NCBI GenBank assembly: GCA_964385755.1
Contig: CAYLPZ010000003.1
Coordinates: 65,052-129,051 of the forward strand
DNA: 64,000 bases
Reading direction: 5' to 3'
From: an uncultured Coprobacillus sp.
Lineage (GTDB): Bacteria; Bacillota_I; Bacilli_A; ML615J-28; CAG-698
A model generated the notes under the pieces. The model ran no database searches. It was not told the origin of the DNA and saw only the letters and a list, made by a program, of their open reading frames with translations. Positions within the stretch are counted from its first letter, which is position 1. Each line of letters opens with the position of its first letter. The position numbers and the translations under genes were made by a program. Below are positions 1 through 64,000 of the stretch, piece by piece.

Positions 1-2394
1 ATCACATACTTCCACTGCTTCTTTTGTTGATGAATCAAAAATGAAGTTTGCAACAATTCTATTATAATTTTCGCCCTCAAACATTTTTTGTGCATATCTT
101 ACTTTTTCAAGTATTACTTCGATGCTTTCTTTTATATTATATATAATTTCATTAAGACACTCATCTTCTAAAATAACTAAAATAAAACTTTTAAAAGTAA
201 TTTCATCTTTATGATAGTATTTATTAATAATCTCTTTTGAAATCCCCATAAGCGAAGAAAATTCGTCGATAGTGTAACTTTCTTTAAAAAGACTACATAA
301 ATTGTAATAATACTCTATTTTTTCATTTAAGGTATTAACTGTATCCTCCAAAAGTGAAGAACTAGTGAAAATTCTACAAATGTCATAATAAGAAAGTGTA
401 TCATTAAAGGCAAAAGCAATACTAAATAACTCGTTTGGTAAAAGGATAAACTCTTCCTTATTCATCGCTTCATTTTTAGTATACATTTGTAAAAGCTTAG
501 TATATTGTGATAATACTTCTTTTATCTTTACATTTTCAGTTTCTTCATTTTCTTTCGCAAAACTATAATAACTAAGATTATTAGGATAAATAAAAATAGT
601 TTGATCGTCAATAGCAAAATATTCATTAACTTCTTCTATATCTCTAGTCTTTGTTAATATATCATATGACTCTTTTATATCTTTTATTTTTGATAAGTAG
701 TTATTAAAATACTTTTCTTCTTTTAGATATTTTATTAACTCACTATATGTAATAACATTTTTTGGCAAAGTAGAAAGAAAATATTCACATTTTTCCATAG
801 TAAATAATGAATTATTTAATAATTCTACTAAACCTTCGCAGCTAATTACACTATCAAGTAAATCAATAGCCTCAAGCGATGAAGAAAAGAAAACTTGATA
901 ATTCTCTTTTAAGGTTTCTAAAAACTTTTCATCAACTAAATTTTCTAAAATTCTTAGAACTTGAATCTTTGTATCTTGAGTACAATTTTCTTCAATTGAT
1001 GTAAAAATTATTTTAGACATCTCTAAATTAATACTATATTTTAAACTGAATTCATTATATGATAAATAATCATATATTCCCGTAGTTGCAATACTTTTTA
1101 CATTGGTAAAAGGATATTTTCCATTATACTTATATTCTTCTAATAACTTAACAACTTCTTTTTCTATCTCTAATGATTCAGAGGGAATTATCACCGCAAA
1201 AGTATTATTCACACCAAAAATATCTTCAATTGCTTTTTTATCTATTTCAATTTCTGAGTTTTCATTTGTAGAAGTTTTTACAACAAATGAATATTCTGCT
1301 TTTGTGTAAAAATAAAACGTTACAGGAATAATCAATATAAAAATTATTGTATAAATGTATCTAGTTTTATATTGATAATTTGCTACTTTGTGTGATAATT
1401 TGTTACTTTTTTTCTTGATAATTTGATAAATATTACGATGTCTTGTCTTAATAATTAATTTAGAAAATAATATTGTAATACCAGGCATCAATAAAAGTAC
1501 TGATAAAAGGCTAAGAATTATTCCTTTAGTTAATACAATTCCTATATCAGCTCCCAATGTAAATGTCATACAAATAATAGCTAATAAACCTCCAATAGTG
1601 GTTAAACCACTACCTATTATCGGCATCAATGTATCCTCTAGTGCCTGTTTCATTATTAACTTTTCATCATCATCTTCTTTATATAACTCAGTAAAACGAT
1701 GAAGAAGAATAATAGAATAATCCATAGACAGAGCAAGCTGCATTACTGGACTTATGCTTTTAGTGATAAAAGATACTTGTGGGAGTAATGAGTTTGTTCC
1801 CATATTAATGATAATTGCTATTATCGAAACAATAATGAAGATGATTGGTTCAATCCATGAAACAGAATTGACAAATAGTATTATAATTACAATCGCACAG
1901 GCAATTGACATAATAATAGCCATATCATTTATTACAGTTTTGCTTAGATAAACAGAATTAACAGTTTCACCAGAATAATAACTATCATATTCACTTAAGC
2001 TTTTTTTTACATCATTGAGAATTTTCTTTGCTTCATTAGAATAATTTGTATATTCGAGGTAAACGACGTATAAAGCACTATCTTCTTTATAATCTTCGTT
2101 TTCATCATAGTTAATAAAAGAGATTCCCTCGATACTTGATAATTTATTTTTAATATTAATTGCATCTTCTTTAGAAATGTTTTTAGTCATTATCATAAAT
2201 GAACCATTCGAGTTGAATTCATCACTCATAATATCAAGAACAATCTTGGTATTTGATTCATCACTTAAATATGATGATAAATCATAATTTGTATTATCTA
2301 TTAACAATAAAAAGAAAGAAAAAGCAAATAGTAAAGTAAACGTAATTATTAAATAGCTTCTTTTTTCTACAATAAAATTAATTATTTTTTTCAT
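1..2394 (-). CDS. MMPL/RND-superfamily membrane transporter, partial (C-terminal part lies beyond window start)
   Basis: A minus-strand ATG at 2392-2394 starts the reading MKKIINFIVEKRSYLIITFTLLFAFSFF. The open frame runs to position 1 with no stop; the lines I spot-translated stayed in frame. It shows a TM cluster then a large soluble loop, and motifs such as LPQVSFITKSISPVMQLALSMDYSIILLHRF typical of MMPL/YdfJ exporters. It is absent from the ORF track because its stop lies outside the window. Confidence 0.55.
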   Translation of the reverse strand, partial: MKKIINFIVEKRSYLIITFTLLFAFSFFLLLIDNTNYDLSSYLSDESNTKIVLDIMSDEFNSNGSFMIMTKNISKEDAINIKNKLSSIEGISFINYDENEDYKEDSALYVVYLEYTNYSNEAKKILNDVKKSLSEYDSYYSGETVNSVYLSKTVINDMAIIMSIACAIVIIILFVNSVSWIEPIIFIIVSIIAIIINMGTNSLLPQVSFITKSISPVMQLALSMDYSIILLHRFTELYKEDDDEKLIMKQALEDTLMPIIGSGLTTIGGLLAIICMTFTLGADIGIVLTKGIILSLLSVLLLMPGITILFSKLIIKTRHRNIYQIIKKKSNKLSHKVANYQYKTRYIYTIIFILIIPVTFYFYTKAEYSFVVKTSTNENSEIEIDKKAIEDIFGVNNTFAVIIPSESLEIEKEVVKLLEEYKYNGKYPFTNVKSIATTGIYDYLSYNEFSLKYSINLEMSKIIFTSIEENCTQDTKIQVLRILENLVDEKFLETLKENYQVFFSSSLEAIDLLDSVISCEGLVELLNNSLFTMEKCEYFLSTLPKNVITYSELIKYLKEEKYFNNYLSKIKDIKESYDILTKTRDIEEVNEYFAIDDQTIFIYPNNLSYYSFAKENEETENVKIKEVLSQYTKLLQMYTKNEAMNKEEFILLPNELFSIAFAFNDTLSYYDICRIFTSSSLLEDTVNTLNEKIEYYYNLCSLFKESYTIDEFSSLMGISKEIINKYYHKDEITFKSFILVILEDECLNEIIYNIKESIEVILEKVRYAQKMFEGENYNRIVANFIFDSSTKEAVEVCD

Positions 2395-2400
2395 ATTCGC

Positions 2401-2955
2401 CTACTTAATTATTATATAATTATCAATTTTCTTTTCATGATATTCTGTTTTATCATTAAATTTTACTATTATTTCAAAATTATCAATTGTTGCCTTATTT
2501 TTATTAATTTTTTTCTCTTCTTTTGACATTTTAGATGTATCAACGCGATAAAAAATCTCAATAAAATCATTGATTAATTTTGTAGATAAAGTAAAGAAAT
2601 CTTGTTTTGAAAGATTATCAAAGAATACTTTTCCAAAAGAAAATTTCCCAAATTCATCTTCTTTAAATGTTATGCTTTTAACATTAATTTCTTTTTTACA
2701 ATCCTTAGTCATTTCTCTATAGAAGTCTTCACGATATTTTAATATAAGTTCACTTTCCCTTTTGATAATCTTTGATTTAGGTCTTAAATAGATTGCGAAA
2801 GCAAGCAAAAAGAATATCACCGCAACCATCGTAAAATAATCATCTTTTAACACTTTTGTAAGTTTAAGCACAAGAATAACTACTCCTATTATTGTTGAAA
2901 TAATTGCTAGAATTTTGCTATTTTTTGTATTTATCCCATATTTCATATATAACAT
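2401..2955 (-). CDS. small membrane protein, unknown function (two N-terminal TM helices)
   Basis: 184-aa ORF with hydrophobic N-terminal segments (ILAIISTIIGVVILVL, VAVIFFLLAFAIY). It lies immediately upstream of, and co-oriented with, the MMPL gene (stop at 2401, next start at 2394). Confidence 0.45.
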   Translation of the reverse strand: MLYMKYGINTKNSKILAIISTIIGVVILVLKLTKVLKDDYFTMVAVIFFLLAFAIYLRPKSKIIKRESELILKYREDFYREMTKDCKKEINVKSITFKEDEFGKFSFGKVFFDNLSKQDFFTLSTKLINDFIEIFYRVDTSKMSKEEKKINKNKATIDNFEIIVKFNDKTEYHEKKIDNYIIIK

Positions 2956-2965
2956 TTCTCCTTTA

Positions 2966-3946
2966 TTAATAATTTTCCACAGCTTCTAAAAACAACTGCT
3001 CATCATTATTCATCATAAATATACCAAATGATAAATCAAAGTTTGAATGTTCTAACACTCTAAATAGTTTAGATAAATTATCTACTAAATATATATCATC
3101 TTTTCTTTCTATTATTGAATATAATACGTATTTTATTATTATATAAACACCTATTACAAGTAATTCCTTGTGATGCCTTATTCTTTCATCAATTTGCTTT
3201 GGATAATTCTTAAAAACTAAATGGTTTATCAACAGTTTTTCTATATATATATCTATATTAGGATATAGACTATATAATAGTTTTTTCTTCTCACTATAAT
3301 TATTTATTAAGCACTCATTTATTACTATTTTATTAATAAAGTCATTTCTATTTTGATAATATTTTAAAAAATCATAAACTAATTTATTTATGTTACAATA
3401 ATCTTGATGACTTGTTTTAATATTAAATGTTCTTACTAATCTTAAACCTAATTTTTCTTTTCTATCACTTAATTTATCAATTATTTTTTGAAGTTCTAAA
3501 TTACTATTGTCTTTTTCATCATCAGAATAAAAGGTCGGATTTTCCGTTTCGATAAGCATCTCAATTACTTTTTCACAACTATTTGATAGTGATTTATACT
3601 TACCTAAGGAAGCACTTCTAGGGTACATCTTACAAACATTAGCTATATTTTCTTCGCCAAAATATTTATGTATCATACATAAACCATCCACGTCATGAAA
3701 TACACAATCACCTTGATAGTTTTTCTTTATCATTACATAACGTTCTTTTGTGGGATAGTCACAAGGAACAAACGCACAATCAATTTTTCTTCGAATATCT
3801 GTATGATCCTTACAATCAAGATTAATTAAATGAAAATACTCTTCTAAACCTATTGTAACATTCCAGTTTTCACAACAACTACTTCTACACTCTCCACATT
3901 TACATTTAAATGAATCAAAAAAACCTTTTTTCATATAATATTCCAT
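2966..3946 (-). CDS. YkgJ/FliB-family cysteine-cluster (CxxCxxCC, PF03692-like) protein
   Basis: The N-terminus reads FKCKCGECRSSCCENW, with further Cys (CDYP, DCVFHDVDGLCMIH) matching the putative zinc/iron-chelating flagellin-N-methylase-like domain. Start could be M1 (3946) or M5 (3934). Confidence 0.45.
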   Translation of the reverse strand: MEYYMKKGFFDSFKCKCGECRSSCCENWNVTIGLEEYFHLINLDCKDHTDIRRKIDCAFVPCDYPTKERYVMIKKNYQGDCVFHDVDGLCMIHKYFGEENIANVCKMYPRSASLGKYKSLSNSCEKVIEMLIETENPTFYSDDEKDNSNLELQKIIDKLSDRKEKLGLRLVRTFNIKTSHQDYCNINKLVYDFLKYYQNRNDFINKIVINECLINNYSEKKKLLYSLYPNIDIYIEKLLINHLVFKNYPKQIDERIRHHKELLVIGVYIIIKYVLYSIIERKDDIYLVDNLSKLFRVLEHSNFDLSFGIFMMNNDEQLFLEAVENY

Positions 3947-4443
3947 CCTTAATTATCTATTATAACAAAATTTTGTTAATAAATAAATATACAATTTTAA
4001 GCTTTATATATAATTACCGAAATTAAATTGACTTTTTTAATTCAACGTTTTGGGTTTTTAGTCGTTAAAATATTTTATACATTTTTTTGTTAAAAATTCT
4101 TTTAGAATTATTGAATCTTCTTCATTATATAATATCATCACTAAATCATAATATTTATCTATTAGCTCAGCCTTAACGAAAAACAATCCTAAGTCAAGAC
4201 TTATCATATAATGATTAACAAAAAACACTGCTGTTCTTTTGTTTCTATATAATGTGATTCTTTATCTAGAGTTTCATGTTTATTAGATTATTGGTTGCTA
4301 TTTTTGTTACATACTTCATCAATCTTTTCATGTTCCAACCTTATCTTTATTATATTCTTTACATAAACTAAATACAGAAAATCACTCATAACTATATTAT
4401 AAAATACACAATAAATAATTAATTATTTTTCTTTTTAAATTAT

Positions 4444-4471
4444 AAATGAGTTGGACTAATCCAACTCATTT
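4444..4471. terminator. perfect 12-bp stem hairpin AAATGAGTTGGA-ctaa-TCCAACTCATTT, T-rich on + side; likely terminator downstream of lipoprotein gene
   Basis: An inverted repeat read directly in the sequence. It lies just downstream (minus sense) of the CDS ending at 4490. Confidence 0.4.
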
Positions 4472-4489
4472 TTATCATTTATCATCATA

Positions 4490-6328
4490 TTATTTAAAGT
4501 ATTCTTTTATATCAAGAATTGCCCTTTTAGCCCAAGCTTCCATACCATAAATATTTGGATGTAAATTATCACCTAAGTAATAAAAGTAGTTTTCACTAGT
4601 TTGTACTTCATCAATTCTTATTAATCCGCAGTGATATGTTTCAGCAAGTTCTTTAATTTCATTATTATATTTTAAACGTGTTTCTTCTGTATAACTATAG
4701 CCTGTATATGCACTATAGCCTAAAGTGCATAAGAATACATATGCATCAGGATATAATTCACTAATCTGCTTAAGTGCTCTTTCATAGGCAGGTTTATATT
4801 CTGTAACTTTACCATTTACATTATCATTGATTCCAAGGTTTATTATTATCACATCAGGTTTTCCAAACTTACCAAGATTTCTGATTCTTTCAGGAATATT
4901 ACTTTCTGTCATACATGATCCAGCTAGTGATTCGTTAATTACTAGTTTCATTTTTAAAGCTGTATAAGTTTTATACCACCATGTTGCATCAACAGTTTTT
5001 ACTGTTGGAGAATATCTTGGAAAGTAGAACTGATCATCTCCTGAATAGTAACTATTGACATCACTATCTGGGCTATAGAAAGTAGTTACACTATCACCTA
5101 AAAATGATACTCTCTTGCCTGTTAAATCAAAACCTGAGTGATCTTTTTCAATGCTATTATATTTAACATATAATGATAAATCACTATAAACTTTTGTTGA
5201 GAAATCGTATTTTTCTTCTCGTAGCATATTAGTATACCATCCTTCTACTTCGTAACTGAAGCGGTTAGAATCTTCTTTAGGACAATCAATTGGCTCTGCA
5301 CATTCGCCACGTTTTACTGTTAATACTTTATATCTACTATTCTTTTCATTATAATAATATACTTTAAATTCTTGTTTTAACTTTGTTTGTTCAAACACAG
5401 CATAAACAACAACATTACTACTTAAAGGCTCAGTAAAGTCAAATAAATCATCCATGTTATCACTTGTGCACCAACCAAAGAAATTATATGCATATAAATC
5501 ATCATCTTCTTTTGTTACATAATATTCAGTTGCAAGTTCACCAACCTTAATCCAATCTTCCTTGTATAAGTTTTGATCTAATACATAAGTGATTTTATAT
5601 GCTTCTACTATCCACTTTGCATTAAGAATATAATCACGTTTTTCAACAGAAGTAACTAAAGTATCACCTTCGTACCAACCAACAAACTTAGAGCCTTCTC
5701 TTTCAGGGATTGGAAGAACTACTTCATCAGGATTTGAAAATACAATCGTTGGTGGTACACAATCTCCACCAGTCAAACAAATAATAGTGTAAGTTATCTC
5801 AGAAAACCTAGCTACTAAAGTATAGTTCTTATCTGTTAATTCAGTTACTAATGTATCTCCTTCATACCAACCATCAAAAGTATATCCATCTTTAGATACT
5901 TCCTCTAAAGTAACTTCTTCTTTTGATGTAAATGTAATAGTTTTATATACTTCATCATCTATAATATACTCAATTTTATATTCAACTACTTTTTGATTAA
6001 CAACAACTTTTATAGAAGCTTGTTTTGTAGAATCTTCCTTTAAAGATAATTTTAAAACACTTTCTCCACTTTTTAAAGCTATTATTTTATTATCAGAAAA
6101 AGAAATAGCATCACCTTCAATATCATAAACTAAAGTAGCACCACTTGTATAGGAAATATTAATTTCTTTTTCTTCTCCCTCATCTAATGTTAACTCACTA
6201 ATTTGAATATTAAGCTCATAATTAATCACATCATCATTATCTTCACCACAACTAAATAGCATAAATAGCGAAAAACAAGCAACAAAAATATTTAGTATTT
6301 TTTTTATTGTCTTCATTGTTATAATCAT
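4490..6328 (-). CDS. lipoprotein with Listeria-Bacteroides (Flg_new) repeats and C-terminal SGNH/GDSL hydrolase domain
   Basis: Signal peptide plus lipobox (FSLFMLFSCGED). Repeated GYTFDGWYEGDTLV / GSKFVGWYEGDTLV / FFGWCTSD motifs. The C-terminal block VSFLGDSVTTF ... IIINLGINDN ... DNLHPN fits the SGNH esterase blocks. Confidence 0.7.
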   Translation of the reverse strand: MIITMKTIKKILNIFVACFSLFMLFSCGEDNDDVINYELNIQISELTLDEGEEKEINISYTSGATLVYDIEGDAISFSDNKIIALKSGESVLKLSLKEDSTKQASIKVVVNQKVVEYKIEYIIDDEVYKTITFTSKEEVTLEEVSKDGYTFDGWYEGDTLVTELTDKNYTLVARFSEITYTIICLTGGDCVPPTIVFSNPDEVVLPIPEREGSKFVGWYEGDTLVTSVEKRDYILNAKWIVEAYKITYVLDQNLYKEDWIKVGELATEYYVTKEDDDLYAYNFFGWCTSDNMDDLFDFTEPLSSNVVVYAVFEQTKLKQEFKVYYYNEKNSRYKVLTVKRGECAEPIDCPKEDSNRFSYEVEGWYTNMLREEKYDFSTKVYSDLSLYVKYNSIEKDHSGFDLTGKRVSFLGDSVTTFYSPDSDVNSYYSGDDQFYFPRYSPTVKTVDATWWYKTYTALKMKLVINESLAGSCMTESNIPERIRNLGKFGKPDVIIINLGINDNVNGKVTEYKPAYERALKQISELYPDAYVFLCTLGYSAYTGYSYTEETRLKYNNEIKELAETYHCGLIRIDEVQTSENYFYYLGDNLHPNIYGMEAWAKRAILDIKEYFK

Positions 6329-6498
6329 TACCTTCCTTTACATTATTATATCATACTATTTTTCTCAATTCTATCCTTTATTATAAAGATATTAGACTTT
6401 ATACATTTTATTATCATCTGTAATTTATTAAACTATTTTAATTAATAATTTGAAAAAATATATGATATAATAAACATAAATATTAATCGGAGAACAAA

Positions 6499-7371
6499 AT
6501 GAATATACTTAAAAAAATACTTTATCCTAAGCTAATCATTCGTATTATTTTAATTCCCATTGCAACATTTTCCTTAGTTTATTCTCTTATAAATATAGAT
6601 ACCCTTATCTTTTTTCAATATATAGCGTATTTCATTTCCTTTTATACTTTATTAATTTGGTGTCTAAAAATACCAAAGATTATAATATACTTTAAGAAAA
6701 TAATAAGTAATAATAAATTATATATCAAGTGGCATAATGATATTTCTTTTAAAGTAAAGACTTCATTAAATATTTCTTTTGTGTGGAATACTAGTTATGG
6801 CATATTTCAATTATTCTTAGGAATTAAGCTCAACTCATTGTGGTATTATTCTTTTGCCATATACTATATTTTACTTGCTTTTATGCGTTCTTTTTTATTT
6901 TCCCACACGAGAAAATTTAACCCAGGTGAAAATATTAAATCAGAGTGTAAAAAATATACTATATGTGGTTTTATACTATTGCTATTAAATTTGGCCTTAA
7001 CAATTATTGAATACTACATTATTTTCAAAGATATGTCATTTAAACATCATCAATACACGGTCATAGCTATGGCACTTTATACTTTTATTTCTTTCTCTGT
7101 GGCACTTATAAATGTATTTAAATACAAAAAATTTAATAGTCCAGTCGTAACTGCTGCGAAAATAATTAGTTTATGTGTTGCTTGTGTTTCAATGGTAACT
7201 CTCACTTCTTCAATGCTTTATGTTTTTAGTAGTTCTGTTAATTCACAAAATAAAATTATTTTAACTGTTGAAAGCACTGTTGTATCACTATTCATAATTA
7301 TTATGGCTATTTACATGATTACTAATGGAATAAAGAAATTAAGTCTAATAACAAAATGCGATAGAGAATAA
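6499..7371 (+). CDS. polytopic membrane protein, unknown function
   Basis: 290-aa ORF with about 7-8 hydrophobic helices. It sits on the strand opposite to its neighbours, and a hairpin plus T-run follows at 7355-7390. Confidence 0.45.
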   Translation: MNILKKILYPKLIIRIILIPIATFSLVYSLINIDTLIFFQYIAYFISFYTLLIWCLKIPKIIIYFKKIISNNKLYIKWHNDISFKVKTSLNISFVWNTSYGIFQLFLGIKLNSLWYYSFAIYYILLAFMRSFLFSHTRKFNPGENIKSECKKYTICGFILLLLNLALTIIEYYIIFKDMSFKHHQYTVIAMALYTFISFSVALINVFKYKKFNSPVVTAAKIISLCVACVSMVTLTSSMLYVFSSSVNSQNKIILTVESTVVSLFIIIMAIYMITNGIKKLSLITKCDRE

Positions 7372-7396
7372 TCTCTACCGCTTATTTTTTTATATA

Positions 7397-8314
7397 TTAT
7401 GAACCTAAATATGCTGCCTTTACTTTTTCATTATTTAATAGTTCTTCACCAGTTCCTGATAATACAACATTTCCAGTTTCAAGAACATAGGCACGATCAC
7501 AAATACTTAAAGCCATTTTAGCATTCTGTTCAACAAGTAAAATTGTTGTGCCATGAGCATTTAAATCTTTTATTATGTCAAAGATTTCTGTTACATAGAT
7601 TGGTGATAATCCCATTGAAGGTTCATCCATTAGTAATATTTTTGGTTTGCTCATCATTGCTCTTGCCATTGCTAGCATTTGTTGTTCACCACCAGAAAGT
7701 GTTCCAGCTTTTTGCTTTCTTCTTTCCTTTAGTCTTGGGAATCGTTCAAATACTTCCTCTAAATCTTCTTTGATCTTAGTTTGATTATGACGTCGATATG
7801 CTCCCATTTCTAGGTTTTCTTGAACTGTAAGTTCTGCAAACACTTGTCTTCCCTCAGGAACATGAGCTACACCATATAAAATACCATCATATGGTTTAAT
7901 TTTAAATAAATCAGCTTTAACATATTTATTATACTTTTTACGAAGTTTTTCCACTTTTGCTTTAGCAAAGTAGCTTTCTTTACCAAATACTTCTTTAGCA
8001 ATATCTTCATTTGAACTAATTTTGTCAAATGTTTTTTCGCTAGTTTGATATACAGCAAGTAATTTATCTGCCATCTTGGTTCCCGCAAATCTATTAAGGG
8101 TACGTTTATCTTTTAGCATTGATAAATCAAGTTGTGCACTACTTCCAGACTCAACCTTAATTAATCCAGAAAGAGAACGAAGCAAAGTTGTTTTACCAGC
8201 ACCATTTGCGCCAATCAAGACAACTATTTCACCTTGTTTAACATCAATATTTATGCCTTTTAAAGCTTTAATATTGCCATTATATGTTACTTTTAAATCG
8301 CGTACTTCTAACAT
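7397..8314 (-). CDS. livF: branched-chain amino acid ABC transporter ATP-binding protein LivF, with ~70-aa lysine-rich insertion
   Basis: Walker A GANGAGKTT. The LivF-like N-terminus reads MLEVRDLKVTYNGNIKALKGINIDV, with signature LSGGEQQMLAMARA and Walker B LLMDEPSMGL. An extra segment (approx nt 7940-8160) is absent from canonical ~235-aa LivF. Confidence 0.8.
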   Translation of the reverse strand: MLEVRDLKVTYNGNIKALKGINIDVKQGEIVVLIGANGAGKTTLLRSLSGLIKVESGSSAQLDLSMLKDKRTLNRFAGTKMADKLLAVYQTSEKTFDKISSNEDIAKEVFGKESYFAKAKVEKLRKKYNKYVKADLFKIKPYDGILYGVAHVPEGRQVFAELTVQENLEMGAYRRHNQTKIKEDLEEVFERFPRLKERRKQKAGTLSGGEQQMLAMARAMMSKPKILLMDEPSMGLSPIYVTEIFDIIKDLNAHGTTILLVEQNAKMALSICDRAYVLETGNVVLSGTGEELLNNEKVKAAYLGS

Positions 8315-8316
8315 AT

Positions 8317-9102
8317 TTATTCTCCTAAGTATGCGGCAATTACTTCTTTATTATTTCTAATTTCTTCAGGAACACCACTAGCAATTATTTTTCCGAAGCT
8401 TAGTACTGTAATCCATTCACATACACCCATTACTAATTTCATATCATGTTCAATCAATAGTATTGTTGCATTAAATTTTTTACGAAGGATATCAAATGTT
8501 TCCATTAGTTCCTGTGTTTCTGTTGGATTCATACCAGCAGCTGGTTCATCTAAAAGTAATACTTTTGGATTAGTAGCCATAGCACGCGCAATTTCTAAGC
8601 ACCTTTGTTTACCATAAGGTAAATTTTGAGCTTGCTCATTAGCATATTTATCAAGTTTAAAGATTGATAATATTTCTAATGCTTTTGCTTTATACATTTC
8701 ATATTCTTTATAAAAACTTGGAAGACGTAATGTAGAAGCAATTAATCCAGTTTTCATATCTTTATTAAATGCAACCATAACATTATCAAGAACTGATAGT
8801 TGTTTAAATAAACGAATATTTTGGAATGTTCGAGCTAGACCTAATTTTACCATTTGATGAGGTTTAATATTCACAGGGACAACTTTATCTTCAATATAAA
8901 TTGAACCAGATGTAGGAGTATATACTCCAGTTAAAAGGTTAAAGCAAGTTGTTTTACCAGCACCATTTGGACCAATAAGTCCAACTATTTCACCAGGATA
9001 AACTTTAATAGAAAAGTCATCAACAGCTTTTAAACCACTAAAACTAATTGATATATGTTCAACATTTAAAATTGGTTTTTGGTTTTCGCCTCTATTTTCC
9101 AT
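8317..9102 (-). CDS. livG: branched-chain amino acid ABC transporter ATP-binding protein LivG
   Basis: Walker [10 protein letters not shown], then [17 protein letters not shown] and [11 protein letters not shown]. The gene is adjacent to livF. Confidence 0.8.
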
Positions 9103-10171
9103 CAGTTGTCACCTCCTCTTTTACTTTTTTCTTAAAGATTTTTCTAAAGAGGTTTTTTATCTTCTTAATAAGATTTTTACAGTTTTGTTTAAAGTTCAAA
9201 ATGAACTTAGTCATACTAAATTCATGAATTCCAAATAACCCTTTAGGCGCAAAGATCATTATTAGAATTAATGCTAAAGAATAAATAATTAAACGTAAAG
9301 CACCAAAATTAGTTAATTTAATTGTTAAATAACTAAGAACTGTTGCTGAGAGGATGCTTCCAGTGTATGAGCCTAAACCACCAAATACTACCATAACTAA
9401 GTAATCAATTGATTTACTTAAGCCAAAGTTTTCAGGGTAAATTGAACCAATTGTATGAGCAAACATTGCACCACCAATTCCCGCAAATACAGCAGATACG
9501 GTGAATGCTAATACTTTATATCTTGTTACTGAAATACCAGACGCTTCTGATGCAATTTCATCTTCTCTTATTGATAAAATAGCTTTACCATGGCGAGAAG
9601 TCATAAATGAATATACGATAGCAACACAAATTACAGTTGTTACTAATGCAATTAATATACCCGCATAACCACCTAAATCTTTATTTGATGCACTTAATAC
9701 TTTTGGAAGACCTGATAAACCTTGTGAACCTTTTGTGATAGGTAAGTTCTTGATTAAACACCTAATAGCCTCACCAAAGCCAAGTGTTACAATTGCTAAG
9801 TAGTCACCTCTTAGTCTTAAACATGGAATACCAACGATTAATCCAAAGATTGCGCAAACTGCTGCAGATAATAAAATACATAGTAGAAATTGAACATACA
9901 TATTTTCCATTGGAAAATATTTGCAAAATAGACCTGAGATATATGCACCTATTGCCATAAATCCTGCTTGACCTAAAACTATTTCACCCATTGATCCAGC
10001 TGAAATGTTTAGTGATACTGCAACTACAATATTTATACAAATTGTGATCACTGTTGTTGTAAATGAACGACTAATAGACTTTGTTATTAAAGCTACAACT
10101 GCAATTAGTAAAATTGATGAAATCAAATTTACTAACATCGGAAAGCGTTTATGATTAATTAATTTTTTCAT
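9092..10171 (-). CDS. livM: branched-chain amino acid ABC transporter permease LivM (with charged C-terminal tail)
   Basis: Polytopic permease. It lies between the livH-like and livG genes, and its C-terminal KKIKNLFRKIFKKKVKEE tail overlaps the livG start. Confidence 0.7.
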   Translation of the reverse strand: MKKLINHKRFPMLVNLISSILLIAVVALITKSISRSFTTTVITICINIVVAVSLNISAGSMGEIVLGQAGFMAIGAYISGLFCKYFPMENMYVQFLLCILLSAAVCAIFGLIVGIPCLRLRGDYLAIVTLGFGEAIRCLIKNLPITKGSQGLSGLPKVLSASNKDLGGYAGILIALVTTVICVAIVYSFMTSRHGKAILSIREDEIASEASGISVTRYKVLAFTVSAVFAGIGGAMFAHTIGSIYPENFGLSKSIDYLVMVVFGGLGSYTGSILSATVLSYLTIKLTNFGALRLIIYSLALILIMIFAPKGLFGIHEFSMTKFILNFKQNCKNLIKKIKNLFRKIFKKKVKEEVTTDGK

Positions 10172-11058
10172 TATACTTTCTCCCTTCTATTTTTACCTAG
10201 AATTCCAGATGGTTTAACAAGTAATATAAAGATCAAAATTGAGAATGTAATAACATCAACCCAAGCAGATCCAATATAAGGGATACATAAATGTTCTATA
10301 ACACCTATTATTAAGCCGCCAAGAACAGCTCCAGGGATTAATCCAATTCCACCAAGAACAGCAGCAACGAAGGCCTTAATACCTAAAGTTGAGCCAAGCA
10401 TATTATTAAATCCTTGGTAATAGATACAATACATTACAGAAGCTAATCCCGCAAGCATAGCTCCAATGATAAATGTTGTAGAAATTGTTTTATCAACATT
10501 AATTCCCATCAAAACTGCCGCATCAGGATTTTCACTTACAGCTTTCATTGCTTTTCCTGGTCTTGTCTTATTTACAAATAACGTTAACACTGTAGTACTT
10601 ATTATTAGTAATACTATCATAAGTATTAATTTCCATTGAATTGTTAAATCACCTAATGTAAATGATCCTAAATCAGGAATTATTTCAGGTGACTCTTTAT
10701 CACGACTACTAAATGCAAGTGCAAATAAATTCTCAAGTAAGAATGATACTGCAATTGCAGTAATTAGAGCTGTGATTCTTTTTGATTTTCTTAAAGGTTT
10801 ATAAGCTAATTTTTCAGTTAGAAAACCTAATAATCCCGTTAATACCATTGTTATTAAGACACTAAAGACGGGTGGAATACCTAGTCCTAATAGAATATTT
10901 GTAGCACCTAATGCTACGAAGCAGCCTACCATTATAAAATCGCCATGGGCAAAGTTTATTAGTTTTATAATTCCATAAACCATTGTATATCCAAGTGCGA
11001 CAAGTGCGTAGATACTACCAGACGATAAACCATTTATTAAGTATTCAAAAAATTCCAT
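10171..11058 (-). CDS. livH: branched-chain amino acid ABC transporter permease LivH
   Basis: The N-terminus MEFFEYLINGLSSGSIYALVALGYTMVYG is the classic LivH start. The protein is polytopic. Confidence 0.75.
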   Translation of the reverse strand: MEFFEYLINGLSSGSIYALVALGYTMVYGIIKLINFAHGDFIMVGCFVALGATNILLGLGIPPVFSVLITMVLTGLLGFLTEKLAYKPLRKSKRITALITAIAVSFLLENLFALAFSSRDKESPEIIPDLGSFTLGDLTIQWKLILMIVLLIISTTVLTLFVNKTRPGKAMKAVSENPDAAVLMGINVDKTISTTFIIGAMLAGLASVMYCIYYQGFNNMLGSTLGIKAFVAAVLGGIGLIPGAVLGGLIIGVIEHLCIPYIGSAWVDVITFSILIFILLVKPSGILGKNRREKV

Positions 11059-11126
11059 AAGCTTATTCTCCTAACACACTTATTTTTCTCCGTAAGGATA
11101 TTTTATATTTAAATATTATATAATAA

Positions 11127-12308
11127 TTATAGTTCTTTGTATAAAGATAATGATCCATCAGCGTGGAATTCAAGAACTGGAGCACTCTTTTGTGGGTTGT
11201 TCTTTTCATCAAATGTTAATGCACCAGTACATCCTTCAAATGAAATACCTTTTAATGCGGCAACAACATCAGCATTATCAGTTGAATTTGCTTTTTCGAT
11301 TGCGGCAACTGCAAGATATAATGCATCATATGCTAAAGCTGCAAACATTGAAGGAACTTCTTCATGACCATTCTTATATAATTCTGTTCCAGCTCTATTA
11401 AATTCTGCTTTATAATCAGCATAGAATGATTTAACTTGTTCTTTTTCTGAACCAGAAAAAATACCAGTTACATAGAAGCAGTTTTCAAAATATTCAGGGT
11501 GTGCATAATTAGCAGTAGCACCATCCCATCCATCACCGCCAAAGAACATACAATCAACACCAGCTTCACGGCAAGCAGCAACAGCAGTTCTAATTTGATC
11601 AGTATAGTCAGGCATTACAATTGCATCTGGAGCAGCATTTTTAATTTCTGTAACAAATGAGCTCATAGAGTTCTTTAATGCATCTAAATTATCATAATTT
11701 AATAATTTTGCAACTTCAACTTTTCCTTCAACTTCACTAACAAATGCATCACAAATACCAGAAGAGTATGCGTCAGCAGTGTTCTTTAAAACAACAACTT
11801 TTTTAACGCCTTTATCTAAAGCAAGCTTAGAAAGAATTGTACCTTGATAAGAATCAATAAAGCAAGTACGGAATACAGATCCTTTTAATTTACCATCATC
11901 ATAAGTTACAACATCACCTGTTGCAGTTGGAGTGATCATTGGAACACCATCTTCAGCAGCTGCAGAAGAAACTGCTATAGTAGTATTAGTGATAACTGGT
12001 CCAACGATAATATCAACATCTTCAGCTATTGATTGATATTGGTTAACAGCTGTAGTAGGATCAGCTGTATCATCTTTTATAACTAATTCTATTTGTTTTT
12101 TAGCGCCATCAACATTAACACCACCAGCTTCATTGATTTGTTTAGTAGCTAGTTTAACACCATTAACTACTTCTTCAGCATAGAATTGTGCTGCAACACT
12201 TAAGTTACCGATAACACCTATTTTAACAGTATCATTTTCTTTTTCACCACAAGCAATTAGGCCAAATCCTAAAGCCAACATCATAACTACGAATAGAAAT
12301 TTTTTCAT
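11127..12308 (-). CDS. livJ: branched-chain amino acid ABC transporter substrate-binding lipoprotein (LivJ/LivK family)
   Basis: Lipoprotein signal MKKFLFVVMMLALGFGLIACGE with a periplasmic binding-protein type I fold, first gene of the liv cluster. The RBS AAAGGAGAAAAG lies upstream. Confidence 0.7.
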   Translation of the reverse strand: MKKFLFVVMMLALGFGLIACGEKENDTVKIGVIGNLSVAAQFYAEEVVNGVKLATKQINEAGGVNVDGAKKQIELVIKDDTADPTTAVNQYQSIAEDVDIIVGPVITNTTIAVSSAAAEDGVPMITPTATGDVVTYDDGKLKGSVFRTCFIDSYQGTILSKLALDKGVKKVVVLKNTADAYSSGICDAFVSEVEGKVEVAKLLNYDNLDALKNSMSSFVTEIKNAAPDAIVMPDYTDQIRTAVAACREAGVDCMFFGGDGWDGATANYAHPEYFENCFYVTGIFSGSEKEQVKSFYADYKAEFNRAGTELYKNGHEEVPSMFAALAYDALYLAVAAIEKANSTDNADVVAALKGISFEGCTGALTFDEKNNPQKSAPVLEFHADGSLSLYKEL

Positions 12309-12364
12309 AAATCTTTTCTCCTTTTTTTATTATTAATATATAAGTGGATACTTTAACCATGTAA

Positions 12365-12406
12365 AAAGAAACAAAAAAGTTCTTGTCTATCAAAAAAAAC
12401 AAGAAC
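12365..12406 (-). terminator. intrinsic terminator of the liv leader (stem GTTCTTG/CAAGAAC, followed by UUUUUUGUUUCUUUUU on minus strand)
   Basis: The hairpin and T-run were read directly. It sits ~60 nt upstream of the livJ start, the usual position of a riboswitch or attenuator terminator. Confidence 0.6.
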
Positions 12407-12630
12407 ATCATTTCTATTATACCATCTTTTTGATAATGCTATCACATCACCAGTATGCTAACGGATACCACCCGATCCATCTTAATTGTAACGATTGTTA
12501 CGTTCAGACAACTACTAGCAGAATGATTTTCACACTCAAGTGATATCTACCTTACACCAATAGTAGACTCTCTAAAATCACTTTTTGAACTGTTACTCTT
12601 TTCTGATTAACGTATTTACTTATACTTACT
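12407..12630 (-). promoter_or_regulatory. T-box-like leader (candidate Ile specifier AUC-A) controlling liv operon
   Basis: The minus-strand RNA contains GUGAUUUUAGAGAG...GGUAGAUAUCACUU...AAAAUCA, a stem-I-like helix with an AGAGA motif and an AUC-A specifier candidate. Downstream lies GGGUGGUAUCCG, resembling the T-box sequence AGGGUGGNACCGCG. A terminator follows. The spacing to the terminator is longer than typical, so the assignment is tentative. Confidence 0.4.
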
Positions 12631-12633
12631 AGT

Positions 12634-12662
12634 ATTATACGCCAATTTGCAAATTATGTAAA
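12634..12662 (-). promoter_or_regulatory. sigma-A-type promoter for liv leader (-35 TTTACA, 17-nt spacer, -10 TATAAT)
   Basis: The reverse complement of 12634-12662 reads TTTACA-taatttgcaaattggcg-TATAAT. Confidence 0.55.
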
Positions 12663-12734
12663 TATTTTTCATAAATGTAAACGTTTTATGAAAGTGTTTT
12701 TTTAAGATTTTATAAATAATTAATAATTATTTAA

Positions 12735-14096
12735 TTATTTTAATGGTTTTTTATATATAATTGCGTTAGTATGCAATTTTTTTACCTCTTTATATCCATT
12801 ATGTTCATAATAACCCTTATTACAAGTATTATCAGCCCAAAGTAGAATATTATCCGGTTTTTCTCTATCAATAACCTCTTTAAATAATTTAGAACCTAAA
12901 TGCATATTTTGCATATTTCTCCTCACCGCAACTAAACTAATATAAATATCATTTTCACTCAAATATTTTTTACTGATGTTTGTGTTATAAATTATTTTTT
13001 TCATATAATTGCTATTATATTCTTGATAATTGGACGTGATCTTCTCATTTCCTTTAGCGTAAAATAGGAAAGCGACTACTTCATCATTCATATAAATATA
13101 TTCTTGATAATAGTTTCTTTTACTATATTCTAATAAATCTTCAACATTTTTCTTTCCATCTTTATAGAAAACTTCATTTAATATTTCAAAACAATTATCT
13201 TTTTTTAAGTAACTATTTTTCATATCTAATGCTTTTTGCTTATATAGTTTATAATCTAATACAAAACTAAGCCCATGTGGTGCATTTGAAACTTTTACAA
13301 AATCAACATATTCTTTATTAGTTTCTTTAATTCTCTCGCTCATTTCCACAGGAACAAGTTTATCATTATCACCATGAATTAATAAGATTGGTATTTTTGC
13401 CTCCTTAACTGCTTTATAGCAATCATTTGCTTCTATATTAAAATGTCCGAAAACTATTCCAGATAGTTTCACAAAAGGATAAAGAAGTTTTACAGGAAAT
13501 CCTCTTTTTTTCATTACACTTTGTATTATTTCTTTTGGTGAAGAAAAAGGGCAATCCGCAATCACATATTTAATATCATTTTGATTTATTTTGTTTAAAC
13601 TCATTAAAACAGTTGACGCTCCCATTGATACTCCTTCAAGAATTATTTCTCGATTTGGATATTTTTCTTTAACATAATTAATCCACTCGCAAACATCATT
13701 TGCTTCTTTTACTCCAAAAGATATTGTTCTTCCGTCACTTTTACCATGACCTCTTTGATCAACTACTATTGCATCAAAACCTAGTTCTAAAGTTAATTTT
13801 AATCCACCTGAGAAATCAACAAGAGCTCTACCTTTATACCCATGAAATAAAATAGCTATAGGTAAAGCATTTGAACGTATGTACTCTTTTGCGTAAAGAG
13901 TTTTATGATCCTTTGTTCTAATTGATATTTCGTTATAATGATATTCTTCGATATCATTTATTAGTTTATTCATTGTATCAATATAAGGTTTGTATTCTTT
14001 AGTTTCATAAAATGCTTTTTTAATTTTCTTCTTTTGATTATTATAAAATACATTTAAATATAAAACATATAAAAATATTAGAAAAAGTGTGATCAT
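12735..14096 (-). CDS. fusion protein: N-terminal TM anchor + alpha/beta hydrolase (GVSMGAS nucleophile elbow) + C-terminal GNAT-like acetyltransferase
   Basis: FHGYKGRALVDFSGG...DQRGHGKSDG...EGVSMGAS fits the alpha/beta-hydrolase fold. The C-terminal ~130 aa (LVAVRRNMQNMHLGSKLFKEV...NKGYYEHNGYK) resemble the GNAT core. Confidence 0.5.
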   Translation of the reverse strand: MITLFLIFLYVLYLNVFYNNQKKKIKKAFYETKEYKPYIDTMNKLINDIEEYHYNEISIRTKDHKTLYAKEYIRSNALPIAILFHGYKGRALVDFSGGLKLTLELGFDAIVVDQRGHGKSDGRTISFGVKEANDVCEWINYVKEKYPNREIILEGVSMGASTVLMSLNKINQNDIKYVIADCPFSSPKEIIQSVMKKRGFPVKLLYPFVKLSGIVFGHFNIEANDCYKAVKEAKIPILLIHGDNDKLVPVEMSERIKETNKEYVDFVKVSNAPHGLSFVLDYKLYKQKALDMKNSYLKKDNCFEILNEVFYKDGKKNVEDLLEYSKRNYYQEYIYMNDEVVAFLFYAKGNEKITSNYQEYNSNYMKKIIYNTNISKKYLSENDIYISLVAVRRNMQNMHLGSKLFKEVIDREKPDNILLWADNTCNKGYYEHNGYKEVKKLHTNAIIYKKPLK

Positions 14097-14833
14097 TTGC
14101 TTTCCTCTCTTATAAATATTAATTTATCACTAGGACTATTTTCATCATATTTATATCCTAGGTCATTAAACATTTTTACTTCATCAATCGTTTTTATTTT
14201 TCTTTTCGCAAGGTATTTTACCATTGCTCCTCTTGCCATTTTAACATATACTCCTTTTTCTATTAACTTATTATTAACTTTTTCATAAAATAAAACAGAA
14301 ATGATTTTTCCTTTATTTTTATTATCGTATAGTATTTTACTATATTCCTTTGAGGCAAGATCTAATATTATTTCATCAGAAGCAAAAATCGCTTCTGATA
14401 CTTCTTTTTCCCAATACTGATACAAGTTTTCATAGCCATCAAAAGAGTATTTTAGGCCCATTTCAAGACGATATAAGCTAATTAGATCAAATGGTCTGAC
14501 TACGCCATATAAACCAGATATTATAAACATATTATCATTTAAATACTCTAACTCACTACTTTCTAGAATTGATGGATTCATGTATTGATACTGAATGCCA
14601 TCGTATGATAGTATCGCTGTTGAAATACCATCATATGAAAAAGATTGATAGTAATTATATGTGTCTACAGCTATTTTTTCGTTAACATTAAATACCTTCT
14701 TAAAATCATTAACTGAAAACTTTTTAAACATTTCGACTAAATATTTAGTTTTTTCAGGAAATAAAGGTTTGCTTTCATAAGAAACTAATTCATTTACTTT
14801 CATCTTTTTTGCGGGAGAGATTATTATTTTCAT
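14093..14833 (-). CDS. yaaA: YaaA-family (DUF328/UPF0246) peroxide-stress protein
   Basis: The internal start MKIIISPAKKM carries the hallmark YaaA N-terminus and is preceded by RBS AGGTGA at 6 nt. The track ORF begins at an upstream TTG (14902), which I consider less likely. The gene overlaps the hydrolase-GNAT gene by 4 nt. Confidence 0.6.
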   Translation of the reverse strand: MKIIISPAKKMKVNELVSYESKPLFPEKTKYLVEMFKKFSVNDFKKVFNVNEKIAVDTYNYYQSFSYDGISTAILSYDGIQYQYMNPSILESSELEYLNDNMFIISGLYGVVRPFDLISLYRLEMGLKYSFDGYENLYQYWEKEVSEAIFASDEIILDLASKEYSKILYDNKNKGKIISVLFYEKVNNKLIEKGVYVKMARGAMVKYLAKRKIKTIDEVKMFNDLGYKYDENSPSDKLIFIREESK

Positions 14834-15639
14834 ATTTTCACCTATTTTAGTAGCAGGTAGTGCAAAATTACTAATAATATCATTTTTATCTTTATTGTTC
14901 AATATCCGATATATTTTTTTGCATTACTATTATTTGTTTTTACTTATATCAATGTATGTTCATTATTATATCTTGTAATAAAGTCCATTTTAAAGCTACT
15001 TGATTTACAATGATATAATTATTTATGAAACTTATTAAAAGTATCTACTTTTTTAAATTAGTTATTTTTTATAATTATAACTTATTGTGTACTTTATTTC
15101 AACATATAATAAATGTGTAATTTTGCATATCATTGTTAGTTTTTAACCTGAATTCCTAATTAAGATTATACACTTAATAGATTAATCAAGTATTTCATTT
15201 ATATTATCATATGGTAACCTTTTTTCTATTTTTTAAAACACTTGTGCATCTTCTTCTACAAAAAACAAAAGATCAGTGCTTCATCGCTACCAATATAAGA
15301 CTTTGGAAATCCAAAACTCAATATATCTATTTTTAATTAATGCTTTAAGAGTTTCTATTTTAATTTTCTTGTTTTCCTCCTATTTTCTTATTGATTTTTT
15401 CCTTCATATAACTTGTAAATTCAGTCATTTCATCATTTGTTTTCGAACTTAATTTTAAAAAAATTCTATTGATGGATTTATTCTTTTCACATTTACTTTT
15501 AGTCTATCAATATCAAAATTAAAGTAAGGAAGAGCATCAATTTTTGTCACTACTAATGTATCAGATACACTAAACATTAAGGGGTATTTATGTGCATTTT
15601 TATCACCCTAAAGACATTTACCACAAGAATATAAACTTT

Positions 15640-15677
15640 GTCTAAAAAAGTAAAAAAAGTAAGGAAAAACCTTACTT
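15640..15677 (-). terminator. intrinsic terminator after uracil permease (AAGTAAGG-uuuuu-CCTTACTT + U-run)
   Basis: The hairpin overlaps the stop codon, with UUUUUACUUUUUU downstream on the minus strand. Confidence 0.6.
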
Positions 15678-17080
15678 TATAAATCTAGATTATATTCATC
15701 CTCACTTGATTCAGTATTATCTTTTTTTGTTTCTTTTACTTCCTTTGGTAAAATGAAATTCAGAATAATTCCAAAAATCATCGCAAGAGCCATACCAGAG
15801 AATTTACCAAAATCTCCAATTTTTATTACTGCACCACCAAGGCCAATTACAAGCATTACTGATACAATAATCATATTTCTTGTAGAAGTCAAATCAACTT
15901 TAGCATCAAAGATAGTTTTTAATCCATTTGAAGCAATAAAGCCATATAGAATTAAACATACACCACCCATTACTGCACTTGGAATTGTAGCAATTAATGT
16001 TGTAAAAAGATTACAAAATGATAGTAAGATTGCAACTACAGCAGCTCCACCAGTTACCCAAACTGATCCAATTTTAGTCATACCAACAACACTTGTGTTT
16101 TCTCCATAACTAGTGTTAGCAGGTCCACCAATAGCCCCTGCAAACATTGTTGCAATTCCATCACCAAGTAATGTACGGTGAAGTCCAGGTTCTGTCATGT
16201 AATCATAACCAGTAATTTTGCCTAAAACTTTATGATCCCCAATATGTTCAGATATTGTTACAAAAGCTAGTGGAATGCATCCTACTGCCGCAACCAAACT
16301 AAATTTTACCATGCTTACGTTAGCAAATAAATTAGCATCCTTCCATCCTAAAATCTTAAATGATGGTAATGTAAACCATTGTGAAGGAGTTTTTACAACT
16401 TCAATAAATGCTTCTAATGTATTTTGTTGTTGTCCATTCACAAATACAGGAGTATCTGATACCCAATTTAAAGCTAATGCAACTAAGTAACCTCCTAAGA
16501 TACCTAGAAGAAATGGAATTATTTTCATAAAGCCTTTACCTTTTAAGGCAAATAATGCAACAAATAACATAGTAGAAATTGCTATCACAATATTACGCCA
16601 ATCTCCACCCTCAACTAAATCAATTTGTCCTACTGCTGTTGAAGCTAAACCTAGACCAATGATAATAATCATAGGTCCAACAACTACTGGTGGAAGTAGT
16701 TTATGAAGCCATTTAACTCCCACGAACTTTATTATTAAAGCAACAATTACATAAATTATACCTACAATTAAAATACCAGTAAAAGCAGCTCCATAGTTTG
16801 GTCCATCGGAACTACCAGCTAACTGCATTGCGGAATTGATATATGCTATATAAGCAAAACTAGAACCTAAATAAATAGGTACACGTGCTTTTGTACATAA
16901 AATGTAAATTAATGTTCCAACACCAGAAGCAAATAATGCAACTGAAATATCAAGACCTGTAAGCATTGGAACTAAAACTGTAGCACTAAACATCGCGAAT
17001 ACATGTTGGAACGATAAGAAAAACCAATCACGTTTCTTTCTTGGTTTTTCATTGTAATCAAGAATTAAATTGTTGTTCAT
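15677..17080 (-). CDS. pyrP: uracil permease (NCS2 family, UraA/PyrP-like)
   Basis: LSFQHVFAMFSATVLVPMLTGLDISVALFASGVGTLIYILCTKARVPIYLGSSFAYI closely parallels the UraA/PyrP N-terminus. The preferred start is MNNNLILDY at 17080, with a perfect RBS GGAGGTATAT; the track start is 17125. Confidence 0.75.
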   Translation of the reverse strand: MNNNLILDYNEKPRKKRDWFFLSFQHVFAMFSATVLVPMLTGLDISVALFASGVGTLIYILCTKARVPIYLGSSFAYIAYINSAMQLAGSSDGPNYGAAFTGILIVGIIYVIVALIIKFVGVKWLHKLLPPVVVGPMIIIIGLGLASTAVGQIDLVEGGDWRNIVIAISTMLFVALFALKGKGFMKIIPFLLGILGGYLVALALNWVSDTPVFVNGQQQNTLEAFIEVVKTPSQWFTLPSFKILGWKDANLFANVSMVKFSLVAAVGCIPLAFVTISEHIGDHKVLGKITGYDYMTEPGLHRTLLGDGIATMFAGAIGGPANTSYGENTSVVGMTKIGSVWVTGGAAVVAILLSFCNLFTTLIATIPSAVMGGVCLILYGFIASNGLKTIFDAKVDLTSTRNMIIVSVMLVIGLGGAVIKIGDFGKFSGMALAMIFGIILNFILPKEVKETKKDNTESSEDEYNLDL

Positions 17081-17106
17081 ATATACCTCCTTATTACATA
17101 AAAAAT

Positions 17107-17130
17107 AAGAGTTGAAAAAATTCAACTCTT
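17107..17130 (-). terminator. attenuator terminator in pyrP leader (AAGAGUUGAA-uuuu-UUCAACUCUU + UAUUUUUU) abutting the pyrP RBS
   Basis: A 10-bp perfect stem and U-run end about 14 nt before the GGAGG RBS. Confidence 0.6.
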
Positions 17131-17221
17131 AAAAATTATTGTCCTTATGAAATGAAAAAATAGTGATACTTCTTTTTGCAAGTTTATTAGTATTTTTAGT
17201 TTCTACTTTTACTGCTTTCAT
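17129..17221 (-). CDS. 30-codon leader ORF (MKAVKVETKNTNKLAKRSITIFSFHKDNNF) whose stop codon overlaps the 5' arm of the attenuator terminator
   Basis: ATG at 17221 with RBS AAGAAGG 7 nt upstream. The in-frame UAA falls at 17129-17131 inside the terminator 5' arm, and the U-rich codons AUU UUU UCA UUU precede it. Confidence 0.4.
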   Translation of the reverse strand: MKAVKVETKNTNKLAKRSITIFSFHKDNNF

Positions 17222-17252
17222 AAGAAGTACCTTCTTTCTTTATTTCCGATAT

Positions 17253-17281
17253 ATTATACATCATACTAATAAATAATGCAA
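17253..17281 (-). promoter_or_regulatory. sigma-A-type promoter for pyrP leader (-35 TTGCAT, 17 nt, -10 TATAAT)
   Basis: The reverse complement of 17253-17281 reads TTGCAT-tatttattagtatgatg-TATAAT. Confidence 0.55.
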
Positions 17282-17290
17282 TACTTTTAT

Positions 17291-18211
17291 TTATTTTTTG
17301 TAAATTATTGTGCCCTTTTGTAAATTTATAGCTTCACTTGCATTTACAATTGATGTAATAATTGCTTTAGCAGAATTATTATTTTTAACAAAATTAAGTG
17401 CTGCAGTAACTTTTGGAAGCATTGATCCAGGTTTAAAGTGTCCTTCTTCCACATATTTTTCTAAAGTATTAACATCAACTTCCGTTAATGCTCTTTCATC
17501 TTCTTTGCCATAATTTAAAAATACATTATCAACTGCCGTTAGTATAATTAACATATCCGCATGTAGTGACGTGGCTAATACTTCTGATACTAAATCTTTA
17601 TCAATAACAGCATCAACACCAATATATCCACTTTCACCTTCGATTACAGGTATGCCTCCACCTCCACAACATATTACAATATTATTTGTACTTATTATTG
17701 TATCAATTATTTTTTCTTCTAAGACCTTTAGTGGTTTTGGGCTTGCAACTACTCTACGATAGCCCCTCTTGTTCGCTTCTTCTTTTGTTGGATATAAAGC
17801 CTTTTCTGCTTCTTCTTTTGATAGATATAAACCTACTGGTTTAGTAGGATTACTAAAAGCTTGATCATTTTTATCTACTACTACTTGAGTTATTATAGAT
17901 GCAACTTTTTTACCAATATTATGCTTATTTAATACATTTATTAAAGCGTTTTGTAAATGATATCCTATATATCCTTGTGATAATGCACCACACTCACAAA
18001 ACGGCATTTCAGATACTTTTTCATTTTCTTTATGAGCAAGCAAAAAAGCGTTATTAATTAAGCCAACTTGTGGACCATTTCCATGTGTAAAGATTACTTC
18101 GTTATTTCTTAATAACGGCAACATTTTTTCAACCGTTAGAATTGCCATTTCTTTTTGCTTTTGAGGAGTTTCTCCTAAAGCATTACCACCTAATGCAACT
18201 ACGATTCTCAT
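17291..18211 (-). CDS. arcC: carbamate kinase
   Basis: [12 protein letters not shown]...GNGPQVG...CGGGGIPV are the carbamate-kinase hallmarks. It is the last gene of the arc cluster. Confidence 0.85.
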   Translation of the reverse strand: MRIVVALGGNALGETPQKQKEMAILTVEKMLPLLRNNEVIFTHGNGPQVGLINNAFLLAHKENEKVSEMPFCECGALSQGYIGYHLQNALINVLNKHNIGKKVASIITQVVVDKNDQAFSNPTKPVGLYLSKEEAEKALYPTKEEANKRGYRRVVASPKPLKVLEEKIIDTIISTNNIVICCGGGGIPVIEGESGYIGVDAVIDKDLVSEVLATSLHADMLIILTAVDNVFLNYGKEDERALTEVDVNTLEKYVEEGHFKPGSMLPKVTAALNFVKNNNSAKAIITSIVNASEAINLQKGTIIYKK

Positions 18212-19200
18212 TAGTCCACCATTGTCGCATAGATTACTGCTTTAATCGTGTGTAATCTGTTTTCTGCTTCATCAAAGACAACTGACTGCTCTCCTTCAAA
18301 TACTTCTTCAGTCACTTCTAGTCCATCAAGACCAAATTTTTGATACACTTCCATACCAACTTTAGTCTCTAGGTTATGAAATGATGGAAGGCAATGTAAG
18401 AATATTGCATCACTTTTTGCTTTTTTCATTAATTCTTTATTCACTTGATATGGTTTTAATAATTCAATTCTTTCTTTCCAAACACTATCAGGCTCACCCA
18501 TTGAAACCCAAACATCAGTAACAACAATGTCTGCTCCTTTGATATTTTCATCAATATCTTCGCTCAAAATGACTTGTCCTTTAGTTTCTTTACAGATTTC
18601 TATACATTTATCAACTAATGAACTTTCTGGCCATAATTCTTTTGGAGCTAATCCAACGAAAGTCATTCCCATTTTAGCACAACCTATCATTAATGAATTT
18701 CCCATATTATAACGACAATCGCCTAAATAAGCCATTTTCAAGCCTTTTAATGTTCCTTTATGTTCTCTGATTGTAAGCATGTCCGCAAGTATTTGCGTTG
18801 GATGATATTTTTCTGTTAATCCATTCCAAACAGGAACTCCTGAGTATTTTTCTAAAATCTCAACAGTTTCTTGTTTAAATCCTCGGTATTCAATTCCGTC
18901 ATATATTCTTCCTAATACTCTAGCAGTATCTTTGATTGATTCTTTTTTTCCCATTTGACTTCCAGTAGGTCCTAAATAAGTTGCATGCATTCCTAAATCA
19001 TATGCAGCAACCTCAAATGAACATCGTGTTCTTGTAGAATCCTTTTCAAATAATAAAACTATATTTTTACCTTCGAGTACCTTTGTGGGAATACCATTTT
19101 TCTTTTTTTCTTTTAATTCACTTGCTAAATCTAATAAATATGTTATTTCTTCAGGTGTAAAATCTAAAAGAGTTAATAAACTACGATTCTTTAATTTCAT
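18211..19200 (-). CDS. arcB: ornithine carbamoyltransferase (catabolic)
   Basis: The STRTR and HCLP motifs are present ([21 protein letters not shown]), in arc context. Confidence 0.85.
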
Positions 19201-19235
19201 ATTGTTCCTTTCTATTTTAACATTAATTATATTAT

Positions 19236-20465
19236 CTATTTGTCTAATTTCTCTCTTTCAAGAGGCATACACATACATCTTGGGCCACCACGACCTCGTG
19301 ATAATTCACTAGATGGAATAGTATGAACCTTTATACCATATGATTTTAAAAGATCATTAGTAATGTTATTTCTTTCATATGTAATAACCTCACCCGGAGC
19401 AATCGCAATACAGTTGCTACCATCACTCCATTGTTCACGATCTGCAGAAACTTGATCTTTTCCACCACAAGGAATTAAAGTAATCTTTCGTTTTAAGATA
19501 CTACTTAGAATTTCTTCTAAACTTCCAGTTAGTTCAGTTGTTTTTAATAGTACATCACTAGTCTCATCTTTTTCAACACAAAACACTTTGAAACTATCAT
19601 AACATTCTTGATGCACAGTAAACTTATCGTAATCAATTTGTGTAAAAATTGTATCTAAATGCATAAAAGTTCTTTGCTTTGGAATAGACAAAACAATAAT
19701 TCTTTTAAGTTTTGATTTATATTCATAAAATAAGTTCTTTGCTAATTTTTCAATTGCTTCAGCAGAAGTACGTTCACTAACACCTATTATTAGTGTATCT
19801 TCATTCAATACTAGAATATCTCCACCTTCTATATTATATTTATATTCTCTATCGTAGAAGAATTTTGTTCCTTTGTATTCAGGATGATACATAAAAATAT
19901 ATTTACCATAAATTGTTTCACGACATCTAGTTTTTGAATACATTTTATTAAGAATGATTCCATCTTCAAATGTTACAAATGGATCTCTTGTAAAATATAA
20001 ATTTGGCATAGGATTAGTAATAAACTTATTATCTTTAACAAAATCTGAAAGTGATTTTTTTTGATAATTTGGAAGTTCACTTCTCTTAATCCCCGCCATA
20101 GTTTTAATAACTAAACTTTTTGTATCTTCAATTTTATTTAAATAATCACATACAGCCTTCTTTAGATGTTCATTTGATATTTCAGCCTCATTTACATATT
20201 CAGAAATAAATTGTTCTCTAACATCCTTTGAACTATTTAGTGCTTCAGTTACTAAATCAACCAAATATACTACTTTTACATTTGCATCTCTAAATGTTTG
20301 TGCAAAAGCTCTATGTTCCTTTTTAGCTAGTGGAAGCCAAGGAATATCATCAAATAGTAATTCACCTAAATAAGCTGGTGTTAAATTATTTAATTCCTCT
20401 CCCGGTTCATGTAAAAGGACGGTTTTTAATCGTCCAATTTCAGAGTTTACGAATAATTTACTCAT
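19236..20465 (-). CDS. arcA: arginine deiminase
   Basis: [25 protein letters not shown] is the classic ADI N-terminus, with the C-terminal catalytic Cys region [12 protein letters not shown]. The preferred start is 20465 (RBS AAGGAG); the track start is 20489. Confidence 0.85.
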
Positions 20466-20478
20466 TATTTTCTCCTTC

Positions 20479-21045
20479 TTATGCGCCATCCCAGTGATTG
20501 TCGCAAGTGTTTTTTATCTTTTTTAAAGAATATTCTTTTTCCATATCATTAAGCATATCAATATCTTCTCCAGTTTTAAAAATATTATGCTTACTAGAAT
20601 ACTTTTTTTCTTTAATTTTTTTATCACTAGACTTATTTAAATCATATATAATCGAAGATATTTCATAACTACTTTTATTATCAATATCTAGCACAAAACA
20701 TTTTTTATTTTCATTAAAATCTAAAGACATACTCTTTTTTATTAATAAAACATTTAAGTAGTTATCGTTAAGAATAGTTTTCATTAAATCATATATTTTT
20801 TTACTTGTGATAATATTATATGCGATAACACTTTTTTCTTCATTTTTACGTTTTTCAATGTCAATAAACATTTTTTCTATACTTTTAAATAATTCATCTT
20901 CATTTATATCTTCATATGAATTTATTTTTAAATAATTATTAATTGATACTATTTCATATTTATAGTTATATAAGATATTAAGTATTCTTATAATATCAGA
21001 TTTATCAGATGAAACTAGGTTATTTATTAAAATTACTTTATTCAT
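20479..21045 (-). CDS. hypothetical protein (Asn/Lys-rich, no recognisable domain), immediately upstream of arcA
   Basis: 188-aa ORF. Its stop lies 14 nt before the arcA start. Confidence 0.4.
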   Translation of the reverse strand: MNKVILINNLVSSDKSDIIRILNILYNYKYEIVSINNYLKINSYEDINEDELFKSIEKMFIDIEKRKNEEKSVIAYNIITSKKIYDLMKTILNDNYLNVLLIKKSMSLDFNENKKCFVLDIDNKSSYEISSIIYDLNKSSDKKIKEKKYSSKHNIFKTGEDIDMLNDMEKEYSLKKIKNTCDNHWDGA

Positions 21046-21046
21046 A

Positions 21047-21571
21047 TTATCTAAATGGGTAATTTAAATATGTAAAGAGCATAGCTAGAAATAAAAACAA
21101 AAAGGCTAAAGTATTAATACTTAATTTAAGTAGAGTAGTTTTAATATCTTTTCTTCTTCTAACATACATAACCATCAATAAAACAACAAATAATGATACT
21201 GAAATAGCAAAGAAAATGGTAGCAAAAGTTGTAGTTAATCCCTTATTGAAAGGTATTAAATCTGTCATATAGTTTGCATACCATATTCCTATAATCATAA
21301 ATAATATTCCGACAGGAATGGCAATTAACATTTGTTTTTCAAACCAAGTAACGCTAATATCCTTCTTCACATCTAAATATTTATTAACATTTTTTAATCC
21401 ACTAGATAATGCACAAAGTACAACACCAAAAACAAAAAATGCATTCTTAATCATAATCATTGCAAACGCTGCAGCAAGAACATAAAAAAATAATGGCAAG
21501 AAATTTAAATAAACTAGATATGCTGGCATTTGTATGTTTTTATTTTTTTTGTTTCTATTTCCCATAATCAA
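21047..21571 (-). CDS. small membrane protein (4-5 TM), unknown function
   Basis: Hydrophobic helices. It overlaps or abuts the next ORF, so it is probably co-transcribed with the arc genes. Confidence 0.4.
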   Translation of the reverse strand: MIMGNRNKKNKNIQMPAYLVYLNFLPLFFYVLAAAFAMIMIKNAFFVFGVVLCALSSGLKNVNKYLDVKKDISVTWFEKQMLIAIPVGILFMIIGIWYANYMTDLIPFNKGLTTTFATIFFAISVSLFVVLLMVMYVRRRKDIKTTLLKLSINTLAFLFLFLAMLFTYLNYPFR

Positions 21572-21661
21572 ACCTCTTATAATGTTTCTTTTTTACTATT
21601 ATACACAAAATCATCAAAAAATTAAACTATTTATTGCTTTTTATATTTTTATAAATATTAA

Positions 21662-21700
21662 AATGGTGAACCTCAAAGGAATTCACCACTTGTTTTTTTC
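21662..21700. terminator. bidirectional hairpin terminator (TGGTGAA-n11-TTCACCA, T-runs on both sides)
   Basis: Read directly from the sequence, downstream of the rhodanese gene on the minus strand. Confidence 0.5.
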
Positions 21701-21740
21701 TTTGAATATAATTTATCATTAATACATAGAAAACAATTAT

Positions 21741-22145
21741 CTATTTACCATATTCAAGTTTGCCATTATAATCGAGAATTCCACCAATCTCAATTATATT
21801 TGTATATCCAAGTTTTACAAGTTTACTAGATGCTTGTTTGCTGCGAGAACCACTACGACAATATACATAAATATTTTGTCTTTTATTTGGTAATAATGAA
21901 ATCTCAAAAGTTCCAATTGTTTCATTTGGAATGTTTATAGCACCAGGGATATGTCCTGCGATAAACTCATCTTCCCTGCGAACATCTACCAAAATGTATC
22001 CTTTATCTTCTTGCATTCTTGCAAGAGCTTCAGACATAGAAATAGATTCATATGTGTTCTGATTTTTATCAGAATCTGGTTTTCTACATCCTAACCCAAA
22101 AAGCAACAAAAATAATATTAATGGTAATAATTTTATTGGCATCAT
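21741..22145 (-). CDS. rhodanese-domain sulfurtransferase lipoprotein
   Basis: Lipobox LFGLGC. The rhodanese active-site loop is YCRSGSRS, and the flanking motif ILVDVRREDEFIAGHIPGAINIP is present. Confidence 0.75.
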   Translation of the reverse strand: MMPIKLLPLILFLLLFGLGCRKPDSDKNQNTYESISMSEALARMQEDKGYILVDVRREDEFIAGHIPGAINIPNETIGTFEISLLPNKRQNIYVYCRSGSRSKQASSKLVKLGYTNIIEIGGILDYNGKLEYGK

Positions 22146-22172
22146 CTAACTCCTAAATTAATGCTAAAATAA

Positions 22173-22481
22173 TTATTTTAATAATTCCTCTAATATAGTT
22201 TTTGGCATAGCTCCTACTTTTTGTTTTACAATCTTTCTATCTTTTATTACTACAAACATAGGAATACTTGAAACTTGGAAATAACTAGCAAGCTCTGGTT
22301 CATCATCAACATTTACTTTTCCGATAATTGCTTTTCCTTGATATTCATTTGCAAGTTCCTCAACTACAGGTGACATCATACGGCATGGTCCACACCAAGG
22401 AGCCCAAAAGTCAATTAGAATTGGTAACTCGCTTTTTAAAGCTTCCTCAAAGTTTTCTTTTGTAATTTTTAGTTCAGACAT
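22173..22481 (-). CDS. trxA: thioredoxin
   Basis: WCGPC active site. The preferred start is MSELKIT at 22481 with RBS AAAGGAG. The track ORF begins upstream at 22568, and I consider that hydrophobic extension unlikely to be translated. Confidence 0.8.
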   Translation of the reverse strand: MSELKITKENFEEALKSELPILIDFWAPWCGPCRMMSPVVEELANEYQGKAIIGKVNVDDEPELASYFQVSSIPMFVVIKDRKIVKQKVGAMPKTILEELLK

Positions 22482-22810
22482 ATATTCCACTCCTTTATTA
22501 AATTTTTTTATCATCAAAATAAATCCTTTTATGAAAAGCATCACTATTATAATAAACATATAATACATTATTATAGATAATATATGATTCTTCTAGCTAT
22601 TCATGTAAAATAATAAGATACACCATTATTTTTATATCTTTATTATTATTATATTATTTATTACTATTTTTTTCAAGAATCGTGACATATATACAAATTA
22701 AAAAGTGGTGAAACAATTTTATATACAAACGAAGCACTATCAACAGGCTTTAATATTTTTCTTAGTACTGGTGGGAATGCTAAAATTCAGTCGTATTACT
22801 GAGATGTTTC

Positions 22811-23161
22811 TTATTCCACCGTGTTAATAACCAAAAACGGCTTACGCCCGAATTTGTCCACAAGGGGACGGTAGAAAATAATAAGCAACGTTACCGGATA
22901 GGAAATAAAACCTATGGCGGAAAAGAGCGATAATCCCTCGCCGTATTCCATACCCATATTTTTTACGAAGAATTCCGTAACTATATTCGCCTGAAACTGA
23001 ATGGATATAGTAGACGCTATTTCGTCCGTTATGAAGATGAGCGACAAAATCATAAACAAGTAAGTCAGATAAAACTTGTTGCTTCTTGCGCCCAACTGTT
23101 TTTCGCGGCGGATAAGTTCTTTGGCTTCGCGCGCCTGTAATCGTTCAACGTTTTTTGCCAA
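22811..23161 (-). pseudogene. N-terminal fragment of an MFS transporter, truncated at island boundary
   Basis: The 116-aa ORF ends with PLVDKFGRKPFLV, the MFS loop 2-3 signature. The reading frame stops exactly at the left compositional boundary. Confidence 0.45.
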
Positions 23162-23199
23162 GCGGTAAGCTTTCTCCCGCTTTTTGCTTTTTGTTTATC

Positions 23200-24258
23200 T
23201 TATTTGTGGCGCATACGATACTCAAATTCATCAACGCGTTCTCCCGTCTTTTTCATTTCGTCGAGAGTTTTACGTTGGTTTTCAAGATTGCGTTCATTCT
23301 GCTTTGCAAGTTCTGCGTTGTGTGAAGCCTGTTGCTTTGCTCTGAACTCAGCATCCTCGTGCATTTTCTTTGTTGTCCTGTTAAGGTCGTCGAGCTTTTG
23401 GTTTATTGAATTGCGTGTTTCAATATTTATCATATTTTGAATGTTGATCTGCTGCTGTGTTTTGTCAGCTATTATACATTCCTTAGCTATAGAGTTGAAA
23501 TCATCCTCAGAGGTGGCTGTCATTCCAAGCTTTATAAAATAGTCTTGCTGATCGTAAGGAGTGTTTTCAAAAAGAAATAATACTCGCTCTCCAACTATAG
23601 CCTTTGCCTCCTCGGCGACATCACTAAGTGTGCTATCCCTTCTGACCTCGGCATCAGCATATGCTTTCTCGAATGTTAACAACAGCTCAGAAAAGTAATT
23701 CTTTGTAATGCTCTGTGCCTTGGAAACAAGCGCAGAAAGCACAGCTTCGTCAGGCTTGTTCTTCTTAATAGCTATAATAACGTCAAGAAGTCCCAAACCT
23801 ATTCCGACCATGGTGATCTTCGGCATCGAGAGTGCCAATCCGGTGAATAACGCAGACGCTGCCAAAAGACCGAGCATTAAAACGCCAAAAAGTTTAAGAA
23901 AGCTTCCTGTAAGAGGCTTATTTACGCCCTTTTTAAGCTCATCCCTTACATTGCTCTGAATTTCGAGCAATTTAGACTCATACGCCGATGTTTCAGCGCG
24001 CATTTGTTCTGTATATTTAATATTTAACAAATCACATCCGTACTTAACGTTATCGCCAAGGCGGGATGCTTTGCCATCGTATTGATCCAATAGATATCTT
24101 ATTTGCTCGACTATATTGCGGTCGTTAAGCCCATCTGCGATCGCGCGCTTGCTTTTTAGACTTTCGATATATTGATACGCCTTGGTAAAAGAGCGCTCTA
24201 TATTTTTTTTGTCCTCACGGTACTTAGTGAGGTACTGCATAGCTTTGGCATAATTCAT
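23200..24258 (-). CDS. hypothetical protein with central pair of TM helices and coiled-coil C-terminus (island cargo)
   Basis: 352-aa ORF. Hydrophobic stretches LKLFGVLMLGLLAASALFTGLAL and ITMVGIGLGLLDVIIAI. The C-terminus is Gln/Glu/Lys-rich. Confidence 0.4.
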   Translation of the reverse strand: MNYAKAMQYLTKYREDKKNIERSFTKAYQYIESLKSKRAIADGLNDRNIVEQIRYLLDQYDGKASRLGDNVKYGCDLLNIKYTEQMRAETSAYESKLLEIQSNVRDELKKGVNKPLTGSFLKLFGVLMLGLLAASALFTGLALSMPKITMVGIGLGLLDVIIAIKKNKPDEAVLSALVSKAQSITKNYFSELLLTFEKAYADAEVRRDSTLSDVAEEAKAIVGERVLFLFENTPYDQQDYFIKLGMTATSEDDFNSIAKECIIADKTQQQINIQNMINIETRNSINQKLDDLNRTTKKMHEDAEFRAKQQASHNAELAKQNERNLENQRKTLDEMKKTGERVDEFEYRMRHK

Positions 24259-24501
24259 TTTATTTTCCTCCGAGTAATATATAGTTGTACCATAAGCATA
24301 CCACGCCTTTTGATAAAATGCAATATGATATACGAATAAATATACTGAAAATTTTATTTTGTAAAGGTAAAATGCCCTATCAGTTGGATAAGTGAAAATA
24401 TAAGAAACAAAAAAAGCCCGAACCTTTTTCCAATGGTAAAAAAGTTCAAGCCATTTGCGTTTGGTGACCCTGTGCCCAAGAAAGTCTAACCTATAAAATG
24501 G

Positions 24502-25350
24502 TTAAATATAATAAATAGTCAAATAGTAGTTATGCCAAAGCCCAAAAGCAAATTCGGTATAAGTCGAAGATGAGGTATTACCTAAATTTATCTCACTCAA
24601 CGACGGGCGCGTCAAATAATAAGATGCTGAATTATAATTTTGAAATATGTGCCACATTACCACCAATTTGCCTTTTCCCGTAGCAACGTGAGCTTTATAT
24701 TGATAAGCCGCCAACTGATTTTCGGTTATGCCTGTTGTGTAATACCTTTCAGCAGAATTTTCGCTATCAAAAAGATAAAAATACTCGCAATCGACAAAAT
24801 CGGAACTCAATAAATTTAAAAGAGCAGTATTGTTGTCAACAGTAATTTTTTCTTCGCTGACACTTTCAATATCCGTAAGCTCGATAACCTTATAAATTAC
24901 GCCGACTTCGGTATCAAACGCCCCTTTCTCGGTAGCGATAGCGGTTATTTTTTCGTTAAGTTTAGCGTTTGTAGAAAGTACATAACGATTATTATCGACA
25001 TTTATTCCGTTCAATGAAATGCCGTAAGAGTTTGCGCCTTGTCGTATCGTAAACGAAGTGTTGTTGCCAGGCGCAGGCGGTTCATTACCTAAATTAGTAA
25101 GTTTGGCGGTAAGTACCAAATTAACTATTTCGTCTATATTGCTCTTATCTTCAATAGTAAACTGAAAGCCGTCCTTTTTTCCGTTATCGAAATCCACGTC
25201 TATTTTATCGCCACCCGAAAGCATATCCGAATAAAATTCAATATCGCTTATTGCGTTTATTTGATTAGCCTTATCGGTACAGCCAGCAAACGCAAATAAT
25301 GCTATACAAGTAATAGCCGATAATAAAAACGCTATAACAGTTTTTTTCAT
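24502..25350 (-). CDS. lipoprotein of unknown function (island cargo)
   Basis: Signal plus lipobox (ALFAFAGCTDK). No recognisable domain. Confidence 0.4.
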   Translation of the reverse strand: MKKTVIAFLLSAITCIALFAFAGCTDKANQINAISDIEFYSDMLSGGDKIDVDFDNGKKDGFQFTIEDKSNIDEIVNLVLTAKLTNLGNEPPAPGNNTSFTIRQGANSYGISLNGINVDNNRYVLSTNAKLNEKITAIATEKGAFDTEVGVIYKVIELTDIESVSEEKITVDNNTALLNLLSSDFVDCEYFYLFDSENSAERYYTTGITENQLAAYQYKAHVATGKGKLVVMWHIFQNYNSASYYLTRPSLSEINLGNTSSSTYTEFAFGLWHNYYLTIYYI

Positions 25351-25365
25351 ATCATTACACCCTTA

Positions 25366-25402
25366 TTTAATTTTTCACTATTATATCTTTTTCACTATTA
25401 TA
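25366..25402. repeat. two tandem 17-bp direct repeats TTTTTCACTATTATATC (iteron-like)
   Basis: Exact repeat copies at 25366-25382 and 25386-25402. They sit in the intergenic region next to the origin-like hairpins and the Rep gene. Confidence 0.45.
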
Positions 25403-25470
25403 TCATACGCAAGTCTTTTTAGCAATAGCTTAAGTGGGATAAACACTTATTAAAATTAAAAGGGCAGTTA

Positions 25471-25525
25471 TGCGTGAGCTTGTCTTGACGAGCGCGCGAC
25501 TACGCCGCGCGGACAAGCTCACGCA
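25471..25525. promoter_or_regulatory. GC-rich nested stem-loop (14-bp perfect stem TGCGTGAGCTTGTC / GACAAGCTCACGCA enclosing a CGCGCG...CGCGCG sub-hairpin): candidate rolling-circle origin
   Basis: Read directly. A second nested hairpin AAGGGCG...CGCCCTT lies at ~25576-25616. The Rep gene is ~750 bp downstream. Confidence 0.4.
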
Positions 25526-25780
25526 ACAAAATAAATAAATCGACTAAATAAACGTATTTGAAAGCCGAGCGGAAGGGCGTTCGCCGCTGAACCGCTTGGC
25601 GATTCGCCCTTTCCTCTCGCTCTGCGGTGATTTCAAATAATATCGTTTTATTACAGCCGATTTGCTTTTCTTTTTGTTGGCGGTGGGGCTTTTCCGCTTA
25701 ATCGTCGCAGAGATTAACCCTAATTCCGCTCGCTTTGTTCATAACTGAAAAATTTTTTTAAAAAATATACAAACATTTGT

Positions 25781-25809
25781 TTGACTTTTAAAATTGTTGG
25801 TTATATAAT
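25781..25809 (+). promoter_or_regulatory. strong sigma-A-type promoter (-35 TTGACT, 17 nt, -10 TATAAT)
   Basis: TTGACT at 25781-25786 and TATAAT at 25804-25809. Confidence 0.5.
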
Positions 25810-25815
25810 AATCAA

Positions 25816-26104
25816 ACGCACAAAAAAGTGCGAGTGCAATTTAATATTGGAACTGCGTCAATAGGAAATCTATTGTGCAGCTAAAACAGCAGACCAGAGG
25901 TTAAGTTAAGGAGCAAAGTAGCGATTAAGCGAAAGCCGGTTCACCCCCAACAAAGAAAAGGTGCAGAGTTGCGTTTTGATAAGAGAGAAGATAGCACACT
26001 CTTATTCTATTAAGGGAATATAATATTCTCTTAATTTTAACGGGCGATGTACAAAGTTTTATGAGATTAAGTTCTCGTAAGATTTTGTACATCGCCCTTT
26101 TTTC
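25816..26104 (+). ncRNA. candidate ~290-nt non-coding RNA bounded by promoter and a strong intrinsic terminator
   Basis: No convincing ORF. The terminator at the end is GGGCGATGTACAAA-n28-TTTGTACATCGCCC followed by a T-run, and it sits upstream of the Rep gene. Confidence 0.3.
26042..26104 (+). terminator. intrinsic terminator (14-bp stem, long loop, T-run CTTTTTTCG)
   Basis: Read directly from the sequence. Confidence 0.55.
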
Positions 26105-26280
26105 GTGCAAATTTTCGAAACGGAGGACAGAAATTTGCAGGAAAACAAGACAAAAAAAGACATTGAGGTCAGGAGTATCGGAAAGCCGAACATTTCGGCA
26201 TTATCCGAGAGTGAACAGGCGGTATTCTACGCCACCCTATTAAAGCGAATAACGGAGCTTGTAAAAGGGGGTGATAGAAA

Positions 26281-27165
26281 ATGAACTTAATCGGCGCAAA
26301 GGTTTACTTTGACGGCAGACATTGGATAGCTATTCGCCATACCGAACGAAGTTCCAAACGGCGAAGAAAGAGCATTAAGGCGCAGGACGACCCCACGGTT
26401 GAACAGTTTGAAAAGTCGTTTAACAAGACAACAAAGGGTAGAAATTCGAAGAAAAAAGAAAGCCTTTTGAAAGAGTTTTTACCCCACTTTGACAGCGAAA
26501 GCGAAGCTACGGAATTTGTAGAAACGCAGTTTGAACGGCTTAACCGCAACCGCATTGAAAGATTTAAAAGGTTAAAGCGAAAGGCGTATTTACAGCAATG
26601 GCACTACTTTTGCACTTTTACCTATGCGGACGGCAAGCAGACCGAAGAGAGTTTCAGAAAGCAGTTAATGAACTGTTTATACCATTTGGCTACACGAAAG
26701 GGTTGGAGATATATCGGAGCTTGGGAACGTGGTGAAGATAACGGAAGATTACACTTTCACGCTTTGGTCTATATACCGCCCGACGGTATGGTTGGAGAGT
26801 TTGAAGAACGTAACGATTTCAGCTTTAAAGCTCATAAACGGCAGGTTACTAATCAAAATACGTTTTTCAACGAGCGGTTTGGGCGTAACGATTTCGACAA
26901 GATTTCACATCAAATCGAAGTCGAGAACAGCGTTTACTATATGCTCAAATACATAACCAAGAATGACGAAAAGGTCGTTTATTCAAGGGGGTTAAAGAGC
27001 TATATCGTAGCGGACATTTTGGAAGAAGATATACTCTGCCCTTATGGTGATGACGAGAATGAATACAAATTTATACTTTCAGACGATTTCACCTGCATTA
27101 CGGACGGCGAGATTTTGGGAAAGGTCAGTCCCGAAGTCATAGAAAAAATGCCGAAAAGTAACTGA
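26281..27165 (+). CDS. rep: rolling-circle replication initiator (HUH endonuclease superfamily Rep)
   Basis: Motif I FCTFTYAD, motif II HFHALVY (HUH) and motif III VYYMLKYITKN (YxxKYxxK, the two-tyrosine type seen in phiX174 gpA-like and plasmid Reps). The basic N-terminal region is preceded by RBS AAAGGGGGTG. Confidence 0.6.
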   Translation: MNLIGAKVYFDGRHWIAIRHTERSSKRRRKSIKAQDDPTVEQFEKSFNKTTKGRNSKKKESLLKEFLPHFDSESEATEFVETQFERLNRNRIERFKRLKRKAYLQQWHYFCTFTYADGKQTEESFRKQLMNCLYHLATRKGWRYIGAWERGEDNGRLHFHALVYIPPDGMVGEFEERNDFSFKAHKRQVTNQNTFFNERFGRNDFDKISHQIEVENSVYYMLKYITKNDEKVVYSRGLKSYIVADILEEDILCPYGDDENEYKFILSDDFTCITDGEILGKVSPEVIEKMPKSN

Positions 27166-27364
27166 CCAAGAGTTTTTGTCTATCGACTTGCAGAGCGTAA
27201 ACGAAAACCCACGCTGTTGCAAGGGTAAAATGCACTACTTTCGTAGCCCTTGCATCAGCGCAGGAATAAGCCATAAAAAACGCTAAACAATGGCTTTCCG
27301 TTTGTTCGCCCCTTGTCGAAAGACAAAAGTTAAAAATCTATTTTAAAAGGAGTTTAAATTAAGA

Positions 27365-28846
27365 ATGAAAAAAGCAGTTATATATGCAAGATACTCTTGC
27401 GATAAGCAAACCGAACAATCAATCGAGGGTCAGTTGAGAGTTTGTCAGGAATATGCCAAAAGGAATGATATTCTAATTCTTAACACCTACATTGACCAAG
27501 CTATGTCAGGTACGAATGACAATCGTCCTGATTTTAAGAAAATGATTAAAGACAGCGCAAAGCGTGAATGGGATTTCGTACTCGTTTACAAACTTGATAG
27601 GTTTTCAAGAAATAAGTACGAAGCTACAATTCACAAGAAAACGTTAAGAGATAACGGTGTTAAGGTTATATCCGCTATGGAGAACATACCAGACACCCCC
27701 GAAGGAATTATCCTTGAAAGCCTACTTGAAGGAATGAACCAATACTATTCCGCAGAGCTTTCTCAAAAGGTTAAGCGTGGTATGAAAGAAACAAGATTAA
27801 AAGGTTATTACCAAGGCGGTGGCGTTCCGTATGGATATAAAATAGACGGACGAAAGGTTGTAATTGACGAAGAAAGAGCCGAAGTTGTCAGATATATGTA
27901 CGACGAATTTTCAAAGGGCGTAATCGTCAAAGATATTGTTAAGGCTTTGACCGATATGGGTAAGACCTACCGTGGTAAGCCGTTTGCGATGAACACAGTT
28001 TACGGAATACTGCGCAACGAAAAGTACATAGGAGTTTATAGAATTAACGACGAAGTTATAACCAATATGTACCCCAAGATAGTTGACGAACCTATTTTCA
28101 ACCGAGTAATAGCCATATTAGAACGTAATAAACGTGGTAGTCGCAGTCAAGAAACCAATTACCTATTAAAGCACAAATTAAAGTGCGGTTATTGCGGTAA
28201 CAATATCAACGGTGAATATGCTAAATCTCATACAGGAGCGAGCTTTTACTACTATAAATGCCGTGGTCGTAAATCGAAGTTAGCGGACTGTAAAAAAGGT
28301 ACTATTCAAAAGGATTGCCTTGAAAATCTTGTAATCGGTAACACCATAAAAGAGTTAAGCGACCCTATGAATATGCAGACGATTATTAACGGTATTCTTG
28401 AAATGCAAAGGCGAAACCTAAAAGAAAATTCCAAGTTAGCAGAGCTTAAAAGGGAACAGCGAGAGATTGAGATTGCCATTGACAACACTATGAAAGCGAT
28501 AGCACAAGGAGTTATTACAAAATCTACGGGGCAGTACCTTAAAACCTATGAAGAAAGGCAAGAAGAAATTATTAAGCAGATTGCCATTGAGCAGAGTAAG
28601 GAAACGGTTTTATTGACCGAAAAGGAAATTAGAAAGTTTTATGAAGATGCTTTAAAACTTGAACCTCAAATGCTTATAAATTACCTTGTAAAAGAGATAG
28701 TGTTATACGATAACCGAGCAGACATTATCTACACAAGTCCATTAAAATCTACGGATAGTCCTGACGATAGTCAGGGCTTTTCTTTTTACTCTAAAACGGT
28801 TAGAATTAAGAATAGGTACTTTATTATAACGCTGTATATCAAATGA
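27365..28846 (+). CDS. large serine recombinase (resolvase catalytic domain + recombinase domain + zinc ribbon)
   Basis: The N-terminus AVIYARYSCDKQTEQSIEGQ carries the catalytic Ser. VYKLDRFSRN, the recombinase domain GVPYGYKIDGRKVV and the zinc ribbon CGYCGNNING...YYYKCRGRK are present. RBS AAAGGAG. Confidence 0.8.
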   Translation: MKKAVIYARYSCDKQTEQSIEGQLRVCQEYAKRNDILILNTYIDQAMSGTNDNRPDFKKMIKDSAKREWDFVLVYKLDRFSRNKYEATIHKKTLRDNGVKVISAMENIPDTPEGIILESLLEGMNQYYSAELSQKVKRGMKETRLKGYYQGGGVPYGYKIDGRKVVIDEERAEVVRYMYDEFSKGVIVKDIVKALTDMGKTYRGKPFAMNTVYGILRNEKYIGVYRINDEVITNMYPKIVDEPIFNRVIAILERNKRGSRSQETNYLLKHKLKCGYCGNNINGEYAKSHTGASFYYYKCRGRKSKLADCKKGTIQKDCLENLVIGNTIKELSDPMNMQTIINGILEMQRRNLKENSKLAELKREQREIEIAIDNTMKAIAQGVITKSTGQYLKTYEERQEEIIKQIAIEQSKETVLLTEKEIRKFYEDALKLEPQMLINYLVKEIVLYDNRADIIYTSPLKSTDSPDDSQGFSFYSKTVRIKNRYFIITLYIK

Positions 28847-28925
28847 TATACGGCAATTTATTCCACAGTGCTATTGACAAGAGCCTCCAAGGCGTGTGGT
28901 ATTCAGGCAAAGAGCCAAATACCCA

Positions 28926-28950
28926 AGCCCTTGGGGGCTTTTGATTTGCC
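28926..28950 (+). terminator. intrinsic terminator after recombinase gene (AAGCCC-ttgg-GGGCTT + TTTGATTT)
   Basis: Read directly. It is embedded in a larger imperfect inverted repeat. Confidence 0.45.
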
Positions 28951-29397
28951 GTTGGCTGATAGCCTACCACACGCCATTCTCTTATCAATAGCCTTTTGCG
29001 GCATAAAGTGCCGTAAATAGCAAGCCAAATATAAGCGTTTTAAGGCTTGATTTTTCAGGTTGAAGAAATATTGCAAGACATAAAGAAAAGCCGTACAGAG
29101 CTATTCTGCGCGAATTAAAGGAGCGAAAAACAAAAGCCGAACCTCTCATTTGTGAAAAGTTCGACTTTGTTAAGTGTTGGTGACCCGTACGGGAATCGAG
29201 ACGGTGAGCAATAAAAAAGAAGGATACCTTCGGACTGTTTAATTAGGGATTTTCTAAAAACAGTCTAAAAGTCGGCTCAGAACAAAAAAACCACATCCAA
29301 GAGTTTATAAGCTCAAGGGGGTGGCTTTTTGTTGCTCAAATAAGCAATAGATACAATTAATAGTTTAAAATATTAGTGTAAAATTGCTTAATTTGAG

Positions 29398-29601
29398 GTG
29401 AAAATTATGATTTATGGGTACACAAGAGTAAGTACTAGAAAACAAGTTGACGGTTACGGGTTAGAGGTACAAAAAAATGAAATTTTGAGCAAATATCCTA
29501 CTGCCACCATAATTGATGAACAATACACGGGTACTAAATTAGATAGACCCGTTTTTAACGCACTTTTAGAAGGCTTGCAGAAGATTATATTGATTATATG
29601 A
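29398..29601 (+). pseudogene. N-terminal 60-aa fragment of a small serine recombinase (resolvase/invertase), truncated
   Basis: MIYGYTRVSTRKQ...GLEVQKNEI...RPVFNALLEGLQK is the catalytic-Ser motif of resolvases. The frame then ends after IILII, where the 120-aa remainder is missing. Low-GC DNA. RBS GAGGTG. Confidence 0.5.
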
Positions 29602-29784
29602 TGGCCTACCTCCTTTTTCTAACTCTTTATCTGTAATAGATTTAAGAAAATCACATACACCAGACTTTTCTAACAATTCTAAAAATCTATTTATTTTTAA
29701 AACTTCTTTCTCTTTTATTACAAATGAGGGTATCAAAAAAATTTGTTTTGTGTTATAATATTTCATGTAGTAATAATGCGGCAC
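29566..29784 (-). pseudogene. N-terminal ~70-aa fragment of an IS1182/IS5-like transposase (DUF772 region), truncated
   Basis: LIPSFVIKEKEVLKINRFLELLEKSGVCDFLKSI...EKGGRPSYNQYNLL parallels the conserved IS1182-family N-terminus (...DHFVRFI..VD.LDL...GRPAY.P..LLK). It ends where it meets the resolvase fragment. Confidence 0.4.
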
Positions 29785-29849
29785 ATTATTATATCACAAA
29801 AACGCTCCGGGTTGGATTCCCCGAGCGTTTTAATTTTTTATATATAATA

Positions 29850-29872
29850 AATGGGCTATAATAGCCCATTTA
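29850..29872. terminator. perfect 11-bp palindromic hairpin AAATGGGCTAT-aat-ATAGCCCATTT + T-run; terminator downstream of recD
   Basis: Read directly. A second GC-rich hairpin AAAACGCTCCGGG...CCCGAGCGTTTT lies at 29795-29835. Confidence 0.5.
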
Positions 29873-29903
29873 ATTTTGAGGTTTTTTTACATCCTCCATA
29901 TTT

Positions 29904-31832
29904 TTATTTAATATTAGTCATTCGTTCAATTGTTTTACATTTACCTTCTTCTAATCTTTCTTGGTTTGACAAAATGTAAGTATTACCTTTTGTTCTTGTG
30001 ATTGCAGTATAAACAATCTCACGTGTAAGAAGTGGATGACCTTTCTTTTTTGGCAGAATAACTAAAATATTTTTAAAATCTGATCCTTGTGATTTATGAA
30101 TTGAAATAGTATACGCTAATGTAATTTCATCAGATGCAAATAATCTAACAGGATAGAATAAATATTCTCCTAATTTAAAAATCTTATTTTCTCTCTTTCC
30201 ATCTTCAGTATAAAACTTTGAAGTCTTCTTTAGCATTAAGTATAAAGTATCATCTTCTGCGAAAGAAACAATTATTCCTGTATCTCCATTATATACTTCT
30301 AATGTAGTGTTGTTTTTAGTGATCATAATAATCATTCCTGGGTAATAACCATTATATTCACTCTTGTAAGTCTTATCTATTACTAAATTTTTAACTAGTT
30401 CATTGATTTTAATATTCCCTCTTAATCCTTCGTTCTCAGCAGTTAAGATTCTTGACAGTTCAATTTCACTTTCTAATGTCTTAAGTACATCTAAATCATA
30501 CTCGCTTAGATTACTAGCTTTTCCTTGTAGATTCTTATAAAAATGTTTAGCCCAAACACCTACTACTTTCTTTATGATTTCTTCTTCAGAGGCTTTTTCA
30601 TCATTATCTAAGTAATAATATATAGGTTTTGTAACAAAGTTATCTTCCTCTATTTTAAAAGAATCATAGTTCTTCCATTCACTACTTGAAACTGGCAACT
30701 CTTGATTATTATTAATTGCGTTTGCTAGAGCGTATATTTTAGTTTTATCTGAAAATCTAATCGATACATCTAAGGCAACTATATTATCTTTTAGTGTATC
30801 CATTTTTAATAAATCACCAAAAACGGCACCACAATCAACTGATGGAAGTTGATTCTTATCACCCATGATAAAAAGTTTTGCATTAGTAGGAATAGCTTCT
30901 AAAAGAGATGAGAATATATTTATATCAATCATACTTGCTTCATCGATAATAAAAATCGAATTTTCATCAAATTGATTACTTCGATTTTTCGAAAAAGTAT
31001 TTGTCATACTACTATACGCAAGTAAGCGATGAATAGTTGCTTCATTTGATTTCTTTATTTTCTCTATAATATCATTATTGTTTAAAATAAACTCTTCTTT
31101 TAATCTACTTATTCCACCCAAAATGCTTTCTTTCATTCGTCCTGAAGCTTTTCCACTTGGAGCGGCTAAATATATTTCATATTCACTATTCTGTAGTAAT
31201 AAACTAATTAATAAAAATAAAATTGATGTGGTTTTACCAGTACCTGGTCCACCAGTAATAATTAAATTTTTATTAATACCTTCTTCTATTGCTTTTTTCT
31301 GTCCGAAAGATAAATTAAAACTAGATTTGTTTTCTAACCAATTTTCATATGATTCACAAGTGAAAGTTGTATTTGTAGTTTTAAACAACCTTCTAATGTC
31401 ATATTCAATTGATGTTTTTGCTTCATAATATTTTCTTGTATAGATGTAATCATCTTTTATAACAAATAAACCATATTCACCAAATATGCTTGAATTTTTT
31501 TTATCATTTAATAAGTTTAATGCTTTTTTTACAAATTCACATGCATTATCATAAATCACATCATACTCTAAAATATTATACTTTGGATTATCACCATATA
31601 ATACCTTTCTTCCCTGGCACTTTACCAAAAATCTATTTAAGATACCATTCTCATCAAGTAACATACATGTATTTCCATCATCAATAAATGAAAAATATAA
31701 AAGTAGAAAGCATAAAACATCATCTTCACTGATATCTAAAGAAAGCATTTGACAAACTTTTTGCCAGATAGGACTTAACAAATCATTTTTTACAAGTAAA
31801 TTACAAAATTCTTGATAATTCATAAAATCCAT
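29904..31832 (-). CDS. recD: exodeoxyribonuclease V alpha subunit (RecD, SF1 helicase)
   Basis: IITGGPGTGKTT...LAAPSGKAS...ATIHRLL...FIIDEASMIDI...LFIMGDKNQLPSVDCGAVFGDL tracks E. coli RecD motif by motif. Confidence 0.75.
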   Translation of the reverse strand: MDFMNYQEFCNLLVKNDLLSPIWQKVCQMLSLDISEDDVLCFLLLYFSFIDDGNTCMLLDENGILNRFLVKCQGRKVLYGDNPKYNILEYDVIYDNACEFVKKALNLLNDKKNSSIFGEYGLFVIKDDYIYTRKYYEAKTSIEYDIRRLFKTTNTTFTCESYENWLENKSSFNLSFGQKKAIEEGINKNLIITGGPGTGKTTSILFLLISLLLQNSEYEIYLAAPSGKASGRMKESILGGISRLKEEFILNNNDIIEKIKKSNEATIHRLLAYSSMTNTFSKNRSNQFDENSIFIIDEASMIDINIFSSLLEAIPTNAKLFIMGDKNQLPSVDCGAVFGDLLKMDTLKDNIVALDVSIRFSDKTKIYALANAINNNQELPVSSSEWKNYDSFKIEEDNFVTKPIYYYLDNDEKASEEEIIKKVVGVWAKHFYKNLQGKASNLSEYDLDVLKTLESEIELSRILTAENEGLRGNIKINELVKNLVIDKTYKSEYNGYYPGMIIMITKNNTTLEVYNGDTGIIVSFAEDDTLYLMLKKTSKFYTEDGKRENKIFKLGEYLFYPVRLFASDEITLAYTISIHKSQGSDFKNILVILPKKKGHPLLTREIVYTAITRTKGNTYILSNQERLEEGKCKTIERMTNIK

Positions 31833-31837
31833 CCTCC

Positions 31838-34800
31838 TTAATACATTTTGTCTTTAACGATCTTTTGATATGCATTTTGTAATTCATTATATGACTTCCA
31901 TGTTTGTGCATATACTCCATTTCCACTATCTTTGTTACATCCACGCAAAAATACATAATATATACCACCAAAGTGGTTATCAAATATCTCTTCTTCTGTT
32001 TCATTATTGTAAATATTCTTAAGCCATTTTATAAGAGTATATGAATATAATACTCTTTGGATTGAATAACAATTATCAACATGTTTTTTGATATCTTTAT
32101 TATTATAGCTTAATAAATCTGAATCATTTAATATATCTGATTTCCAGTCAAGTACAGAATAATACTGTCCACGCTTAAACACTAAATCGATAAAACCATT
32201 ACAATAGTTTCGTAAACTATATAAGTCATTATTAAATATAAATTCCATTTCAGCTTTGTAATCCTTTGTTGGTAGCGAATTTAGTTTTATATTCCCTTCA
32301 ACTTTGTTAGCACCATGGATTATCGGAAGTTTTGAAGAAAGAACTTCTCTTACTATTCTTTTAGAATCCTCAATCCATTCCTCTTTTGTTTCAATTCCTT
32401 CTTCGTTAAATGACGAGATAATAATTTCTTTTAAAGCATCATCATCTATATTATCAAAATCATATCTTTCAAAGATGCTGTGTAAAGCTGTCCCAATTTT
32501 ATTTCCCTTAGGAAAGTCTTTACTTAAACTAATGCATTCTTCATTTGTAAAATCACTCTCCACAAACAAAGCATTTTGATCATACATCGAAATTGCATCT
32601 TTTATTTCAATTCCTTCTTTATCAACATTTTTATTATCATCAACGATTATGTCATCTTCAAAATCACTTCTTTCATTACTATGTGAAAGTGAAGTATAAG
32701 AATGTTTAAAAATCAATTTACCAAACTTATCTCTTATAAGTGTTTTTAATATCGCATCTTGTTCTTCTTTGCTATCAATAATATCGTTTTCTGCTATTTT
32801 ATTTTCTTTCTCTAAATTTATAGATAGAATTTTCTTAACATCCTCTGTTCTAGAAGATTTATTGCTAGATTTAATAACATTAACTAATCGATAGTTGTTA
32901 CTATCACTTTCGATTAATTCATTTGTAGTATTTGCGATAAATGAAAATGGCTCTTTTAATGGTCTATAAAACGGAATAAACAATAAATATTCTGCTCTTG
33001 TATAATCAACATAGAATATGTTTTTCCATTCTAAGGCGTTCTCAATTAAATATTTTTCTTTATTTGAAGAAATAACAGGTTTTTCATCTTCATGAATCAA
33101 GTTATAAGAAGAATCGATTGGACCCTTTTCACCACCCATTGAAATTACAATTGGAAATTGTAGTCCCTTTGATGCATGAATTGTCATAATTTTTACCGCA
33201 TCAAAATCAGTACCTTTTTCTATTATTCCACAGTTTTCATTATCATTTGTTGATTTATTTGTAAAGCTTTTTAAATGATGAATTAAATCAACTAAATCAT
33301 GATCATTAGATAAATATTCGCATGAGTATCTACATAATTGTTTTATCTTTGACAATGATTGAATATTATCAGGCCCACTAAGTGTATATAATACTTTAGA
33401 ATCATTAATAATAGAGTCAATAAGGTTTTCCCACTTTTTGCTTCTTGCAAGTTCCTGCCATTCTAGTATTATTTCCATTTCCTCAGTATCATTGCGTTCA
33501 TATTTTTCTAAATTGAGTTCTCTTATACTTTTATTAAAAAAGCATGTGAAAAGAGCTTTTTTAAATGCTTTTCGATTATACTGCGTAAAATCATCCTTAA
33601 CTAATGCTTCAAAAATAGCAATTAAGTGTGCACATTCTTTGTCTGTAAAAAGTGACTCATCTTTATTACGAATACAAGGAATTCCATTTTTTCTAAGTTC
33701 CTTTTCAATAGAAAACATCTCACTTCTTGTTTTCGCAAGTACACAAATATCTTTAAATGACACATTTCTTTTCTTTTTTACTATTATGTCATTTACTTTT
33801 TCATTATAGAAAAGTTGTAACCTTGTGTTTCCTTTTTCATCATACGAACACATATCTATTAAATAGTTTGCAACAGTTTTACTATAGCTATATGGTTCAC
33901 AATATTTATTTTCTTCATCATAAACAACCCATATTGGTTCTATTTCTTTTCCATCAAAACAGGCCATTAAACTTTTTTGATCATTTACTTGTGGTGCTTT
34001 TGACTTTATAAAAGTATCACCAAAAAAACTTTTTGCTTTGCATAAATCATTACAACCTGCGATCATTTGTGGTGTTGAACGATAGTTAACATCAAGTAAC
34101 TCTCGTTTAGCCCCATAATCTTTTAAATATTTTATTGCATCGATATATGCATGTAAATCTGCTCCTTGAAATGAATAAATTGATTGCTTTGGATCTCCAA
34201 CAACAATTATATGATGATTTTCATCTTCTAAAAATATCTTCTTAAAAATATCCCATTGTTTTTGATTTGTGTCTTGAAATTCATCAATAATTGCTAAAGA
34301 GTATCTGTCTTTTATTTTTTGCTTCAAAGGACCATCACTACATATTTCTTCACGAACATATGCTATCATATCATTAAATGATTGCAATTTTCTTTTCTTC
34401 TTTTCTTCTTGCCAACTTATATATAAATCATCTATATATGTTAAAATTAATAATTTAACTATTGTTTGATTAAAAGTTTTTTTATCAAAATAATCTTTAT
34501 ATGTTTTTATTTTCGAAAACATTTCTTTTTCATAGTCACTAAATTTTTTAATTGTATTGTTATTAAACTTATGACCATTAAAGCTAATTACCCTCTTTTC
34601 ATCAAATTCTTCTTTTATGTTTACTAATAATTTATTCAAATTAGGATAATTGTTATCTGATAATACATCATATATTTCTTTAAACCTTTTGTTTTTAGAA
34701 ATAAATTCATCAAGATTATTAGAATCAATCATATCAATAATAAAATCTAAATCAACATCATTCAATATACTTTTATCAATTGATACGATTTCTTTACGTT

Positions 34801-35242
34801 CTTTGTAATCTTTATCTAAATAATATAGATTAACTACTGTTTTTAGATTTCTCTTTAACGTATCTATATTGATATCATATTCATAAAACTTTTCAATATA
34901 GTTAAATATCTTTGTATCTCTAATATATGACTCCAAAAAATTATCAAATTCCACACCACTAGTCACATCTAAGCTCATTGGTTGGTTAGAGGCAATAGCA
35001 TACTCATAAAGCATTCTTTGACAAAAAGCATGAAATGTATAGATTTCACTATTTTTATCTGACTTTATTGATCTACGGACGCGAGCTTTAAGCTCTCCCA
35101 CTGCTTTTTCTGTGTAAGTTAATATCAGTATTTTATCTAAGCTTATTTCTTCTGTGAAAACTTCTAACATTTTGATAATGTTATAAGTCTTACCAGTCCC
35201 AGCAGAGGCTTCAATATAATAATTATCTATCTTGTTTATCAT
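31838..35242 (-). CDS. recB: exodeoxyribonuclease V beta subunit (RecB, UvrD-like helicase + RecB-family nuclease)
   Basis: The N-terminal IEASAGTGKTYNI matches RecB LIEASAGTGKTFTI. UvrD-family helicase motifs are present. The C-terminal nuclease motif GFIDLVFKRGQYYSVLDWKSD fits GxID...D-YK. The stop overlaps the recD start and the start overlaps the recC stop. Confidence 0.75.
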   Translation of the reverse strand: MINKIDNYYIEASAGTGKTYNIIKMLEVFTEEISLDKILILTYTEKAVGELKARVRRSIKSDKNSEIYTFHAFCQRMLYEYAIASNQPMSLDVTSGVEFDNFLESYIRDTKIFNYIEKFYEYDINIDTLKRNLKTVVNLYYLDKDYKERKEIVSIDKSILNDVDLDFIIDMIDSNNLDEFISKNKRFKEIYDVLSDNNYPNLNKLLVNIKEEFDEKRVISFNGHKFNNNTIKKFSDYEKEMFSKIKTYKDYFDKKTFNQTIVKLLILTYIDDLYISWQEEKKKRKLQSFNDMIAYVREEICSDGPLKQKIKDRYSLAIIDEFQDTNQKQWDIFKKIFLEDENHHIIVVGDPKQSIYSFQGADLHAYIDAIKYLKDYGAKRELLDVNYRSTPQMIAGCNDLCKAKSFFGDTFIKSKAPQVNDQKSLMACFDGKEIEPIWVVYDEENKYCEPYSYSKTVANYLIDMCSYDEKGNTRLQLFYNEKVNDIIVKKKRNVSFKDICVLAKTRSEMFSIEKELRKNGIPCIRNKDESLFTDKECAHLIAIFEALVKDDFTQYNRKAFKKALFTCFFNKSIRELNLEKYERNDTEEMEIILEWQELARSKKWENLIDSIINDSKVLYTLSGPDNIQSLSKIKQLCRYSCEYLSNDHDLVDLIHHLKSFTNKSTNDNENCGIIEKGTDFDAVKIMTIHASKGLQFPIVISMGGEKGPIDSSYNLIHEDEKPVISSNKEKYLIENALEWKNIFYVDYTRAEYLLFIPFYRPLKEPFSFIANTTNELIESDSNNYRLVNVIKSSNKSSRTEDVKKILSINLEKENKIAENDIIDSKEEQDAILKTLIRDKFGKLIFKHSYTSLSHSNERSDFEDDIIVDDNKNVDKEGIEIKDAISMYDQNALFVESDFTNEECISLSKDFPKGNKIGTALHSIFERYDFDNIDDDALKEIIISSFNEEGIETKEEWIEDSKRIVREVLSSKLPIIHGANKVEGNIKLNSLPTKDYKAEMEFIFNNDLYSLRNYCNGFIDLVFKRGQYYSVLDWKSDILNDSDLLSYNNKDIKKHVDNCYSIQRVLYSYTLIKWLKNIYNNETEEEIFDNHFGGIYYVFLRGCNKDSGNGVYAQTWKSYNELQNAYQKIVKDKMY

Positions 35243-38057
35243 CTAAAACCTCCAAGAATTTCATCAAACTTTTTTGCCTTTCCCTAATCTCTTTCCATAG
35301 ATTTAAGTAATTACTTTCGTTATAACCTAAATCTTTGTAAAAATCAATCATATCTCTATGTTCAAAGTATTTCCAAGCGCTACTATTTTGTATGTTATAT
35401 ATAAAATCTTTATATTTATCATAGTTTGCATTACCTTTTACCATGCTAAATGGAGCAGAATAGATATTATCAAAGTCATAATAAGCAAAATAAATATTAT
35501 TTAAATAATGTTTTGCTTCTTTCTTTGTTAAAGTGTAATCACATTTTTCTCTTCCATTAATAAAAATATTATATTCTTTATCTTCATAAACATCTGATGC
35601 AACGTCAACAAGTGAAATAAGATATAACCTAATCTCATTTACACTATTATCATTGATAAGAGCATATTTTATATCATTTCCACTTGTAACTTTTACAAAT
35701 TCTTTATCATATTCAATTGTCCACTTTAATATACTTTGATTATCAATGATAAGGTCTATTTCTAGATCATTTAAATTTGTTACAACTAAAGATTGTCCAT
35801 ACTTACTTATAATATCATCTTTTATTTTTATAGCCTTTTCTTTTTCTTTTTGAAATTCAATTTCACCTATTTTACCAGAGTGTAAAGTGTAATCCATTGT
35901 ATTTAATTCTTTATTACTATTAAAAACATCTGATGGGTTTTCATTTTTAAGAAGACTAGTTGCTATTTTATTATAAATGTTAAATTGTTGTAGATTATCA
36001 AGACTAAATGGTTCATATTCACACTTTATTTTTTCAAAATAATCATCTGTTTTTTCAAATAAACGTTTTAAGTGGTGAACAAATGGATCTTTTAAGAACT
36101 CTTCAAGGTCCTTTAATTTCATTTTTTTACTTTGTTCAAGTAAGGCTCCTTCATCTTCTATTCTAATATTATCTTCATCTTCCTCTAATAGTTTTGTGTA
36201 GTAACCTTTATTCATATACTCAAGCTTTGTATATAATGTTCCCCATTTTCTATCCTCATCAAGTTTATACGTTGTAATGTTGTTACTTGTAATATAATTT
36301 GATACAGCTTCGGAAGGAAAATATTCCTCTAATGTCGTTAAATTAACATTAACATAACTAATAAACACTTCTTTAGCGTTTGATATAAGTTTATTAACTA
36401 TTGTACATCCATCTTTGATAGAAGTATCTTCTTTAATATTCAAAAAAAGTTCTGATCTACTTTTCTTGCTTGGATAGTTTTTTGAACTCATCCCTAGCAT
36501 AAAAATATATTTTGAAGTGTAGTTTGCATCATCATTCAAATTAGTGAATGTAACTCCACTAGTAAACATAGTCCCCTTTTGCATTATTGATTTTGAAGTT
36601 GCATCTAAAATAGCATAAATGAATGTCTTAACTAGCACTTTACTTGTGTGCGAATATTTCCATTTGTTTATTTCTTTAAGCAAATTTTTGTAAAATACAT
36701 TTTCTAAACTACTTTGATTATTTGTAACAAATAACCATTTGTTCATCTCTTCAATAAAAGCATCAAAATACTCAGAAGTCAAAATATCTTTATTTAAGTT
36801 TTTTATTAGTGATGATAAATCATCAATAAGATCAATAAATTTAACAATAACATCATCTGAAAGACTAATATTTGAAAATGGCAAGTAATAATGATTATCT
36901 ATTATTCCTTTATTTTCTACAGTTATATTATTATTAATTAATTTAGATAATAGCATTCTTTTCTTAGCATATTCAAAATCTAATTTTTCTTCATGATTGC
37001 GATATGCATTCATATTAACTAAACATTGCATAAGGACTAATGCATCATCACTAGTTATGTCCCTTGCCTTTTGTATTAATTTATTTGATAATAATTCATA
37101 GATATCATATCGAGTATATGTTTTTCTAGTAATAATATCCATTAGCCTTGAAAGAGCATTAATAAAGGAGCTATCTTCTTTTTTCATATCTAAGATATTA
37201 TATGGTATTTTTGGATAATTCTTATCGTCTTGATTAAAAACTCGATTAATTGTTGACTGATAATTTGTGATATTTGGTGCTAAAACCAAGAAATCACTAT
37301 ACTTAACATTCTTTTCTCTAAGTAGAGAGCAAATGTGTGAATGCATTACTTCAACTTCCCTAAGTATAGAAGGGCAAGAACTAAATGTTATCTTTGCTTC
37401 TGTTTTTTCACTCTCTTTAGTCTCATATACTTTAATATTATTTGAGATACTTAGTTTATTAATAATCTCTTTTGATAATTTATCTAGTTTTGAAAAACCA
37501 AATATATAAACTGGATTATCATTTGGAATAATATTACTATCTTCAAATAAATTCCTAAGAGTTGTTAATCCATTATTTTGTAAATATTCTATTGATTTTC
37601 GGTATAAAATATTTTGAAATGAATCGCTAACATCATAAAGTTCACTTTCATATTCATTGAACACTTCAACCATCTTTGTGATATAATCATAAAACTTTAT
37701 TGGATGGTATTTATCTTTATCATATATATACCTTTTTATATTATCTGGCATTAAAGAAGTTACTAAAGGATCTTCTAAAACCTTTGCAATAGCAACGCGA
37801 AAATCACTGTTATTAGCAAGACGATACCTATTTTCATTAGATAATTGTTCGAGAAAAAAAGGTTTTAATCTTTTAAATGATACGTTCATTAATATGCCAT
37901 TATCATCATTAAGCCATAAATATTTAAGTTGCTCTTCAATCTTTAAATTTGGAGTAATAATAATAGGAGTTATATAAAAATTCATTTTATTTTTTAATTC
38001 ATTAAAAAGATTATTTGCAAGATTTTTAATTAATTCATCATTCTTATATTCTAACAT
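35223..38057 (-). CDS. recC: exodeoxyribonuclease V gamma subunit (RecC-like)
   Basis: A 944-aa protein lacking a Walker A, sitting first in a recC-recB-recD order and translationally coupled to recB. The N-terminal region has RecC-like pattern similarity. The call rests mainly on synteny. Confidence 0.55.
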   Translation of the reverse strand: MLEYKNDELIKNLANNLFNELKNKMNFYITPIIITPNLKIEEQLKYLWLNDDNGILMNVSFKRLKPFFLEQLSNENRYRLANNSDFRVAIAKVLEDPLVTSLMPDNIKRYIYDKDKYHPIKFYDYITKMVEVFNEYESELYDVSDSFQNILYRKSIEYLQNNGLTTLRNLFEDSNIIPNDNPVYIFGFSKLDKLSKEIINKLSISNNIKVYETKESEKTEAKITFSSCPSILREVEVMHSHICSLLREKNVKYSDFLVLAPNITNYQSTINRVFNQDDKNYPKIPYNILDMKKEDSSFINALSRLMDIITRKTYTRYDIYELLSNKLIQKARDITSDDALVLMQCLVNMNAYRNHEEKLDFEYAKKRMLLSKLINNNITVENKGIIDNHYYLPFSNISLSDDVIVKFIDLIDDLSSLIKNLNKDILTSEYFDAFIEEMNKWLFVTNNQSSLENVFYKNLLKEINKWKYSHTSKVLVKTFIYAILDATSKSIMQKGTMFTSGVTFTNLNDDANYTSKYIFMLGMSSKNYPSKKSRSELFLNIKEDTSIKDGCTIVNKLISNAKEVFISYVNVNLTTLEEYFPSEAVSNYITSNNITTYKLDEDRKWGTLYTKLEYMNKGYYTKLLEEDEDNIRIEDEGALLEQSKKMKLKDLEEFLKDPFVHHLKRLFEKTDDYFEKIKCEYEPFSLDNLQQFNIYNKIATSLLKNENPSDVFNSNKELNTMDYTLHSGKIGEIEFQKEKEKAIKIKDDIISKYGQSLVVTNLNDLEIDLIIDNQSILKWTIEYDKEFVKVTSGNDIKYALINDNSVNEIRLYLISLVDVASDVYEDKEYNIFINGREKCDYTLTKKEAKHYLNNIYFAYYDFDNIYSAPFSMVKGNANYDKYKDFIYNIQNSSAWKYFEHRDMIDFYKDLGYNESNYLNLWKEIRERQKSLMKFLEVLDDKQDR

Positions 38058-38153
38058 TAAAAACCCCTCCTTGATTTATATTATAAAGTGAATAGCTAAT
38101 TAATTCAAGTAAAAAAACATAATAGTGAAAACTATTATGTTTTATTATTATAC

Positions 38154-39821
38154 CTATTTACTTTCGCCTTTTTCTAAAGCTAAAGTTCTTGTTGTTAAAT
38201 CACATACCTCACTTGGTCCATAATATTGGATTGCGCCAGGAAATACATAACAAGTTTCTATAGCCCATTTCTCACGGTTTTCTGCAAAGTATTTGAATGG
38301 TTTACCATCAAGTTCAACTAATGCTTTTTTGATAACTGGTTTATCTTCTCCATGTCTTCTTTCGATATTCATCATTTTAGTAATTGGCATACCACCAGCA
38401 ACCCATTCTTCAGCAGGTTTAGAAAGATTAGATACTTTTGATAAATAACCATTGTATCCATATTGGATAAGCATAAATGCATTGTAACCAAGTGAATAGC
38501 AGTAGTCTGCATCGAAATTAGATGGGAATGCACATCTTCCTTCATAACCAAAGAAATGGTGGATTGGGTTAAATTTACCTTTATATGTACCTTTTTGTTT
38601 TCTTTCAGCTAATTTATCTTTAACTAAAGCAGAGAATAATTTTTCAGATTCAATTAATGAAACTTGAACATTTCCATGAGGATCTCTTTCTAAGAATAAT
38701 TGTTGTTGAATTCCTTGTGGTAATAAAGCAAATACAGCCATAGATGCTTTTGTTAATCCTTTTTCAATGAATGCATACTTTTCTTCCCATGATTGTAAAG
38801 CATTGAAAGCATCTTGTTTGCTTCCAGCAAGCATTTCATTTATTTCAGAAATTAATACTTTAAACTCAGGAACAAATTCAACTAAGCCTTCAGGAATAAT
38901 AGCAACACCAAAATTCATGCCATTGTTACTTCTTGTTTCTACAGAATCAGCGATATAGTTAGCAATTTGAGAAAGTCCCATTTTCTTCTCTGCAACTTCT
39001 TCAGAGATTAAGCAAATATTAGGTTGAGTTTCTAATGCACATTCTAGTGCAACATGAGATGCACTACGTCCCATTACTTTAACAAAGTGCCAATATTTTT
39101 TAGCAGAATTTGCATCTCGCTCAATATTACCAATTAATTCACTATATGTTTTTGTAGCAGTATCAAAGCCAAATGAGCATTCGATATCTTCATTTTTTAA
39201 ATCACCATCAATAGTCTTAGGACAACCAATAACTTGTACACCAGCATTAGTTCTTGCGAAATATTCAGCAAGTACAGCCGCATTTGTATTTGAATCATCA
39301 CCACCAATGATAACAATTGCAGTGATGCCATGTTCTTTGCATACTTTAGCAGCTACTTCAAATTGTGCTTCTGTTTCAAGTTTTGTTCTGCCAGAACCAA
39401 TAATATCAAAACCACCAGTATTACGATATGCATCAATATATGCATCATCAAATACTAAATAGTCATTTTCAATTAATCCACTTGGTCCATTTTTAAAGCC
39501 AATAAGTATATTTTCTTTATCTGTTTGTTTTAAAGCATCATACAAACCACAAATAACATTATGTCCACCAGGAGCTTGACCACCTGATAAAATAACACCT
39601 ACAACTTGTTTCTTAGAAACAGAAGTATTCTCTCCCTTAGCAAACGTGATTTCTTTTTTTCCATATGTATTAGGAAATAATGCTTTAATTTTTTCTTGAT
39701 CAGCTACACTTTGTGTTTCATTTCCTTCTTTTACAGTAATTTGTGAAATACCATTTCTTAACATACCAGGAAGTTTTGGAACATAAGAATATCTAGCTTT
39801 TTGTAAAGGTGTAACACTCAT
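38154..39821 (-). CDS. pfp: pyrophosphate-dependent 6-phosphofructokinase (long PFP type)
   Basis: GGDDS (Asp instead of Gly) and PKTIDGD (Lys) are diagnostic of PPi-PFK. The 555-aa length fits the long-type enzymes. Confidence 0.8.
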   Translation of the reverse strand: MSVTPLQKARYSYVPKLPGMLRNGISQITVKEGNETQSVADQEKIKALFPNTYGKKEITFAKGENTSVSKKQVVGVILSGGQAPGGHNVICGLYDALKQTDKENILIGFKNGPSGLIENDYLVFDDAYIDAYRNTGGFDIIGSGRTKLETEAQFEVAAKVCKEHGITAIVIIGGDDSNTNAAVLAEYFARTNAGVQVIGCPKTIDGDLKNEDIECSFGFDTATKTYSELIGNIERDANSAKKYWHFVKVMGRSASHVALECALETQPNICLISEEVAEKKMGLSQIANYIADSVETRSNNGMNFGVAIIPEGLVEFVPEFKVLISEINEMLAGSKQDAFNALQSWEEKYAFIEKGLTKASMAVFALLPQGIQQQLFLERDPHGNVQVSLIESEKLFSALVKDKLAERKQKGTYKGKFNPIHHFFGYEGRCAFPSNFDADYCYSLGYNAFMLIQYGYNGYLSKVSNLSKPAEEWVAGGMPITKMMNIERRHGEDKPVIKKALVELDGKPFKYFAENREKWAIETCYVFPGAIQYYGPSEVCDLTTRTLALEKGESK

Positions 39822-39896
39822 AATTTTTCTCCTTATATTTAATTTAATTTTTACTAATAATTATTATATCATACTTTGGGATAAAAATAAATATTA

Positions 39897-41573
39897 TTAT
39901 TGCATTTCTACTGCTTCTGCTTGACTATAGAAATACGCACTATAAATACCTTCTGCGTTGAATCTACTAGAAAATGATCCATCATTATAATATTCCTGGA
40001 AAGTTAAATAATGTGTATCTGTGAACACTGCGACACAAACATCATTATATCCTTTCGCATCAAAACCATTTTCGAAAATTACAACTCGACCTACTCCTCT
40101 ATTCACTTTACCAGATGATGAAACATAAGTACCATCAAGATCAATATCAAACTCATGATACTCTCCACCTTTAAATGGAATTGCATTTACATAACCATCA
40201 GTACGAGAATACGTTGAATATTGACGAGCATTCAATCCAAATATATTAAAAATCTCTCGATAGTTTTTTGATTTTGCATAATTTGCGGGGAAAGAATTAA
40301 AAGCAATATAATAATTTATTACATCAATAGGATCAACCATCATAGCATCTTTCATAGAACTAATATTTTCAAGCACATATGCTGGTGTGTAATATGTATA
40401 TGTTTTTTCTTCATTTACAACATATCCACTATCAGTGTATGTTACGCTTGTTGGATACGTTACTTGTGATACACCAGGTACTAAAGATCCTTCATAAGGT
40501 TTTAAATTAATTCTTTTTCTTTCTTCTCCAACATTTTTTCTTTCTATTTCATTAATTACTTTAGTACAGTAATGTATTACTATTTTTACTAAAGTGATGT
40601 CATCAATAGTTGTTTCAATTCTAAAGTAATCGGCACCTTTTAGTTCAAAATTAATCGTATCCTCATAATCAGCTTTGGGTGCATCAATATAATTATAAAA
40701 TAAATAATCTTCCGAATAACCAACTTTAAAGCCAGAACTGCATTGATATGTTATATCTATTGATTCAATGTCACCATAAGCGGTTTTATTTTGAAATGTT
40801 CCAGGGATTGCATCATAATTCATGTCATTTGATGATATGATAGTACAATCTGAAATGCGAATGAACACAAACTCATGTCCATAGCTATATAAAGACCCAA
40901 AGTTTCCAGTTTGATATTTTCCTTCCGAAAAATATTCAATTTCATCATGATAAATTGCTTCTAATTTTGAAAGCACTGTATCATTATGTTGTAAAACAGA
41001 ATAATCGTTTAGAAAATAGCCTTCATTATTACTTTCAATTTTTCCTCTAACTACAATAAAATCATTTTTATTAATACTTATCTCAAGAGGTATTAATGAT
41101 GGTGATAGCGTAAACTCTATTTCGTCTTCACTTTTACATTTTATCAGAAATTCATCTGTTACAATTCCACAAATTGTATATTCGTTACCTATTACTATAT
41201 TTCTAAAATTTTCTGTTTCGAAAATAGTACTAGGAAAAGCAATACGTGGAAGAGAGTTGCCTCTGCCATATCCACATATACTACATTGATACATTTCTTC
41301 TCCATATGTAAAATATGTTGGTTCTTTTCTGCTTATTAGAATCATCTGATGTTCATAAATAGTACTACCTTCAAAGGTATCACTTGATATCTCACCGCAT
41401 TCACAATGATAATAATAATGAGGTTTTTCACCACATATTGTCTTATAAGCTAAATATTCACTTGTTTCTTCTTTAATATCAAATGTATGCTTATGTCCTA
41501 TCTCACAACTTGAGAGTAAACACAAAAAGAATATCAAAGCTAAATAATGTAATATCTTTTTATTCATAATCAT
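39897..41573 (-). CDS. large secreted lipoprotein with N-terminal Cys-rich (CxC...CxxC) region, unknown function
   Basis: Lipobox LLSSCEIG. Cys cluster HCECGEIS...CSICGYG. No recognisable catalytic domain. Confidence 0.45.
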   Translation of the reverse strand: MIMNKKILHYLALIFFLCLLSSCEIGHKHTFDIKEETSEYLAYKTICGEKPHYYYHCECGEISSDTFEGSTIYEHQMILISRKEPTYFTYGEEMYQCSICGYGRGNSLPRIAFPSTIFETENFRNIVIGNEYTICGIVTDEFLIKCKSEDEIEFTLSPSLIPLEISINKNDFIVVRGKIESNNEGYFLNDYSVLQHNDTVLSKLEAIYHDEIEYFSEGKYQTGNFGSLYSYGHEFVFIRISDCTIISSNDMNYDAIPGTFQNKTAYGDIESIDITYQCSSGFKVGYSEDYLFYNYIDAPKADYEDTINFELKGADYFRIETTIDDITLVKIVIHYCTKVINEIERKNVGEERKRINLKPYEGSLVPGVSQVTYPTSVTYTDSGYVVNEEKTYTYYTPAYVLENISSMKDAMMVDPIDVINYYIAFNSFPANYAKSKNYREIFNIFGLNARQYSTYSRTDGYVNAIPFKGGEYHEFDIDLDGTYVSSSGKVNRGVGRVVIFENGFDAKGYNDVCVAVFTDTHYLTFQEYYNDGSFSSRFNAEGIYSAYFYSQAEAVEMQ

Positions 41574-41701
41574 GTTTTTCCTTTTCTATAAATATCATTT
41601 ACTATTACTTATTCTATCATTTTATGTAATAATAAACAATTGTTATTTTTATCAATCAAAAAAATCATCCGAAATGAATGATTTTTACTATTAAAATAAC
41701 A

Positions 41702-42640
41702 TTAACTTATTACTGGTTTTTTAAGTGGGGCGATTTGTTTCATCAAAATTGGATGAATAACAATTTCTTTTTGCTTTTGAGGATTATTGTAACTGACATC
41801 AAGTGTACAAACAATATGATACCAATCACCTTTGTTAAGTTTTAATCCTAAGTCATTATATGCAAGGTGCCCATAAAACTGAATGTCTTCTGCACAACAA
41901 TTCATTACGCTTCTTCCAGGAATAAATGTATTTTTTGGAAGTTCTGGAGAAGTGTAAATAATTGCATTGAACACAATTTGCTTACCTAAATATCTATCAA
42001 GATTATCAAATGTATCCATGTACCAAACTGCATAGTCGTTATCTTCAATCTCAATCACATCCGCATTAACATTGAAAGGAAGTTCATCTTCTAAATAACT
42101 AATGAATGAACCATCTGTTCTTTGAAATGCATACATTGCATCTTTATTAATCATCATCAGTGATCTTTTAAAATTTGCTAGAGACTTCTCATCTTCACAA
42201 CGATTAAAAATAACAACTTCAGAACCTCTAATCATCTCACTTACTTTTTGTCGCATATTATTATAATAAACTGAAAATGAGTTAGCATCAATCATTGTAA
42301 TTTGTTGGCATACCATACATATTCTTGGGTATTTAATTTTAGTTAAATCCCACATACCATTCATTTCAATGACGATACGTTGAGGTCTATCAATTCGAAC
42401 AAAGTCTTCAATAACATCTTTATTAATGTCTTCAACTTTTTCGATCTCTCTTACAACTGTATTATAATTTTTTAGTTTTTCTAAATTGTACTCAACTTCA
42501 CCAAACTCACAAGTAATAATTAATGTTTTTCCATTTTTATAAAAATTATCACTTGTGACTGTTTCTTCAATATATGTTGTCTTTCCACTCTCAAGAAATC
42601 CATTAACGATAAATGTAGGAATTGCTCTCAAGGTAATCAC
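41702..42640 (-). CDS. COG0523 (CobW/ZigA/ZNG1-like) GTPase paralog with degenerate motifs
   Basis: P-loop GFLESGKTT, then ITCEFGEVEY (like the ENEFGE switch). The CobW C-terminal-like domain is present, but the canonical CxCC metal site is missing (ICMVCQQ instead). Confidence 0.5.
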   Translation of the reverse strand: MITLRAIPTFIVNGFLESGKTTYIEETVTSDNFYKNGKTLIITCEFGEVEYNLEKLKNYNTVVREIEKVEDINKDVIEDFVRIDRPQRIVIEMNGMWDLTKIKYPRICMVCQQITMIDANSFSVYYNNMRQKVSEMIRGSEVVIFNRCEDEKSLANFKRSLMMINKDAMYAFQRTDGSFISYLEDELPFNVNADVIEIEDNDYAVWYMDTFDNLDRYLGKQIVFNAIIYTSPELPKNTFIPGRSVMNCCAEDIQFYGHLAYNDLGLKLNKGDWYHIVCTLDVSYNNPQKQKEIVIHPILMKQIAPLKKPVIS

Positions 42641-42643
42641 CTT

Positions 42644-44008
42644 CTATTTGTTAAATAGATTGCTAATTCTATCTTCATCAAGATGCGAACCAATAACACA
42701 TACTCTACCAGTATAATCAGCATCGCCTAAACGAATTTCATAGTCCCCAGCAACATAATCAAAATAATACCATTTTTCATTATCTGATGCTTTAATAATA
42801 CCTTTACTTCTTAAAACTTCACCTATTGACTCATCTTTTAAAGCCTCTAAGAAAGTAGTAAGTTCTTCTTTACTTTTTGCTTTAGCTGTTTCGATTCCCC
42901 AACTAGTAAATACTTCATCAGCATCATGGTGATGATGGCATGAACATTCTGGATCATCACATTCTCCCTCATGGTGGTGGTGATGATGACATGAACATTC
43001 TGGATCATCACATTCTCCCTCATGGTGGTGGTGATGACAACATTCATGTTCGTCTTCATCGTGGTGATGGTGGTGACAGCATTCATGTTCTTCATCTTCA
43101 TCGTGGTGATGGTGGTGACAACATTCATGTTCGTCTCCCTCATGGTGGTGGTGACAGCATTCATGTTCATCATCTTTCTCATGGTGGTGGTGACAGCATT
43201 CATGTTCTTCATCTTCATCATGGTGATGGTGGTGACAACATTCATGTTCTTCATCTTCATCATGGTGATGGTGGTGACAACATTCATGTTCATCTTCATC
43301 GTGATGATGGTGGTGACATGAGCATTCTGGATCATCACATTCTCCCTCATGGTGGTGGTGATGTCTATCTTCTTTCGCTTGTTTTTGTAAGTCTTCAAGC
43401 ATTGTGTTTAGTAAATCAACTTTTGATTCTAAAGTAGATAATAATTTTTCACCATCTAACTCTTTAAGAGATGTTGTAATAATTGTAGAATTACCATTAA
43501 TTGATTTTAAAACTTCTAATGTTTCATTAAGTTTATTCACATCTATCTTATCTACTTTCGCAACCACTATTGTATTAGCTTCAGAAACTTGATCGATAAA
43601 GAACTCACCGAAGTTTCGTGCATACATTTTAGCTTTTCCACCATCTACAACAGTTGCAACAATATTTAAAACAAGTTTGTCACTATGCTTTGCACAAGCT
43701 TTTTTAATGTCAGATAGTTTTCCAACTCCAGATGGTTCAATAATTATACGTTCTGGTGCATATTTTTCTATTACTTCATCTAATGATTTATTAAAGTCAC
43801 CAACTAATGAACAGCATATACAACCACTATTTATTTCTTTAATATTAATGCCTGATTCTTTTAAGAAAGAACCATCGACACCAATTTCTCCAAATTCATT
43901 TTCAATAAGTACTATTTTCTCTTTTTTAAAAGCTTCTGCGAATAGTTTTTGAATAAGTGTTGTTTTACCAGCTCCTAAAAAACCTGATATAATATCTAGT
44001 TTAATCAT
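42644..44008 (-). CDS. COG0523 metallochaperone GTPase with ~150-aa His/Cys/Asp/Glu-rich repetitive insertion
   Basis: GFLGAGKTT, ENEFGEIGVD and the GCICCS metal-binding motif are present. A run of about 12 repeats follows (HECCHHHHHDEDEE, EGECDDPECSCHHHH), and then the CobW C-terminal domain. Confidence 0.7.
   Translation of the reverse strand: MIKLDIISGFLGAGKTTLIQKLFAEAFKKEKIVLIENEFGEIGVDGSFLKESGINIKEINSGCICCSLVGDFNKSLDEVIEKYAPERIIIEPSGVGKLSDIKKACAKHSDKLVLNIVATVVDGGKAKMYARNFGEFFIDQVSEANTIVVAKVDKIDVNKLNETLEVLKSINGNSTIITTSLKELDGEKLLSTLESKVDLLNTMLEDLQKQAKEDRHHHHHEGECDDPECSCHHHHHDEDEHECCHHHHHDEDEEHECCHHHHHDEDEEHECCHHHHEKDDEHECCHHHHEGDEHECCHHHHHDEDEEHECCHHHHHDEDEHECCHHHHHEGECDDPECSCHHHHHHEGECDDPECSCHHHHDADEVFTSWGIETAKAKSKEELTTFLEALKDESIGEVLRSKGIIKASDNEKWYYFDYVAGDYEIRLGDADYTGRVCVIGSHLDEDRISNLFNK
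42925..43360. repeat. intragenic tandem repeat (units ~36-48 bp, ~10-12 copies) encoding the His/Cys-rich region
   Basis: Visible periodic recurrence of catgaacattctggatcatcacattctccctcatggtggtggtgatg and catgttcttcatcttcatcgtggtgatggtggtgac. It produces spurious long ORFs in several frames (42847..43398, 42940..43437, 43022..43321). Confidence 0.7.
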
Positions 44009-44062
44009 TTTACATTACTTCCTTTTCTTTATATATTATTAGCTTTTTTTAAATAATTATAT

Positions 44063-44605
44063 TTATATATTATGACCTAGTTCATAAGCTTTTGCCATAA
44101 CTCTATCAAGTTGTAGAACATCTTTTGGATTTTCTGCTCCTCCTGTTGATAATATGCCTTTTAAGCTTGCTTTTTCAAAGCAATCAACCCAACCCTGCAA
44201 TCCTTGGTAGGCTTTTGTAAAAGTATCCTTTTCTGTATCTGCAGCACAAGCAATCATATATACTTCTCTAAATTTATAATCAGAGTAATATAAAGGATTA
44301 AGTCTATCTAACAAGACTTTCATTTGTCCACTCATCTCATAATAATAAATTGGAGTAGAAAATACAATGACATCTGAATTTTTGACTTTTTCTAATATTT
44401 CTTTAACATCATCTTGATGAATACACTTTTGAGTTTTCTTACAAGATAAACATCCAATACAAAAATTTAATTTTTTTCCTTTTAATGAAACTAGTTCAAC
44501 TTCATGTCCTGCTTCAATTGCTCCTTTTTGACATTCTAAAGCAAGTAGTTCTGAGTTACTTCCTGAACGCAAACTTGTACTAATTACTAATACTTTCTTC
44601 ATCAT
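44063..44605 (-). CDS. iron-sulfur flavoprotein (Isf family; flavodoxin-like FMN reductase fold with compact 4-Cys cluster)
   Basis: The N-terminus VLVISTSLRSGSNS is NADPH-dependent FMN reductase-like. FCIGCLSCKKTQKC is the CX2CX2CX5C motif characteristic of Isf. Confidence 0.6.
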   Translation of the reverse strand: MMKKVLVISTSLRSGSNSELLALECQKGAIEAGHEVELVSLKGKKLNFCIGCLSCKKTQKCIHQDDVKEILEKVKNSDVIVFSTPIYYYEMSGQMKVLLDRLNPLYYSDYKFREVYMIACAADTEKDTFTKAYQGLQGWVDCFEKASLKGILSTGGAENPKDVLQLDRVMAKAYELGHNI

Positions 44606-44692
44606 TATTACTTCCTTCTTTATTATTTTTTGTTTATATATATATTATTATAATACTTTTATTTATTTTTCTCAATATACAATTATAGTCGA

Positions 44693-45334
44693 TTATTCAT
44701 TCCATTCTTTGTAAAACTCATTTAAAAATGTTATCATAAAGTCATGTCTTTCACAAGCAATCCTCTTTCCTTCGCTTGTTGTCATCATATCTTTTAAGAG
44801 TAATAATTTTTCATAAAAATGATTAATACTTGTAGAAGTACTAGAGCGTTTTTGATATTCTTCTTTTGTCATATTCATAATAGGTCTATTTAATGGATCA
44901 TAAATAGGCCTGTTACGTGACCCACCAAAAGCAAAAGTTCTTGCAATTCCGATTGCGCCGAGAGCATCTATTCTATCAGCATCTTGTACACACTTTCCTT
45001 CAATAGAACTTGGTTCTTTGCTTTCACTGCCTTTAAAAGATACTTCTTCTATTATTTCACATATTCTATTAATATCTTCTTCACATACATTCTCACTATT
45101 TAATATTTTTCTTGCGTTGTTTTTATTTTCATAAGTATCAAATATCTTATAATCATCAACATCATGAAGTAGTGATGCTAATGAAACTATATAAATATCT
45201 GCTTTTTCTTTTATAGCGATTTTTCTTGCAAGATTATATACTCTTTTTGTATGATAATAATCATGACCAGTATTATCATTTTTTAAAAATTTTTCTACTG
45301 CTATTTTTACATTATCAATAATTGCATTATTCAT
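44693..45334 (-). CDS. HD-domain phosphohydrolase
   Basis: The H...HD...D metal ligands are present (YYHTKRV, LLHDVDD, DADRIDALG). Confidence 0.65.
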   Translation of the reverse strand: MNNAIIDNVKIAVEKFLKNDNTGHDYYHTKRVYNLARKIAIKEKADIYIVSLASLLHDVDDYKIFDTYENKNNARKILNSENVCEEDINRICEIIEEVSFKGSESKEPSSIEGKCVQDADRIDALGAIGIARTFAFGGSRNRPIYDPLNRPIMNMTKEEYQKRSSTSTSINHFYEKLLLLKDMMTTSEGKRIACERHDFMITFLNEFYKEWNE

Positions 45335-45335
45335 T

Positions 45336-45698
45336 TTATTTCCTCAAATGACTTAGTTTTTCTTTCCATTCTTTTTCATCAAATCCAACTAAAACATTTT
45401 CTTCACAAACTAAAAGTGGCCTTTTTACTAATTTACCATTGCTAGAAAGTAAAATAAGCATTTCTTCTTCACTCATATTAACAAGTGTTTCTTTTAGATT
45501 CATTTCTTTATAAACTACTCCACTTGTATTAAAAAATCTTTTCAAAGGAAGTGAAGACATCTTATACCACTTTTTTAATTCATCATACGTTGGATTTTCG
45601 GTAATTATATCTCTTTTGATTACATCTATATTATTATTTTGTAAAAAATTATAAGCTTTATTACATGTTGAACATTTTGAATAACAAATAAATAACAT
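45336..45698 (-). CDS. ArsC/Spx-family protein (thioredoxin-like fold, N-terminal CxxC)
   Basis: The N-terminal YSKCSTCNKA is CxxC. RPLLVCEENVLVGFDEKEW matches the ArsC/Spx/YffB C-terminal pattern. The protein is 120 aa. Confidence 0.6.
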   Translation of the reverse strand: MLFICYSKCSTCNKAYNFLQNNNIDVIKRDIITENPTYDELKKWYKMSSLPLKRFFNTSGVVYKEMNLKETLVNMSEEEMLILLSSNGKLVKRPLLVCEENVLVGFDEKEWKEKLSHLRK

Positions 45699-45775
45699 TT
45701 CATTAATTCTCCTTTATATATATTTTATCACTTTTTACGATAAATTAATATTAAAAATAATTAATGCTATGCTTT

Positions 45776-45815
45776 TTGCTAAAAATAAAAAACAAACATA
45801 GTATTAAAATAATAC
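45776..45815 (-). terminator. intrinsic terminator after DUF2807 lipoprotein gene
   Basis: The imperfect 14-bp stem AACAAACATAGTATT/TAATACTACATTTGTT is followed by UUUUUUAUUUUU on the minus strand. Confidence 0.45.
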
Positions 45816-45835
45816 TACATTTGTTCGATTATCAA

Positions 45836-46768
45836 CTATTTTTTATTTACTGTACTTCCGCCGCTACTAACTACATCCATTATTCCATCTAAAGTTTCGT
45901 ATTCAAGTTTACTTGCGCCGGATAGTTTTGCTTCAAACAAAGATATAAACGATAGTTCTAATAAAGATGCGGAAGAAATAGTTGCTTTACCACTATTTAA
46001 CGTCATATCAAACATTTTAACACTTGATGCACCAGATGCATCAATTGAACCATATGTTGCAATGCCAGAAGTAATAATTTTTGATGCACCACTTAATTTA
46101 AATTTTAAATTATTAATACTACTATCAATAATTTCAGCATATGAGGCACCACTAAGCTCAACATCGATATTTTCAAATATGTTCGTATTTGAAACTAAAC
46201 TAGATACTCCACTTAAATCAATATCTGCCTCTATAGCTTTTATATGCTCAATTTTCATTGATGATGCACCGCTTAAACTAATAAATAATTCTTGTGTTTC
46301 AATTTCATCGACTATAACACTTGAAGCACCTGAAAAGTCTAAATCTAACTTAGTAATTGACATAGAGCTTTTAGATATTCTTCCTGTAACATTTGCAAGA
46401 TCAATTTCATTAAAAGTATATCCATAAACGTAAATCTCTATTTTTTTAGTAACATAGTTTTTATATTTATTTCCAGAAATAATTAATTCATTACCAATCT
46501 TGTTAACACTAATTTCCTCAAGTAAATCAACAGATGCTTTTATCACAACTTTATTATCTTCGTTTGCTTCTTTATCAATTATATATACATTAGGCCCGAA
46601 AAAATTTCCTTGTTGTCTTAAGTGAATATCTTTTATCTCTAGTTCATTTACATCAACTATATTATATACTTTTTCTGAAAATTCTTCTGATACTTCTTGA
46701 TCACTTCTACAACCAATCATTGTTATAATAAAAATAAAACAAGTAATAAAAAATATGATTTTTTTCAT
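45836..46768 (-). CDS. DUF2807/GIN-domain (putative adhesin head) lipoprotein
   Basis: Lipobox MIGCRSD. The repeated beta-strand pattern LSGASS / SGAS every ~20 aa is typical of DUF2807. Confidence 0.5.
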   Translation of the reverse strand: MKKIIFFITCFIFIITMIGCRSDQEVSEEFSEKVYNIVDVNELEIKDIHLRQQGNFFGPNVYIIDKEANEDNKVVIKASVDLLEEISVNKIGNELIISGNKYKNYVTKKIEIYVYGYTFNEIDLANVTGRISKSSMSITKLDLDFSGASSVIVDEIETQELFISLSGASSMKIEHIKAIEADIDLSGVSSLVSNTNIFENIDVELSGASYAEIIDSSINNLKFKLSGASKIITSGIATYGSIDASGASSVKMFDMTLNSGKATISSASLLELSFISLFEAKLSGASKLEYETLDGIMDVVSSGGSTVNKK

Positions 46769-46993
46769 TTATATATCTCCTTTTACAATTATCTAAAAAA
46801 TAAATTTTCCATAATTTATTTTATCTCATTTTTTCCCACTTTTACATAATATTTTTCTCTTTAATAAATCTATGTTAAAGTATTATTATATAAAGCCAAC
46901 AGTTTTGATTTTCAGTTGGCTTTTCTTTATTGTTCTTCTATTGCATGGATTACATATTTAATTTGGAATTAGATGAGTTGCTTATCAATTAAT

Positions 46994-47848
46994 CTATTCC
47001 TCCTCTTCATAATAATATGAGTAATCTATTCCTTTCATAAATATATCTCTATCTTTAATATTATCAGTTAATGCTTTATTTAATAAATCGAATATAGGTT
47101 TAGAATTTGTTGGACTTAATTTCATCGCATTTAAGTAATCATTTTTTTCAATTTTAGACCAATCAATGCATTTTTGAATTCTTTCTTTCAATAATAAATC
47201 AAGCCAAATTCTAGTAGATCTTCCATTGCCTTCCATAAATGGATGAGCAATATTCATTTCAATATACTTATCTATTATTTTTGTAAATGTATCATCAGGC
47301 ATTTTATCGATATCAAGTAGCACTTGTGACAAATAATCACCATTAGCAAAAACAAAACCGGCTTTAGATATAGTTTTAGTTCTAATTTGACCTGCAAAAT
47401 CATAGATACCTTCAAATAAATAAGCATGTATTTGTTGTAACAATTTGGTTTTACCTACATATAATAAATCTAATATATTAGATTCAAATAAAGTTTGAGC
47501 CTTCCTTTTGCTCTGCTCATCTATTGGATCCATACTTCCAGCAACCCAATTATTAAAATCTAGATTGTTTTTGTTTTTCAAGATGATACCAAGTCTTTTA
47601 ACACCAGACTCATCAATCACATCATTCAGATATTTTTTGCCATCATTTGAATATAATTTTAGTTGTCTACAAAATGTATTCAACTCTGGATTTCTTCTTT
47701 TTATGGCATTCCAGTATATTCTTGGATTTTTTGAATCTGTTAAAGCAAAAACAATATCAGTTGCGGAATACCACCACTTATTATTTTCATTATCCCAAAT
47801 TGCTCTTACCTGTTTGTTTAAAAATGTTCTAATCGAATGTTTAATCAT
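46994..47848 (-). CDS. BRO-N domain + Fic (Fido) domain protein
   Basis: The N-terminal VRAIWDNENNKWWYSATDIVFAL is BRO-N / antirepressor-like. The C-terminal HPFMEGNGRSTR is the canonical Fic motif HxFx(D/E)GNGRxxR. Confidence 0.7.
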   Translation of the reverse strand: MIKHSIRTFLNKQVRAIWDNENNKWWYSATDIVFALTDSKNPRIYWNAIKRRNPELNTFCRQLKLYSNDGKKYLNDVIDESGVKRLGIILKNKNNLDFNNWVAGSMDPIDEQSKRKAQTLFESNILDLLYVGKTKLLQQIHAYLFEGIYDFAGQIRTKTISKAGFVFANGDYLSQVLLDIDKMPDDTFTKIIDKYIEMNIAHPFMEGNGRSTRIWLDLLLKERIQKCIDWSKIEKNDYLNAMKLSPTNSKPIFDLLNKALTDNIKDRDIFMKGIDYSYYYEEEE

Positions 47849-48003
47849 ACATAAATTATATCATAATTAATTTTAGTTGTCTACAATTTGTATACAACTA
47901 TGATATTTCTTTAACTCATACTCTAATTATTCCGAAATTATAGGCTAAATAAATAGAATATATTCCTTGTTATTACTTTTGTAGTTTTGTTTGACATGTT
48001 TTC

Positions 48004-48227
48004 TTACACATATGTATACCTTTTTTTATAATCATCAAATGACATCTTATTAATTTCTGATATCAATGAGTGATTATTTATTTGTTCTTCAACATAATGC
48101 CATCCACATACTGTGCAAAAATCATCTTCCATCTTTATTCCTTCTTTAATCTCTTCATCAGAAAGAGTTTCAAAATAATAACCACTGCAAACAGGACATA
48201 ATGTTTTTTTTACTTTATTTCACCCAT
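48004..48227 (-). pseudogene. small zinc-ribbon protein gene (LCPVCSGYY...CTVCGWHY) lacking an in-frame start in this copy
   Basis: The 69-aa frame has two CxxC pairs. An intact homologous start MGRNKVKKILCPICSGYYFE exists in repeat copy B at 50026. Here a 1-nt difference (ggtgaaat vs ggtagaaat) puts the ATG out of frame. Confidence 0.3.
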
Positions 48228-48352
48228 ATTTTTCCTCTTTTTTGTTCGAGCTAGGTTACCTAGCTTCGTAATATTAAATTTACAAAAAACTAATGTTCTG
48301 AGTAAATTTCTTATCTTGTTGATAAAGATAGACAACTAATTAATTTTTAATT
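48122..48352. repeat. mosaic intergenic repeat, copy A (segment Y)
   Basis: About 230 bp, roughly 93 % identical to 49913-50131. Confidence 0.6.
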
Positions 48353-48437
48353 AAAATATTTTTAAACCTTATATTATATTTCTGCAAAATTCTTACTTAA
48401 AATAATATATAATATAGTAAATGTGTTTTTATTTTTT

Positions 48438-48534
48438 GTAACTTGTGACAATTTTGTAAAGTGTTATACTTGCTTTTTAAGGTTTTTTTGGTATAATATT
48501 TTTGTAAAGCGTAACTTGTGACAATTTTGTAAAG
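48438..48534 (+). promoter_or_regulatory. two 24-bp direct repeats GTAACTTGTGACAATTTTGTAAAG bracketing a promoter (-35 TTGCTT 48470-48475, 16 nt, extended -10 TGgTATAAT 48489-48497) for the ATPase gene
   Basis: Exact repeat copies at 48438-48461 and 48511-48534; the second overlaps the RBS AAGGTG. Confidence 0.45.
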
Positions 48535-48546
48535 TAAGGTGCAACT

Positions 48547-49800
48547 ATGATAATTAAAAGAGATTTATATTTAAACAAATTGATTGAACGAAAGCATAAT
48601 GGTTTAATCAAAGTGATTACTGGAATTCGTAGATGTGGAAAATCTTTTCTTTTATTTAAACTTTTTAAAAATCATTTACTATCTGAAGGTGTAAAAGAAG
48701 ACCACATCATAGAACTTAACTTTGATGATTTTGATAATGAAGAATACCAAAATCCGAAAGTTACTTCCCCTTATTTAAAAGGTAAAGTTGTTGATTCAGA
48801 TATGTATTATTTTTTATTAGATGAAATTCAACTTCTTGGTAAATTCGAAGCTGTTTTAAATGGTTTATTAAGACTTGATAATGTTGATATTTATGTTACC
48901 GGAAGTAATGCTAAATTTTTATCTAAAGATGTAATAACAGAATTTAGAGGACGTGGTGATCAAGTTCATATTTATCCACTTTCTTTTAAAGAATTCTTTG
49001 AAGCTAGAAATATTGATAGAATGACTGCTCTTGAAGAATACTTAACATATGGTGGTATTCCTTTAATATTATCAATGCAAACACATGAAGCTAAATCCAA
49101 CTTTTTACATAACCTCTTTATTGAAACTTACTTAAAAGATATTATCAATAGAAACAATTTAACCAACAATAATGAATTAAAAGAATTAGTAAATATTGTT
49201 TCTTCTTCTATTGGTTCATTAACAAACCCAACTAAACTATCTAATACCTTTAAAAGTGTTAAAAACATAAACTTGTCCGTTCCAACAATCAGCAAATACT
49301 TAGAATATTTAACTGATTCATTTTTAATACATAAGGCAATTCGTTATAATATTAAAGGCAGAAAATATATTGATACTCCAAGTAAATATTATTTTTCAGA
49401 TCTTGGCATTAGAAACGCTTCTATTAACTTCCGTCAAAATGAAAAAACTCATTTAATGGAAAACTTAATTTATAACGAATTATTAATTAGGGGATATAAT
49501 GTAGATGTTGGTGAAGTTCCTTTGGTTGTTAGAGATGAAAACAAAACACAAATTAGAAAGACATTAGAAGTTGATTTTGTATGCAACCTAATTGATAAAC
49601 GATTATATATTCAATCAGCATATTCATTATATGATGAAGAAAAATACCTTCAAGAAACACGATCTCTTTTAAACATTAAAGATAATTTTAGAAAGATAAT
49701 TATCACATATGATTATGGTCGTAAACATTATACTAATGATGGTATTATTATCATGAGTTTATTTGATTTCTTACTTGATCCTGATTCATTAAATTATTAG
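48547..49800 (+). CDS. COG1373 AAA+ ATPase (AAA_14 + DUF4143 architecture)
   Basis: Walker A ITGIRRCGKSFLL and Walker B-like YYFLLDEIQ. Length 417 aa. Confidence 0.65.
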   Translation: MIIKRDLYLNKLIERKHNGLIKVITGIRRCGKSFLLFKLFKNHLLSEGVKEDHIIELNFDDFDNEEYQNPKVTSPYLKGKVVDSDMYYFLLDEIQLLGKFEAVLNGLLRLDNVDIYVTGSNAKFLSKDVITEFRGRGDQVHIYPLSFKEFFEARNIDRMTALEEYLTYGGIPLILSMQTHEAKSNFLHNLFIETYLKDIINRNNLTNNNELKELVNIVSSSIGSLTNPTKLSNTFKSVKNINLSVPTISKYLEYLTDSFLIHKAIRYNIKGRKYIDTPSKYYFSDLGIRNASINFRQNEKTHLMENLIYNELLIRGYNVDVGEVPLVVRDENKTQIRKTLEVDFVCNLIDKRLYIQSAYSLYDEEKYLQETRSLLNIKDNFRKIIITYDYGRKHYTNDGIIIMSLFDFLLDPDSLNY

Positions 49801-49843
49801 TCTATTTGCAATAATAGGCTTTTTCTTTACTTTAATTATTAAA

Positions 49844-50131
49844 TTTCAGCTTCTAATTCTTCTTTTGATATTAATCCTTCTTCAATTAACCTATTAAGTT
49901 CGGCTTTTTTCATTTTCCATCTATATTCCTTCTTTAATCTCTTCATCAGAAAGACTTTCAAAATAATAGCCACTGCAAATAGGACATAATATTTTTTTTA
50001 CTTTATTTCTACCCATATTTTTCTCCTTTTTGTTTGAGCTTGGTTACCTAGCTTCGTAAGATTAAATTTACAAAAAACTAATGTTTTGAGTTAATTTCTT
50101 ATCTTGTTGCTAAAGATAGACAACTAATTAA
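49844..50131. repeat. mosaic intergenic repeat, copy B (segments X+Y)
   Basis: 49844-49927 matches 51996-52080 (segment X) and 49913-50131 matches 48122-48352 (segment Y). On the minus strand it encodes MGRNKVKKILCPICSGYYFESLSDEEIKEGI* and, in another frame, ...EYRWKMKKAELNRLIEEGLISKEELEAEI*. Confidence 0.6.
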
Positions 50132-50238
50132 TTTTTAAAAGGTTTAAAATTTTCTTTGAGAGGTAATAAAAATTACCTTACAGAGTAAAAAATTAACCTT
50201 TCTATTTGATTTCTTCTTTTTAATTTGATATAATATCA

Positions 50239-50991
50239 TTGGTGGTAGTGATGAAATATTTAAATGAATTAACAAAATATAAAGTTTTTAACAGAAAAGA
50301 TTTTGCAACTATGATAAATGATGATAATTTAGCAAAAATGCTTTTACAAAACTATTTAGAAAAAGGCTATATAAAACGTATTAAACATAATTTATATGGT
50401 GTTGTAAGTCTAGAAACTAATGAATGTATAGCTGACAAATTTTTAATTGCTTCTAATATTACAGACACTTCTTTTATATCACATCATTCTGCATTTGAAT
50501 TTTATGGTTATTATAATCAAGTTTATTATGATGTAAATGTATCTTCTATCTCTAAATTTAATACCTTCGAATTTGAAGAAAACAAATTTTCTTTAATTAA
50601 AGTATCTTCTACAAACTTAGTTGAAGAAATACGTGGTGTTAAGGTTACTTCAATAGAGAGAACTATAGTAGATTCAATTAAAGATTCTGGTAAATATTGT
50701 GAGTTAGAAGAAACATTAAACTGCATCAATATGATTCCATACATTTCAACAAAAGAAATTTTAAAGTATTTAGATCAAATAAATTCAAAAATGCTTTATA
50801 AAAAAGTTGGTATTATTTTATCTCTATTTAAAGATAAACTAAACATTCCTGATTCTTTCTTTGATATATGCCATGAAGTATCCGATTCAATTAAGGGACA
50901 TTTTGATAAAAATAAAAGTGCTCATGTATATAATTCCGAATGGAAAATATTTATTTACAAAGACTTAAGAAATTACATTAACAAGGAATGA
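50239..50991 (+). CDS. abiEi: AbiEi-family antitoxin (type IV TA, wHTH N-domain)
   Basis: GYIKRIKHNLYGVV (the AbiEi_4 G.l.R..rGvY motif) and VKVTSIERTIVDSIKD are present. Confidence 0.6.
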   Translation: MVVVMKYLNELTKYKVFNRKDFATMINDDNLAKMLLQNYLEKGYIKRIKHNLYGVVSLETNECIADKFLIASNITDTSFISHHSAFEFYGYYNQVYYDVNVSSISKFNTFEFEENKFSLIKVSSTNLVEEIRGVKVTSIERTIVDSIKDSGKYCELEETLNCINMIPYISTKEILKYLDQINSKMLYKKVGIILSLFKDKLNIPDSFFDICHEVSDSIKGHFDKNKSAHVYNSEWKIFIYKDLRNYINKE

Positions 50992-50995
50992 TCAT

Positions 50996-51954
50996 ATGTT
51001 CAATTACAAAAAACACGAAATAGTAGCATTAGCTAAAGACAATGGTTTTAGAAGTGAAACTTTAGAAAAAGTTCTTAGATTAATAGACGTATTAGATTTT
51101 ATAAGTAAAACAGATGAACTTTCTCCTTATTTAGTACTTAAGGGGGGACATCAATTAACTTTACGGTATTTAATCTTCCTAGACTAAGTGTCGATATTGA
51201 TTTAGATTTTTCCTTTAGTGGTACTAGAGAAGAAATGTTAAATAAAAGAAAAGAAATCACCGCTATCATCAGAAGATATATGGAAATTAACAACTACAGT
51301 ATTAATGATGAAACCAAATCAAAACATGCATTAGATTCGTTTGTATTTAATTACAATAATAACTTTGGAAACAAAGATAACTTGAAAATTGAAATTAACT
51401 ATATGAATAGAACACACGTATATGAAACAATCACAAGAAATGTTTCTATATCTTTTTTAACTTCTTTTAAAACATTAACATCGAATAAATATGAACTATA
51501 TGGTTCTAAAATTAAGGCACTTATTGAAAGATGTACTATTAGAGATGTATATGATGTTTACCATATGCTTAAAGAAAATTTATTTAATGAATCCGAATTT
51601 AATTTAGTAAAGAAATGTGTAATATTCTATATGGTAATTGGTAAAACTACTGATAGACCATTTAACGAAGTGTTAATCGACTTTGAAACGAAAATTAATG
51701 CATATATGGTAGACAAAGTACCACAATACCTTTCTTCAACTCTTAAAAAAGATGATAAATTTTCGATGATTGATTCCGCAAATATGGTTAAAGATTTTGT
51801 TTCAACTTTAATGAAATTAAATGAATTTGAAACTAAATTTATTAACGAGTTTGAAAATAGTAATTATTGTCCTGAACTTCTATTTGATGATAACGAAATT
51901 ATTAATAGAATCAAAAATCATCCAATGGCATTATGGAAAATATCAAACAAATAA
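50996..51954 (+). pseudogene. abiEii: AbiEii/AbiGii-family nucleotidyltransferase toxin (DUF1814), interrupted by a frameshift at a G6 tract (51142-51147)
   Basis: Frame 1 gives LVLKGGHQLTLRYLIFLD*. The neighbouring frame continues NLPRLSVDIDLDFSFSGTREE... A G7 tract would restore LVLKGGTSINF..NLPRLSVDIDLDF, the AbiEii consensus. Confidence 0.55.
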
Positions 51955-51995
51955 CAAGTCACATTAACTTCCTAGAAATGGGAAGTTTTTTACAT

Positions 51996-52080
51996 TTTCG
52001 CTTCTAATTCTTCTTTTTATATTAATCCTTCTTCAATTAACCTCTTAAGTTCGGCTTTTTTCATTTTCCATCTATATTCT
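51996..52080. repeat. mosaic repeat, copy C (segment X), carrying small minus-strand ORF MSYLLSKSIELTKQVDEEAYEVFLEYRWKMKKAELKRLIEEGLI
   Basis: About 90 % identical to 49844-49927. Confidence 0.55.
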
Positions 52081-52254
52081 AAAAAAACTTCATAGGCTTC
52101 TTCATCAACCTGTTTAGTTAATTCAATTGATTTACTTAATAAATAACTCATTTGATTTAACTCTTGCTTCCTAAGGCAACTTGCAATGGATCAACCAATT
52201 TCTAATTTGTTTAATCACTACATACTCAATATGTTAATCATAATATTTGCTATC

Positions 52255-52422
52255 AATTATTCGTGATATAGGTTTTCCTTCTACAACTAAATCACCATAA
52301 GTTGAAAAATCTCTCTTTATGAAAGCATCCCATAATTCTAAGTTGTTATACATAGCACTAATGACAATAGATGCAATCGTATTAAAATCATATTTTCTAT
52401 ATATCTAATAATATAAATTCAA
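52255..52422 (-). pseudogene. orphan C-terminal gene fragment (..TIASIVISAMYNNLELWDAFIKRDFSTYGDLVVEGKPISRIIDSKYYD*) without start
   Basis: An open frame of 55 codons bounded upstream by a stop, with no start codon. Confidence 0.2.
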
Positions 52423-52478
52423 ATAAAGTATTTTCTTATATTCATTTAGTCCTAATTTCCAATATTTATCCAAGAATA

Positions 52479-52991
52479 TCACCTAGTCCTTTCATCCGTT
52501 ACAATATGCTCAATTCCAACATGATCTCGGCATAAATAATCTTTCATGAAAGTAGGAAATGCTTTGTAATTGTCCAATTCATTAATTGGTATCCAATACA
52601 TATTTTCTTTTACACCAAATGTTGTACTATTGCTATGCAGTTCCTGCGTACCTCTTGGTTTCATCAAATAATAAAAACATACTTCATGACAATCCAGTCC
52701 GGCCAATGTTCCTTTATTCTCATCGAAAAAATTTTCATGAATTACAGCCAAACGATCAATATCATACGCAACCCCTGTTTCTTCAAAAACTTCCCTTTTT
52801 ACTGCATCCTCAGCAGTTTCTCCCATATGGACACCACCGCCGATAGAGTAATAATAGTCTTCTAGTTCATTCCCTGCAAACAAAACACAGCCATCCTCAA
52901 CAATAATAGCAGCTGCTCTATATCGAAACCATTTATTTTCTTTTGTAAAACCACAATCATATTCCTTCATCATTTTCATCCCTTTTTCCAA
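52479..52991 (-). CDS. NUDIX hydrolase
   Basis: Nudix box GGGVHMGETAEDAVKREVFEETGV. Confidence 0.7.
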   Translation of the reverse strand: MEKGMKMMKEYDCGFTKENKWFRYRAAAIIVEDGCVLFAGNELEDYYYSIGGGVHMGETAEDAVKREVFEETGVAYDIDRLAVIHENFFDENKGTLAGLDCHEVCFYYLMKPRGTQELHSNSTTFGVKENMYWIPINELDNYKAFPTFMKDYLCRDHVGIEHIVTDERTR

Positions 52992-53101
52992 ATAATATAG
53001 GGGTAGAACTTTTCCACCCCTCTTTAATTACTAAGTTCAATATACATTTCCCCCTGCTAAAAACACAGGTATATATTTATCAAAAAAGCCCTGAACCCCG
53101 C

Positions 53102-54421
53102 TTAAACTGAGTCTTTACGTGACAGTAAACAAACGGTTTCCACATGATATGTACAAGCAAACATATCAACTAAAGATACTTTTTCCACTTTATAATTCTT
53201 AAGCATACTTATATCCCTTGCTAAAGTTTTTGCTTCACATGAAACATAAACTATCTTTGGTACTTTCATTTCTTCAACAGCATGCAAAAATTCTTTTGTT
53301 GAACCACATCTTGGAGGATCCATAATTAGTACATCAAACTTTTCATCGGTATTTAATATATAGTTTGTAGCATCATCACAGACAAAACTCATATTTGTTA
53401 TTTTGTTTTCTTTCGCATTTACTCTTGCGTTAAGCACTGATTGTTTGTTGTTTTCCACACCAATTACTCTTTTTGCGTTTTTGCTTAATATCATTCCTAT
53501 AGTACCAACTCCACAATAAGCATCTAATACTTTTTCACATCCTGTAAGATTAGCATATTCTTTTACGATACTATAAAGTATTTCTGTTTGTCTTGGATTT
53601 ATTTGGTAGAATGTTTTTGATGATATTTTAAAGTTTATCCCTGATAGTGTATCGTTTATATACCCAGGGCCATACAATACTCTTTCTTCATCACCTAATA
53701 TTATACTAGTTTTTCTAGTATTTACATTTTGTACTATTGATGTGATATAAGGGCATCTTGCCTTTAGTCTTTTCACAAATTCATTTCTTCCAGGAAAAAT
53801 ATCTGAGTTTGTTACAATTGTTACTAATATTTCTTTTGAATAATAACCTTCTCTTATCATTACAAAACGAATCAATCCTGTGCGTTTATCTTCTTGATAA
53901 ACTTGCAACCTTAGTTCTTTTATTATGTCACAAACTACTTTTACAATTTCATTTTGTCTATCTGATTGAACTAAACATTTCTTTAAAGGAATTATTCTAT
54001 GGGAATCTTCTTCGTAAAAACCATATACTATTTTACCTTCTTTGATGCCAAAAGCTACTTGCATTTTGTTTCGGTAGCCTTCTTTAACTAAAGAAGATAC
54101 ATATTTATCTAATTTAAAAAGGATTTTATATTCTCTAAAGCAGCTTTCAACATAATCTTTTTTAAAGTTTTCCTGAGCTTTATCATTCATGTGTAAAAGG
54201 TGGCACGAACCACATTTTAAATAATGTTCACATTTTGGTTCAACTCGTTCTTTACTTTTCTTTATAAAAGAAGATATATAATATTTACCTTTTTTATCTT
54301 TATCAGCTAATGCAACCTCGCCAACAAGTAAATTACTAGCATAGCCAATATCTTTTCCAACTTTAAATACACCTTGACCAAAATCATTATATGTAAAACA
54401 TTTAACTTCTATTTTTGCCAT
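53102..54421 (-). CDS. rlmCD: 23S rRNA (uracil-C5)-methyltransferase RlmCD/RumA family (TRAM + [4Fe-4S] + SAM MTase)
   Basis: Cys cluster CEHYLKCGSCHL. SAM motif DAYCGVGTIG. Catalytic region LIMDPPRCG. The preferred start MAKIEV is at 54421 with RBS AAAGGTGA; the track start is 54430. Confidence 0.75.
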   Translation of the reverse strand: MAKIEVKCFTYNDFGQGVFKVGKDIGYASNLLVGEVALADKDKKGKYYISSFIKKSKERVEPKCEHYLKCGSCHLLHMNDKAQENFKKDYVESCFREYKILFKLDKYVSSLVKEGYRNKMQVAFGIKEGKIVYGFYEEDSHRIIPLKKCLVQSDRQNEIVKVVCDIIKELRLQVYQEDKRTGLIRFVMIREGYYSKEILVTIVTNSDIFPGRNEFVKRLKARCPYITSIVQNVNTRKTSIILGDEERVLYGPGYINDTLSGINFKISSKTFYQINPRQTEILYSIVKEYANLTGCEKVLDAYCGVGTIGMILSKNAKRVIGVENNKQSVLNARVNAKENKITNMSFVCDDATNYILNTDEKFDVLIMDPPRCGSTKEFLHAVEEMKVPKIVYVSCEAKTLARDISMLKNYKVEKVSLVDMFACTYHVETVCLLSRKDSV

Positions 54422-54433
54422 AATAATCACCTT

Positions 54434-54961
54434 TTATAATATCTTTTGAAAAGCTAATCTTCTCCTATCATAATAATCATTTCTTAGTAATGTAATATTT
54501 CCACAATATATAAAATTATATTTTTCAATTAGCTTAAGCATGCTTTCGTTTTTATAATATGTATCTATTCTAATGTTTTTTATATTTTTTGATTTTATTT
54601 CTTCTAGGGCTTTTTCAAAAAGCTTCTTACCAATTCCATTTTTACGATATTTTTCTAAAACACATATTCTATGAATAGAAGCATACTTTTCATTATTTAA
54701 CCATCTTCCATCTATTACTTGATAGTTAGGATCAATATCATAAACAATTGTAATTAAACCAACAACTTTATTTTCGACTTCACAAGCATATATACTATTT
54801 TCTTTTATATCCTTTTCAAAAGTCTCTTTGTTTGGATAATTACCACTCCACTGATATGTTTTTTCTTCTTCAAATACTCTTTTCGCATCTTCATAAATAC
54901 AAACTGCCATTTGTAAATCATCTATTATAGCTCTTCTTATAATAATATTATTTATTTCCAT
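54434..54961 (-). CDS. GNAT family N-acetyltransferase
   Basis: RICVLEKYRKNGIGKKLFEKA is the acetyl-CoA binding motif. Confidence 0.6.
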   Translation of the reverse strand: MEINNIIIRRAIIDDLQMAVCIYEDAKRVFEEEKTYQWSGNYPNKETFEKDIKENSIYACEVENKVVGLITIVYDIDPNYQVIDGRWLNNEKYASIHRICVLEKYRKNGIGKKLFEKALEEIKSKNIKNIRIDTYYKNESMLKLIEKYNFIYCGNITLLRNDYYDRRRLAFQKIL

Positions 54962-54969
54962 AATTACCT

Positions 54970-55689
54970 CTAAAATATTAAAGTAATTAGATAATAAATA
55001 ATTGGAATCAATAAACTTGGAAGCATATTAGCAATTTTTAGTTTATCTTTTCTTAAGAAATTAATACCAATTGCAACAATTATTGTATAGCCTACAATTG
55101 ATATCATCTTAATCAGTTCTGATAGACTTGCTATGTCGATTACTTTTCCAACAAAGAAAAAAAGCAAAGTAAGAGTTCCTTGAATTAAAAGAACTGAAAA
55201 GCCAGAAAGTAATACACCTAATCCAAGAGTTGATGCTAAAATGATTGAAGACACACCATCCAAAATACTTTTTAAATAAATCATTTCAGGTTTCCCAAGA
55301 GTATCATTTAAAGTACCAATAATTGTCATTGCTCCAACACAATATAGTATTGTAGCAGTTAAGAAGCCCTGGGCAATACTTCCCTTGTTAATCTTTTTTT
55401 CTATAGTAAATGATAGTTTTTCAAATCCCTCTTCAATTTTAAGAAGTGAGCCAATATACGTTCCTATGGCTAAAGACGCTATCAATAGTAGGGTATACTG
55501 TGTTGTTACTACATTATTTTCAATTACTGCTCCACTTTCAACAATTCCTAAAATTCCAATTGCAACACATCCAAGCCCTTCCGCTGCTATTACTTGATCG
55601 CAATAATCTTTTTTAATAAATTTCTTGCAAAAAAGTCCAATGAAACTACATATTATTATACTTATGCTATTTATTATAAATCCAAACAT
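54970..55689 (-). CDS. DUF554 (YqgA-like) membrane protein
   Basis: Polytopic 239-aa protein resembling YqgA-type membrane proteins. Confidence 0.45.
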   Translation of the reverse strand: MFGFIINSISIIICSFIGLFCKKFIKKDYCDQVIAAEGLGCVAIGILGIVESGAVIENNVVTTQYTLLLIASLAIGTYIGSLLKIEEGFEKLSFTIEKKINKGSIAQGFLTATILYCVGAMTIIGTLNDTLGKPEMIYLKSILDGVSSIILASTLGLGVLLSGFSVLLIQGTLTLLFFFVGKVIDIASLSELIKMISIVGYTIIVAIGINFLRKDKLKIANMLPSLLIPIIYYLITLIF

Positions 55690-55923
55690 ATTTTTCTTAC
55701 TTTTAAAATTTTTGTTATAATGTTCTTAAATTAAAGCTTGGTTAGTTTAGGCATTTTATAAAAAGCTAAATTATAGCTTAAATTTTAAGGATATTTTTTA
55801 AATTTTGTAATGATTGTTTAATTATTTTATCATATTTTTAGTTTTTTTAAAAGATTAATATAAAATAACAAAATAAAAAAGTAACTTACTTTAATATTAA
55901 CAAAAGCAAGTTACTTTTTATTT

Positions 55924-57165
55924 TTATAAAAGGTTATTTTTAGAAAGAAAATCTTTTATTATCTCAATTGAAATGGCAAATCCGATATTTTCAGTATTCT
56001 CTTCTACTATTTTTAAAGTGTTCATGCCAATCACATTTCCATCAATATCAAATAGTGGACCACCACTATTGCCTGGGTTTATGGCAACGTCATGTTGAAA
56101 GTACACAGCACTTTCTCCTTCTAGTTTTCTATTGCAATATGAAATAATACCAAATGTGACAGTACCAAAGAAATCGTAACCGTTAGCATTTCCTATTGCC
56201 ACCGCAAAATCACCAACAGATACACTTGATTGATCACCTAAAGTTAAACATTTTAAATCCTTTTTAGATGTAAACTTCACCACCGCAATGTCTAAACTAC
56301 TATCCTCACAAACTAAAGAAGCATCAACATATTCATTTTCATAGCCAAAATATACTCTTAGTATATGATTATCTTCGATAACATGATAATTAGTTAATGC
56401 ATAATATGTATTTTTTTCTTTTTTGAAGATAAACCCTGTACCAACTCCTGCTTCTGTTAATACTTTTCTACCAAAATAATCAACAACATACTGATAATTA
56501 CTTACACCAATAATAGAGTCTTTATTTGTATCAACTATATTTGTAATCTTATCGCTTAATGTGGTTAAACTTATATCCCCATTTATTGAAGTTATGTGAT
56601 TTGTAATGACATTTTCAACTATTTCACCACTATCATTTGTCGCATAACAATAATATACTATATCTTTTTGTCTTTCACTTTCATTTGATGAACTAATTGT
56701 AATTGTGGCAATACCAGTTCCCACAGATTTTACCAAACCACTATCTGATACGGTTACTACTTTTTCATCATTTGAAGAGAAATTATAAAAGGTATTTTCT
56801 TTTTTTTCAATCGTAATTTGTGTTTCTTCACCAACCAACAAAGTTTGTTTTGAACTAGCAAGAATCTCTTCTTTCGCATTCGATTTAATTACAGTTACAT
56901 TTGATTCATATATTTTTTCATCGATTGTAACAAAAACTATTGCAGTTCCTTCATTTATTCCTTTTACAATTCCCTCTTTTGAAATTGTAATTATATTTTC
57001 ATTACTTGACTTAAATGTTATATTGTCAGTTTCACTTTGGTATAAAAGAGCTATTTGTCCTTCTTCAATTACTAAATCATCAATTTCTATTTGACCTTTA
57101 CATGAAGTAAAAATACCTAAGCAAAGCATAATTACTAATATTAAATAATAATTAATTTTTTTCAT
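55924..57165 (-). CDS. secreted lipoprotein: BIG2 (Ig-like) domains + trypsin-like serine peptidase
   Basis: Lipobox IFTSCKG. The catalytic triad is intact: TNYHVI (His), DIAVVKF (Asp) and GNSGGPLFD (Ser). Confidence 0.6.
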   Translation of the reverse strand: MKKINYYLILVIMLCLGIFTSCKGQIEIDDLVIEEGQIALLYQSETDNITFKSSNENIITISKEGIVKGINEGTAIVFVTIDEKIYESNVTVIKSNAKEEILASSKQTLLVGEETQITIEKKENTFYNFSSNDEKVVTVSDSGLVKSVGTGIATITISSSNESERQKDIVYYCYATNDSGEIVENVITNHITSINGDISLTTLSDKITNIVDTNKDSIIGVSNYQYVVDYFGRKVLTEAGVGTGFIFKKEKNTYYALTNYHVIEDNHILRVYFGYENEYVDASLVCEDSSLDIAVVKFTSKKDLKCLTLGDQSSVSVGDFAVAIGNANGYDFFGTVTFGIISYCNRKLEGESAVYFQHDVAINPGNSGGPLFDIDGNVIGMNTLKIVEENTENIGFAISIEIIKDFLSKNNLL

Positions 57166-58814
57166 TATAATTCAACCTCTATTTCTAGTAATGTTCCATT
57201 ACGATTAATTACTAATGTTACTTTCTCTTTACAACCTTCATCATAATCATCTAATACTTTACGAAGATCATAAGTAAAATACAAATCAACATCTTCTATT
57301 TTCAGAATAATATCACCTGCTTTTACCCCTGCTTTATAGGCACTTTGACCATAGGTAGCCTCATTAACATAAATGCCATATGTTACACCATCTGGGATAA
57401 CAATTTCTGGATAATATTCTTGATATTTAAGAATATCCTTTACATTTACTGCGGAAACACCAAGTGTCGCGCGAACACGTGGCACTCCACTTTCTAAACT
57501 ACAAAGAAGCTTAAGAATTACTTCTGCTGGGATTGCGAAAGACATATTCTCTATTTTTTCTGAATTTATTCTCATTGTATTAATTCCCACTACTTCTCCT
57601 GATAAAGACATTAATATTCCTCCACAATATTCATCTCCTAAAGGTGCATCATGCTGAATATACTGTGCATCCCAGTCTTTTACGCCATCTGAGTCTGTAT
57701 CATCTGCTAAGTATCTATCAACATATGATGCTATTCCAAAGGATACTGTCTTATCTAATTCTACATTAGTGCCAATTGATATTACAAAATCACCTGTTTT
57801 TAAAGTTTCTTCAGAAAACTTAATTGTTGGAATATATTTATTAATTTGAAATTTAATAACTGAAATATTTACTTTATTATCAGAAGCAATAACAGTTGCT
57901 TCTACAATTTTATCTTCAACTACTATTTCTATCAAAGACTTATTATTTACTAAATGCTTATTAGTCAAAGCATAGTATTCATAAGTTTTAAAGACTTGAT
58001 CATTATGTATGTCATCATCAAGTACTCTTTGACCATTTTCTAAAACCAAAAATCTTTTATAAACTGTTGCGCAAGCAGAAGTTTTTTGTGTTTGATTAAA
58101 ATAGCTCCTTTGATAACTATTTAGTGCAACAACGCTATCAAGGTTTCTATTAATCTGAGTAACAAACTGCTTGTGATAGTCAGAAATATCTACTTCTTGC
58201 TTGACTTCTTCTTCGGTCTTCTTATAACTATTATTCTCATCTAATTCTTCTGTAACAACAAATGTAATTTCATCGAAAATTTCTAAGTCATTTCTTAAAT
58301 AACATCGTACAGTAACTATTCCCTTCTTTAAAGCAGTAATTAGTCCTGTCTTAGATACACTTGCTATTTCTTCATCACTACAATTATATATTACATCATC
58401 ACTAGTTTTACTTGGATAAAAAGTTACTTCTAGTTGAAATGTATCTCCTTTTTTAATTGATGACAGATTACTTAATTCGATAGATGTAACTTTATTTTCT
58501 ATAACACTAACAAGATAAGTTGCAACTATCTTTGATCCAACTTTCGCATATATTAATGCATCGCCAATACTATAACCAAATACTTCATAATTGTCAATCT
58601 TAACAATATCCTCATTAGTAGACTCATACTTAACAAGTTTTCCATCCACTGCTCTAGATAATGTGATGCTCTCGCCTTTAAATATTGTTGAGACATCATT
58701 GTAATATGATATTTTTATTTTATTACTACAACCAATTAATGTTGTTAGAGTGAATAACAATAATATTATTACTATATATTTTGTGATTGATTTTATTCTT
58801 TTCATTTGTTTCAA
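57165..58814 (-). CDS. secreted lipoprotein: BIG2 domains + trypsin-fold domain with atypical nucleophile motif + C-terminal PDZ
   Basis: Lipobox LIGCSNK. TNKHLV (His) and ISVIKF (Asp) are present, but GDSGG is replaced by GDEYCGG. The C-terminal PDZ-like segment reads GVKAGDIILKIEDVDL. Confidence 0.5.
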   Translation of the reverse strand: MKQMKRIKSITKYIVIILLLFTLTTLIGCSNKIKISYYNDVSTIFKGESITLSRAVDGKLVKYESTNEDIVKIDNYEVFGYSIGDALIYAKVGSKIVATYLVSVIENKVTSIELSNLSSIKKGDTFQLEVTFYPSKTSDDVIYNCSDEEIASVSKTGLITALKKGIVTVRCYLRNDLEIFDEITFVVTEELDENNSYKKTEEEVKQEVDISDYHKQFVTQINRNLDSVVALNSYQRSYFNQTQKTSACATVYKRFLVLENGQRVLDDDIHNDQVFKTYEYYALTNKHLVNNKSLIEIVVEDKIVEATVIASDNKVNISVIKFQINKYIPTIKFSEETLKTGDFVISIGTNVELDKTVSFGIASYVDRYLADDTDSDGVKDWDAQYIQHDAPLGDEYCGGILMSLSGEVVGINTMRINSEKIENMSFAIPAEVILKLLCSLESGVPRVRATLGVSAVNVKDILKYQEYYPEIVIPDGVTYGIYVNEATYGQSAYKAGVKAGDIILKIEDVDLYFTYDLRKVLDDYDEGCKEKVTLVINRNGTLLEIEVEL

Positions 58815-58907
58815 TCCTTTCTTACATATATTATACCTTAATAAACTTAAAAATAACTAAACAAATAAAAGAAATTATGATAAAATAAGAAAAAAAAGGA
58901 GAAATAT

Positions 58908-60356
58908 ATGGCAATTGAAAAATTTCAAGAGATAGCAAAAAGAGAAAAACTTGCCGGCGCAAACATTGTTATTTGCAATGAAAACGGAATTTTAGATAAA
59001 GATAGTTATGGTTTCCAAGATTTAGAAAACAAAGAACCATCAACTGAAGATACGATCTACCGTATCGCCTCAATTTCTAAAACAATCGGTTGCATTGGTC
59101 TTATGCAACTTGTGGAGAAGGGATTAGTTGATTTAAATGAAGATATCTCGACATATTTAGGATATAAAGTTAGAAATCCTAAATATCCAGATGATGTAAT
59201 CACTGTTAAAATGATCACAATGCAAACTTCATCTATTCAAGATGGTTACGATGATGAAAACCCAGCCTATGACGACATTATCAAAGGATACAATGGTCTA
59301 AATGGTACATATATCAATTGTTCACCTAAAACAATATTAACAGATACAAGTAGTGAATATTACACACAATATACTTTTGGGGACTACAAACCAGGAACAC
59401 GCTTTTGTTATTCAAATTTTGGATGTGGTCTTATGGCTTGTATTATTGAAAAAGCTAGTGGTGAGCTTTATGTTGATTATATGGAAAATCACATTTTTAA
59501 GCCATTAGGACTTAATGCAAGTTTTAAATCATCAAGACTTAATAACAAGGAAAACATCGCACAAATGTATGCTTATTACAAAGGAAATATTAAAAAATTT
59601 GATAAAAGCAGTTTTATCAATTCTCAATTACCTATTTTCCCATTAGGTGAAAACTACCGTGGTCCTGCTGGAGGTTTATTTATCAATATGAAAGACTTAA
59701 GCGTTCTTTTGCGAATGTTTTTAAACTATGGTAAGGTAAATGGCGTAGAAATCCTCAAAAGAGAAACAGTAGAAAGAATGATCCAAGAAGAGTGGTGTGG
59801 ACTACCAAAAAATGATGAATACCGCGCAAAAGGAATTCAAATGCGAATAATTGAGCCAGTTCCTCACTTCGCATTACGTGGTCATACTGGTGGTGCATAT
59901 GGCGTAAGAAGTTATTTCTTCTTCAGTTTAAAATATAAAATTGGTGCTTGTTTTATTACTAATGGAATATTAAATGATGATAGTAAATCTTGTGATAGAT
60001 TATTTGATGAAACAATGGAAATGTGGATAAATAAATATGCGAAATATAGACCATCTAAAATTATTATCAAAGAAAAAGAAATAGTTTTAGAAGAAAGAAC
60101 AATCAAGCAAGAAAAACTATTTATTAATAAGAATAATCCATATATATTAGGAAAAACCTTAGCAGACATGTTATCAACTTTAGCGGTTTATGATGAGGAT
60201 AAAATGACATACACATTTGATGTAGATAATAAACAAATAATAATTGATGATATGATAATCATTAATGATGAATTCTACATTCCATTTACAAAAACTTTAG
60301 AAAAACTTAATATACCTTTTACAAAGGAAAATGGAAATTATATAATTAATTATTAA
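58908..60356 (+). CDS. serine hydrolase of beta-lactamase/esterase family (SxxK) with C-terminal copper-amine-oxidase-N-like stalk domain
   Basis: IYRIASISKTIGC carries the S-x-x-K motif. RBS AAAGGAG. Confidence 0.55.
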   Translation: MAIEKFQEIAKREKLAGANIVICNENGILDKDSYGFQDLENKEPSTEDTIYRIASISKTIGCIGLMQLVEKGLVDLNEDISTYLGYKVRNPKYPDDVITVKMITMQTSSIQDGYDDENPAYDDIIKGYNGLNGTYINCSPKTILTDTSSEYYTQYTFGDYKPGTRFCYSNFGCGLMACIIEKASGELYVDYMENHIFKPLGLNASFKSSRLNNKENIAQMYAYYKGNIKKFDKSSFINSQLPIFPLGENYRGPAGGLFINMKDLSVLLRMFLNYGKVNGVEILKRETVERMIQEEWCGLPKNDEYRAKGIQMRIIEPVPHFALRGHTGGAYGVRSYFFFSLKYKIGACFITNGILNDDSKSCDRLFDETMEMWINKYAKYRPSKIIIKEKEIVLEERTIKQEKLFINKNNPYILGKTLADMLSTLAVYDEDKMTYTFDVDNKQIIIDDMIIINDEFYIPFTKTLEKLNIPFTKENGNYIINY

Positions 60357-60385
60357 AAAACCTAACACAAATGTGGGGTGCTATT

Positions 60386-60440
60386 GGGAATTTTGAGTAA
60401 GTTGGTATAAAACCAACAAACTCAGATTCCCTTTTTGCTT
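60386..60440 (+). terminator. intrinsic terminator after beta-lactamase-family gene
   Basis: A long imperfect hairpin GGGAAT..GAGT..GTTGGT / ACCAAC..ACTC..ATTCCC is followed by TTTTTG. Confidence 0.5.
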
Positions 60441-60496
60441 TGCATAGCGTATTGTGATAGGTCTACTGCGCCAACAAGATTATATACGATTTTTAT

Positions 60497-61070
60497 ATCT
60501 TGGAATTTTTGTTCTTTGTAAACTTCCGTTTTCCTATGTAAATTCTATCCACGAAACTGTGAAGAATATCGGGCGTAAGTTCTTCAATCTCCGTATATTG
60601 TTTTACAATACGAATAAACTTTGCTAATGTCTCGCCTTCGTTATCCACGACGGCGAGAATTTCTTTTAGTTCTTGTACTTTTCGGTTTAACTCGTTTTGT
60701 TCTTCTTCGTAAGACTTGGAAAGGTAGTCAAAACGCTCATCAGTTATTCTTCCGCTTACGTTATCTTCGTATAATTTGCGAATAATCTTATTGATTTTAT
60801 CGATTAAAACAAAGTTGTCTTTACCTTCTACGTAATTGGTTTCGATATATTCGTTAAGAACTTTATATTCTTTAAGGTTATCGTATTTGGATAAGTTAAA
60901 GTTGATATGAATGATATTAACGTCGAGAACGTTTTTTGTACGTAGGCTTTGAACGCTTCAAGTAGTTTAGATTTGCCCGAACGTCTTACGCCTGTCAACA
61001 CCTTAATATCGGGAGTTCCAATCCCGCCTATCATTTTTTCTAAATATTGTTTTCTTTCAATCAGTTTCAA
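60497..61070 (-). pseudogene. chimeric pseudogene: COG1373 ATPase N-terminus (~105 aa) fused to C-terminal ~90 aa of a clostridial-type large serine recombinase; frameshift at a T6/A6 tract (60933-60938)
   Basis: Frame A gives MKLIERKQYLEKMIGGIGTPDIKVLTGVRRSGKSKLLEAFKAYVQKT. The neighbouring frame continues NVLDVNIIHINF...FVLIDKINKI, which is COG1373-like, then LYEDNVSGRITDERFDYLSKSYEEEQNEL...YTEIEELTPDILHSFVDRIYI, the conserved tail of large serine recombinases. GC is elevated (~38-40 %). Confidence 0.45.
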
Positions 61071-61159
61071 AGAAAATCACCTTGCAAAACTATCATAGGA
61101 TATTCACTTCCCAAATTCAATATTTTTTCGTTTTTGGTAAGTAACTTTTTAGAAAGGTA

Positions 61160-61195
61160 AAAGAAAAATCAGACTCTATATCGAATCTGATTATT
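61160..61195 (-). terminator. intrinsic terminator after tspO
   Basis: AATCAGAC...GTCTGATT is followed by UUUUCUUUU on the minus strand. Confidence 0.45.
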
Positions 61196-61304
61196 TATTT
61201 TAACGAACCCGCTATTTGGTTAAATATTATTGTGTAATTTTTTTCTATATATTTAATGTACAATAGTTATCGTACACTCATAATCTATTATAATATTTTA
61301 ATTA

Positions 61305-61775
61305 TTAATTTAAGAAATATATTCCTATTTGTAGATAGTTTGCAAAGATGAGCCACAAGACATAAGGAATAAATAAGTAAAAACTGATTTTCTTAATTTT
61401 ATAATACCTAATAAGCAAGTAAATAGACATAGCAAGAATTGTAAGTGTCATTAAAGCACCAATTGCAATCATTTTACCATAAAAGAATACCACTGGATAG
61501 AGTAAATTTATTATTAACTGAATGTAATAAATTTTCATTTCTTGTGGTTTATTTTCTTGATCAATAAAATATGCACTTACACCTATTAATACATAAAGAA
61601 CACTCCATGCAATTATAAAAACTATATTAGGAATTTCTAATGGCTTATTTAAAGAATCTAAATAAGGCTTATAATCACCTATTAACATCTGCACAGTAAA
61701 TGCCAGCATCAATGGAATGAGAGCATGAAACAAAACACCTTTTACATTTTTAAGTTTTTCCAAAAATTTCTTCAC
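61305..61775 (-). CDS. tspO: TspO/MBR family tryptophan-rich sensory protein
   Basis: 156 aa with 5 TM helices. The W/Y-rich motifs AWSVLYVLIGVSAYF and IPYVLWLIFANYLQ are present. Confidence 0.6.
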   Translation of the reverse strand: MKKFLEKLKNVKGVLFHALIPLMLAFTVQMLIGDYKPYLDSLNKPLEIPNIVFIIAWSVLYVLIGVSAYFIDQENKPQEMKIYYIQLIINLLYPVVFFYGKMIAIGALMTLTILAMSIYLLIRYYKIKKISFYLFIPYVLWLIFANYLQIGIYFLN

Positions 61776-61823
61776 AAATATACCTCACAAAATAACATCT
61801 ATTATGTTATATGCAAGTTAAAC

Positions 61824-62363
61824 TTATTTTATGCAAAAATATTGAAATAAATATTTGTTTTTATACTTTTTATCTTTTGTTACATCTTTTATATCTAATT
61901 TAAAATCATTTCTTAAGATGCTTTCAATTATTTTTTTATCATTATCGATATTAATATCAGAAAGTTCAACCTCACAAGTTAAAAACTTTGGTTCAACATT
62001 TAAATACTCATCAAACTCAAATATATAGCTTTTATAATACTTCACATATCTATTTTTTATTATCCTACTTTCATTAGTAATTAATAAAAACTTTTGATAT
62101 TCTTCTTTAGTGATTATAGTTTCATATTCATTTCTTGAAATATCTCCGCTAGTCTTTAGTGTTAATAAGTATTTAATACTATTATTTTCTTTTGTATAAC
62201 GAATTCTATATGTATTAATATCATCACTTGTTATGTTTACCTTTGCTTCTAGTACTTGCTTTTCTATAGCATTGGGAAGAAGATATACTTGTGTTATCTC
62301 TATTTTCTTATCAAATGATGGAATATGTGATACAAGGTACTTTAGTTCTATTTCAACTGCCAT
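61824..62363 (-). CDS. CYTH-domain protein (class IV adenylate cyclase / triphosphate tunnel metalloenzyme family)
   Basis: The N-terminal EIELKY motif (ExExK) is present, on a 179-aa beta-barrel sized protein. Confidence 0.55.
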   Translation of the reverse strand: MAVEIELKYLVSHIPSFDKKIEITQVYLLPNAIEKQVLEAKVNITSDDINTYRIRYTKENNSIKYLLTLKTSGDISRNEYETIITKEEYQKFLLITNESRIIKNRYVKYYKSYIFEFDEYLNVEPKFLTCEVELSDINIDNDKKIIESILRNDFKLDIKDVTKDKKYKNKYLFQYFCIK

Positions 62364-62374
62364 TTTTATCCTTC

Positions 62375-63088
62375 TTATAATATTTTTATTTGTCCAATTT
62401 GTAATATTTTTTGATTGTCCCGACTTTCTTCAAGCCTATAGTAAATATTATGGTCTTCTCTTAATAATTTTAAAGTAGGTGTACTTTCAATAAAAGCTTG
62501 ACCTTGATATTTTATTTGCACTTCAAAAGGATGTTCATTTAAATAATCTAAATCCTTTCTGTCACATTTTAACATTAAAAGATATAAACTTTTCGCATTA
62601 TTTAAGTGAAGTGACATATCACAAAAGATTGGGTGAATAAACACACTTTCTTCATTCTCATAATCTTTTTCTTCAAAGTTAAAAATTACATCACAATTTT
62701 CTCCTTCTAATACTAAATTAAACTTATTTAACTTTTGTAGCCTATAAGTAGATTTATCTAAAATGCAACATTCAGTGACACCTTCAATTAATTTAGTATT
62801 GTCTTTTGAATAAATATCTGTTTTTATATAACACAAAGCATGAGTCATTTTCACGATCCTACAATTTACATTCACTTCTTGCGTACAATATGGTTTTGAA
62901 AGTAGTTTCACTTTATTTTTAGAAAATACCCACATTGCATTGTAATCATTTTTTAATATTATGTTACTACATTTTATTTCTTCAAATAGAATGGAAATAC
63001 AATCTTGAATTATACATAATATATTTTCGTTTGCAAATTTACTATCATATCCACAATATGATGAAGTAATATTTAATGGAAATTTCAT
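62375..63088 (-). CDS. acyl-ACP thioesterase (FatA/FatB-like hotdog tandem)
   Basis: 237 aa. The pattern AMWVFSKNKVKLLSKPYCTQEVNV...KLIEGVTECCILDKSTYRLQKL parallels bacterial acyl-ACP thioesterases. Confidence 0.45.
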   Translation of the reverse strand: MKFPLNITSSYCGYDSKFANENILCIIQDCISILFEEIKCSNIILKNDYNAMWVFSKNKVKLLSKPYCTQEVNVNCRIVKMTHALCYIKTDIYSKDNTKLIEGVTECCILDKSTYRLQKLNKFNLVLEGENCDVIFNFEEKDYENEESVFIHPIFCDMSLHLNNAKSLYLLMLKCDRKDLDYLNEHPFEVQIKYQGQAFIESTPTLKLLREDHNIYYRLEESRDNQKILQIGQIKIL

Positions 63089-63106
63089 ATTTGTTTCATT
63101 ATCTCC

Positions 63107-64000
63107 TTAATTATTAGGGTTTTGAACAACTCCTATAAATAATATACAGCCATTAGCATCTTCGATGTAATAAATAAAAGGTCTATCAAGAACGAAATTT
63201 ATAACTTCTTCAGGCCCTTCACTAGTAGCTTTATCACCAACAATAGTTACTGCAGCTGCTTTAACTCCCTCTTCACTTAAATCAATTCCAACTATTTGAT
63301 TAATTAATGCGCAATATAGATTTGTATCTGATATTTTTGATAAATCACATTTATTTACATCAAATAAACTATCTACTCCTAATGACTCCATTACAGGAAC
63401 TAAATTATGAGCATTTGTATATTTAAACTTTGGTAAAGATAAATTAACTTTTCTGTTAGTTTTGTTTAATGTTAAAACAGTATCAAGTTCTGCGTATAAA
63501 TCAGACACATTGACAAAATCTTGAGGGAGAATGAATGTAATTTTATTACCATTATAGAATCTATCTTGCATAAGCTTATATTTTTCATTTTCATAATATC
63601 TAGTATAAAGAGAATGATTCATCATATCAACTAAGATATTCTCACCATTTTCTAATGTAAAATCATGTTTTCTAGTATTTTCTTTCTTAAACTCAACTTC
63701 CCATTTATTATTAAAATAAATTGTATTAATTAATGCGAAAGAAAGACCAACTAGTTCTTTTAGATTGCTATCTTTGACATTTAGAAAATCATAAGTATTT
63801 TCATTTATCCATTTTGCAATAGCACTTAAAGTATCTAAAGTAAATGAATTAAAATGTGCTTGTGCATAATAATTATCTACAAGTATTTTTTGGTAGTCTT
63901 CTTTAACAAAAATATTAGGACTAATCCAGTATGAGTTTGCAATCTTAGCTTTACCATCTTTATTCTTATAATAATTAGTCTCATATAAAGATTTATTAAT
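63107..64000 (-). CDS. serpin (serine protease inhibitor), partial - N-terminus beyond window end
   Basis: INTIYFNNKWEVEFKKENT..DFTLENGENILVDMMN is the serpin breach/shutter region. The hinge plus reactive-centre loop read EEGVKAAAVTIVG, and the C-terminal signature is FVLDRPFIYYIEDANGCILFIGVVQNP. The frame stays open to position 64000. Confidence 0.75.
   Translation of the reverse strand: MNKSLYETNYYKNKDGKAKIANSYWISPNIFVKEDYQKILVDNYYAQAHFNSFTLDTLSAIAKWINENTYDFLNVKDSNLKELVGLSFALINTIYFNNKWEVEFKKENTRKHDFTLENGENILVDMMNHSLYTRYYENEKYKLMQDRFYNGNKITFILPQDFVNVSDLYAELDTVLTLNKTNRKVNLSLPKFKYTNAHNLVPVMESLGVDSLFDVNKCDLSKISDTNLYCALINQIVGIDLSEEGVKAAAVTIVGDKATSEGPEEVINFVLDRPFIYYIEDANGCILFIGVVQNPNN

Follow-up and report, generated by a model that had tools for sequence, protein, structure and literature searches.

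A stretch of ~5.5 kb between a DUF2807 gene and the NUDIX and rumA genes of the window (the whole 64-kb stretch of DNA analysed here) combines genes for a Fic protein, an ATPase and an AbiE pair with repeated sequence, and raises the question of whether it is an anti-phage or addiction island of unusual, repeat-based design. We find that this islet is real and fairly ordinary accessory DNA, probably what is left of small mobilizable elements after decay, together with three defence-type gene sets (Table 1). All components named in the original prediction were located where it had placed them. Its gene list was right in that every named gene exists, and incomplete in that AbiEii is split, the small CPCC gene is frameshifted, and a truncated CPCC copy (CPCC') forms a chimera with a relaxase tail. 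An ENA contig of 5838 nt from an independent assembly of another strain (L011) covers the entire islet at 98.5% identity; its architecture is the same as in the window, but AbiEii and CPCC are intact.

Table 1. Features of the islet and its right flank (window coordinates).
Feature	Position	Strand	Remarks
Bro-N + class III NmFic-like Fic adenylyltransferase	46994..47848	-	284 aa, intact; Pfam, PADLOC, NCBIfam and PDB matches
Predicted Fic promoter	47855..47900	-	TAGACA-17-TATAAT with TG extension
Small Cys-rich CPCC zinc-ribbon gene	48004..48227	-	Pfam PF14206; frameshifted at codon 3
Repeat B copy 1	48122..48363		First ~31 CPCC codons and ~136 nt of non-coding upstream DNA
Perfect 25-nt direct repeats	48438-48462, 48511-48535	+	Spacing 73 nt; flank ATPase promoter
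AAA_14 + DUF4143 ATPase (COG1373 type; PADLOC PDC-S01)	48547..49800	+	417 aa, intact
Repeat A copy 1	49836..49928	-	Last 31 codons (EYRWKMKKAELNRLIEEGLISKEELEAEI, then stop) of MobL-family relaxase gene; convergent with ATPase
Repeat B copy 2	49910..50156		Contains truncated CPCC' ORF
AbiEi antitoxin/regulator	50239/50251-50991	+	Intact, 246 aa from ATG at 50251; PADLOC AbiEi 4.7e-75
AbiEii nucleotidyltransferase toxin gene	50996..51954	+	Inactivated by 1-nt deletion at 51144
Terminator-like hairpin	51966..51987	+	3' of AbiEii, between convergent AbiEii and relaxase tail
Repeat A copy 2	51987-52079	-	Part of relaxase relic 51987..52172
MobL-family relaxase 3'-end relic	51987..52172	-	~62 codons, internal stop
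Relic of P0001-type gene (P0001 = 221 aa)	52173..52470	-	Several stops
NUDIX hydrolase gene	52479..52991	-	Right flank of islet; weak PADLOC PDC-S07 match, 2e-7
RumA/TrmA-family U5-methyltransferase gene	53102..54430	-	Homologous gene adjoins comparable islets in other genomes

The leftmost gene had been described as encoding a Fic protein with a BRO-N domain, and Pfam detects both domains (Bro-N 28.1 bits at residues 13-104, cut-off 25.6 bits; Fic 49.7 bits). The Fic motif, HPFMEGNGRSTR, occupies residues 202-213, and the C-terminus bears the inhibitory-helix motif SYYYEE. The protein matches PADLOC PDC-S04 over its full length (1.7e-121) and the NCBIfam NmFic equivalog at 255.1 bits (cut-off 230 bits). 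It resembles NmFic, the class III Fic protein of Neisseria meningitidis (PDB 2g03 and 3s6a; PMC12894286), over the whole Fic domain (E=2e-62), in an alignment that extends to SYYYE. The active-site motif is of the identical type, and the islet's SYYYE is matched by SYYYEG in NmFic, so that the glutamate and tyrosines of the autoinhibitory helix are aligned; those tyrosines are the autoAMPylation sites of NmFic (PMC12894286). Unlike NmFic, the islet protein has an additional N-terminal Bro-N domain of ~100 residues, and E, not G or N, follows the inhibitory glutamate. The Bro-N and Fic fusion is already covered by the PADLOC PDC-S04 model (PDLC04841). By analogy, the protein probably works like NmFic: the C-terminal helix would autoinhibit, and its release would lead to AMPylation of GyrB/ParE and a stop of DNA replication. 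The Bro-N domain may serve as a DNA-binding or sensor module. The -10 box of the predicted promoter ends only 6 nt before the ATG, so that a leaderless Fic mRNA is possible. The -35 box is overlapped by a near-palindrome of 27 bp (24/27) at 47874-47900, and a 35-nt copy of sequence from this promoter region (repeat D4, 89% identity) is found within the Fic gene at 47654-47688.

The ATPase carries the Pfam domains AAA_14 (2.8e-31) and DUF4143 (1.3e-18) and matches PDC-S01 over its full length (1.9e-119), a PADLOC candidate with the same AAA+, winged-helix and nuclease-like domains (PMC12988326). Walker A (GIRRCGKS) begins at residue 26, Walker B (YFLLDE) at residue 88, and the C-terminal nuclease-like domain has EVDF from residue 341. 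The structure model (pLDDT 81.7) matches Orc1/Cdc6-type AAA+ proteins and the Can2/VC1899 nuclease domain, and the protein appears to be an Orc1/Cdc6-type AAA+ switch with a winged helix and a nuclease-like domain. Nuclease activity is uncertain because, in this subfamily, the strand expected to hold an ExK motif reads YIQSA, with Q356 invariant. The repeat-flanked promoter attributed to this gene is borne out by the perfect 25-nt pair, which brackets TTGCTT-16-TGnTATAAT. The second repeat adjoins the ribosome-binding site, a third half-site (TTTTGTAAAG, 48500-48509) stands between the two, and shuffles of the window yielded zero matches. L011 keeps 23/25 and 25/25 positions of the repeats, and the ATPase homologue of contig L066 has the same upstream layout in other sequence (a 39-nt repeat, spacing 71 nt). 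The ATPase may repress its own promoter via the 25-nt repeats.

The AbiE pair has the gene order known from Lactococcus and Streptococcus agalactiae, AbiEi followed by the DUF1814 nucleotidyltransferase AbiEii (PMC3985639, PMC7319586), and in the intact L011 allele the AbiEi stop overlaps the AbiEii start, as in known AbiE operons. AbiEi is preceded by a promoter-like site (TTGATT-17-TATAAT, 50206-50234, promoter scan), and the exact protein occurs in other assemblies. The deletion in AbiEii changes AAGGGTGGGACA into AAGGGGGGACA and leaves two frames, 50996-51187 (63 aa) and 51235-51954 (239 aa); the frame shifts inside the LKGGT motif, immediately 5' of the conserved PRLSVDIDLDF segment. The intact protein is 322 aa long in L011 and, in most relatives from the database, 319 aa. 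Of the 75 database clusters nearest to it, about 15 are truncated, in some cases perhaps by contig ends alone, and the break positions are many. AbiEii is also broken independently in contig L061, by an additional nucleotide at the very spot where the window has lost one. Thus the predicted pair survives in its first gene only. AbiE would consist of a nucleotidyltransferase toxin restrained by AbiEi, and, unlike known AbiE systems, the islet of this strain can produce only the regulator/antitoxin.

The mosaic repeats had been taken for a sign of unusual modularity. This interpretation was not upheld, as both families are backbone relics: repeat A corresponds to the 3' end of a relaxase gene, and repeat B to the promoter and 5' end of the CPCC gene. 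The two copies of repeat A (93 nt) are 94% identical and those of repeat B (~240 nt) 91%, with no further copies of either within the 64-kb window. The first B copy holds a plus-strand promoter-like sequence, TAGACA-17-TAAAAT, at 48329-48357. The CPCC gene has lost 1 nt near 48221 in the window strain and encodes 74 aa in L011. The CPCC' ORF (50016 to 49921, 31 aa) runs into repeat A in a different frame, and the junction falls on a 17/19-nt microhomology, GAATAWAGATGGAARATGA. The same junction is present in L011, and we read it as a probable deletion joint. The reported orphan fragment, at 51987-52470(-), is real and resolves into two relics rich in stops, a relaxase tail and a P0001-type gene. 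The proteins closest to the fragment, P0002 and P0003, have Pfam MobL (PF18555), and the P0001 gene matched no Pfam, NCBIfam or PADLOC family.

Modules of the islet recur in other genomic contexts, on contigs L061, L063, L064 and L066. On L061 a relaxase comes first, followed on the other strand by AbiEii and AbiEi; after these come the portion of repeat B that is non-coding, an ORF of 101 aa and a large serine recombinase of 593 aa. The N-terminal MobL/Relaxase part is found upstream; the contig is 82% identical to window 52172-50017, and its positions 3653-3789 are 88% identical to the non-coding part of the first B copy. L064, which matches window 52369-52172 and 52099-51532, has a large serine recombinase followed by the P0001 gene and a relaxase relic of 76 aa; AbiEii comes next, on the other strand. 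On L063 the ATPase comes after a relaxase-tail chimera and lies on the other strand; identity to window 49928-48640 is 91%. In L066, where identity to window 50125-52106 is 87%, a relaxase-tail ORF of 55 aa and an intact AbiE pair are convergent. They lie amid relics of an ATPase gene and of an AlbA_2 gene, and a RumA-type gene is adjacent. AbiE and ATPase modules thus stand directly behind the same relaxase tail in unrelated contigs, two of which also carry a large serine recombinase. CPCC and Fic occur on none of these related element contigs. Beside the rumA-type genes of L002, L003 and L066 the same gene types are found in different combinations. The variable neighbourhood that had been proposed is therefore present: relatives differ downstream of rumA and share no conserved syntenic core there. 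Strains with an empty site were looked for, and none was found.

We consider it reasonably probable that at least two related small mobilizable elements, belonging to a type with a large serine recombinase and a relaxase of the MobL family, accumulated here and then decayed to give the islet. In such an element a cargo gene set would lie directly behind the relaxase gene and convergent with it, with a non-coding promoter region in front. One relic would have had AbiE as its cargo and the other the DUF4143 AAA+ ATPase. Deletion of the mobility genes would have left just the last 31-62 relaxase codons behind each cargo (repeat A), and the promoter region with the first 31 CPCC codons ahead of it (repeat B). 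The central A/B joint would mark a deletion from the CPCC gene of one element to the relaxase tail of the next, at the microhomology, and the Bro-N and class III Fic gene comes after the complete CPCC copy. The repeat copies are 6-9% diverged, compared to 1.5% between the two strains, and the architecture is common to both strains; the copies are therefore older than the strain split and behave as two related elements, not as a recent duplication. The genes for Fic (0.94%), ATPase (0.56%) and AbiEi (0.13%) have diverged from L011 by 0.1-0.9%, whereas the larger relaxase relic (A3) has diverged by ~4% and the B copies, like most intergenic spacers, by 4-6%.

Comparable structures are known. Tn4451/Tn4453-type mobilizable transposons combine a large serine recombinase with a Mob protein. 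In staphylococci, SCCmec-type composite islands occupy the 3' end of rlmH/orfX, with serine-recombinase elements and remnants stacked beside an RNA methyltransferase gene, and the related islets described here adjoin a RumA-type gene in four genomes. Unlike SCCmec, the rumA 3' flanks contain no conserved attachment sequence and a NUDIX gene intervenes between rumA and the islet; the L066 RumA is only 42% identical, its orthology being uncertain. Mobile elements can also harbour defence hotspots, for example the P2/P4 hotspots and hotspot 5 of SXT ICEs, which exchange cargo at a conserved backbone spot, much as AbiE or the ATPase occupies the relaxase 3' end, but here the comparison covers two cargo types only, on a handful of contigs, with no intact elements sampled. 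Integrative mobilizable elements of Firmicutes are reported to be often in tandem or decayed (PMC9585547). As in such elements, the related contigs bring together a relaxase (MobL/Relaxase domains), a large serine recombinase and small cargo, and the islet has tandem backbone relics like those described for accretions and defective members. In contrast to them, the islet and its flanks contain neither a recombinase gene nor an intact relaxase gene nor a recognisable att site, and the window has no oriT. The family is known only from short metagenome contigs, and no intact element with defined ends is among these reference contigs. The cargo in the islet is of defence or toxin-antitoxin type and not antibiotic resistance.

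The modules may protect against phage, or they may only have stabilised the elements with which they arrived. It is doubtful that they are purely addiction or stabilisation genes of former elements, selfishly retained, now decaying and without any part in phage defence. The toxins of such a set would be Fic and AbiEii, and its antitoxin AbiEi. AbiE is classed as a type IV toxin-antitoxin pair (PMC3985639), and Fic proteins of the NmFic type arrest growth by AMPylating GyrB (PMC12894286). The mobility genes are gone, and the two independent breaks of AbiEii at one spot, like the truncated database clusters with their caveat of contig ends, would agree with decay. However, AbiEii is intact in most relatives, the Fic and ATPase genes remain whole and differ little from strain to strain, and the ATPase has no known toxin role; moreover, addiction and defence are compatible functions.

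The anti-phage island originally proposed is unlikely in its full form, that is, as a working multi-gene island whose repeats are portable recombination cassettes that shuffle defence modules. Its PADLOC component was confirmed, as adjacent gene sets strongly match the PDC-S04, PDC-S01 and AbiEi models. In addition, each cargo is flanked by one B copy and one A copy, the same gene types occur in other combinations beside rumA-type genes, and Fic, ATPase and AbiEi are better conserved than the DNA around them. However, AbiE is the sole validated system type of the three and its toxin gene is dead here, and A and B are plainly gene fragments with stops and frameshifts, conserved no better than adjoining DNA. 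Nothing found points to cooperation among the three gene sets, and homologues of the Bro-N-Fic gene lack a conserved partner: among 46 loci, none has CPCC, AbiE or a relaxase tail as a neighbour and one has an adjacent ATPase. Most genes around these homologues are housekeeping, and fewer belong to restriction or defence. In PADLOC, both PDC-S01 and PDC-S04 count as unvalidated candidates of the 'guilt-by-embedding' kind (PMC12988326). We found one published test of protection for each; a PDC-S01 tested in E. coli is not listed with the systems that reportedly protected (10.1101/2024.09.26.614923), and a PDC-S04 tested in its native host gave no defence (10.1101/2024.12.20.629700).

It is very unlikely that the repeats arose by in-place duplication of a chromosomal CPCC/gene-X segment, followed by insertion of unrelated cassettes and with no mobile-element ancestry. 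The confinement of both repeat families to the islet would suit this origin, but both repeats adjoin the same cargo as here in unrelated relaxase/serine-recombinase contigs, repeat A derives from a relaxase gene, and the divergence of the copies also speaks against it. Phase variation, in which AbiEii would not be dead and slippage of a G tract would toggle the toxin, is highly improbable. The G6 at 51142 is the sole G or C run of at least six in the window (0.18 G runs expected), and L061 is independently frameshifted there, but the intact L011 allele reads GGGTGGG, so that the window lost a T and the change was not one of G-run length; the L061 change is an additional T after G6, and truncated relatives are broken at many different positions. 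A chimeric contig can be practically dismissed: Logan contigs of the same strain (two runs, 100% identity to the window) do end within the repeats, but the single independent L011 contig carries the whole islet in the same gene order.

The ATPase and AbiE genes are oriented opposite to the prevailing minus-strand gene direction of the window. At the right flank, the NUDIX gene may itself be accessory, because it is missing beside rumA in L002 and L003.

Between positions 46994 and 52480 lies a genuine accessory islet carrying defence-type genes, which probably arose by mobile-element accretion and decay. All genes named in the original prediction were found: Fic, the DUF4143 ATPase, AbiEi and AbiEii, the last as a split gene. 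The window has a G+C content of ∼25–30%, and minus-strand genes predominate; the ATPase and AbiE genes have the opposite orientation. The similarity of the RumA-type methyltransferase to its Coprobacillus homologues points to a host in the Erysipelotrichales (Coprobacillus-like). Along the minus strand the order is a relic resembling P0001 (a homologue of the 5' half of the orphan fragment), a relaxase relic, AbiE, repeat copy B2 with a CPCC' stub joined to a relaxase tail (repeat A), the ATPase, copy B1 with the complete CPCC gene, and Fic. The ENA contig L011 (5838 nt), an independent assembly of another strain, covers window positions 46691-52523 in the same order with 98.5% identity, which rules out an assembly artefact. 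Logan contigs from two runs match the window sequence exactly, and their ends fall within the repeats. Rfam (whole window) and tRNA scans gave no match, indicating neither an RNA gene nor a tRNA attachment site.

Features of the islet, its flank and other parts of the window
Feature	Position	Strand	Evidence or remark
Two ORFs	23200-24258, 24502-25350		no Pfam family
Rolling-circle Rep-like gene	26281-27165		Pfam REP_ORF2-G2P
Large serine recombinase	27365-28846		493 aa
CobW-family GTPase	42644-44008		DNA repeats at 42913-43363
Bro-N + Fic gene	46994-47848	-	Pfam Bro-N 28.1 bits, cut-off 25.6; Fic domain
Second copy of Fic near-palindrome	47654-47688		35 nt
11-mer TTAGTTGTCTA	47659, 47873	+	
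11-mer TTAGTTGTCTA, reverse complement	48329, 50117		
Fic promoter region	47855-47900		
CPCC zinc-ribbon gene	48004-48227	-	Cys-rich; frameshifted in window
Repeat B	48122-48363 (B1), 49910-50156 (B2)		
ATPase promoter repeats	48438-48462, 48511-48535		25 nt, direct
AAA_14 + DUF4143 ATPase	48547-49800	+	Pfam; Walker A GIRRCGKS, Walker B YFLLDE
Repeat A	49836-49928, 51987-52079 (A2)		
Truncated CPCC'	50016-49921		31 aa
AbiEi	50239/50251-50991	+	full-length PADLOC AbiEi models, 4.7e-75 and 1.1e-74
AbiEii, split	50996-51187 and 51235-51954	+	ORFs of 63 aa and 239 aa
P0001-like relic, orphan fragment 5' half	52173-52470	-	source = 221-aa protein of no assigned family
NUDIX gene	52479-52991		between rumA and islet
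RumA-type methyltransferase	53102-54430		68-69% identity to uncultured Coprobacillus homologues

The mosaic repeats noticed earlier are genuine and form two families, A and B, whose copies are 94% and 91% identical, respectively, with no further copies of either elsewhere in the 64 kb. Repeat B comprises the first ∼31 codons of the CPCC gene and the non-coding DNA upstream of it; the gene encodes 74 aa, is intact in L011, and carries a codon-3 frameshift in the window through a 1-nt deletion. The conceptual translation of the orphan fragment matched only 6 proteins among 5.8 billion, and those matching its 3' half (P0002 and P0003) have Pfam MobL relaxase domains. Repeat A represents the final 31 codons of a MobL relaxase gene, with the tail peptide pattern EYRWKMK.AEL.RL.EEGLISKEELEA, and this gene is present in the islet just as 3' relics of 31 and ∼62 codons. 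The CPCC' copy passes out of frame directly into repeat A, and at this joint the CPCC gene (GAATAAAGATGGAAGATGA) and the source of repeat A (GAATATAGATGGAAAATGA) agree at 17/19 positions. The P0001-like relic belongs to no family in Pfam, NCBIfam or PADLOC; an RxxxxH (HEPN-like) motif was spotted in it by eye, and no model backs a HEPN reading.

In the origin that we propose, two or more related mobilizable elements would have accumulated here and lost their mobility genes, and the central A/B joint would be a deletion that linked the first element's CPCC gene to the second one's relaxase tail. The repeat copies have diverged by 6–9%, compared to 1.5% between the two strains, and the architecture is common to both strains; the structure is therefore old, and the greater divergence of the copies argues against a recent duplication and for an origin from two related elements. 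In Firmicutes, tandem accretions and decayed elements have been reported as very common (PMC9585547). The microhomology joint would show the way in which two elements became fused, and backbone leftovers such as the relaxase tail and promoter stub would flag each former element.

Related modules occur on four other contigs. On L061, an RHH-like ORF is followed by a MobL relaxase that is split into two ORFs, then by AbiEii and AbiEi in the opposite orientation, the non-coding portion of repeat B, an ORF of 101 aa and a large serine recombinase of 593 aa; this contig shares 82% identity with window 52172-50017. L064 combines a serine recombinase with P0001, a relaxase relic of 76 aa and an AbiEii gene on the opposite strand. 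On L066, a 121-kb NCBI contig, a 55-aa relaxase-tail ORF is convergent with an intact AbiE pair (87% identity to window 50125-52106), surrounded by DUF4143 ATPase and AlbA_2 relics, a further AlbA_2/HATPase_c_4 and ATPase pair, and a RumA-type gene. L063 is a further decayed ATPase and relaxase-tail unit in a different context, in which a methyltransferase::relaxase-tail chimera is followed by an opposite-strand ATPase (91% identity to window 49928-48640). Taken together, these contigs indicate that both cargos, the AbiE and the ATPase gene sets, recur directly behind one relaxase tail, in two cases accompanied by a large serine recombinase. CPCC and Fic were not seen on the related element contigs, among which no intact reference element was found. 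The chimeric ORF of L063 (8574-10264) consists of a phage-type methyltransferase N-terminus and the relaxase tail; its ATPase is split into an AAA_14 ORF (177 aa) and a DUF4143 ORF (175 aa), and spoIVA adjoins.

AlbA_2/HATPase_c_4-type genes lie next to rumA in two Coprobacillus genomes, L002 and L003, and L002 additionally has a DUF4143 ATPase. The varied content beside rumA in relatives makes this side look like a recurrent landing place. Downstream of rumA, genus-level relatives differ, and L011, the only other strain found, matches the window. Exact-protein look-ups of the ATPase, Fic, NUDIX, DUF2807 and RumA led to contigs of the same strain alone and to no empty site, and an alignment of four genomes showed no att-like sequence common to the rumA 3' flanks. 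The RumA-type flanks of L002 (4181-6935), L003 (12229-13650) and L066 (5072-13843) hold varying AlbA_2/HATPase_c_4-type (or HATPase_c_4-only), DUF4143 ATPase and AbiE genes, and that of L066 also has internally deleted relics. AlbA_2/HATPase_c_4 and the DUF4143 ATPase look like a recurrent pair, which is absent from the window. The NUDIX gene, which gives a weak match to PADLOC PDC-S07 (2e-7), is absent beside rumA in L002 and L003; it may be part of the accessory region, with the right border then at ∼53101.

No integrase or recombinase gene was detected in 46769-53101, no intact relaxase gene within the islet and no flanking direct (att) repeats around it. The serine recombinase elsewhere in the window was rejected as the missing enzyme, being only 25% identical to that of L061, 18 kb away, and part of a separate GC-rich island. 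This island (23000-29600; 38–42% G+C vs 25–30% elsewhere) looks like a separate integrated element. Viral contigs scanned with AbiEi and the relaxase fragment gave nothing, and with the ATPase one distant match (44%). A related element was likewise absent from plasmid and phage collections, which gave domain-level matches only (class III Fic on Enterococcus plasmids and scattered ATPase genes).

Tentatively, and with rather more doubt than confidence, we suggest that gut Erysipelotrichales and related Firmicutes harbour an undescribed family of ∼6–8 kb elements encoding a MobL relaxase and a large serine recombinase. These would have a swap-in cargo slot behind the relaxase and may pile up and decay beside a RumA-type gene, with cargo outliving the vehicle and repeated knockout of AbiEii. 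The cargo may comprise AbiE, the DUF4143 ATPase and possibly Bro-N-Fic. Such elements would resemble SCC elements at rlmH in that both pile up at a methyltransferase gene. If the family and the rumA-side hotspot hold, they would help in finding new cargo genes in gut Firmicutes that have received little study.

The predicted AbiE pair holds for AbiEi, while the loss of 1 nt at 51144 breaks AbiEii in two. L011 reads AAGGGTGGGACA (KGGT) and the window lacks the T, the frame being lost inside LKGGT just 5' of the conserved PRLSVDIDLDF segment. AbiEii of L011 is intact (322 aa; Pfam AbiEii 6.9e-23), and judged by its reading frame the gene of the window strain is dead. One explanation for the frameshift is phase variation, and a G6 run at 51142-51147 is the sole G or C run of at least six in the window. 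Phase variation is nevertheless unlikely, because a T was lost rather than the G run changed, and because truncations are scattered among relatives: most database relatives are intact (319 aa), and ∼15 of the 75 closest clusters are truncated at various positions, some of them perhaps owing to contig ends. We read the breakage as ordinary toxin decay, as this pattern suggests. The LKGGT codons have been frameshifted independently twice, in lineages that are 82% identical: one nucleotide was lost in the window and one gained in L061 (∼2625-2640). Near the start of AbiEii (50988-51010), an A run of six in the window and seven in L011 shifts the in-frame ATG, giving the N-termini MFNYKK... and MIICSITKK..., respectively; among database relatives, the start of the window type (319 aa) prevails.

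The Fic protein has the active-site motif HxFx(D/E)GNGRxxR (HPFMEGNGRSTR, residues 202-213), scores 255.1 bits against the NCBIfam NmFic equivalog NF046029 (cut-off 230) and aligns to NmFic structures at 2e-62, as far as the C-terminal SYYYE of the inhibitory helix. Compared to SYYYEG in NmFic, its SYYYEE keeps the serine and the inhibitory glutamate, and the final position is E instead of the G/N of [S/T]xxxE[G/N]. By homology, the protein would be an autoinhibited adenylyltransferase that on release AMPylates GyrB and halts growth, as GyrB AMPylation by NmFic-type proteins stops growth (PMC12894286). A possible role of its Bro-N domain is DNA binding or the sensing of a phage product. Among 46 metagenome loci with Bro-N-Fic homologues (48–67% identity) no conserved partner was found; neighbours were mixed, with some type I restriction, ResIII, RhuM (PDC-S05), UzuA and WYL genes and many housekeeping genes. 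A fixed Fic-ATPase-AbiE system was rejected, as only 1/46 loci had an adjacent ATPase. CPCC was also rejected as a Fic antitoxin: it lacks [S/T]xxxE[G/N], Fic has a predicted inhibitory helix of its own, and 0/46 loci had a CPCC neighbour.

The predicted Fic promoter (TAGACA-17-TGATATAAT) ends 6 nt ahead of the ATG, with no visible ribosome-binding site at the gene start, so the mRNA is maybe leaderless. A 27-bp near-palindrome (47874-47900; 24/27) overlaps its -35 box, and a second copy with 89% identity lies within the Bro-N coding part (residues 54-65); these could be a predicted autoregulatory operator pair. All four occurrences of the 11-mer TTAGTTGTCTA in the 64 kb fall within the islet. 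Every copy overlaps a TAGACA -35-like box, including that of the Fic promoter and one plus-strand promoter-like site per B copy, facing cargo, and the 11-mer may be a putative shared regulator site.

The ATPase has the PDC-S01 architecture (AAA_14 and DUF4143, with Walker A and B motifs) and a full-length match to PDLC04787 (1.9e-119). Its structural model (pLDDT 81.7) resembles Orc1/Cdc6-type and archaeal AAA+ proteins, and the C-terminal domain matches Can2/VC1899-type nuclease domains, with low TM-scores only. In this domain E305, D320, E341, D343 and K366 show no variation, yet the strand that follows EVDF is YIQSA, which makes nuclease activity uncertain despite the acidic residues and lysine. 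The repeat-flanked promoter described for this gene was recovered as TTGCTT-16-TGnTATAAT between perfect direct repeats, which had no match in any shuffled window. A repeat-promoter-repeat layout also precedes a DUF4143 ATPase gene in L066 (6380-6489), whose product is 50% identical to the window ATPase. The two layouts differ in sequence, the window repeats being perfect, 25 nt long and spaced at 73 nt, and those of L066 39 nt long, 79% identical and spaced at 71 nt. Comparison of the two suggests a co-evolving operator, perhaps for the winged helix of the ATPase itself, and the layout offers a clue to the regulation of a very common, uncharacterised family. Homologue searches returned dozens of ATPase clusters at 88–98% identity from many contigs of up to 208 kb; host flanking proteins, looked up by exact version, were found only in two sequencing runs. 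The ATPase module may have spread recently, as this hints.

Strong PADLOC matches bear out the defence-like character proposed for the islet, among them one of PDLC04841 (PDC-S04) to Fic (1.7e-121; residues 2-284, profile 3-292 of 292). Working defence is less well borne out, as the AbiE toxin gene is dead and PDC-S01 and PDC-S04 are candidate systems. Both were defined through guilt-by-embedding (PMC12988326); one PDC-S01 assayed in E. coli fell outside the protective set (10.1101/2024.09.26.614923), and one PDC-S04 tested in its native host conferred no defence (10.1101/2024.12.20.629700). The islet genes may equally have served to stabilise their carrier elements. Divergence from L011 is 0.94% for Fic, 0.56% for the ATPase and 0.13% for AbiEi, compared to ∼4–6% for both B copies, the larger relaxase relic (A3) and most intergenic spacers, and only 0.7–2.2% for repeat A2, the CPCC gene, the Fic-CPCC spacer and the P0001 relic. 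These values fit purifying selection on Fic, the ATPase and AbiEi, on small counts. A defence-finder would call AbiE, PDC-S01 and PDC-S04 here, and the only validated type among them has the dead toxin gene. Tallying such loci as working immunity would inflate defence repertoires. On a small scale, the islet clearly illustrates defence-type cargo outlasting its vehicle.

Elsewhere in the window, the CobW-family GTPase contains a long internal insert, rich in His, Cys, Asp and Glu and built of degenerate tandem repeats, with units HHHHH(D/E)EDE(E)HECC and DNA repeats of 74–79% identity; the insert is probably a metal-binding or metallochaperone region.

Follow-up and report, generated by a model that had tools for sequence, protein, structure and literature searches.

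Genes and Features of the Island

The locus is a small genomic island within the window, i.e., the whole 64-kb stretch of DNA that was analysed. The core gene rlmD/rumA, encoding the 23S rRNA U1939 methyltransferase (53102-54430, minus strand), marks the boundary beside the island and is intact, matching TIGR00479 rumA over positions 3-432 of 432 with 358 bits (cutoff 183.6). A NUDIX gene lies between rlmD and the relics. The first of these (52173-52444, minus strand) is what remains of an element gene for a 221-aa protein of unknown function and contains a 39-aa ORF (52234-52353). Residues 56-139 of the 221-aa protein of the related island L010 align with 52398-52174 at 65% identity (tblastn, E 4e-31), while the DNA identity of the remnant to L010 is 72-80%.

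Two blocks of cargo follow. The first is a typical abiEi-abiEii pair, AbiE reportedly being a type IV toxin-antitoxin system of abortive infection. The antitoxin and regulator gene abiEi (50239-50991, plus strand) is apparently intact (PADLOC AbiEi, 250 bits), and its protein is 86-96% identical to those of L008, L009 and L021. The nucleotidyltransferase toxin gene abiEii (50996-51954, plus strand) is in two pieces, which match PADLOC AbiEii PDLC02305 at positions 2-55 (46 bits) and 80-305 (213 bits). A single nucleotide lost from a G6 run at about 51141-51147 separates them, the missing base being evident in alignment to the intact gene of L008. The window thus differs from a known AbiE system in this frameshift, and the repeats described below are no part of such a system. 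The second block is an intact AAA_14/DUF4143 ATPase gene (48547-49800, plus strand; Pfam AAA_14, 109 bits; DUF4143, 68 bits), a candidate single-gene defence protein (PADLOC PDC-S01, 397 bits) with 97.6% identity to the protein of L002. The final island gene before a core DUF2807 lipoprotein gene encodes a BRO-N + Fic protein of the NmFic type (46994-47848, minus strand), with 49.7 bits for Fic, 28.1 bits for Bro-N, 255 bits for NF046029 (cutoff 230) and 403 bits for the PADLOC candidate PDC-S04. It lies downstream of a small Cys_rich_CPCC (CPCC) gene; the same CPCC-Fic pair occurs in L001, which diverges from the window beyond 46870.

Around this cargo, two segments are repeated. The Y copies (48122-48363 and 49910-50156) are 91.1% identical over 248 aligned columns (E 4e-79) and the X copies (49836-49928 and 51987-52079) are 93.5% identical over 93 nt (E 5e-29), both in searches against the 64-kb window. 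The similarity of each pair is far above chance level, and no further copy of X or Y was found in the whole of the window. Self-comparison, as proposed in a preliminary description of this DNA, recovers this structure, with edges within about 10-25 nt of those first given. Copy A holds Y, copy C holds X, and copy B holds both, the two segments overlapping there by 19 nt (49910-49928) at a joint. Each repeat had been placed divergently upstream of a cargo gene. This holds for the Y copies, which include the divergent intergenic and promoter region beside the ATPase gene and beside abiEi, but not for the X copies, which are convergent with the cargo and downstream of it.

Segment Y and the Cys_rich_CPCC Gene

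As read from the alignments, Y is the intergenic backbone across the cargo from X, which includes the leader of the next gene, together with the first 31 codons of the CPCC gene. In copy A, this gene persists as a full-length pseudogene (48004-48227, minus strand), the coding part of Y_A (48122-48227) comprising those 31 codons. Its ATG at 48227 is followed, after codon 2, by the loss of one A between 48222 and 48221 (GGT-GAAAT; GGTAGAAAT in copy B, L001 and L016), which leaves the CPxC...CxxC frame open to the stop at 48004 but without a usable start. A good start is present only in copy B, as previously observed. After frame correction, copy A scores 26.9 bits on PF14206 Cys_rich_CPCC in a Pfam search (cutoff 24.5), is 99% identical to the intact P0001 of L001 and is near P0040 of L016; in both of these the 74-aa gene is intact. 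The zinc ribbon originally proposed for the peptide of copies A and B is accordingly this Pfam family of unknown function, which it resembles in the CPxC...CxxCgW pattern, the length of ~74 aa and a score above the gathering threshold. The window differs from the family in that its full-length copy is frameshifted and its second copy is cut to 31 codons. A literature search on the accession PF14206 returned one mention, which was unrelated, and no solved structural relative of the CPCC protein was found.

The truncated ORF of copy B (49921-50016, minus strand) starts at the ATG at 50016, retains only the first CPxC knuckle and ends after 31 codons at a TAG created by the joint. The same 31-aa ORF was also called in L016 (2512-2607).

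The noncoding part of Y_A (48228-48363, minus strand) is a backbone intergenic segment that matches Y_B. It contains a promoter-like box, TAGACA-17-TAAAAT, directed towards the ATPase gene; the CPCC gene is preceded there by an imperfect palindrome. The distal 60 nt of the segment are 90% identical in L002, where a different gene is next, and it shares 90.6-90.8% identity with the segment upstream of the recombinase gene of L021. In Y_B, the noncoding part (50017-50156, minus strand) separates the cargo from the next module as backbone intergenic sequence and runs collinear with the AbiE block of L021. The sole probable remaining activity of Y is that of a predicted divergent promoter region of the cargo genes.

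Segment X and the MobL Relaxase Tail

The peptide end EYRWKMKKAEL.RLIEEGLI is encoded on the minus strand in both copies B and C, as first noted. The profile of this peptide family matches only the extreme C-terminus of ~404-aa proteins, namely P0017 (E 2.8e-13), P0026 and P0037, which score 90-99 bits on PF18555 MobL (cutoff 28.5). Copy C is the 3'-terminal relic of such a gene (51987-52172, minus strand; X_C is 51987-52079) and holds its last ~60 codons. Residues 345-404 of the 404-aa P0017 (PF18555, 97 bits) align with 52172-51993 at 53% identity (tblastn, E 3e-13), the homology beginning 7 codons upstream of the called ATG. A TAA nonsense codon at 52017-52019 precedes the usual stop of the family by nine codons. 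X_B (49836-49928, minus strand) is the mobL tail fragment of the ATPase block, identified by tblastn with MobL-tail proteins, and comprises the last ~28 codons and the stop. By this homology, X comprises the final ~28 codons of a relaxase gene of the MobL family that has decayed and, in this lineage, is already reduced to a C-terminal stump. The MobL family of relaxases is represented by RelLS20 of pLS20 (Ramachandran et al. 2017, PMC5313138). The window retains only the tail and lacks the nuclease domain, which carries the histidine motif; X is therefore a relic rather than a relaxase, and no small gene family either.

X_B and X_C differ at five coding positions, three of them nonsynonymous and one nonsense. 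Beyond the stop codon, the 3' flank of X_B resembles the ATPase type and that of X_C the AbiE type. The X copies of the lineage to which the window belongs group together (88-98%) and not by cargo type; all of them carry the derived MKKAEL, whereas relatives have MKEAEL.

These identities bear on the first interpretation of the repeats, that functional small zinc-ribbon regulators and SHOCT-like or antitoxin-like proteins had been duplicated with their promoters to control the cargo. In its favour, the ATPase gene and abiEi each have a Y copy divergently upstream, L001 and L016 retain an intact CPCC gene, and the 31-aa ORF is kept in both the window and L016. However, the peptide of X is the extreme end of a relaxase, convergent with the cargo, and matches no SHOCT model at E<=1; neither PADLOC nor NCBIfam gave a match for the peptides. 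All copies in the window are broken, by a frameshift (A), an out-of-frame fusion (B) and a nonsense codon (C), the breaks differ in L016, and the substitutions are mostly nonsynonymous. The cargo blocks of L002 and L021 also lack the CPCC gene. A regulatory role is very improbable and largely refuted.

The Joint in Copy B

The proposal that copy B is a fusion of X and Y was well founded: in it, recombination has joined a 5' part of the A type to a 3' part of the C type. The joint (49910-49928, minus strand) is a 19-nt patch, GAATA[T]AGATGGAA[A]ATGA, in which the CPCC gene and the mobL tail are identical at 17 of 19 positions. Alignments of A, B, C and L001 place the crossover within GAATA (49924-49928), as the G before it is of the A type and the T after it of the C type. 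The reading frame is thereby broken where codon 31 of the CPCC gene, from the AbiE block, meets the mobL tail belonging to the ATPase block. Copy B is, on these alignments, the joint between an AbiE block and an ATPase block that stand in tandem in this genome.

The joint resembles the products of microhomology-mediated illegitimate recombination, of which homology-facilitated illegitimate recombination is one form. It joins two otherwise unrelated genes out of frame, at 5 exactly matching nt within the 17/19 identity, and adjoins long homologous flanks. Here the event, be it a deletion or an insertion, is read from the sequence.

Sister Assemblies and Decay

The sequence recurs in two other assemblies, L014 (Logan SRR6824193) and L016 (ENA ERZ13405070). 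L014, which may come from the window's own sample, matches 48137-49923 at 100% identity and ends exactly at a 31-mer common to Y_A and Y_B. L016 is collinear with 52523-46691 at 98.5% identity and has the same three copies and an identical joint. The source of the window is apparently a draft assembly, and repeats of 90-230 nt at 91-94% identity confuse short-read assemblers, so that a chimeric contig merging two strain variants of one locus was considered. L016, from a different sample and a different assembler, spans the whole structure, and the L014 unitig ends where expected if both copies are present. This reproduction makes an artefact very unlikely, the least probable of the explanations weighed here.

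Within the shared structure the lesions differ. In L016 the CPCC gene is intact, abiEii is intact (322 aa), and the mobL tail has TCT in place of the nonsense codon of the window and a 1-nt deletion of its own at 52061. The divergence between the two is 0.3-0.9% in the cargo genes, 6.5% in X_C and 7.1% in the noncoding part of Y_B. The same joint with different lesions in a 98.5%-identical assembly indicates that the joint is old and that the relics are decaying.

Related Islands

In relatives, one block of cargo, either AbiEi/AbiEii or the PDC-S01 ATPase, is found between these flanks; this genome and L016 carry both in tandem. A mobL tail convergent with the ATPase gene is present in L002-L007, the two forming one continuous block that is 93.8% identical to 49928-48357. 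A mobL tail convergent with abiEii and abiEi is present in L008/L009 (86-87%), L010 (85%, over a partial AbiEii) and L021-L030 (93.9%), matching the AbiE block of the window (about 50018-52106). In L021, the 93.9% identity extends over 50018-52071, and the Y backbone forms the region that precedes a serine recombinase gene, homology ending at the CPCC start codon. As the relatives were retrieved via the mobL tail and the cargo proteins, the retention of the tail among them partly reflects ascertainment bias.

The islands of L002, L008 and L021 adjoin an rlmD-like gene. Related islands beside rlmD contain large serine recombinases and share an order of mobL tail, convergent cargo and Y backbone leading to the next gene. 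More distant elements that are intact carry MobL, other cargo or none, a small gene and a serine recombinase. L015 has MobL convergent with cargo, followed by a 61-aa gene and a serine recombinase; in L018-L020, MobL is followed by a 112-aa gene and a serine recombinase, and cargo is absent. L002 has tandem or decayed recombinase copies beside rlmD. Between hosts, RlmD is 42-44% identical, against 97.6% for the ATPase and 86-96% for AbiEi, which argues for horizontal mobility.

Variable defence cargo flanked by conserved genes is characteristic of P2/P4 prophage hotspots. Similarly, alternative defence cargos lie here between two conserved flanks, the 3' end of mobL and the backbone that precedes the recombinase module, and empty (L018) and occupied (L015, L002, L021) states occur. 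The family differs in being an integrative mobilizable element (IME) with MobL and a serine recombinase, its sampling is small, and the defence role of its cargo is predicted.

Integration at rlmD is suggested by the repeated synteny. ICEs and IMEs with serine integrases commonly target rumA and often accrete in tandem with decayed elements (PMC5357655, PMC5704250). The related islands resemble the tandemly accreted, decayed IMEs and CIMEs that Firmicutes carry at rumA and elsewhere (Guedon et al. 2017, PMC5704250; Coluzzi et al. 2017, PMC5357655), with a large serine recombinase and a relaxase gene beside rumA/rlmD, tandem and decayed copies, a modular backbone with varying cargo, and immobile deletion remnants. 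In the window, the relaxase is of the MobL type and cut to its last ~60 codons, rlmD is undisrupted, and neither att sites nor a recombinase are left in the island; the cargo consists of phage-defence genes, not resistance genes, and the hosts are uncultured low-GC gut Bacilli/Firmicutes MAGs. Streptococcal elements of this kind insert inside rumA, whereas here rlmD is whole and separated from the relics by the NUDIX gene.

The direct repeats bracketing each cargo, and the serine recombinases of related islands, might recall a programmed integron- or shufflon-like system in which X and Y are the sites for shuffling defence cassettes. An unrelated serine recombinase lies at 27365-28846 of the window. 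Such a system is very improbable, as the joint is an out-of-frame one at a short microhomology within coding sequence, the copies, at 91-94% identity, have no conserved core separate from the genes, two strains share an identical arrangement, and the island has no recombinase.

Origin of the Tandem Arrangement

X and Y are probably the backbone flanks of a cargo slot in integrative mobilizable elements, relics and a scar rather than functional small genes. Within that reading, the most likely route to the arrangement, a little short of an even chance, starts from two sister elements arrayed in tandem and deletes sequence inside the array. The joint would have arisen by microhomology-mediated illegitimate recombination, with the loss of the remainder of the CPCC gene, of the recombinase module and of the start of the next element, leaving two immobilised defence cargos. 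Neutral decay would then have followed, frameshifting the CPCC gene and abiEii and adding the nonsense codon to the mobL tail here, and giving the sister strain its different mobL-tail frameshift. As the window's island holds no recombinase remnant, the deletion within the array is a step that we infer; an undeleted intermediate (AbiE block, full CPCC gene, recombinase, ATPase block) was not found among the relatives.

With the same meaning of X and Y, DNA of a sister element (mobL tail, AbiE, Y, CPCC) could instead have entered a resident locus of mobL tail, ATPase, Y and CPCC. Homology within the mobL tail or upstream of it would have anchored one end of the incoming DNA, and the other would have been joined illegitimately at the GAATA microhomology. 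One such event gives exactly the order and joint seen, and the AbiE block with both flanks is a unit in L021, as the ATPase block is in L002. A microhomology joint beside a homologous anchor is reportedly a hallmark of homology-facilitated illegitimate recombination in transformable bacteria, which counts for insertion. It is, however, a less likely route, since it presupposes a competent host, no relative was seen with an AbiE-type element followed by a CPCC gene (a recombinase gene follows the Y backbone in L021), and X_B and X_C are closest to each other.

That closeness, with the derived MKKAEL common to the X copies of the lineage, speaks for a tandem duplication in place of X, cargo and Y by unequal crossing-over at the same microhomology, one cargo later being replaced by homologous recombination via the X and Y flanks. 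Duplication with a joint of CPCC codon 31 and the mobL tail predicts exactly the order c5'-X-M-Y|X-M-Y-a3', and the same flanks surround both cargo types in other genomes. The clustering of the X copies fits duplication or gene conversion within the lineage as well as, or better than, two independent acquisitions. Nonetheless, two events are required, the flank just 3' of each X stop matches its own cargo type, and identity is only 91% between the Y copies and 94% between the X copies, though the strains differ by 1.5% overall; this origin is rather unlikely.

What has been duplicated is the backbone of the cargo slot of a mobile element, not a module of regulator plus promoter. The structure is a scar of recombination within an integrative-element and defence island that has degraded, a product of ordinary genome evolution.

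Repeat structure and reading frames

Self-comparison of positions 47000-53500 recovered both of the repeat families that had been reported for this region. Repeat Y pairs 48122-48350 (copy A, Y_A) with 49910-50138 (copy B, Y_B); with small gaps it reaches 48363 and 50156, giving 248 columns at 91.1% identity (E 4e-79). Repeat X pairs 49836-49928 (X_B, in copy B) with 51987-52079 (X_C, in copy C) over 93 nt at 93.5% identity (E 5e-29). These E-values were calculated against the window sequence, of the same 28.8% G+C, so the repeats are not compositional noise. No third copy of X or Y was found in the 64-kb window.

The minus-strand frames of copies A and B proved to be as stated in the preliminary description. 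Copy A has an ATG at 48227 and its frame breaks after codon 2, where it reads GGT-GAAAT and copy B and the related loci L001 and L016 have GGTAGAAAT. Beyond this break the CPxC...CxxC frame stays open as far as a stop at 48004. In copy B the frame opens at 50016 and is 31 codons long. Copy C contains a 44-aa ORF (52151-52017, minus strand) ending in ...EYRWKMKKAELKRLIEEGLI.

An exact-pattern scan for the conserved Y box gave zero matches in JGI metagenomes and zero in IMG/VR. Neither X nor Y was found in phage or plasmid records by blastn of the whole island, which gave distant matches only to the Fic and ATPase genes. Protein-profile scans found no X family in IMG/VR or JGI metagenomes, and only three loci in GTDB representative genomes. 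Neither the window's 44-aa ORF nor its AbiEi protein had an identical entry on record.

The X segment as a relaxase tail

Segment X had been described as encoding a SHOCT-like peptide. This is not borne out, as a Pfam scan (E<=1) of the 53-aa consensus used as the X-family query returned no SHOCT model (PF09851 / PF20612). The sole match was a weak one to TetR_C_17 (E 0.035). A profile search of 1.8 billion representative proteins instead placed the X motif at the extreme C-terminus of ~404-aa proteins (P0017, P0026 and P0037; E 2.8e-13 to 4e-4, with residues 354-404 of P0017 at 2.8e-13), and also retrieved many shortened forms. All three are relaxases of the MobL family, scoring 90-99 bits with PF18555 (cutoff 28.5).

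By tblastn, residues 345-404 of P0017 match window positions 52172-51993, so the MobL homology at copy C starts upstream of the called ATG. Copy B keeps only the last ~22-28 codons of mobL. Full-length MobL matches nothing but the tail in the 64-kb window (52172-51993 and 49928-49863), and the N-terminal relaxase/nuclease domain with its histidine motif (LHENTDNRHIHI in P0017) is absent from it. The 5′ cut point of mobL varies by locus: in P0017 numbering it lies at ~345 in the window, 313 in L002, 321 in L011, 291 with an internal deletion in L010, about 370 in L008, and leaves a still shorter tail in L021. With homology that precedes the called ATG and a 5′ cut that differs among loci, X is what remains of a relaxase pseudogene at its tail end.

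The breakpoints are concentrated in the ~100 nt around the 3′ end of mobL. Truncation of the tail in the AbiE-type islands L021-L030, at ...TGGAAAATGAAGG, falls just 5-8 nt away from the position of the window's joint (L021 8739-9155); an MmeI_C remnant and an IS3-type insertion sequence come before the tail.

The Y segment: CPCC gene and leader

The zinc-ribbon ORF claimed for Y was correctly recognized and its family can now be named. Frame-corrected copy A (74 aa) matches Cys_rich_CPCC (PF14206) over residues 11-72, at 26.9 bits against a gathering threshold of 24.5. Intact 74-aa versions, about 99% identical, occur in two other assemblies (P0001 in L001 and P0040 in L016), each with a precomputed PF14206 label marked weak. 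Locus L001 has the order ATPase start, Y, CPCC, Fic, and is 98% identical to window 48694-46870. The two cysteine pairs (CPxC ... CxxC) lie within one intact ORF in L001 and L016 but not in the window, where a frameshift follows codon 2 of copy A and copy B ends after the first pair. A sequence search of the CPCC protein against the PDB gave only chance-level matches and no solved relative, and neither it nor the X small protein had a meaningful match in NCBIfam or PADLOC. There is essentially no literature on PF14206; one unrelated paper mentions the accession.

A riboswitch or small RNA in the Y leader was considered and is unsupported, as an Rfam scan of 47000-53200 (E<=1) gave no match. 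The leader palindrome GCTAGGTAACCTAGC is broken without a compensating change in three of six sequences (copy B of the window, L001 and L021). A sigma-70 scan found 37 sites against 35.4 expected in shuffled sequence, i.e. no enrichment, and statements on promoters are therefore based on the conservation of the TAGACA-17-TAAAAT box only.

The 10-mer TAGTTGTCTA occurs four times against 0.19 expected, at 47660 and 47874 (plus strand) and at 48329 and 50117 (minus strand). On the opposite strand it is a TAGACA -35-like box, and at three of the sites a TATAAT or TAAAAT lies 17 nt from it. Each Y copy has one such box facing the cargo; in Y_B a 5-nt insertion leaves the nearest TAAAAT 22 nt away. 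Another, within the coding sequence of Fic, belongs to a 35-nt repeat (47654-47688 / 47868-47902), and one ends 7 nt ahead of the Fic ATG, a position which suggests a leaderless Fic mRNA.

Flanks and cargo in related islands

In related islands, convergent cargo follows the mobL tail within 36-70 nt, the constant presence of this tail being partly an effect of ascertainment since the loci were retrieved through it. Two alternative cargos lie between the same flanks. The first is an AAA_14/DUF4143 ATPase (L002-L007, 93.8% identical to 49928-48357). The second is AbiEii-AbiEi, found in L021-L030 (93.9% over 50018-52071), L008 and L009 (86-87%), L010 (85% over a partial AbiEii) and L011 (a short AbiEii C-terminal match only). 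The sequence directly past the X stop codon resembles the ATPase-type flank in X_B; in X_C it resembles the AbiE-type flank, terminator hairpin included.

The Y noncoding segment borders the cargo on its other side. In L002 its distal 60 nt are present, followed by a different gene. About 130 nt of the segment (90.6-90.8% to Y_A) recur in L021 as the region upstream of a serine recombinase gene; similarity with the window goes no further than the CPCC start codon. The parent architecture is seen in more distant, intact elements. In L015, MobL is followed by convergent SLFN_AlbA_2/HATPase_c_4 + HTH cargo, then a 61-aa ORF and a large serine recombinase; in L018-L020, MobL, a 112-aa ORF and the serine recombinase follow one another with no cargo between.

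An rlmD-like gene adjoins the islands in the window, L002, L008 and L021. RlmD of the window is 42-44% identical to that of L002 or L008, against 97.6% for the ATPase and 86-96% for AbiEi; the blocks therefore move horizontally. In L002 a serine-recombinase C-terminal remnant (6603-6815) overlaps the end of rlmD, and a second, fragmented copy (10167-11645) is 92% identical to the intact recombinase of L010 (267-2195). L002 is thus direct evidence of tandem or decayed elements at rlmD in a relative.

Two further loci carry additional modules. In L008, an AbiE-type island, the mobL tail is immediately preceded by what is left of an AAA_14 ATPase after an internal deletion (7218-7576; its N- and C-terminal parts at 52-55% identity), another stacked and eroded cargo. 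L005 (6748-9479) has a cas9 gene no more than ~4 kb beyond its ATPase-type island, reinforcing the view of the neighbourhood as a defence island.

The joint and the origin of the tandem

Copy B fuses the head of the CPCC gene, from the AbiE block, to the mobL tail of the ATPase block. In three-way alignments the A-type sequence reads ...AAAGAAG GAATA A AGATGGAA G ATGA TTTT..., the C-type ...TTTTTTA GAATA T AGATGGAA A ATGA AAAA..., and copy B ...AAAGAAG GAATA T AGATGGAA A ATGA AAAA.... The joint corresponds to GAAGGAATATAGATGGAAAATG, and the parental junctions to GAAGGAATAAAGATGGAAGATG (intact CPCC) and TTTTTAGAATATAGATGGAAAATG (mobL tail). Copy B is A-type before GAATA and C-type after it, so the crossover lies within GAATA (49924-49928), in a patch of 19 nt with 17 identities. 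The fusion is out of frame, and the CPCC frame ends at a TAG made by the C-type T. Read from these alignments, the joint is the signature of illegitimate recombination at microhomology and not of a site-specific system.

The favoured origin of the tandem is a deletion inside an array of two sister elements. Such a deletion would have taken away the recombinase module, along with the missing part of the CPCC gene and the beginning of the following element. This route is preferred because recombinase genes lie just past the Y backbone in related islands, and because L002 holds tandem, decayed copies. The same product would result if a sister block had been inserted by homology-facilitated illegitimate recombination, or if an in-place tandem duplication had been followed by replacement of the cargo through its flanks. 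Duplication or gene conversion is suggested by the X copies of this lineage, which cluster together and share a derived MKKAEL; in other genomes, meanwhile, each of the two blocks runs uninterrupted into its own flanks. The copy phylogeny is ambiguous between deletion, insertion and duplication since X copies group according to lineage and Y_B changes rapidly.

Age and decay

The assembly L016, from another sample and another assembler, is collinear with 52523-46691 at 98.5% identity. The same three copies in tandem order and an identical joint are therein present, so that two strains carry the arrangement. Their decay is independent. In L016 the CPCC and abiEii genes are intact, and the mobL tail has another lesion, having lost 1 nt at window position 52061 and reading TCT instead of the window's TAA.

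Divergence between the window and L016 is 0.3% for AbiEi, 0.6% for the ATPase, 0.7% for AbiEii and 0.9% for Fic, against 4.4% for Y_A noncoding, 6.5% for X_C and 7.1% for Y_B noncoding. Between X_B and X_C, four of the five coding differences are nonsynonymous or nonsense. Together with the uncompensated palindrome breaks and the lack of an Rfam match, this points to X and Y as relics under little or no constraint, beside constrained cargo genes.

Defence cargo and neighbouring genes

The cargo is predicted to be of defence type, comprising AbiEi/AbiEii, the ATPase and BRO-N/Fic. The ATPase is the PADLOC candidate PDC-S01 (397 bits), and AbiEi scores 250 bits in PADLOC. The abiEii gene is recognizable but broken in two: a G6 run (51141-51147) lacks 1 nt, which destroys the LKGGTSINF motif region. 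The gene is intact in L008 and L016. Real inactivation and phase variation are both possible causes of the split, as is a sequencing error in the homopolymer. The BRO-N/Fic protein is the PADLOC candidate PDC-S04 (full length, 403 bits) and NmFic-type by NCBIfam. Encoded at 46994-47848, it has an N-terminal BRO-N and an NmFic-type Fic domain (HPFMEGNGRSTR) and ends in ...DYSYYYEEEE.

Upstream of the ATPase gene lies a perfect 25-nt direct repeat, GTAACTTGTGACAATTTTGTAAAGT, with core palindrome TTGTCACAA (48438-48462 / 48511-48535). There is one copy in L001 (the window having an additional 73 bp) and three similar copies in L002. The repeat is a possible operator for the winged-helix domain that the ATPase itself carries. 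A NUDIX hydrolase gene (52479-52991; weak PADLOC PDC-S07 match, 28.8 bits) sits between rlmD and the element relics. Elsewhere in the window (26281-28846), a Rep-like gene of rolling-circle type (PF23343, 48 bits) precedes a large serine recombinase, intact at 493 aa, with Resolvase, Recombinase and Zn_ribbon_recom domains; the pair looks like a separate small integrative element.

Comparison with IME and CIME islands

The rumA gene (rlmD here) is a common target of serine-integrase ICEs and IMEs, and tandem accretion with decayed elements is frequent (PMC5357655, PMC5704250). The window island works like the decayed, accreted IME/CIME islands of streptococci. An IME has its own integrase or recombinase gene, whereas the window island has none: no serine-recombinase remnant was found in 46.8-53.1 kb, the only match being a 23%-identical gene at 27371-28468. 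A recombinase gene is present in the related islands L002, L010, L015, L018 and L021. An IME also has a relaxase and/or oriT, where the window island has only a ~60-codon mobL stump. Integration at rumA/rlmD is suggested by synteny, serine-recombinase att cores being too short to recognize here. Because the recombinase and the relaxase domain are absent, the island is classed from its gene content as an IME remnant rather than a member.

Biological significance

The main value of these results is a correction. A family of small regulator or antitoxin genes, as proposed in the preliminary description, is not what the repeats represent; the gene relics are a relaxase tail and a CPCC gene head with intergenic backbone. 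The 31-, 42- and 44-aa ORFs should not be annotated as genes, and the CPCC pseudogene alone is worth noting.

The secondary value is modest. As a by-product, the comparison sketches a small family of MobL/serine-recombinase elements from uncultured gut Firmicutes that have alternative phage-defence cargos after mobL. It is tentatively proposed, at rather less than even likelihood, that the 3′ end of mobL, together with the backbone that precedes the recombinase module, forms a previously undescribed cargo-exchange slot in MobL plus large-serine-recombinase elements beside rlmD in low-GC gut Firmicutes. Defence genes would be swapped and stackable there, and the window would represent a stacked, immobilized state. 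If true, the slot would swap AbiE, the PDC-S01 ATPase, the BRO-N/Fic PDC-S04 and SLFN_AlbA_2 ATPases. A bolder and less likely idea than this slot is that the truncated Y_B unit may still act, e.g. as a promoter antisense into the ATPase 3′ end or as the source of a 31-aa CPxC peptide.

The region illustrates cleanly, in a natural setting, how a microhomology joint can stack two defence modules and leave both stranded in the chromosome. It may be of use in mapping defence-island hotspots and in studying how mobile islands become fixed.
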